Notes under the pieces: model-generated
What the model was told of the DNA's origin: nothing
The model's input: the letters and a program-made list of their open reading frames with translations, nothing else
The model's database searches: none
Position numbers and translations under genes: made by a program
Shown: positions 1 to 20,000 of the stretch, one piece after another
Layout of the letters: the number at the start of each line of letters is the position of its first letter
Position numbering within the stretch: the first letter of the stretch is position 1
Virus record (IMG/VR): IMGVR_UViG_3300021478_000027
Length of the DNA: 20,000 nucleotides
Strand: one strand, 5' to 3'
Origin: an uncultured virus (IMG/VR IMGVR_UViG_3300021478_000027)
Taxonomy: Duplodnaviria > Heunggongvirae > Uroviricota > Caudoviricetes

Positions 1-1151
1 TGCATCAGAACGTTGGTTACCGATCCGCCCGCTATCTGAGCGATGGCAATCGCCCCCGTACCATCGCCGTCAATCTTTACAATCGGGACCGAAACGTACC
101 CGCTACCACCATCGTGAATGGTGATGCCCGTGATTTGCCCGAAATTAACATTGCAGAACCCCGAGAACCCGGTGCCGCCCGGTATAGCCGGCGTACCGGG
201 AATGCCCGGATCACCTACCACGATCGTCGGCGGTGACGTATAGCCTTGGCCGGCATTGATGATCGCCACTGCCGTGATTGACCCATTCTGAATGGCGAGA
301 CTAGCCGAGGCCCCGGAGCCACCGCCGCCGGTAAAAATGGCGAAAGCACGACCCGTATAGCCTGTTCCCGGATTGTTGATAATGACTTGGGAGACCCCGC
401 CCTGAGTCTGCTGCGGCGCCTGATTGATCGGGTCCGCTATCGCCTGATTGTCGCTGCCGCCGCCTTGAACCGTGACCGCCACAATCGAATCAACGGTAAA
501 TCCCGACCCCGGATTGGTGACAAGAACCTGTTGAACCGAACCATTTTCAAGGATCGCCGTGAAGGCGCCAGTCGAGACAAAGCCTGTGTCCGCCTGAACA
601 GTGAAGGTTGGATTTGACGTATAGTTACTGCCCCCATTATCGACAGAGACCAGAGGGCCGAAACTTCCTGCCGTAAACAGATTGGTGCCGTCCCACAACC
701 AGTAGCCATTCTCCTGCGCCGCGGCGAGAATCAGGTACTGGCTGCCCCATTGGCTAAAACCTATCGTGGTCGAGGGATTCAGAATGGTCCCCGCGTTTCC
801 TATCGTCGTTTGCATCCCGGTGTTCGCATCCACTTGCGTCAGCGAACCATTGGTCGTCAGAACCACGATGTACTGCGTGTCGAAGATGTTAAAGAACTGA
901 AACCAGACAACCACGCCCGCCGCGAATGAGGTCAGATTGCCCCCGGTCCCCGGCAATGTCCGCATGTTGCTTGGGCCGAATGGGATAAAACCGTCCATCC
1001 AAAACGCTTCACCGCGAGCAATCGCGGGCCGCGGCGGCTTTGTATTGAGCGTGCTGAACTCCTCCCACACAAGCGGGAAGAAACCTGACGGAAAGCCGGA
1101 ATTGTCGCCCTGTTCGCCAGGGGAATTAAGTTTGCTGTCGCCGCCGGCCAT
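1..1151 (-). CDS. Tail nozzle/stabilisation-type virion protein, N-terminal part (runs off the window start); contains GxGY-repeat modules
   Basis: Not in the ORF track. Read by hand from the ATG at 1151 (TAATG overlap with the upstream stop): MAGGDSKLNSPGEQGDNSGFPSGFFPLVWEEFSTLNTKPPRPAIARGEAFWMDGFIPFG...NGYWLWDG...NPGSGF...NPGTGY...NAGQGYTSPPTIVV...DGGSGYVSVPIVKI, open to position 1. Position after the adaptor genes fits a podovirus nozzle (inference). Confidence 0.7.
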   Translation of the reverse strand, partial: MAGGDSKLNSPGEQGDNSGFPSGFFPLVWEEFSTLNTKPPRPAIARGEAFWMDGFIPFGPSNMRTLPGTGGNLTSFAAGVVVWFQFFNIFDTQYIVVLTTNGSLTQVDANTGMQTTIGNAGTILNPSTTIGFSQWGSQYLILAAAQENGYWLWDGTNLFTAGSFGPLVSVDNGGSNYTSNPTFTVQADTGFVSTGAFTAILENGSVQQVLVTNPGSGFTVDSIVAVTVQGGGSDNQAIADPINQAPQQTQGGVSQVIINNPGTGYTGRAFAIFTGGGGSGASASLAIQNGSITAVAIINAGQGYTSPPTIVVGDPGIPGTPAIPGGTGFSGFCNVNFGQITGITIHDGGSGYVSVPIVKIDGDGTGAIAIAQIAGGSVTNVLM

Positions 1152-2071
1152 TAGTAACGGCCGTACGGGTTGATCATCCTGCCAGGACGTGCATACCCGC
1201 TGTAGCGATGGACCATATTATCGTAAAGGTCCAAGTAAAACTTGGCAGCGTTAAGGTTCTGGAGTTCGAGATAGCACATGTGCGCAGCGTAAAACGGTAC
1301 CGTCTCAGTCCAAGGTCCAGGGATAGCCTCGTCGTCCTGATCGGTTACTAAGTCAGCAGGCAAGCAGAACGTATCCCATTCCATCTGATAGACAGTAGAG
1401 GGGATCGGGTACATATAGAGCGAGCCACCTTCGCCTTGCCCATACTGCGAGAAAATGGTGCTGACGTACAGGTATTGTTGCGGATACTGGCGTATCATCG
1501 CCTGATACGTCGTGAACGGATAACACGGAAGCGAGTAACGATAGTTGGCGAAAATGAAACTGACGCCGTGAACCGCGAAGATACCCTTGACCCCAGCGAA
1601 CTGGCTCAACGGCACGTCCCTAAAGTTATAAATCTCCTGCTGCTGCGACGTGACGTTGATCGGGTTGGTACTCGCGACCGCTGTCGCCCCATGCCCAGTA
1701 GGGTCGGTAATCGTGACCTCGGGCTGGAAGTAGCCATCACCGCCATAAGAGACGCTGATATTGCTGATCTGCCCGCCGATCTGCTGCGCTAAGGCGGTGG
1801 CCTGCTGGCCGCGCGGGTTCGGCAATGCACCGCTAGGGAAGTCCGGCGGGGTGATCGTCACGGTGGGGTTCGTGTAGCCGGTGCCAGGCGTCAACACTTG
1901 GATCGTAACGATCGACCCGGAGACGGGCGTCAGGATGCGGATGCACTGCGTCCGCATCGCCACCTCACGGCGGGCGCGGTTGATGTAGCTGTCGATATCC
2001 CCGATATCGATAAATTTCTGCTTGGTGTCGCGAATAAAGCGTTGCACCTGTTTCCTGTATTCGTTCAGCAT
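1151..2071 (-). CDS. Head-tail adaptor/tail ring protein, paralog 3, with an inserted GxGY module
   Basis: ATG at 2071 in a TGATG overlap. Shares YINxAR..A....CIR and L..D....A(I/L)P.(P/L)WT..VP(F/Y)YAA motifs with the two upstream genes. Helical N-terminus and C-terminal Tyr/Ala helix resemble podovirus adaptors. Confidence 0.7.
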   Translation of the reverse strand: MLNEYRKQVQRFIRDTKQKFIDIGDIDSYINRARREVAMRTQCIRILTPVSGSIVTIQVLTPGTGYTNPTVTITPPDFPSGALPNPRGQQATALAQQIGGQISNISVSYGGDGYFQPEVTITDPTGHGATAVASTNPINVTSQQQEIYNFRDVPLSQFAGVKGIFAVHGVSFIFANYRYSLPCYPFTTYQAMIRQYPQQYLYVSTIFSQYGQGEGGSLYMYPIPSTVYQMEWDTFCLPADLVTDQDDEAIPGPWTETVPFYAAHMCYLELQNLNAAKFYLDLYDNMVHRYSGYARPGRMINPYGRY

Positions 2072-2775
2072 CACGCATTCTCGCGGGGCGGAGTGATGCC
2101 GAGTCGGTTAGCTAGGAACGGATCTGGCGACTGCTGATAAATAAACGGCTCAACCGATGGGGTTGCGCCGCCACGTGCCTTCTGCACGAACATCCCGTAC
2201 AGCTTCATCATCTCCGCCGCGGCCTGCGTATTTTGTGCGGTCAGCAACGCGAAATAGGCCGCGTAGTACGGCACCGCATCGGTCCAAAGATAGGGCAGTG
2301 CTTCTGACGTATTATCGTCAATTAATGGGGAGGGGAAACAGACTGTATCGAGCGACAACGTGTAGGGGCCATCCGGCAAATTAATCCAGAGTGTGCCGAG
2401 CGCACCTTGCCCGAATTGAGCAAAAACCTCGGGTGCCTTCGCTACCTGTTGATTACAGACATAGTAGACAAAGAACCACTCCCACGGGCGAGGCCGTACA
2501 AGAACAGCACCATTACCGAGCGCATAGTTAGCCATCCGAACATTCAAGACCCCCTGCACGCCCTGCACGCCAGCAGGGAATGTGATGGAAGAAAACGGAT
2601 ACTCCTGCGTCGGGGCATTGACCGCCAACGTCGCGTAAACACGGATGCACTCGGCTTCGCCCGCAATCTGCCCCCGCGCCGTGTTGACGTAGGTCACGAG
2701 GTCGGCAAGGTTGTATTTCGCCTCTCCGACATCATTGAGCAGCAGCTGGGTCTGTTGGAGATAACTGTTCAGCAT
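2071..2775 (-). CDS. Head-tail adaptor/tail ring protein, paralog 2
   Basis: ATG at 2775 in a TGATG overlap; motifs YVNTARGQIAGEAECIR and LIDDNTSEALPYLWTDAVPYYAA. Confidence 0.7.
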   Translation of the reverse strand: MLNSYLQQTQLLLNDVGEAKYNLADLVTYVNTARGQIAGEAECIRVYATLAVNAPTQEYPFSSITFPAGVQGVQGVLNVRMANYALGNGAVLVRPRPWEWFFVYYVCNQQVAKAPEVFAQFGQGALGTLWINLPDGPYTLSLDTVCFPSPLIDDNTSEALPYLWTDAVPYYAAYFALLTAQNTQAAAEMMKLYGMFVQKARGGATPSVEPFIYQQSPDPFLANRLGITPPRENA

Positions 2776-3491
2776 CACCGACCCGCCTGCGCCTGGGCTT
2801 GCGGCGCTTCAGTCAACGACGTTTTCCCGGCCGCGTCTTTCGTTCCCATGTCGCCCGGAAGGTTACCCGGCAGCACGCTCGGCGACGACATCTGACGGGC
2901 GCGACGCATCAAGGCCGAATAGCGCGCCAGCATCTTGTCCGCGTCGCCCTGCCGCTGCATGTTCTGCATGCCCAACCACGCCGCGTAGAACGGCACAGCA
3001 TCGGTCCAGGGATAGGGGATCGCCTCTACTGTCGTGTCATCGATCAGCGCGATCGGCGTGGCAACAACATCCAAAAGGGCGGCGGTATTGACGTTTGGCG
3101 TCGGATAAAACCACAGGTTACCTGCCTCGCCCTGGCCCAATTGCGCCATTGCCGTTGGCTGCCCCGTTACCGCCGAATTGAGGAGGTAGTAGTTGAAGTA
3201 CCAAACCCAATTACGAATAGCCAAACGACTCGTACCAACGGCACCCATCCGAACCGAAATCACCGCGTTCGCCCCAGAAACCGCAGTCAACGAAATAGCG
3301 GAAAAGGGATACACAAAGGTGCCCGCCACGATCGGCAGCGTCGCCGACACGCGGATGCACTCGCCCTCGCCCGCAACCTGGTTGCGCGCCACGTTGATGT
3401 AAACGGTGGCGTTCGCAGACGAGATGAGCGGGATCGGCGAGTTCGGCGCCTGGATCAGCTCATTGAACTGCGTGAGATACGCTGCAAGCAA
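2775..3491 (-). CDS. Head-tail adaptor/tail ring protein, paralog 1
   Basis: TTG start with GGGAGGG SD; motifs YINVARNQVAGEGECIR and LIDDTTVEAIPYPWTDAVPFYAA. Confidence 0.7.
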   Translation of the reverse strand: MLAAYLTQFNELIQAPNSPIPLISSANATVYINVARNQVAGEGECIRVSATLPIVAGTFVYPFSAISLTAVSGANAVISVRMGAVGTSRLAIRNWVWYFNYYLLNSAVTGQPTAMAQLGQGEAGNLWFYPTPNVNTAALLDVVATPIALIDDTTVEAIPYPWTDAVPFYAAWLGMQNMQRQGDADKMLARYSALMRRARQMSSPSVLPGNLPGDMGTKDAAGKTSLTEAPQAQAQAGR

Positions 3492-3494
3492 CCG

Positions 3495-3510
3495 ACCCTC
3501 CCATGAGGGT
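3495..3510 (-). promoter_or_regulatory. 6-bp hairpin (ACCCUC-augg-GAGGGU) covering the SD of adaptor paralog 1
   Basis: Perfect inverted repeat accctc/gagggt between the upstream stop and the TTG start. Confidence 0.45.
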
Positions 3511-4631
3511 TACGTCGGCTGGATGTAGACAGTCGTATTCACGCCCCCCATCGTCGGCACGATCGACGCCAGCGTGGTACCCCCAAGCACCATGACTGTC
3601 GGTGTACCGAAGAACAGCCCACTATCCACCGGAACGATCGAGGTGATCGTCGTGCCCGTCAAGGTCGCAGTACCCTGCGCCGCCCGTGGAATAGGCGCCG
3701 TCAACTCACCCAGCGGATTGCGCCATGTCGCCGTCGCCGTGGGAATGCCGCCGAACGATTGAACACCATTCTGACCAGCGGCAAAACCAGCGCCAATCGC
3801 CGCGATCGACGTACTCGCGATGGAAAACACCGGGACGACCGTAGCGACAGCGCCAGACCCCGCGCCCGTGATCGCCAACGACGGCATCGTCGCAACTGCG
3901 GTGCCGCTATTGATGCAGATAACACCGCTCAGAAGTCCCGCGCCCGTCAGCGCAAGCGACGTAACTGAGCTGTACGTGACCGACCCGGCAATAAAGTTCG
4001 GGTCATACGGACTCGGAAGCATCAGCAATGGCGGCGCGCTCGGATATCCCGCACCTTGATTGACCATCGTGATCGTGCTGACTGAGTTGCTTGAGATCGA
4101 CGCGACCGCAGTCGCGGCATAACCCGGAGGCGGCGGCGACGGGATAAAGCACAGCGGCGCTATCGTATAACCACCGCCGGCTACAATCGATGTCACGCTA
4201 GCGACAGTCGTATTGACGAGACCGCCAACGATTGCGTTCCAGGTCGATCCCCCGGTTGACGGCGTGACGCTGGTCGTCGCCTCCACATAAGTAGCCGTAC
4301 CAGAATTGGTAACGATCGCGGCGACCGGGCACCCCGTCATATTCGCGACACGGTAGTTGAAGCCATCGCTCGTCGCGCGGCGCGAACCGACCAAGCCGGT
4401 GTTAAACCCTTCCCAACTCAACGTGACCGGGTTGAACCACTGGAGAAAGCCATACGACCCAGCGTTCACCATAGTGCCGCCGGTCGGATTCGCAGGAACA
4501 GGCAGCGCCTGTCCCGGAGACAAAGTAACGGCATTCGTCGCCGGCTGAAACGTGACGTTTGCCAGGTAGGACGGATACAGTGCCTGCGGCGGCGGGAGGT
4601 TCTGCCCAGGACCAGCCAACCCTTGTGCCAT
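3510..4631 (-). CDS. Minor virion/capsid-associated structural protein (Gly/Ser/Thr/Ala-rich, GxGY modules)
   Basis: 373 aa, strong RBS (taaGGAGcaacataaATG), first structural gene after the MCP; contains AGGGYTIAP and NQGAGYPSAP. Confidence 0.65.
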   Translation of the reverse strand: MAQGLAGPGQNLPPPQALYPSYLANVTFQPATNAVTLSPGQALPVPANPTGGTMVNAGSYGFLQWFNPVTLSWEGFNTGLVGSRRATSDGFNYRVANMTGCPVAAIVTNSGTATYVEATTSVTPSTGGSTWNAIVGGLVNTTVASVTSIVAGGGYTIAPLCFIPSPPPPGYAATAVASISSNSVSTITMVNQGAGYPSAPPLLMLPSPYDPNFIAGSVTYSSVTSLALTGAGLLSGVICINSGTAVATMPSLAITGAGSGAVATVVPVFSIASTSIAAIGAGFAAGQNGVQSFGGIPTATATWRNPLGELTAPIPRAAQGTATLTGTTITSIVPVDSGLFFGTPTVMVLGGTTLASIVPTMGGVNTTVYIQPT

Positions 4632-4636
4632 TTATG

Positions 4637-4666
4637 TTGCTCCTTACGCAACGAGCATGGTATTGT
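4637..4666 (+). promoter_or_regulatory. Putative sigma70 promoter for endonuclease 1
   Basis: TTGCTC (4637-4642), 18 nt, TATTGT (4661-4666), preceded by an extended -10 TGn; RBS GGAGGT at 4680-4685. Confidence 0.45.
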
Positions 4667-5273
4667 GGTGACGTGACATGGAGGTAATTACCCCAATGCC
4701 AAAAGCTGCTAATTTGCCTGCTAAAGATTGCGCCGTTTGCGGAACGGAGTTCATCCCAGCGCACAGTCGATCCCGATACTGCTCAAAGCAGTGCCTATGG
4801 AAGTCGAAGAACGATAGATACCGTCTCGCAAACCCCGAGAAGTACCTAGCGCATTCTCGCGCCTCATATGCAAAGCACCGAGAAAAGCGGCGAGCATACA
4901 TGCGAGAGAGATACGCAAAAGACCCAGAAGCGTGGTACAGCCGCAACGAGCTATATCGCTTGAATACTAGAAACGAACGTCCTTGGTACATGTTGCTGCG
5001 ATACGCCGAGAAACGAGCCGAGAAAAAGTCCGTCCCGTTCGACTTAACGGACGAATGGGCCGTATCTGCCTGGACCGGTGCATGCGCGGTATCTGGATTG
5101 TCGTTCGTCACTGGGCACAAAGGCCATGGCCCGCGACCACGTACGCCAAGTATAGACCGCATCGAACCATCACTTGGATATGTACAATCCAACTGTCGAT
5201 TCGTCATCCATGCCGTCAATGCCCTGAAGGGCGACGGAACGGAAGAAGAAATGATGGAAGTGGTGCGATCCAT
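4644..5273 (-). CDS. Antisense 'bridge' ORF over endonuclease 1 (209 aa, no recognisable protein family)
   Basis: Starts shortly after the MCP stop, in the MCP frame, and ends at the TAA abutting the next gene's GGAG. Codon choice in the endonuclease avoids creating stops in this frame. Confidence 0.4.
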   Translation of the reverse strand: MDRTTSIISSSVPSPFRALTAWMTNRQLDCTYPSDGSMRSILGVRGRGPWPLCPVTNDNPDTAHAPVQADTAHSSVKSNGTDFFSARFSAYRSNMYQGRSFLVFKRYSSLRLYHASGSFAYLSRMYARRFSRCFAYEARECARYFSGFARRYLSFFDFHRHCFEQYRDRLCAGMNSVPQTAQSLAGKLAAFGIGVITSMSRHHNTMLVA

Positions 5274-5292
5274 ATTACTTCGTCATTCCTAG
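4696..5292 (+). CDS. Free-standing His-Me finger (HNH-like) homing endonuclease with an N-terminal Zn ribbon
   Basis: CAVCGTEF...YCSKQC zinc ribbon; CAVSG...PSIDRIEPSLGYVQSNCRFV...N..K nuclease motif. Start moved to ATG 4696 based on the GGAGGT RBS. Confidence 0.75.
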   Translation: MPKAANLPAKDCAVCGTEFIPAHSRSRYCSKQCLWKSKNDRYRLANPEKYLAHSRASYAKHREKRRAYMRERYAKDPEAWYSRNELYRLNTRNERPWYMLLRYAEKRAEKKSVPFDLTDEWAVSAWTGACAVSGLSFVTGHKGHGPRPRTPSIDRIEPSLGYVQSNCRFVIHAVNALKGDGTEEEMMEVVRSILLRHS

Positions 5293-6335
5293 AATGTATT
5301 CCCGCCAATGCCGGTTATTATAGCGTTACTTGACGGCTTGCTGCTCACAACATTGTACCCGAGTACGACAACCCCCTGCTGTCCGATCTGACCCAGCGGG
5401 ACCAGCGAGTAGAACCCGCTAAAATCGAACGCCGCGTCTTCCGACAGGTACATCGAGGTGTATTTCGAGTTGATGAAATAGGCCGTGCCCTGCGGGCAGA
5501 AGTGATCGGCAAAAATCGGCACGCCTGCGACATTGAGGTTCGGGAACGCCGAGCGAACCGGCGTCGCCATCGTGTACTCGTTGCCAGGCCGGGTAAAAAT
5601 CTGCTCGACGCCCACAAAGCTGGTGTTCAGCGTCGCAAAGTCGCCGGGGGACATCACGACCATCGTCGGCGACTCACCACCAGCCAGGTCAGTGATCTGA
5701 ATCAGCGCCGCAGCCATCGCCGAGCGGCTGAACCCAGCCGTCGCGACCGTGCCCGTCCCCGAAACAATCGCCGTGCCAGCAATGACATTGCCCTTCCAGG
5801 ACGTGTTGCCGGGCGATGTGCGGTTGATGCCGCCGTATGTCGCCACCGTCGCGCCGTTGTCGAAGCCATCAACGAAGCTATTCGGCAGCAGCGTGTTCGC
5901 CGTGTTGTTCGAGAACAGCAACCCGCCGACATTCTGGACGGTGACCGACCAAACGTCGTTCATCCGCGCCTTCAAGAGCGAAATCTCGCGATCCGTCGCC
6001 TGGATCACCGTCTCGCCAAACGGCAGCGGCACCGGCACAACCCAGTAACAGGTAGGGAACTGCGCGTTTTGCACACCGGGCGTCACGACAGGGCTATTAA
6101 ATCCACCGCCATAGCCTGTAAATTGCCCCTGGACCATCGATTGGCCCTGAATTGGAATTGTGATTTGAGATAAACCGCCAGCACTTTTCTGTGCAGCGCC
6201 AAGTAAATAGAATAATGTTGGCGTGGCGAAGTAAATTTGGACAAACAACCTTGGGACGAAAGCCCTCCTTGTCGCCGCGGTGAGTTCGTTATATAACGAA
6301 CCTGTAGGTACTGCACCCTGACCAGGAAGCGGCAT
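5289..6335 (-). CDS. Major capsid protein
   Basis: 348 aa. The N-terminus ELTAATRRAFVPRLFVQIY..TP...L...Q..GG.S.ITIP.QG matches my recollection of Bcep22-like podovirus MCPs. YGGINR and GVPIFADHFCP.G.AYFINSKY fit an HK97-type fold. RBS GAGGG. Confidence 0.88.
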   Translation of the reverse strand: MPLPGQGAVPTGSLYNELTAATRRAFVPRLFVQIYFATPTLFYLLGAAQKSAGGLSQITIPIQGQSMVQGQFTGYGGGFNSPVVTPGVQNAQFPTCYWVVPVPLPFGETVIQATDREISLLKARMNDVWSVTVQNVGGLLFSNNTANTLLPNSFVDGFDNGATVATYGGINRTSPGNTSWKGNVIAGTAIVSGTGTVATAGFSRSAMAAALIQITDLAGGESPTMVVMSPGDFATLNTSFVGVEQIFTRPGNEYTMATPVRSAFPNLNVAGVPIFADHFCPQGTAYFINSKYTSMYLSEDAAFDFSGFYSLVPLGQIGQQGVVVLGYNVVSSKPSSNAIITGIGGNTF

Positions 6336-6339
6336 TTTA

Positions 6340-7212
6340 TCAGTTCCCTCTTACTTGACAACGCCGCAGGGTAGGGGTATACCAGTAATTGCCAAACCAC
6401 TGGAGAAACCCATGCCCACGACCACACTCATTACTACAGAATGTGCCAATTGCGGCGGAACGTTCTCGGCTAGAGCAAAGGCGGGAGAAACAAAGCGCTA
6501 TTGCTCTAAGGCGTGCATGATCGCTTACGAAGCAAAACATGGTAGGCCAGGCCGAGCGCGCTCTGAACGAATTAAGTTCACTTGCCAGAATTGCAGCAAG
6601 GAATTTCTGATGCTTCCCGGATTTCTTAATGCCTATCGCATTAAGCACGGGCGCGACCCGCTGTATTGTTCGAGGCAATGCCACGGCATCGCACGGCGAA
6701 CACATACCGCCGATAACGAACAGTTTTTCTCTTGCGAGCAATGCAGAAAGGAAGTTGCGCGGCGCCGATACCAACGTTCTACAGGCCACAACAAGTTTTA
6801 TGCTCAGCAACGCTTTTGTAGCCCCGCCTGCAAGCACTCTTGGTTTGCCAGCCGCGCTGAACAACGATTTTTGAACGGCGAAATTGGGCGCCACGTAAAG
6901 CGGCACGGTTACGTCTGGCTGTCTTTGCCGGCCAATCTCAATGGCGGACAGAAAGGAGAAGTTCTTGAGCACCGCTACGTCATGGAGCAGCACCTTGGGC
7001 GGAAGCTTCTGCCTGAAGAGACGGTGCATCACGTCAACGGCGACAGACAGCACAACAAGATTGAAAACCTTGAGCTTTTTTCTAGCCGCCACGGTCCAGG
7101 ACAGCGCGTAATTGACAAAATCGCTTTCGCGATCGAGATGCTTCGCCTGTACCCCGACTTCGCCGCCGAGCAGGGCGTCAAATTGGTTGATGTCGAGCGC
7201 AGCGACTGACAT
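6340..7212 (-). CDS. Antisense 'bridge' ORF over endonuclease 2 (~290 aa, no recognisable family)
   Basis: ATG overlaps the upstream TGA (TGATG); the frame stops 4 nt before the MCP ATG. Confidence 0.4.
   Translation of the reverse strand: MSVAALDINQFDALLGGEVGVQAKHLDRESDFVNYALSWTVAARKKLKVFNLVVLSVAVDVMHRLFRQKLPPKVLLHDVAVLKNFSFLSAIEIGRQRQPDVTVPLYVAPNFAVQKSLFSAAGKPRVLAGGATKALLSIKLVVACRTLVSAPRNFLSALLAREKLFVIGGMCSPCDAVALPRTIQRVAPVLNAIGIKKSGKHQKFLAAILASELNSFRARSAWPTMFCFVSDHARLRAIALCFSRLCSSRERSAAIGTFCSNECGRGHGFLQWFGNYWYTPTLRRCQVRGN
6355..6383 (+). promoter_or_regulatory. sigma70-type promoter for endonuclease 2
   Basis: TTGACA (6355-6360), 17 nt, TATACC (6378-6383); RBS GGAG at 6402-6405 before ATG 6412. 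Confidence 0.65.
6412..7209 (+). CDS. Free-standing HNH homing endonuclease with three Zn-ribbon repeats
   Basis: Three CxxC...(Y/F)CSxxC units, then EHRYVMEQHLGRKLLPEETVHHVNGDRQHNKIENLELF (HNH_3-type motif). Start moved to ATG 6412. Confidence 0.85.
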   Translation: MPTTTLITTECANCGGTFSARAKAGETKRYCSKACMIAYEAKHGRPGRARSERIKFTCQNCSKEFLMLPGFLNAYRIKHGRDPLYCSRQCHGIARRTHTADNEQFFSCEQCRKEVARRRYQRSTGHNKFYAQQRFCSPACKHSWFASRAEQRFLNGEIGRHVKRHGYVWLSLPANLNGGQKGEVLEHRYVMEQHLGRKLLPEETVHHVNGDRQHNKIENLELFSSRHGPGQRVIDKIAFAIEMLRLYPDFAAEQGVKLVDVERSD

Positions 7213-7391
7213 CACTGCCCCTTCGGCCCTGTAGACTGGGCGTTAGGCGCGTGCTCAACATTCTTCTCGGGAAGCGGTGCGCCAACGCGCTCGCCCTTGA
7301 TGTTCGCGGCAGACTCCTTGCGCGTCCAAACGGTAAACGCCGGATCGGACGGCGTAGCTTTGGGGGGTGCGGGAGTGCGAAAGATCGACAT
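7212..7391 (-). CDS. Small 59-aa protein MSIFRTPAPPKATPSDPAFTVWTRKESAANIKGERVGAPLPEKNVEHAPNAQSTGPKGQ
   Basis: Not in the ORF track. TGATG-coupled to the scaffold-like gene; similar to 7960-8136. Confidence 0.7.
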   Translation of the reverse strand: MSIFRTPAPPKATPSDPAFTVWTRKESAANIKGERVGAPLPEKNVEHAPNAQSTGPKGQ

Positions 7392-7960
7392 CAGAGGCCC
7401 CGCGCTTCCTTGAGCGCGTTGGCGATGGCGGGACCAAGGAACTCGTCCTCGCGACCTTCAAACAATGGCTTCAGATCGGGCGCGTTCTTGACTTCCGGCG
7501 AGGCCCAATCCCAACGCGCACCGCCCGAAATCAGCGGCTCCGGCGGCGGGTTGATGCGTTCGTAAAGGGCAGCTGCCGCCTCATGGTCGGCGATGCCACG
7601 TTCTTCCATGAGTTTTTCGAGTTCGCCGAGACCTTCGTCGGTGTAGCCCTGTGCGCGGACCTTGGCGCGGCCTTCGGACCATTTCGTCTGAAGCTTCTGC
7701 TGCGCCTCAGCGGCCTCACGGGACTTCTTGTCCTCAACGAGCATGTTTTTCAGCTCGTCGAAGCCGCTGCGAAATTCCCCAAGCTGCTTGTCAACTTCGT
7801 CGCGAATCCTGACTTCAGGGCCGGCGCGATCGGGAGCCGCCAGCGCTACGGCTTTCTGAGCGAGCGCGCGGGCTTCCGGATGCTTCTCGACCTGGCCGAG
7901 AACGGTCTGGATCTGGCGGAGGTTCGCCAGCTCGTTTTCGTCAATCTCGACGGTCGGCAT
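7391..7960 (-). CDS. Putative capsid scaffolding protein
   Basis: 189 aa, charged and helical/coiled-coil-like; upstream of the MCP; TAATG-coupled. Confidence 0.6.
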   Translation of the reverse strand: MPTVEIDENELANLRQIQTVLGQVEKHPEARALAQKAVALAAPDRAGPEVRIRDEVDKQLGEFRSGFDELKNMLVEDKKSREAAEAQQKLQTKWSEGRAKVRAQGYTDEGLGELEKLMEERGIADHEAAAALYERINPPPEPLISGGARWDWASPEVKNAPDLKPLFEGREDEFLGPAIANALKEARGL

Positions 7961-8136
7961 TAAGCCTTGCTCCCCGCATTAGGAACGTGCTGGATCGAAT
8001 TGACCGGCGAGGACGAAGGGGTCGGGATGTGGCCGGTGCGCGCACCGATCTCGTTCTCCTTCATCGAAACGCGGACGATCTGCGCGTCCTGCTTCGGGAG
8101 CGACTTGGTGGAATCCTGAAAGATGTTTACGGGCAT
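7960..8136 (-). CDS. Small 58-aa protein MPVNIFQDSTKSLPKQDAQIVRVSMKENEIGARTGHIPTPSSSPVNSIQHVPNAGSKA
   Basis: RBS GAGGA before ATG 8136; the true start lies inside the 228-aa track ORF. Confidence 0.7.
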   Translation of the reverse strand: MPVNIFQDSTKSLPKQDAQIVRVSMKENEIGARTGHIPTPSSSPVNSIQHVPNAGSKA

Positions 8137-8147
8137 GCTGTTGTCCT

Positions 8148-8561
8148 CTATGCGGCCATTGGCGGCGGCGGTGGCGGCGGGGCAGCGGGAGCACCGCCAC
8201 CCATCTGGGCCGCTTGCGCGGCGGCGTTCTGCGGGGCCATTTGGCGCTGCTGCATCAGCATCTTCTGCGCCTCGGTCATCTGCATTCCGGGAGACACCGC
8301 GCCTTGGGGAACGTGCTTCGCCAACTTGTTGACGGCTTCGCGCAAGTCGCGAGAAATGTCTGAGCCTATGGGAAATGCCATCATCAGTTGCTGGATGGCA
8401 GTGGCATGCACCGCCAGCTTCGCCAAAGCGGCGGCTTCGATTCCGCGATTTGGCGAGGGCGCTGACGCAGGGGACGGGCCCGTCGCCTGCCCCGGAGGCG
8501 GTGCCCCTGGAGCCGGTACCGGACCACCCTGCGGCGGCATGCTGGCGGGCATATCCGGCAC
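8148..8561 (-). CDS. Pro/Ala/Gln-rich head-module protein
   Basis: 137 aa with low-complexity ends around a short helical core (LAKLAVH...DLREAVNKLAKHVP). Exact start uncertain. Confidence 0.65.
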   Translation of the reverse strand: MPDMPASMPPQGGPVPAPGAPPPGQATGPSPASAPSPNRGIEAAALAKLAVHATAIQQLMMAFPIGSDISRDLREAVNKLAKHVPQGAVSPGMQMTEAQKMLMQQRQMAPQNAAAQAAQMGGGAPAAPPPPPPPMAA

Positions 8562-8564
8562 GGA

Positions 8565-8606
8565 TTACTTCCGGCGGTGCTTGCGCCGACGATTGCGAGG
8601 CAGCAT
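8565..8606 (-). CDS. 13-aa Arg/Lys-rich micropeptide MLPRNRRRKHRRK
   Basis: GGAG SD 7 nt before ATG 8606; TAA at 8567-8565, 3 nt before the next GTG start. Confidence 0.6.
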   Translation of the reverse strand: MLPRNRRRKHRRK

Positions 8607-8654
8607 AGCCTTGCTCCATCTCAAGAGTTGCACACGTCCCCGCCACCCAAGGAG

Positions 8655-8734
8655 GAGAGACGGTCTGACGAGGACAAAATCCATATGGAGTAGAGACGGC
8701 TAGACACGGTACTAGGGAGTGATGTAAAAACGGT
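8655..8734. repeat. Four imperfect 10-bp direct repeats ending in ACGG(T/C) in the divergent intergenic region
   Basis: GAGAGACGGT 8655-8664, TAGAGACGGC 8691-8700, TAGACACGGT 8701-8710, TAAAAACGGT 8725-8734; palindrome TCCATATGGA at 8680-8689. Confidence 0.55.
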
Positions 8735-8747
8735 CAGGGATGCTCGG

Positions 8748-8945
8748 ATGATACAATCGCGACGCAAGCTAGGAGCCAAGCAAGCGGCTCATGCACTTGG
8801 CGTCAGCCTAAAGACGCTGGCCACATGGAGGCGTCTAAAGCTTGGCCCGCCGTTTTTCAAAGTGAGTAGAAATCTTTGCCTATATGATGAAGAGGAGCTA
8901 GATCGCTGGCTCCAAAAAACGCGAGTGGACCCAAATGGGAGCTAA
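8748..8945 (+). CDS. AlpA/excisionase-like (MerR-type winged HTH) DNA-binding protein
   Basis: QAAHALGVSLKTLATWRR..LGPPFFKV....LY..EELDRWL pattern. Confidence 0.8.
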   Translation: MIQSRRKLGAKQAAHALGVSLKTLATWRRLKLGPPFFKVSRNLCLYDEEELDRWLQKTRVDPNGS

Positions 8946-9120
8946 AGACTTCACTTCCGAAAAAGGGGCCAAGGAACTTTGCTCTAGAATCGTCGAATAT
9001 TGGAAAAATCAGGGATTTTCAAAGGTCATGGCGGCACCGGTTCCGCTCAACACGGTGGCGCGCTGGTCAGACAACTGGGGCATAAAATCCAACATCGGGC
9101 TTAATGGGCCACCGGCATGA
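8935..9120 (+). CDS. Small hypothetical phage protein
   Basis: 61 aa, overlaps both neighbours (ATGA overlap with the GT2 gene). Confidence 0.6.
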   Translation: MGAKDFTSEKGAKELCSRIVEYWKNQGFSKVMAAPVPLNTVARWSDNWGIKSNIGLNGPPA

Positions 9121-10037
9121 AGGTCTCCTTCATCGTTCCCGCGCGGAATAAAGAGCATTTTATCCGCAATACGGCGCAATCGGTTCTCTTACAAACCTAC
9201 TCGCCGATGGAAATCGTCTTTAGCGACCAGGGGTCGACCGACGATACGCTCGGTATCCTGCTCGATATGGCCGAAACCTATAACGGCCCCAACACCGTCC
9301 GCGTTATCCAATGCCCCCATACCGAGCGAAAGGGTATGCCGGGGCTTAATGCTCACCTCAACTGGCTACACGGCCAGATCGATAGCGATATCGTCATCAT
9401 GTGCTCGGCGGACGATCTGAACAATTCAAAGAGAGCAGAATTAACGGTAAAGGCATTCGAGGAACACGATCCGTCTTACGTCAATACCGGGGTCATCTAC
9501 CTCAACCCAAACGACCCAGAAGACCTCCCAAAGGTCACTGCATTCCCCGACAAGTCGAGTCGCTGGCTCCAGCCTGCCGAAACAATCAAGCACCAGATCG
9601 GATCATCCGGCTCATCCGCGTGGGCACGCGACTTGTACGAAAAGCACGGACCGCTGGAAGGTTGCGAGCAGCAGGACATGATCCTGCCGATGATGGCGCT
9701 GATCGAGCGCGGCATCTATTACGTGGATGAGCCGCTGCACACCTACATCGCGCACGCCTCACTCGATAACACCGGGTTCATCGGCCAAATCAATGCCGCC
9801 GAGAACGAAGTACATAAGATGCAACTCGTCGAGCTGAACGATTTTATCAACGTCTACAACTGGACAAACATCCTGCGGCGCTGGACCGAGCTGCCGGAGC
9901 AATTCGCCGCGCTCGCCAGCGATGACGCAGCCATGAACGCCCTCACGGAAAAGATCAGCAACTGTGCTGATGCGTGGTCCAACGTGCGCAACCACATGAT
10001 CATCAACGATGTCTACCCGATAAAGATGAGGACGTAA
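9117..10037 (+). CDS. Glycosyltransferase family 2 (GT-A fold)
   Basis: VSFIVPARN...SVLLQTY..EIVFSDQGSTDDT N-terminus and SADD (DxD-like) motif. Confidence 0.88.
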   Translation: MKVSFIVPARNKEHFIRNTAQSVLLQTYSPMEIVFSDQGSTDDTLGILLDMAETYNGPNTVRVIQCPHTERKGMPGLNAHLNWLHGQIDSDIVIMCSADDLNNSKRAELTVKAFEEHDPSYVNTGVIYLNPNDPEDLPKVTAFPDKSSRWLQPAETIKHQIGSSGSSAWARDLYEKHGPLEGCEQQDMILPMMALIERGIYYVDEPLHTYIAHASLDNTGFIGQINAAENEVHKMQLVELNDFINVYNWTNILRRWTELPEQFAALASDDAAMNALTEKISNCADAWSNVRNHMIINDVYPIKMRT

Positions 10038-10228
10038 TGCGTGATCCCTTTAAGGCTGATATCCGCCCAGACAAGTGGATGGACTGGATTCGTATTACCG
10101 AAGAGCAATTCGGCACAGTTTTGCGATTATCCTCAATGGGTGAAAGTTTGCATCTGACAGCTCGAACGGCTATGGAGCTGAAGGCTGTAATCGACGAATG
10201 GCTCACGCTTCCAATGCCGATGCAATGA
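10037..10228 (+). CDS. Small hypothetical protein (63 aa, MRDPFKAD...)
   Basis: TAATG overlap with GT2 and ATGA overlap with GT9. Confidence 0.6.
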   Translation: MRDPFKADIRPDKWMDWIRITEEQFGTVLRLSSMGESLHLTARTAMELKAVIDEWLTLPMPMQ

Positions 10229-11265
10229 AGAAGTGGTGCTGCATCTGTCGCTTGGGTAGTATCGGAGATGATTTAATCGTCTCGTCAGTATTACCATTAT
10301 TAAAACGCCAAGGGTACATGATCGAGGTCATGGCGCAGGAGCCGAGCCATGTGGTCTTTGAAAACAATCCGTACATCGATAAGCTCACTGTTCTCAAGAA
10401 ACAGGACTTACCTGATAACAACGCCGACTGGCAAAAATACTTCGTCGGACGCTCCCACGAGTACGATAAGTTCTATCACCTCAGCCACTCCATCGAGTCC
10501 CATGTCGCCTTCCACCCCGACAGCACCTGGTTCTGGTGGCCCGACACATACCGCCGCCAGTTAGCCAACAAGTCGTACCTCGCACTAACCCACGACATCT
10601 GCGAGCTACCGCACGAGTTTGCGCCTGAGTTCTTCCCCACGGAGGAAGAGCGCGACAAGGCGCTGGAGACGAAAGAGAAGATCGGCAAGCAGTTCATCGC
10701 TTGGGTGATTGCCGGCTCGCGGCTCGATAAGCTCTATCCGTACAGCGCGATGGCGGTGGCGCGACTGATCGTCGAGACGGGGCTGCCGGTCGTGATGATG
10801 GGTGGCACACCAAAGGAGTTCGAGGCGGCTCAGTCAATCATGGAGCATGTCGGGCGACAAAACGGAACAACAGATGGGCTGCATCTCGCCATGAAGGCCG
10901 TTGAGGGTGAGAACCTGTGGCCGCTGCGGCGGTCGCTCACCTTCATTCAGTACGCCGACCTGGTGATTTCGCCAGATACGGGGCTGGCTTGGGGCGTCGC
11001 ATCGCGGCCAATGCCCAAGATCATGCTGCTCGGCCACGCCTCACCCTTCAACATCACCCACGGCTGGGTTAATACAACCACGCTACACGCCGATCAGGAG
11101 CGGGTGCCATGCGCCCCGTGCCACCGACTCCACAACGACGCGTCTACCTGCGTCCCAAACAAGGAGAACAACGGCGCGGCTTGCATCTCGGACATCACCG
11201 TTGAAGATATCCTTAAGGCAGCAAAATCATGCTTAGTCCCGCCCCATACGACCCTAAATGGCTAA
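10225..11265 (+). CDS. Glycosyltransferase family 9 (heptosyltransferase-like, GT-B fold)
   Basis: RLGSIGDDLI, NNPYIDK, ADLVISPDTGLAW and a C-terminal CAPC...C...C cluster. Start moved to ATG 10225. Confidence 0.85.
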   Translation: MKKWCCICRLGSIGDDLIVSSVLPLLKRQGYMIEVMAQEPSHVVFENNPYIDKLTVLKKQDLPDNNADWQKYFVGRSHEYDKFYHLSHSIESHVAFHPDSTWFWWPDTYRRQLANKSYLALTHDICELPHEFAPEFFPTEEERDKALETKEKIGKQFIAWVIAGSRLDKLYPYSAMAVARLIVETGLPVVMMGGTPKEFEAAQSIMEHVGRQNGTTDGLHLAMKAVEGENLWPLRRSLTFIQYADLVISPDTGLAWGVASRPMPKIMLLGHASPFNITHGWVNTTTLHADQERVPCAPCHRLHNDASTCVPNKENNGAACISDITVEDILKAAKSCLVPPHTTLNG

Positions 11266-11495
11266 CCCATGAATGGGTTGACTCACCAACCAATTCGTAC
11301 TGGACGCCAAAACCCAAGGAGCAAAGAATGTTTGGCGCAGAATACAAGCTCGTTGCCAATGCCACGGTCCTGACCGCAGACGACGTTCTGGAGCGAGAAA
11401 TCCGCTCGCGCGAAAGCAACTCCGATGATGTATTGTTCCTGCTGAGGCGTCTCGATGAGGCGCGCGCGAAGGATGGGGCAGCGGAGACAGTCTGA
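11229..11495 (+). CDS. Hypothetical protein
   Basis: 88 aa filling the gap; its TGA overlaps the next ATG. Start uncertain. Confidence 0.5.
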   Translation: MLSPAPYDPKWLTHEWVDSPTNSYWTPKPKEQRMFGAEYKLVANATVLTADDVLEREIRSRESNSDDVLFLLRRLDEARAKDGAAETV

Positions 11496-11890
11496 TGGCA
11501 AATATTAGCGCTTATGCCGGCAAAGCGATGCTGGATTGGACATTGCTCGGCGCCACGCCGACGCGGCCCGCCAATAGCTATGTCGGCATCGGGTTGGCAG
11601 CACCGAACAGCACCAACGGCTCTGAAATCGCGACCGGATCGGGCATGACGCGGCAAACCGTGGCATTTTCCGCCGCCGGATCGCCCGCCAATCTCGCCGG
11701 AAACAACGTTGCAATGACCTTTGGCCCCATTTCCGCCGCTGCCACGGTGATCGGCGTCCAGATTTGGGACACGGGAGCTGCTACGGTCGGCAATATGCTC
11801 TATTTTGCTTCGTTGACCACCTCACGCACCATGAACGGCGGCGATTTCCTATTATTCAGCGTCGGATCGCTCGCTGTCTCGTTAACTTAG
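11495..11890 (+). CDS. Small beta-rich phage fibre-associated structural protein
   Basis: S.Y....LD......P...YV......P....E.......R..V.F.......N.....F.........I.D.....GN.L....L........GD...F..G.L...L pattern of a widespread ~130-aa phage fibre protein family. Confidence 0.7.
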   Translation: MANISAYAGKAMLDWTLLGATPTRPANSYVGIGLAAPNSTNGSEIATGSGMTRQTVAFSAAGSPANLAGNNVAMTFGPISAAATVIGVQIWDTGAATVGNMLYFASLTTSRTMNGGDFLLFSVGSLAVSLT

Positions 11891-11908
11891 GCACGGGCAA
11901 ATGCCGAC

Positions 11909-12127
11909 GTGCTTACAATAGAGAAATACGTCGATCTACGTTTGCGCTTCTTTGAAGGGAAGAACATCGACCTAGTCGGCGCGCGCATGGAAAAAATGGT
12001 TCATGACGCGGGTTACGTTTTCCGATGGCTTGAACTCGATACAAAGATCGCGCCGGAGTGGCGAGATGGCCGTGTCAACGTGCTAGTTAACAAGGCGCAC
12101 GTCATCACGCGGATCACGGTAGGTTGA
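11909..12127 (+). CDS. Potato-I/I78 peptidase-inhibitor-like small protein
   Basis: C-terminus EWRDGRVNVLVNKAHVITRITVG matches the D(Y/F)R..R.N...d....i.....G inhibitor signature. Confidence 0.5.
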   Translation: MLTIEKYVDLRLRFFEGKNIDLVGARMEKMVHDAGYVFRWLELDTKIAPEWRDGRVNVLVNKAHVITRITVG

Positions 12128-12128
12128 C

Positions 12129-15100
12129 ATGACGATCTCACGGGTCGGGGCAGCCACCGGAACGACCACTTGTACTGTGCCAACTCACAGTATCGGCGAC
12201 CTTATTCTCATCGGCGCTTTCCGCCAGACAACCGCGACATCGCCGTCTTTGCCCGCTGGCTATACGAGTATTGCAAACGGCACAGCAACAAGTTGCGCGT
12301 ACCGTTGCGGCTACAAGATCGCGACTGCAACGAACGACAGTTCGGGAACCTGGACAAATGCGACCGCGATAACGTGCGTTGTTTATACGTCAGACCAAAT
12401 CGCCGCTGGTGGCGCAATCAACATCGGCGGACACCTTGGGAGTAGTGCGGCCACCAACCCGGTTAGCTATGGCGGCATTACGCTAAACTACACTGACGGC
12501 GCATCGTGGGTCTTTGCATTCAGCGGAAATCGGAGCCCCACTAATTCGGTCCAGACGCATCCTCCAACTGGGATGACGCTCATCGCGAGCAGCGACCTGG
12601 TAAACACCGTTGAAGTCTGCGCATTCGACACCAATGCGGGCGTTTCCAGTTGGTCGACCCAGACCACGACGCTGTCGACCGCGACCGGGTGGGGAACCAC
12701 GGTCGTTGAAATCTTTGAGACCAACTATGCGTCGGCGATCATCAATAGCGTCCAGCACCGCTCGACCAGCTACAACAATGTCGCCGCCGTTAACGAGCCG
12801 CTCGAAAATTTCGCGGTCGCTTTGCCCGATGCGACCCAATCCGGGCAAGGTCTCGTTTGCGCGGTCGCTTATCCTAGCGGCGCGACGCCGAGCATCACAG
12901 ACGACCAGGGCAATACCTGGCCGGCATCCGGCGCAGCGGGCACGGTCACCGCTGATGCTGGCGGCGGGGCGATGGCGATTCAGATTTTCCGCCTCGCCAG
13001 CGCCGCCGCAAATACGCGGATCGTAACGGTCGGTTTTGGCGGTAGCCCGCAGCAGCCAGTCAAAGTGTGGCTGGAGAAGCTTTACAATATCACCGGAACC
13101 GTTAACGGGTCCAAGACTGGAACGAGTTTAAATACGCTCGGCACGGTATCGCCGGGATCGTTCACGCCAACCAACAACAACGCTAATGGCGGTAACCTGA
13201 TCCTGGCCTACATGGTAGCCCAGGGAACGTCCAATAGCACTAACCCGACTGATATCGCCCCGGCGCGGGGGTATTTCCTTCAGGACGCCGACATCGGCTG
13301 GGTCAGCGGCAACGGTATCCCGAGCGCCTCGCAGGCGTTCCTGCAGACGACCGCTGCCGCGACTACGCCGATGTTCACGCTTCAGGGAAGCGGAACAGAC
13401 ACGTACATCGTCGCAGCGATTGCACTCTCGGTCGGGACGCAAGGCTCTGACGACAGTCGAACCAATGGACATATAGATCGGATTATCGAGTACGCCACTA
13501 ATACAGCGGGGTCGCCGTGGAAGAATAAAACCCCGATGAGCGGCACGACCGGCCTGATAATCGGTTTCGTCGCGGGCACACCAACGAATAATACGGTCAC
13601 GTCTGACAACGGAACTAATACCTGGACTACGATTGAAGGGGCAGCCGGGTCACCATATTTTAATTATTTTCAAGGCTTAACGGCTAGTTCTTCGAGAGAG
13701 GTGTCGCAGACATTCACCGGCAGCGGTAATGGCCAATTCGTTTTCTACGATCTATCTAACTTAGATACTGGAACTGCGCCGGTTACGGCTGGAGTTGGCT
13801 CTACAGCGGCAAATAACGTAGCGTCGATTGCAAATCAGCCGAGCATAACGCCGTCGTCAGCTAACGGCGTCGCGTTCGGTAACCTGCAAAATGGTTTGGG
13901 GCCGACGAACGGCATAACCTCACCATCTGGCGCTCTTTTTGACTGTCCGCTTTATCAGACCGGCCAATTTACGTTCACGCAATCTGGTACTACCGCAAAC
14001 GTATCAGCAGTCGCCTGGGGCCAAGTCTACGGTGACGGTATTACAGGGGTAACCGGCTCGGGCGTGGCGAATGGTCAGTCGAATCAATCGGCCACATCAA
14101 GTTCTACCGGTAACCGAACCTTCAACATTAGCCAGACGCTGGGGACCACAACAGGTCATACCACGTCAACCGACAGCTCTAGCGTAAATTGGGGTGAAGG
14201 ACTCGCGCACGTCTTTACGACTAGCACTGCGGCGCTGAATTTTACATGGAACATCGCGAGTCAACCGGCATCGTCTGTGTCATCCACGGCGATTTGGTTC
14301 AAGGCTGCGGCGAGCACAACAAACTGGCAAGGCGCTGCGAATTTCACGGGTGCTGGTGCGTTCACGGCAAACGCCCAGCTTATCGAGGCATCGCAAGCGA
14401 CATTTGCCGGGGCAGGGCTATTCACTGCTAACGCAACGGCGCAGTTCGCAGCACAGGCGACGTTTGGGGGCGCTGGCAGCTTTACTGCCACTGCGACGAT
14501 GCAGTTCGCCGCACAAGCAACGTTTGCCGGGGCCGGTAGCTTTACTGCGACCGGCTTACCCGTCGATTTCGGGTTTGCGAACTTCGCGGGGGCAGGCAGC
14601 TTTACTGCCAATGCTGGACCAGCTGTCCTCGCTGCGGCGGCGAACTTTGGCGGTGCGGGGCTTTTCACCGCCAATGCCCAACTGATCGAGGCTGCGCAGG
14701 CGACATTTGCCGGGGCCGGGTCATTCACGGCTAACGCTACGGCACTGTTTGCGGCGCAGGCCACATTTGCCGGCACAGGTGCCTTTACCGCCAATGCGAC
14801 GACCCAAATCGCCGGTCAGCAGGGCGCGGCAAACTTTAATGGTGCGGGATTATTCACCGCCAATGCCTCACAGCCGCAACGATCAGCGGCTGCTAACTTT
14901 GCCGGAGCAGGGCTCTTCACCGCCAACGCCACCGTGCAGATGGCGGCACAGGCGACATTCGCAGGAACGGGCGGATTCACGGCCACTGCCGCATTGCGCA
15001 TGCAGGCGACGGCCTCGTTTGCTGGCGCTGGTGCTTTTACCGCCAACGGCAATGTTCCACAGCATATCGCCGCGCAGGCCACATTTGCCGGGGCAGGATC

Positions 15101-15593
15101 GTTCACTGCCAATGCAACCACGCAGGGCGTCACCACATGGACAGGCGCAGCGGCGTTCGCCGGATCAGGCACATTCATTGCCTCAGCGACGGTCCTATCT
15201 GCCGCACTCCCCGTGCCAAACGGGCGGTGGCGGCCCGTCTTCGATACCAGCTACGTCCACACCGTCATCGCCGGTCCACCGCCACAATTCCTTACACCCT
15301 CATTGCGCGAGACCGGCTTCACGCTATACTTTATCTCGCCGGCGGCGGGCGATCTTCCCGCCGGCGCCGTGCTCATTCTGACGCGACCGGACGGATCGAC
15401 AATAAGAGTGCCGGCGGCACGTTTTTATACCGGCATCAACGATCCGACATTCAGCATTTACCTCACCCAAGGCACCTATGCCGCCTACGTGACTAGCACC
15501 GACCTCAATCAGCAGGGTACGTGGAGCATCGAAATCAAGGACGCAGCCAACAACAACATCAGCGGCATCGGATTTTTCAGCGTCGCCGCGTAA
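12129..15593 (+). CDS. Large fibre/adhesin-like virion protein: Ser/Thr-rich beta domains, 14 ~20-aa repeats, C-terminal Ig/BppU-like domain
   Basis: 1154 aa; the C-terminus LILTRPDGS...Y.....DLNQQGTWSIEI resembles BppU-type anchors. Confidence 0.7.
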   Translation: MTISRVGAATGTTTCTVPTHSIGDLILIGAFRQTTATSPSLPAGYTSIANGTATSCAYRCGYKIATATNDSSGTWTNATAITCVVYTSDQIAAGGAINIGGHLGSSAATNPVSYGGITLNYTDGASWVFAFSGNRSPTNSVQTHPPTGMTLIASSDLVNTVEVCAFDTNAGVSSWSTQTTTLSTATGWGTTVVEIFETNYASAIINSVQHRSTSYNNVAAVNEPLENFAVALPDATQSGQGLVCAVAYPSGATPSITDDQGNTWPASGAAGTVTADAGGGAMAIQIFRLASAAANTRIVTVGFGGSPQQPVKVWLEKLYNITGTVNGSKTGTSLNTLGTVSPGSFTPTNNNANGGNLILAYMVAQGTSNSTNPTDIAPARGYFLQDADIGWVSGNGIPSASQAFLQTTAAATTPMFTLQGSGTDTYIVAAIALSVGTQGSDDSRTNGHIDRIIEYATNTAGSPWKNKTPMSGTTGLIIGFVAGTPTNNTVTSDNGTNTWTTIEGAAGSPYFNYFQGLTASSSREVSQTFTGSGNGQFVFYDLSNLDTGTAPVTAGVGSTAANNVASIANQPSITPSSANGVAFGNLQNGLGPTNGITSPSGALFDCPLYQTGQFTFTQSGTTANVSAVAWGQVYGDGITGVTGSGVANGQSNQSATSSSTGNRTFNISQTLGTTTGHTTSTDSSSVNWGEGLAHVFTTSTAALNFTWNIASQPASSVSSTAIWFKAAASTTNWQGAANFTGAGAFTANAQLIEASQATFAGAGLFTANATAQFAAQATFGGAGSFTATATMQFAAQATFAGAGSFTATGLPVDFGFANFAGAGSFTANAGPAVLAAAANFGGAGLFTANAQLIEAAQATFAGAGSFTANATALFAAQATFAGTGAFTANATTQIAGQQGAANFNGAGLFTANASQPQRSAAANFAGAGLFTANATVQMAAQATFAGTGGFTATAALRMQATASFAGAGAFTANGNVPQHIAAQATFAGAGSFTANATTQGVTTWTGAAAFAGSGTFIASATVLSAALPVPNGRWRPVFDTSYVHTVIAGPPPQFLTPSLRETGFTLYFISPAAGDLPAGAVLILTRPDGSTIRVPAARFYTGINDPTFSIYLTQGTYAAYVTSTDLNQQGTWSIEIKDAANNNISGIGFFSVAA
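14325..15197 (+). repeat. 14 tandem coding repeats, consensus AAQATFAGAGSFTANA (~60-72 nt period)
   Basis: Counted in the translation from WQGAANFTGAGAFTANA to WTGAAAFAGSGTFIASA. Confidence 0.9.
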
Positions 15594-15604
15594 GGAGAAA
15601 CAAC

Positions 15605-15823
15605 ATGCCCAGCATCTTCGATGACCTTAATGCTGTTACCCGAAAAGTTTGTGCCCCAACGCTTGCCCGCCAAATTTTAACGAAATCGATTTTGATTAAA
15701 AACTTGGAGCGTGAGCATCCCCCGATTCCGCCAACATGGCGACAAAAATTCCATTGGTGGTTCCGTGAGAAAAGAATACGCCTTGGTGAAATTATCGCGG
15801 GACAACCATTTAACGAGGATTAG
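15605..15823 (+). CDS. 72-aa protein whose N-terminus resembles the MCP N-terminus
   Basis: Strong RBS (taAGGAGaaacaacATG); MPSIFDDLNAVTRKVCAPTLARQI... Confidence 0.7.
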   Translation: MPSIFDDLNAVTRKVCAPTLARQILTKSILIKNLEREHPPIPPTWRQKFHWWFREKRIRLGEIIAGQPFNED

Positions 15824-15825
15824 AC

Positions 15826-16554
15826 ATGCACGATTATGTTTCGCCGAATTTCACAACGATCCTGGACCCGAGCAAGGCGTTTCCGTATCGACTCAACGGA
15901 TACCAACGCACGACTTATATCGGCGAGATCGAACGGGCCGACCCGCACAACTGGGAATACGACGAGCGCTGGCCCCCAACGGGCTTCGTCAACAAGGACG
16001 AGGCCCATATCCTCTATCACCTGGCGCGGCAGTTTCGCGGCAAAGCTGCGCTGGAGACGGGTTGCCACGTTGGGTTTTCCGCCTGGCATCTCCTAAAAGC
16101 CGGGGTCAATCTTTCGATCTGCGATCCTATTTTGTTTGTCCCGGAAATGCGGAAGGCCGTTGTCGAGGCGCTATCTGAGTTCGAAGGACAGTATCAGATG
16201 ACCGGGTTCCCTAGCCCGCAAGCGGCGCTCGAACTCGGCGAGAATCATGGTCCATGGTCATTCGTCTTTATCGATGCAGTGCACCACACCCCACACCCAA
16301 TCATAGATGCCGCTGCTGCCGCCACGCACTGCGCGGCTGATGCGATGATCGTCTTTCACGACGCCATCATCCCCGCCGTGTTCGAGGGTGCAGGGTTTCT
16401 AAAGATTTGCGGCTGGCAGCTTAAGATCTACGACACATCGCAGATGCTGGCGGTCTGCTACCGCGGCAATGTCGAACTGGTCGATCACATTCCTGACGAG
16501 GCGATCCGCGCGCTGCCGATCCCGAATTATTTGGAACCGTACATTCCGCGCTAA
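15826..16554 (+). CDS. Class I SAM-dependent methyltransferase (Methyltransf_24-like)
   Basis: ALETGCHVGFSA (motif I), FVFIDAVH, IVFHD; RBS GAGGA. Confidence 0.85.
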   Translation: MHDYVSPNFTTILDPSKAFPYRLNGYQRTTYIGEIERADPHNWEYDERWPPTGFVNKDEAHILYHLARQFRGKAALETGCHVGFSAWHLLKAGVNLSICDPILFVPEMRKAVVEALSEFEGQYQMTGFPSPQAALELGENHGPWSFVFIDAVHHTPHPIIDAAAAATHCAADAMIVFHDAIIPAVFEGAGFLKICGWQLKIYDTSQMLAVCYRGNVELVDHIPDEAIRALPIPNYLEPYIPR

Positions 16555-16560
16555 ATGAAT

Positions 16561-17895
16561 TTATTTGGTGAGATTCGTTACCTGCCCGCTTGTCAACGCG
16601 ACCGTTGGCCAAAGAGAGACACGCTGGATCGTACCGTTCCACTGAAGAGTTCCATCACCGCGCGACCCGATATTGACAGCGGTCATTCCTGACGCTCCCG
16701 TCAAAGCAACCGCGCCCTTTACGATTGTGCTCTGCGCCAAAACAGGTGCGACATTGAGCGTCCCGTTGAAAGCAAAATTCCCGACCGTGCCGCCTGTTCC
16801 GGCCGGTGTGTTTCCCGCGTTACCGGTGGACGCGATGCGATACAAACCAGAAGTGTTTGTGTTAGTCCCGTCGCTTACCCAGTAAAGCGCCTGATTGCTG
16901 GCAAAGGTGGCGGGCGCTGCCGGCGTGCCACTCGCGAAGTCCGTATAGGCGCTACCGATAGAGGGCACCGTCGTCACCGCCACAACATCCGCCGCTCGCG
17001 TCACAGTCGCATTCGTCGTTTTAATCGGTGTCGTCGCAAAAGCGCCCAATTCAAGTTGCGGCCAGCCGATACGCAGCGTCACGTTGACGGGTTGGCCGGT
17101 GGTCGTGACGAACGCTAGCAGAAAGTTCACGGCGCCCGCCGTGGCGTCTGGAAGCGTATACGCCTCGAAACACCGTTGCGACGTTAACGACGCAACTGTA
17201 GGGACAGAGCAAGTGCCAGCGCCTTGGCTTAAAAAGCCCAAACCTGCTGTAAGCGATTGAATGACGGCCACAGTACTCGAAATATTTGTCAGATTACCGC
17301 CGACAAGTTTAATAAAAACCGATCCGGTCCAGACTTGATTTTGAGAAGCCGGCGATGCTGCCGCGTCGAACGACAAAACCCAGCTTCCGCTCGCATCGGG
17401 AGTTCCGACAACCTGAAGATCGATATAATTGATACCACTCTCGGTTCCGGTTCCGATAACGTTTGTCGTAAGAGAATCCGCGACAGCAATAGTCCAGTTT
17501 GTCGGCAGCGTCCCCGGTGTGCCAGCAACGGCCCCGACCATCGTGTTGTTGCGGGTCGAATTGGTCCGCGCTTCTTCGACTGTCAGACCGACATTGGTAA
17601 TTCGCGCGATATTGTTGGCGAACGAGGACCAATTACCGCTCGCATCGACGGCAGTACCGACCGACGCGCGTGTTACCGTCAAACAGGTCGCAGCGCTGAC
17701 GCAGGCGGGAGTGCCATTCTGATAGTATGACCCCGCAGAAAATATGTAATCCAGGCCAGGGCTGGTCGCGCCGCCCCGTGGATAAACCATAGCAACATCG
17801 GGGACGCCCGCCCCTAATCCCATGCTCTGCGCATAAGCTGCTGCTGGGGCTAGCAGCGCCAGCGCGATTACCAGCAGGCGGTCACGGCAGCGCAT
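16561..17895 (-). CDS. Head-spike fibre protein (RcGTA GhsB/Rcc01080-like) with a predicted signal peptide
   Basis: MGLGAG, LTVTRAS.GT, GLTVEEARTN and QLELGAFATTPI.T....VTRAAD motifs; N-terminus MRCRDRLLVIALALLAPAAAYA-Q. Confidence 0.75.
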   Translation of the reverse strand: MRCRDRLLVIALALLAPAAAYAQSMGLGAGVPDVAMVYPRGGATSPGLDYIFSAGSYYQNGTPACVSAATCLTVTRASVGTAVDASGNWSSFANNIARITNVGLTVEEARTNSTRNNTMVGAVAGTPGTLPTNWTIAVADSLTTNVIGTGTESGINYIDLQVVGTPDASGSWVLSFDAAASPASQNQVWTGSVFIKLVGGNLTNISSTVAVIQSLTAGLGFLSQGAGTCSVPTVASLTSQRCFEAYTLPDATAGAVNFLLAFVTTTGQPVNVTLRIGWPQLELGAFATTPIKTTNATVTRAADVVAVTTVPSIGSAYTDFASGTPAAPATFASNQALYWVSDGTNTNTSGLYRIASTGNAGNTPAGTGGTVGNFAFNGTLNVAPVLAQSTIVKGAVALTGASGMTAVNIGSRGDGTLQWNGTIQRVSLWPTVALTSGQVTNLTK

Positions 17896-18182
17896 GTCGT
17901 GTTCGTCGACATCAGTTTGGTTACAGCAAACGGCAAAATTTGCCCAGTCTGAACGTTAGCAATTGTCACGGCGGCTGTGTCCTGCGCACCGATGATCGCG
18001 ATGTTGCAAGCCGACGCATCACCAATCTGCAATCCCCGCGTTGGTGTAAACGTGGCGGTATCGCTCTTGGTCAGCGCGCGAAACTGACTGCACTGATTAA
18101 GTGTCAGGCTGCCTTGAGCCGGCGTTTGCGCCAATGCAGCGGTTGGCAGCAGCAATAGTGTGATCAGTGCGATCGTTCGCAT
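17868..18182 (-). CDS. Head-spike base protein (RcGTA GhsA/Rcc01079-like) with a predicted signal peptide
   Basis: ALTKSD....PTRGL.IG...V.TGQILP..V..LMSTNTT....W pattern; N-terminus MRTIALITLLLLPTAALA-Q; RBS AGGGGAG. Confidence 0.75.
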   Translation of the reverse strand: MRTIALITLLLLPTAALAQTPAQGSLTLNQCSQFRALTKSDTATFTPTRGLQIGDASACNIAIIGAQDTAAVTIANVQTGQILPFAVTKLMSTNTTCAAVTACW

Positions 18183-18193
18183 TGTCTCTCCCC

Positions 18194-19888
18194 TTAATGG
18201 CGTCCCCCACGCCCGTGCGTCAGAATCTCCGGGTGCTCCCGAATCATCTCGGCCTTCGCCTTCTCTCTCTCCTTCAGGCGTTCAAGTTTAATGTCCTTGT
18301 GCTCGAACGGCAGATCTTCGATCCCGTCTTCGGGCCCGAGGATGCCGGCCTTAATGCCGTAAGCGATCAGGTTCGTGTGGTCATCGTGGAAGATCGGCGA
18401 ACTGCTGTGGCTATCCACGCTAACCCGGCGATCGTCGGGCAACTGATCCAATGTGAAGACGCTGTTCTCGTCTTCGGGATGTGTCCACGTCGCAGTGGCG
18501 TCTTTGGCCTGAAAAAGAGTTAGCGTCGCATCGGCGGCAGCGGCGCATTGGCGCTCGACCAGCAACGAGCGATCCCGCAAGCGCGGGCTGGCGTTGCGTT
18601 GCAGCGTATCGGCATGAACGCCCGCCCGCACACCGGCTTCGCCTTGGCCGGAGAGAATATTCGAAAAACCCGAGGCCCGGTCCATCAAGTTCAAAATTTC
18701 TTGGATAATCGGCAGCATCTGCTCGGGCATATGCGGGGTCAGGTCTTTAATCGTACTGCCTTGCGCGACCGAAACGGTTCCGGGAACGCGTGTCATCTGC
18801 GCGTAGATTTCATCGGTAATCGCATCGACGCCTTCAAAGCCGAGAACCTTATCGATCTGGAGCGCCATCAGCCGCTTCGTGTCGTCCAGATGCTCCGTCA
18901 GCCAGTTTTGCAGCATCATCAGATCGACCAACTCCGAGCGCCCCCAGAAGTAATTGGCGACAAAGTTGGGTTGCACGAGCTGATAGGGGCCCGTGTCCTT
19001 GCAGAAAAGGTTGCAGTGCTTAAAGCGAGGAGCGATCAGGATATCCGGCTCAATAAGCTGGATCGTCGTGTAGTCCTCCCCGCCATCGCGCATGTCGTCG
19101 CGGACCCAGAGTTCGTGCATCGGAAAGAGTTCGACGGCGATCGTCGGCCCCAGCGTGGCCATGTTGGGATCATTGGACAACTGGACGATGCCGCCGGGTT
19201 GCGGCTGCGTCATGTTTTGCAGACTGGTATTCAGAACGGCGGTGGACAAAACCTGATGCATAAAGCTGGTGGGCTGACTGCTCGCATTGTCCTTGTTGGA
19301 TGACCCGAGGATACGTTTGTAAAGTTTTTCGGGTTCGGGGAGATTGCGGATACGGCGCCAGACCTGGTGCTTGTTCAGCCAGATCGTCTCGACAAAGGCT
19401 TCCTGGTCGTGCAAATCGTTGACCGATTCATCGAGCACGCCAAACTGATGCGGCAAGACGAGGCGCGCTCCGCGGTAATGAAACGCGCTGTCCGAGCCAA
19501 TGCCAGCAAGTTGCTTGATCAGACACGAGCCGTATTTCAGCGCCTCGGCGACAGCATGCCCGAATATCATGTCGATATTGTGCCGTTCCCATTCACGAGA
19601 GACATGGCGGGCGACAACCGAGCCTTGCTCCTGGATGTTCTTTGGGTAGCGGTTCTCGAAATCGAGAGCGAACCGGAGACCGGACGGGCTGAACAGGTGC
19701 GATGCCAATCGGTCGATGTGGCCGTAGAGCATGTTAGCCAGCGCCAATCCGCCAGCAGGGCGACCCGTCTCACACCATTGATAGTATTGCCGATAAGCAG
19801 CTTCGCGCTGACCGCGACTGACGCGGCACGCCTCAATGATTTCCGTCGAAAACGGGACGAGATCCTTGATGGTAGTCGGGATTCTCAT
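18194..19888 (-). CDS. Portal protein
   Basis: 564 aa; ANMLYGHIDRL..HLF.P, A..ALKYGS..IK, YFWGRSE, ASGFSNILSGQG..GVRAG pattern of podoviral portals; lies upstream of the head genes. Confidence 0.8.
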   Translation of the reverse strand: MRIPTTIKDLVPFSTEIIEACRVSRGQREAAYRQYYQWCETGRPAGGLALANMLYGHIDRLASHLFSPSGLRFALDFENRYPKNIQEQGSVVARHVSREWERHNIDMIFGHAVAEALKYGSCLIKQLAGIGSDSAFHYRGARLVLPHQFGVLDESVNDLHDQEAFVETIWLNKHQVWRRIRNLPEPEKLYKRILGSSNKDNASSQPTSFMHQVLSTAVLNTSLQNMTQPQPGGIVQLSNDPNMATLGPTIAVELFPMHELWVRDDMRDGGEDYTTIQLIEPDILIAPRFKHCNLFCKDTGPYQLVQPNFVANYFWGRSELVDLMMLQNWLTEHLDDTKRLMALQIDKVLGFEGVDAITDEIYAQMTRVPGTVSVAQGSTIKDLTPHMPEQMLPIIQEILNLMDRASGFSNILSGQGEAGVRAGVHADTLQRNASPRLRDRSLLVERQCAAAADATLTLFQAKDATATWTHPEDENSVFTLDQLPDDRRVSVDSHSSSPIFHDDHTNLIAYGIKAGILGPEDGIEDLPFEHKDIKLERLKEREKAKAEMIREHPEILTHGRGGRH

Positions 19889-19894
19889 CGGGCG

Positions 19895-19999
19895 TTAACG
19901 GTGAGGGCCAAGTCTCCCGGCGCCAACGACGGCTTGCACCTGCTGTTGGTGTTGCGAGGTAATGGCTTGGCGGGCACGCTCTCCTGCATAGGCCCCAAT
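19895..19999 (-). CDS. C-terminal end of an upstream gene (partial)
   Basis: Open frame ...IGAYAGERARQAITSQHQQQVQAVVGAGRLGPHR* ending 6 nt before the portal ATG. Confidence 0.35.
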   Translation of the reverse strand: MGAYAGERARQAITSQHQQQVQAVVGAGRLGPHR

Positions 20000-20000
20000 A

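Follow-up and report, generated by a model that had tools for sequence, protein, structure and literature searches.

Antisense nuclease genes on both sides of a phage capsid gene lie beneath stop-free frames of the operon strand

The capsid locus and its two nuclease genes

The major capsid protein (MCP) gene in the window, that is, the whole 20,000-nt stretch of DNA analysed here, is flanked by two His-Me/HNH nuclease genes. Both are antisense to the operon, and each lies under an open reading frame of the operon strand, a 'bridge ORF', which links the stop of the upstream gene to the start of the downstream gene (Table 1). Two phage major capsid proteins in GenBank match the MCP at 35%; a search for a cultured close relative of the phage found none. 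Six binned contigs provide host hints, pointing to Acidobacteriota (four), Hyphomicrobium and Patescibacteria, with no agreed host. In related loci the MCP gene is generally preceded by a good ribosome-binding site (RBS) of its own, and the position of the 373-aa gene, into which bridge 1 leads, is kept. The 189-aa gene is a probable scaffold gene; in empty alleles, the probable scaffold gene lies immediately upstream of the MCP gene. Small genes resembling the 59-aa gene occupy the same place in L001, L002, L014, L019 and L388.

Table 1 Features of the capsid locus.
Feature	Position	Strand	Remarks
373-aa virion structural gene	3510..4631	-	Downstream of MCP; weak PHROG tail/connector matches
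Bridge 1 TAA and GGAG RBS of the 373-aa gene	4640..4646	-	Directly adjoining
Bridge ORF 1, 209 aa	4644..5273	-	Frame offset relative to nuclease 1; ATG 15 nt past the MCP stop
Nuclease 1, 198 aa	4696..5292	+	His-Me finger, PacI-like; GGAGG at 4680-4684
CTAG palindrome	5289..5292		MCP stop TAG (-) overlaps nuclease 1 stop TAG (+)
MCP, 348 aa	5289..6335	-	phrog_9953 major head protein, E 9e-17
Bridge ORF 2, 290 aa	6340..7212	-	In register with nuclease 2
Putative sigma-70-type promoter of nuclease 2	6355..6383	+	TTGACA, 17 nt, TATACC; convergent with the late operon; presumed function
Nuclease 2, 265 aa	6412..7209	+	PF13392, E 4e-9, above cut-off; phrog_20891, E 4.5e-23; GGAG at 6402-6405
59-aa gene	7212..7391	-	TGA overlaps bridge 2 ATG
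189-aa gene, probable scaffold	7391..7960	-	By position and coiled-coil-like make-up

Nuclease 1 matches phrog_3322 (E 5e-24) and carries a CxxC zinc motif at its N terminus, together with the PacI-like His-Me finger residues D154, R155, Y162, N166 and N175. Its relatives came from an alignment search, a single-protein search having given none; among the 61 sequences C130, D154, Y162, N166 and N175 are invariant. The family profile matches PacI (3ldy, E 0.005), which is also the top fold match (E 0.0026) of the predicted structure (pLDDT 94.8, 61-row alignment). As in PacI-type His-Me finger nucleases of group 20, an Asp-Arg stands for Asp-His and the loop Tyr is invariant (PMC5714182; 3ldy). 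The similarity is weak (E 0.003-0.005, 19% identity), however, and nuclease 1 differs in its N-terminal zinc motif, its long helical arm and its setting, a mobile phage cassette as opposed to a bacterial restriction enzyme. The invariant D/Y/N/N set points to an intact active site of a homing family. The same reading is suggested for nuclease 2 by its PF13392 match and invariant H206, H207, N215 and N219; H187 is likewise invariant in the 15 sequences aligned, and repeated CxxC/YCS zinc motifs precede a C-terminal HNH_3 domain. Its promoter candidate was absent from a stricter promoter scan. On the minus strand, a promoter match at 6361-6334 overlaps the MCP ATG, at chance level (1 found, 1.9 expected).

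The ends of both bridges adjoin operon signals. The TAA of bridge 1 abuts the GGAG, 12 nt ahead of the 373-aa gene ATG at 4631. This bridge is in frame with the MCP gene, but a ribosome leaving the MCP TAG would meet a further stop (TGA 5283) ahead of the bridge ATG, so that the arrangement represents a restart and not read-through. The ATG of bridge 2 overlaps the TGA of the 59-aa gene as TGATG, and 4 nt separate its own TGA from the MCP ATG (6335), the frame continuing across the putative nuclease 2 promoter and the MCP RBS. These positions, including the TGATG overlap, the 4-nt spacing and the TAA before GGAG, had been reported in a first-pass annotation of this DNA and all hold on the sequence. 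Pfam and PHROG searches gave no family for either bridge ORF.

The codon choices that keep the frames open, also pointed out in that annotation, were confirmed. In nuclease 1, A is the last base of all eight codons before Tyr that could be chosen freely. This gene uses TTA, CTA and TCA 2, 3 and 3 times, whereas nuclease 2, whose bridge is in register, uses none of them among 18 Leu and 14 Ser codons. As that annotation had proposed, synonymous permutations were run and seldom stay open: the opposite frame of nuclease 1 was open in 64 of 20,000 within-gene permutations, and for nuclease 2 an open frame had P=0.023 under the host-gene codon usage of the window and P=0.003-0.005 under that of GC3-matched co-oriented HNH genes. 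For nuclease 2 taken as one gene such odds are modest; the strength comes from comparison across homologues.

Mobility and orientation-tied stop avoidance among relatives

Across 80 MCP loci, the upstream site held 9 antisense cassettes (plus a remnant) and 3 co-oriented ones and was empty in 56; the downstream site held 12 antisense cassettes. Cassette labels were unclustered on a quick MCP tree of 70 rows, with 6 and 7 changes against 6.7 and 5.9 when shuffled. A fixed site that is occupied in some alleles and empty in others, scattered over the host tree, is the pattern of free-standing homing endonuclease genes (HEGs). Both inserts are read as mobile free-standing nuclease cassettes that probably encode homing endonucleases, with nuclease activity and homing presumed. 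Two other classes do not fit. For a group I/II intron-encoded endonuclease, no Rfam match was found at E<=1 in 4000-9000 and the inserts are nearly all coding; for an intein, the inserts are intergenic and the bridges have their own start and stop without a Pfam match. Recoded stop codons were also ruled out, as MCP relatives terminate with TAA, TAG and TGA.

At the scaffold-MCP site, the core lacked TTA, CTA and TCA in 28/30 antisense but only 4/24 co-oriented nuclease-2 clusters (p 6e-9), with 1.9 of the 30 antisense clusters expected by chance; because the antisense clusters are related, the largest clade holding 23-24 of them, such p-values overstate independence. The three codons made up 4/806 of Leu and Ser codons in antisense genes versus 52/455 in co-oriented ones. 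The homologue comparison proposed in the first-pass annotation therefore came out as predicted there: the frame is kept in antisense cassettes but not in the co-oriented cassettes that occupy this site. Antisense nuclease-2 genes use the remaining A-ending codons freely, and the antisense nuclease-1 genes of the same phages use TTA, CTA or TCA 173/732 times. Since fourfold sites are near saturation (0.31-0.34 versus 0.30 expected at <60% identity) and the codons of invariant Leu columns vary among CTT, CTC, CTG and TTG, the avoidance is not inherited inertia. Tyr codons shift from TAT to TAC (63 versus 207 in antisense, 74 versus 69 in co-oriented genes), although avoidance of rare bridge codons is here confounded with a general shift to C.

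The bridge ends are positioned as well. The stop falls within -25..+4 nt of the MCP start in 24/26 cassettes, as against 10/52 for the other frames (2 of 28 rows, with no MCP start, were left out); in the two exceptions it lies 6-9 nt ahead of a small intervening ORF. By plain count, 21 of the 22 rows in which the start could be measured directly have it at -1..+12 nt relative to the upstream stop, six of 28 rows being left out (three without upstream DNA, three with a small intervening gene). Four cassettes added later (L388, L389 and L390 twice), which share no more than 64% identity with those found before, are all bridged. Exceptions exist: L085 has three stops and a 43-nt gap, and L322, co-oriented yet within the antisense clade, has two stops. 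In L136 the antisense nuclease lies inside a gene. Among unrelated phages, in which orientation was called by a rough amino-acid score, L269, L287, L157 and L124 are also bridged, one at GC3 0.29, and low-GC antisense HNH genes are mostly unbridged (1/13 bridged below GC3 0.4).

Bridging is weaker in the nuclease-1 family, where 8 of 31 clusters were left out because their junctions were not located. An open stretch of 354-696 nt reaches the downstream start in 18/20 (13 with p<0.05), and 10/23 cassettes are crossed by at most two coupled ORFs, versus 0.8 expected. The other 13 lack a two-ORF chain; in 11 of these the terminal ORF begins 179-367 nt past the upstream stop, and the remaining 2 have a short terminal ORF (L016 and L020 were left out of the start positions, their stretch lengths coming from a separate open-stretch analysis). 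Allowing longer chains of up to seven ORFs gave no enrichment in reach (12 versus 9.7 expected). The bridges of nuclease-1 relatives occupy relative frames 0, 1 and 2, and split ORFs also occur.

Explanations for the open frames

We consider it likely that the stop-free bridge frame is kept so that ribosomes can cross the antisense insert, sustaining downstream expression. Each cassette, sitting antisense between coupled genes of the virion operon with its own promoter and RBS, would be carried by the late mRNA as 650-900 nt of foreign sequence. Selection would hold one operon-strand frame stop-free and place its two ends at the stop of the gene before and the start of the gene after. A ribosome ending the upstream gene would then restart, traverse the insert while making a junk polypeptide, and finish at the position that the end of the upstream gene holds in the empty allele. 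Through re-initiation coupling, and cover against termination or decay, the MCP and the following gene would stay expressed, and the cassette would therefore be tolerated without splicing. Translation of the bridge would presumably benefit the downstream genes by coupling, antipolarity or mRNA protection. Strict coupling may be unneeded, because the MCP usually has a good RBS of its own. The first-pass annotation had proposed a translated dummy frame that averts Rho polarity. The 'dummy' part stands, the product being unconstrained; the appeal to Rho lacks support, as 13/23 nuclease-1 cassettes have gaps and the inserts show no C enrichment on the operon strand (median C-G skew -0.05 and -0.03), so that Rho is not singled out.

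Ribosomes on the bridge might instead serve mainly to manage an antisense clash, by blocking pairing with the convergent nuclease transcript (and hence double-strand cleavage) or by damping nuclease expression. A convergent TTGAC-type promoter stands beside the MCP RBS in 15/28 antisense cassettes (TTGAC[ATC] occurs upstream in 1/24 co-oriented cassettes and 5/56 empty sites), and nuclease-1 cassettes often have partial bridges over ~55-80% of their length. Alone, however, a clash leaves unexplained why bridges begin at the upstream stop and end no more than 25 nt from the start of the following gene. As the principal cause it seems unlikely to us, though it is compatible with ribosome crossing and does not exclude coupling.

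A real overprinted gene, encoding a nuclease inhibitor or an accessory factor in the manner of IS5 Ins5B/Ins5C, appears improbable. The nuclease-2 family does use one constant frame with bridge products 21-32% identical, and a stimulating effect on transposition is reported for the antisense ORFs of IS5 (PMC11677980). Yet a test for protein-level constraint on the bridge frame found none: the identity excess of the products over synonymous shuffles was +0.016, close to the +0.012 of the unselected antisense frame of co-oriented genes, and only one column is invariant in 24 sequences. With 24 homologues aligned, the bridge 2 model reached pLDDT 43.7 and pTM 0.20, against the 94.8 of nuclease 1 from its 61-row alignment; an Atlas model of the bridge product (pLDDT 0.30) had no match above 0.79. 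Because fourfold sites are saturated, the product is unfolded in the model and the nuclease-1 relatives' bridges lie in differing frames, also as split ORFs, openness and not the protein appears to be what is selected.

Shadow ORFs arising from codon bias are very improbable. In-register antisense frames are known to be often open in GC-rich genes (PMC3454372), 9/27 co-oriented HNH genes above GC3 0.7 are likewise open, and some host genes of the window also lack the three codons. Against this, in the GC3-matched subset at the same site 21/23 antisense but 2/13 co-oriented clusters are open, open cases occur at GC3 0.48, 0.42 and 0.29, and bias can neither place starts and stops nor yield offset open frames under within-gene permutation. 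Scarcely credible is removal of the inserts by RNA splicing, or their crossing by stop read-through into an extended MCP: bridge 1 shares the MCP frame and introns are known in phage capsid genes (a reference title in PMC10448857), but the almost wholly coding inserts, without Rfam matches, leave no room for a ribozyme, two stops separate the MCP from bridge 1, and among relatives the frames differ and each of the three stop codons is found.

Known systems and implications

Our literature search, chiefly of freely accessible journals and of main texts without supplements, found no description of antisense bridge ORFs; the closest systems described are the hidden HNHs of the ShiLan domain and T4 segD. 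The ShiLan domain is a hidden, out-of-frame HNH in actinophage methylases (PMC11855218). It shares with the present inserts an HNH insertion without splicing and a second frame kept stop-free over the HNH so that the host frame reads through, but it lies on the same strand inside a non-essential gene, with the junk forming a loop of the host protein. The present inserts are antisense and intergenic in an essential operon, under a distinct ORF that has start and stop codons of its own; no same-strand, out-of-frame insertion inside a host coding sequence is seen. The words antisense, reverse, opposite and complement do not appear in the available text of the ShiLan paper (PMC11855218).

T4 segD, too, is a neighbour of the major capsid gene; it sits opposite to the operon, between genes 23 and 24, but encodes a GIY-YIG nuclease and has no identified promoter (PMC2988022). 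It is unbridged: the longest operon-strand stop-free stretch over segD, computed here, is 79 codons. The T4 mob/seg review covers the minimising of harm to neighbours and the stop/start overlaps of co-oriented genes such as mobE, and its available text describes no antisense dummy ORF (PMC2988022). In HEG islands, two nuclease genes also bracket an essential capsid gene; the main text of that report, as available, lacks the words antisense, orientation and overlap and discusses no second frame (PMC10448857). IS5 ins5CB resembles the bridges in placing ORFs opposite the mobility gene of a selfish element, but its products are reported to be active in transposition and are untied to a host flanking stop and start (PMC11677980).

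We lean towards regarding dummy bridge ORFs as a third general route to HEG neutrality in essential operons, beside RNA and protein splicing, that arose independently in two or more nuclease families and in several unrelated phages, can use any of the three antisense frames and are kept purely for the act of translation. If so, they would be a further strategy, free of splicing, for the persistence of selfish nucleases in essential operons, and would offer a clean case of an ORF selected for translation and not for its product, a source from which overlapping genes could arise de novo. Because one site occurs with empty, co-oriented and antisense alleles, the cost of untranslated phage-operon mRNA is testable by single changes. 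The arrangement also suggests a design for the non-polar insertion of antisense cargo. For annotation, long operon-strand ORFs of this kind may be called in place of the real nuclease.

Antisense nucleases and bridge frames in the virion operon

The minus strand of the window carries a phage virion operon, whose genes are joined by stop/start overlaps or short spacers and within which two genes, nuclease 1 and nuclease 2, lie on the plus strand. PacI is the best match, weak in both cases, of the nuclease-1 family profile and of the confident nuclease-1 model. An Asp, a Tyr and two Asn are invariant in this family, which fits a putative active site of the PacI type, where Tyr stands in place of His (PMC5714182). 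A single low-depth contig of sequencing run X2, possibly a degenerate allele, lacks 448 nt of nuclease 1 (window 4677-5124).

Features of the window discussed in the text
Feature	Position	Strand	Remarks
307-aa gene	1151-2074		homologue precedes third insertion site
Bridge 1	4644-5273	-	open frame over nuclease 1
Nuclease 1	4696-5292	+	similar to PHROGs of phage endonucleases
3-codon ORF	5274-5286	-	ATG ACG AAG TAA
Major capsid protein (MCP)	5289-6335	-	phrog_9953
Bridge 2	6340-7212	-	in register with nuclease 2
Nuclease 2	6412-7209	+	zinc motifs, HNH_3 domain
59-aa gene	between probable scaffold and MCP	-	virion operon
Probable scaffold	7391-7960	-	virion operon
Plus-strand block	8748-16554	+	
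373-aa structural gene		-	virion operon; last of the operon genes named

The first-pass annotation had described both bridges as running between the signals of neighbouring operon genes, and all the sequence features it listed are present, with the refinement that a TGA at 5283 separates the MCP stop from the bridge 1 ATG. Synonymous shuffling of nuclease 1, which it had proposed, left the bridge frame open in just 64 of 20,000 permutations, and the antisense frame of nuclease 2 has P 0.023 of being open under host codon usage. Taken alone, the openness of these two frames is unlikely, yet not decisive. All eight free codons preceding Tyr in nuclease 1 end in A, though G is equally stop-avoiding. 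The 3-codon ORF starts 2 nt past the MCP stop, ends 1 nt ahead of the bridge 1 ATG and could act as a re-initiation relay.

Nuclease orientation and frame ends at the scaffold-MCP site

Further scans yielded 356 nuclease ORFs (285 clusters at 80% identity), and one HNH family, that of nuclease 2, was found in both orientations at the scaffold-MCP site. The frame mostly stays open over antisense genes and mostly does not over co-oriented ones, as the annotation would have it: TTA, CTA and TCA, which read as stops in the in-register antisense frame, are missing from the core in 28/30 antisense but 4/24 co-oriented clusters (Fisher 6e-9, a p-value that, like the others here, is too small because the antisense genes are related). 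Matched co-oriented genes predict 1.9/30. These codons make up 4 of 806 Leu and Ser codons in antisense genes versus 52 of 455 in co-oriented ones, and TCA is wholly absent from the 30 antisense cores. The exceptions are locus L043, whose codon is the stop codon of the upstream gene itself, and L085, with three stops shortly after that gene's stop. Locus L322 is co-oriented, yet belongs to the antisense clade, and has two stops in the frame. Fourfold sites are almost saturated, and where a Leu column is invariant its codon still switches among all four allowed ones; selection on the open frame is therefore continuing. The bridge phenomenon is real and under selection.

Bridges extend 58-105 nt beyond the nuclease core, across its putative promoter. 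They stop within -25 to +4 nt of the MCP start in 24/26 rows, against 10/52 for other frames (p 4e-10), and in the two exceptional rows 6-9 nt ahead of a small intervening ORF. The start codon lies -1 to +12 nt from the upstream stop in 21/22 directly measurable rows, a count without a null, at varying junctions (TAATG, TGATG, TAG-G-ATG, TAGTG). Loci L310 and L312 have a 33-34-aa ORF between bridge and MCP, with the common core 'LVTA.SYL..GP'.

Nuclease-1 cassettes, mobility and unrelated phages

Antisense nuclease-1 genes, bridged mostly in another frame, use TTA, CTA or TCA 173 times in 732. Among the 23/31 measurable clusters, a stop-free stretch of 354-696 nt reaches the downstream start at the MCP site in 18/20 cases, 13 of them at p<0.05; such a stretch is also found in all three measurable cassettes at a third site, each bridged by two ORFs. 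Chains of at most two coupled ORFs span 10/23 inserts (0.8 expected), with bridges in relative frames 0, 1 and 2. The other 13/23 lack such a chain, most leaving 179-367 nt bare past the upstream stop, and count against a strict bridge requirement. The pattern also holds in each of four cassettes obtained after the tests, none of which exceeds 64% identity to those examined before: two lie upstream of MCP (in L388 and L390) and two downstream (in L390 and L389, the last with a bridge of two ORFs overlapping by 62 nt).

We compared 80 loci with related MCP genes, most of which have both sites empty, with short spacers. Nuclease-2 relatives lie upstream of MCP antisense in nine and co-oriented in three, and antisense nuclease-1 relatives lie downstream in 12. 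Carriers are dispersed over a quick MCP tree (70 rows); this scattered presence and absence is the distribution pattern of homing cassettes, homing and cleavage being putative. The third site, after homologues of the 307-aa gene, holds antisense nuclease-1 relatives in L174, L020 (a second copy), L177, L191, L073, L169, L061, L182 and L079. Decayed cassettes occur in L071, where the HNH part alone remains with an open frame starting at a TGATG overlap, and as short remnants in L001 and L392.

In-register frames also cover antisense HNH genes in the unrelated phages L269 (GC3 0.29), L287 (0.42), L157 and L124, likely of independent origin. Both frame ends lie about 15 nt or less from neighbouring genes in the first three; in L124 the stop falls 35 nt short. 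One of the four frames precedes a probable terminase gene. Antisense HNH genes of low-GC phages are mostly unbridged (1/13 bridged below GC3 0.4), and T4 segD has no bridge.

Proposed ribosome passage and alternative readings

We consider it likely that ribosomes finishing the upstream gene would restart at the bridge start, traverse the insert along its frame and terminate at the position of the upstream gene's stop in the empty allele, thereby preserving expression of MCP and the following gene. The annotation's appeal to Rho polarity was not upheld: Rho is not singled out because the inserts are not C-rich.

TTGAC[ATC] occurs upstream of the nuclease in 15/28 antisense cassettes, 1/24 co-oriented ones and 5/56 empty sites; antisense cassettes therefore probably drive their own convergent transcription. 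That bridge translation instead shields the late mRNA from this transcript is an unlikely reading. Slightly less probable is a functional overprinted protein. Identity among bridge-2 products is 26%, which exceeds synonymous shuffles by 1.6 points; for co-oriented genes, whose antisense frame is unselected, the excess is a similar 1.2 points. They have one invariant column and a predicted model of pLDDT 43.7; the Atlas model reaches 0.30, with no hits above 0.79. The product is probably not functional, and the differing frames and split ORFs of the nuclease-1 family agree with this. A by-product of codon bias is very improbable, as the three codons are missing from 21/23 antisense versus 2/13 co-oriented genes in the GC3-matched subset at the same site; GCA, GGA, CGA and similar codons are not shunned in antisense nuclease-2 genes. 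Splicing or read-through is least credible, no Rfam family being matched at E<=1 across 4000-9000.

The bridge arrangement shares with the hidden HNH of ShiLan (PMC11855218) a second frame held open in place of splicing, but the same-strand, in-gene placement of that family is absent here. T4 segD (PMC2988022) and HEG-islands (PMC10448857) are similarly positioned, with no bridge in the portions of their descriptions available. Our literature search found no published description of antisense bridge ORFs; what is added here is a comparison of orientations at one site as a control, statistics on the frame ends, and a second family of nucleases with other frames. In locus L136 the ShiLan arrangement has a counterpart that is likewise in-gene but antisense: an HNH gene (2914-3525, +, 203 aa) in register within a stop-free 1345-aa host ORF (171-4209, -).

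Elsewhere in the window, the plus-strand block separates the probable portal gene from the remainder of the minus-strand operon. It encodes what we take, from motifs, to be a small HTH-like ORF, two glycosyltransferase-like ORFs, a 1154-aa Ala/Gly/Thr-rich repeat protein and a methyltransferase-like ORF. Related loci differ, with the portal homologue about 2-5 kb ahead of MCP.

Follow-up and report, generated by a model that had tools for sequence, protein, structure and literature searches.

The window analysed here is the whole 20,000-nucleotide stretch of DNA from an uncultured Caudoviricetes virus, and it is part of a tailed-phage virion region (Table 1). Head and tail structural genes, recognised by their PHROG matches, are situated below the major capsid gene, and a 104-aa and a 444-aa ORF come directly after a 564-aa gene, on the same strand as the head genes and in the virion operon. 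The 564-aa product gave no family, PDB or other structure matches and is labelled from its place; in relatives, its counterpart is followed by the small head genes and by that of the major capsid protein. Family and structure searches with the putative terminase of the window gave no matches either.

Table 1. Positions of the spike genes, their predicted parts and two further virion genes in the 20,000-nucleotide window.
Feature	Positions	Strand	Remarks
564-aa gene, upstream of spike base	18194..19888	-	Portal by position only; no signal peptide
Spike base ORF, 104 aa	17868..18182	-	
Predicted signal peptide of spike base, 18 aa	18129..18182	-	Cleavage A-L-A↓Q; GGAG ribosome site upstream
Mature spike base, 86-aa jelly-roll (modelled)	17868..18128	-	Homologue of Rcc01079 (RcGTA) and of the Carin-1 spike base; N29-Q30 motif
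Cysteine pairs of spike base			C59/C97, clade-wide pair; C31/C103, second pair, common to closest relative
Fibre ORF, 444 aa	16561..17895	-	
Predicted fibre signal peptide, 22 aa	17830..17895	-	Cleavage A-Y-A↓Q; ATG 27 nt inside base gene
Plug peptide Q-S-M-G-L-G-A-G	17806..17829	-	Predicted mature N-terminus of fibre
Fibre body	16561..17805	-	Low-confidence linker; head-spike fibre domain, residues 106-302; CBM4/CBM22-like beta-sandwich (modelled)
Major capsid protein	5289..6335	-	NF033394, 85.2 bits (cut-off 80); phrog_9953; no signal peptide; presumed docking partner of spike base

A preliminary description of this DNA had called the products of the two ORFs a head-spike base and a head-spike fibre, and both identifications were borne out as follows: The 104-aa product scores 31 bits against NF048002 (RcGTA-type head spike base; curated cut-off 28), and its model (mean pLDDT 81) superimposes on 6tb9_A1 with a Z of 10.4 (rmsd 1.9, 72 residues aligned) and on the Carin-1 base 8cjz_h with a Z of 9.9 (rmsd 1.7), the next unrelated structure reaching only Z 4.7. 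An ESM Atlas search with the base returned unnamed viral clusters only (scores 0.84-0.85). The 444-aa product scores 51.5 bits against NF048003 (head-spike fibre; cut-off 36) over residues 106-302, and Foldseek matched its model (pLDDT 84.7) to CBM22 and CBM4 structures with E values of 8e-5 to 1e-3. Profile and modelled fold identify the 104-aa product as an RcGTA-type spike base and the 444-aa product as a head-spike fibre whose fold is CBM-like. The CBM4/CBM22-like fold suggests a fibre of the sugar-binding type, and neither the family nor the structure searches gave a catalytic match for it. The fibre domain also matches Azospirillum phage Cd (37%).

The RcGTA spike proteins, which we take to be those labelled GhsA and GhsB, offer the closest comparison. 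They are a base, Rcc01079, and a fibre, Rcc01080 (PDB 6TB9; PMC7296036), and that paper describes residues 2-10 of the fibre, with alternating hydrophobic and Gly residues, as binding five pockets of the base pentamer, which is itself attached to the capsid pentamer by its N-termini through Glu12 and a cation. The window spike resembles this one in base fold, base-then-fibre gene order, mature base length (86 aa here and 84 aa in the RcGTA chain), the hydrophobic-Gly plug at the predicted mature fibre N-terminus and the sugar-binding type of the fibre. It differs in that both proteins begin with predicted signal peptides and carry Cys pairs, in that the fibre gene starts 27 nt within the base gene, and in that the Glu12 cation link to the capsid has no evident counterpart in the base. 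The term "signal peptide" does not occur in the main-text portions of the RcGTA papers PMC7296036 and PMC10218006, and in that of PMC5026251 it occurs in the methods and references only. The base of Cobetia phage Carin-1 (PDB 8CJZ chain h) has the same fold and stands in a solved phage capsid, but at 92 aa it has no room for a signal ahead of the domain, and its residues opposite C59 and C97 in the alignment are not Cys.

The N-termini of both products begin with a basic n-region, continue into an h-region that is hydrophobic and free of charge, and end in an AxA c-region, and a rule-based scorer (not SignalP) places cleavage after residue 18 of the base and residue 22 of the fibre. Among 856 long ORFs from 80 loci that surround related capsid genes, the same scorer was positive on 10, and several of these 10 resemble true signal peptides. 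A16 and A18 are nearly invariant among 14 aligned signal-bearing bases, and the base and fibre sequences, on inspection, have neither a lipobox nor a membrane anchor. With the calls, the conserved AxA and the low background in agreement, the Sec-type signals first described on both proteins are upheld, and the sequences argue strongly that base and fibre are Sec and SPase I substrates that would be exported and cleaved. Cleavage is called by rule only, and the leaders could in principle remain uncleaved as signal anchors, holding spikes ready or tethering capsids at the inner membrane. We consider this very unlikely in view of the near-invariance of the AxA, the Gln found at +1 in 37 of the 68 signal-bearing Cys-pair bases among the best 150 of 3,330 matches (below), and the fact that an uncleaved leader would precede the plug, which begins at residue 2 in RcGTA according to PMC7296036.

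Could the hydrophobic N-termini instead be chance extensions, with the true starts internal? An in-frame Met lies at the fibre plug (ATG at 17823), and neither this ATG nor the one at 17895 has a clear ribosome site before it. However, the base has a GGAG site ahead of its only upstream ATG, and the upstream fibre start is conserved, as follows: The fibre ATG (17893-17895, minus strand) is spelled by the codons for Thr96 and Cys97 of the base, and across 29 homologous loci codon 96 ends in A 20 times and in G 7 times, compared with 47 of 295 other Thr codons that end in A. From this -27 overlap start, 23 of the 29 loci have an ORF for which a signal is called; in 18 of these 23 next genes Met is missing from the Met25 position, which is Phe or Ile in 9. 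Because 18 of the 23 homologues lack that Met, a start at 17823, which the preliminary description had set against the fibre signal, cannot be general, and we rejected it. Together with the even numbers of cysteines described below, these observations largely refute the idea of chance extensions, to which we give almost no weight.

The overlap of the two genes and the lack of a clear ribosome site before the fibre make translational coupling probable. A cysteine that is likely to form a disulfide is tied to this coupling through the shared start codon in 24 of the 29 loci. We also considered whether Cys97 is kept solely to supply the start of the next gene, and rejected this: at four loci (L036, L057, L060 and L075) the next gene begins after the stop codon and Cys97 is retained, the next gene still has a signal-like start, and Cys59 is as fixed as Cys97. 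Wherever both could be read, including the loci without overlap, the base and the plug-bearing partner encoded by the next gene are both signal-bearing.

The four cysteines first noted in each mature protein were confirmed in both ORFs: C31, C59, C97 and C103 in the base, and C65, C71, C229 and C242 in the fibre, with a fifth fibre cysteine, C3, inside the signal. All 14 signal-bearing bases in one alignment and all 21 in another have C59 and C97; many of them were fetched with Cys-containing patterns, and the survey of 149 bases given below is the less biased test. C31 and C103 occur together in the base and in its closest relative, and the pair is absent from the other 11 sequences of the alignment. 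From such co-occurrence, the base would have disulfides C59-C97 and C31-C103, and the fibre the local disulfides C65-C71 and C229-C242. The nearest full-length signal-bearing relative of the fibre shares C65 and C71 and has four further cysteines at other places, and one fibre relative (P0031) has the C65/C71 pair and no signal at its called start. The closest relative retains the base (84%), whereas its fibre differs and an adaptor is present; the fibre body is therefore swappable.

Signals and cysteines are associated across base homologues. A profile built from 21 sequences and confined to the mature part of the base matched 3,330 representatives at E <=0.001, and we surveyed the best 150, less one 3,016-aa repeat protein, leaving 149 bases. 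Among these best matches of the 3,330, 68 bases have both a signal call and the Cys59/Cys97 pair and 67 have neither (62 with Cys at neither site, 5 with Cys at one); nine have the pair without a signal call (eight of them have a signal by eye and one starts at the domain), and five have a signal without the pair. Fisher's test for this association in the 149 bases gives p 6e-26, a value that overstates the case because the profile favours Cys-bearing matches and the rows are related. An independent-pairs test found only 2 pairs on supported branches (p 0.5), and a quick 75-column tree, drawn to ask whether the signal-plus-Cys bases go back to a single origin and with most of its forks open, needs 11 label changes as against 50 for shuffled labels. 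The mature Cys count of the 68 signal-bearing pair bases in this best-150 set is 2 (53 bases) or 4 (15 bases), and never odd. Among ORFs with any Cys at 15 loci, the window included, 48 signal-bearing ones have an even number and 5 an odd number, compared with 26 even and 32 odd for the other ORFs, related genes in both counts not being independent. Cysteines in signal-bearing proteins thus appear from these sequences to be gained and retained in pairs.

The fibre body behaves differently. A signal was called in 16 of its 120 relatives; 12 of these score well, the query included, and 7 of the 12 have no mature Cys, so a strict coupling of signal and cysteine there is unsupported. The co-occurrence that the preliminary description had suggested testing across homologues holds for the base and is loose for the fibre body. 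Five bases with a signal and no Cys pair (P0229, P0237, P0243, P0245 and P0263) are scattered among plain bases in the tree and are perhaps separate gains of export; another (P0242) has the L-N-Q motif of the clade with neither signal nor Cys pair, and may have gone back to being cytoplasmic or have had its start miscalled. A related base matched 83 cultured-phage records. Eight of these were examined, and their bases, of which the six annotated ones are 82-89 aa long, have no signal, apart from one weak call (score 2.7).

The hydrophobic-Gly peptide lies at the start of signal-less fibres and after the cleavage site in signal-bearing ones. M-G-L-G-A-G in the window is placed immediately after the predicted cleavage site, and it is shorter than the five-residue pattern of Rcc01080. 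With the plug freed at the fibre N-terminus and the base cut to 86 aa, cleavage would restore the known RcGTA geometry.

We propose that the locus is a mobile head-spike cassette whose parts are rerouted through the host Sec pathway as follows: One late operon would give base and fibre by coupled translation (the overlap is seen directly). Sec export of each chain would follow, with signal peptidase I cleaving at AxA↓Q, a step for which the sequences argue strongly, and the mature chains would fold outside the cytoplasm and form the four disulfides named above. Cleavage would free the hydrophobic-Gly plug, which by homology would seat in the base pentamer as it does in RcGTA. The finished spikes would wait in the periplasm and bind capsid vertices once lysis breaks the inner membrane, providing a sugar-binding head appendage that makes the first contact with capsule or exopolysaccharide. 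We put the probability of this whole explanation at about 0.58. Its parts differ in strength. Export signals and paired cysteines on both spike parts make folding outside the cytoplasm very probable, and we hold Sec export, cleavage, disulfide folding and plug-in-socket assembly there with high confidence. Joining of the head at lysis is the least certain step, toward which the balance leans modestly. Periplasm and Dsb presuppose a double-membrane host, which is an assumption for this phage. Low-sensitivity searches of GTDB contigs with two patterns gave no host matches, a pattern search of phage and plasmid records with the spike base (also of low sensitivity) gave none, and the capsid protein matched two records only, both without host assignment.

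The above results agree with the preliminary description on identity, export signals and extracytoplasmic disulfide folding (by family, fold and comparative tests), but do the finished spikes join heads, or do they serve as free or surface proteins, the two end uses between which it left the matter and between which the evidence is still divided? The docking arm bears on this. After cleavage the arm of the base is similar in length to that of RcGTA, without an acidic residue at the aligned place; about Leu28 aligns with Glu12. Among the best 150 of 3,330 matches, 54 of 62 plain bases have acidic residues in the arm compared with 29 of 68 signal-bearing pair bases, and the N-Q motif occurs in 67 of 77 Cys-pair bases compared with 3 of 72 others, a comparison that the profile biases. 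The N-Q motif recurs in cassettes across six unrelated capsid families. To judge from the sequences, it might serve as a clamp that does not depend on the capsid, form a contact within the pentamer, or indicate that the capsid has been given up as the partner. The lack of a clear Glu12 counterpart, the less acidic arm and the single N-Q motif across unrelated capsids count against head joining, and late-operon placement, the sole base copy and the record of Cellulophaga phage phi10:1 (below) favour it. Gene context and phi10:1 favour addition to heads at lysis; given the altered arm, a free or surface role is the less probable alternative.

How is the cassette distributed? The gene after the base in related soil-type phage contigs encodes a fibre or a plug-bearing adaptor of 60-75 aa, further fibres come next, and related phages have 3-6 signal-bearing genes in a row inside the virion module, with capsid, portal and tail core genes that carry no signals. 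The cassette was found beside six PHROG capsid families (9953, 212, 1357, 10, 267 and 3437). Five of five near-complete virus records have a single base match, which is a signal-bearing gene (these are matches and not copy numbers); all five have capsid genes, most have terminase and replication genes, and three have endolysin or amidase matches. One cassette-bearing record has an integrase, and one has a small lipoprotein-like gene near its endolysin. Within the lineage of the window phage itself, 85 loci with related capsid or portal genes were fetched with their flanks, and a base was found in 1 of them; these flanks do not reach as far as the 11.5 kb that separate the base from the capsid gene in the window. 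Two portal relatives run from portal through to capsid without a spike base, and a 99%-complete capsid relative gave no spike-base matches. The cassette is accessory in this lineage.

This accessory distribution, the integrase, and an altered docking arm common to six capsid families would also suit a complex that is exported and disulfide-folded and is no part of the virion, one held in the host envelope or shed to act as receptor mask, decoy or adhesin of the infected or lysogenic cell; the phage has, moreover, signal-less fibre-type genes at 11495-15593 of the window. We think this unlikely: the genes stand in the virion operon, co-oriented with the head genes, no lipobox or membrane anchor was seen in the base and fibre sequences, and the patterns tried (of low sensitivity) gave no cellular-genome or plasmid matches. 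If the complex did remain on the cell, a virion part would have been repurposed for the host envelope. A second alternative is that the proteins are soluble tools of lysis, sugar-binding and sugar-cutting proteins stockpiled in the periplasm and released free to clear capsule or biofilm for the progeny. It draws on two of 14 proteins tested from other cassettes, signal-bearing neighbours that score over the Pfam cut-off for pectate-lyase-like and arabinofuranosidase families. The fibre here, however, has a binding-module fold without a catalytic match, and a free enzyme would not need the conserved pentameric socket and plug; we rate such tools as scarcely more probable than the signal anchors considered above.

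For attachment of exported spikes to heads at lysis, phi10:1 provides a partial parallel. Its accessory tail-region proteins gp091-gp094 (NC_021802) have signal-like N-termini, and the record marks their detection by virion MS/MS. They differ in that they have no evident homology to the spike base or plug, have few cysteines (2, 0, 2 and 0) and have cleavage that is predicted only; they possibly co-purified rather than being virion parts.

Tailed-phage particles are taken to assemble wholly in the cytoplasm. The coat proteins of filamentous phages are exported by Sec with cleaved leaders, and pIII also has disulfides. They resemble the window proteins in being virion proteins with cleaved leaders and, for pIII, in the disulfides; they differ in that filamentous virions are built at the membrane during extrusion, whereas cytoplasmic assembly is expected for the tailed-phage capsid here. 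A literature search missing most subscription journals found no published report of exported head spikes. The spike families themselves are already known, and their export is the new aspect.

A socket and plug with cleavable export signals would be a small, structurally defined test case for a periplasmic assembly line that is finished at lysis. Lysis-time joining, if true, would explain how phages use disulfide-stabilised adhesins, predicts infectivity that depends on host Sec and Dsb genes, and suggests a route to display disulfide-rich proteins on tailed phage heads. More broadly, we see about even odds that many uncultured tailed phages assemble in two compartments, with heads and tails made in the cytoplasm, disulfide-locked spikes and fibres made in the periplasm (Sec and Dsb) and the two joined at lysis, the spike cassette, of structurally known socket and plug, being a portable unit of that pathway whose shared N-Q arm attaches it to capsids of at least six unrelated families.

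Several other features of the window and its relatives were seen. An opposite-strand block (8748-16554, plus strand) lies between the spike genes and the head genes; it holds an HTH gene, two glycosyltransferases (PF00535 and PF01075), a methyltransferase, a gp80-type fibre gene (PF23140) and the gene of a fibre-like protein of 1154 aa that has no signal and repeats A-Q-A-T-F-A-G-A-G many times; the block is possibly a cytoplasmic fibre and virion-glycosylation unit. The block is missing at the corresponding place in the portal relatives L159 and L160. Two HNH-type endonuclease genes (4678-5292 and 6412-7209, both plus strand) stand on either side of the major capsid gene, on the opposite strand to it. 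A capsid relative (72%) whose record has no base encodes, in its tail region, two Cys-rich proteins that begin with signal-like sequences (L083, 15405-18736), and another locus (L071, 1-1091) has the signal-less twin of the cassette layout, namely a base without the Cys pair, a 74-aa plug-bearing adaptor and a fibre. Finally, three cassette proteins (L047 at 5818, L056 at 11845 and L076 at 11830) have in common a mature N-terminal Q-V-G-x-P-W-P-G-P-G tag, which is perhaps a second type of plug.
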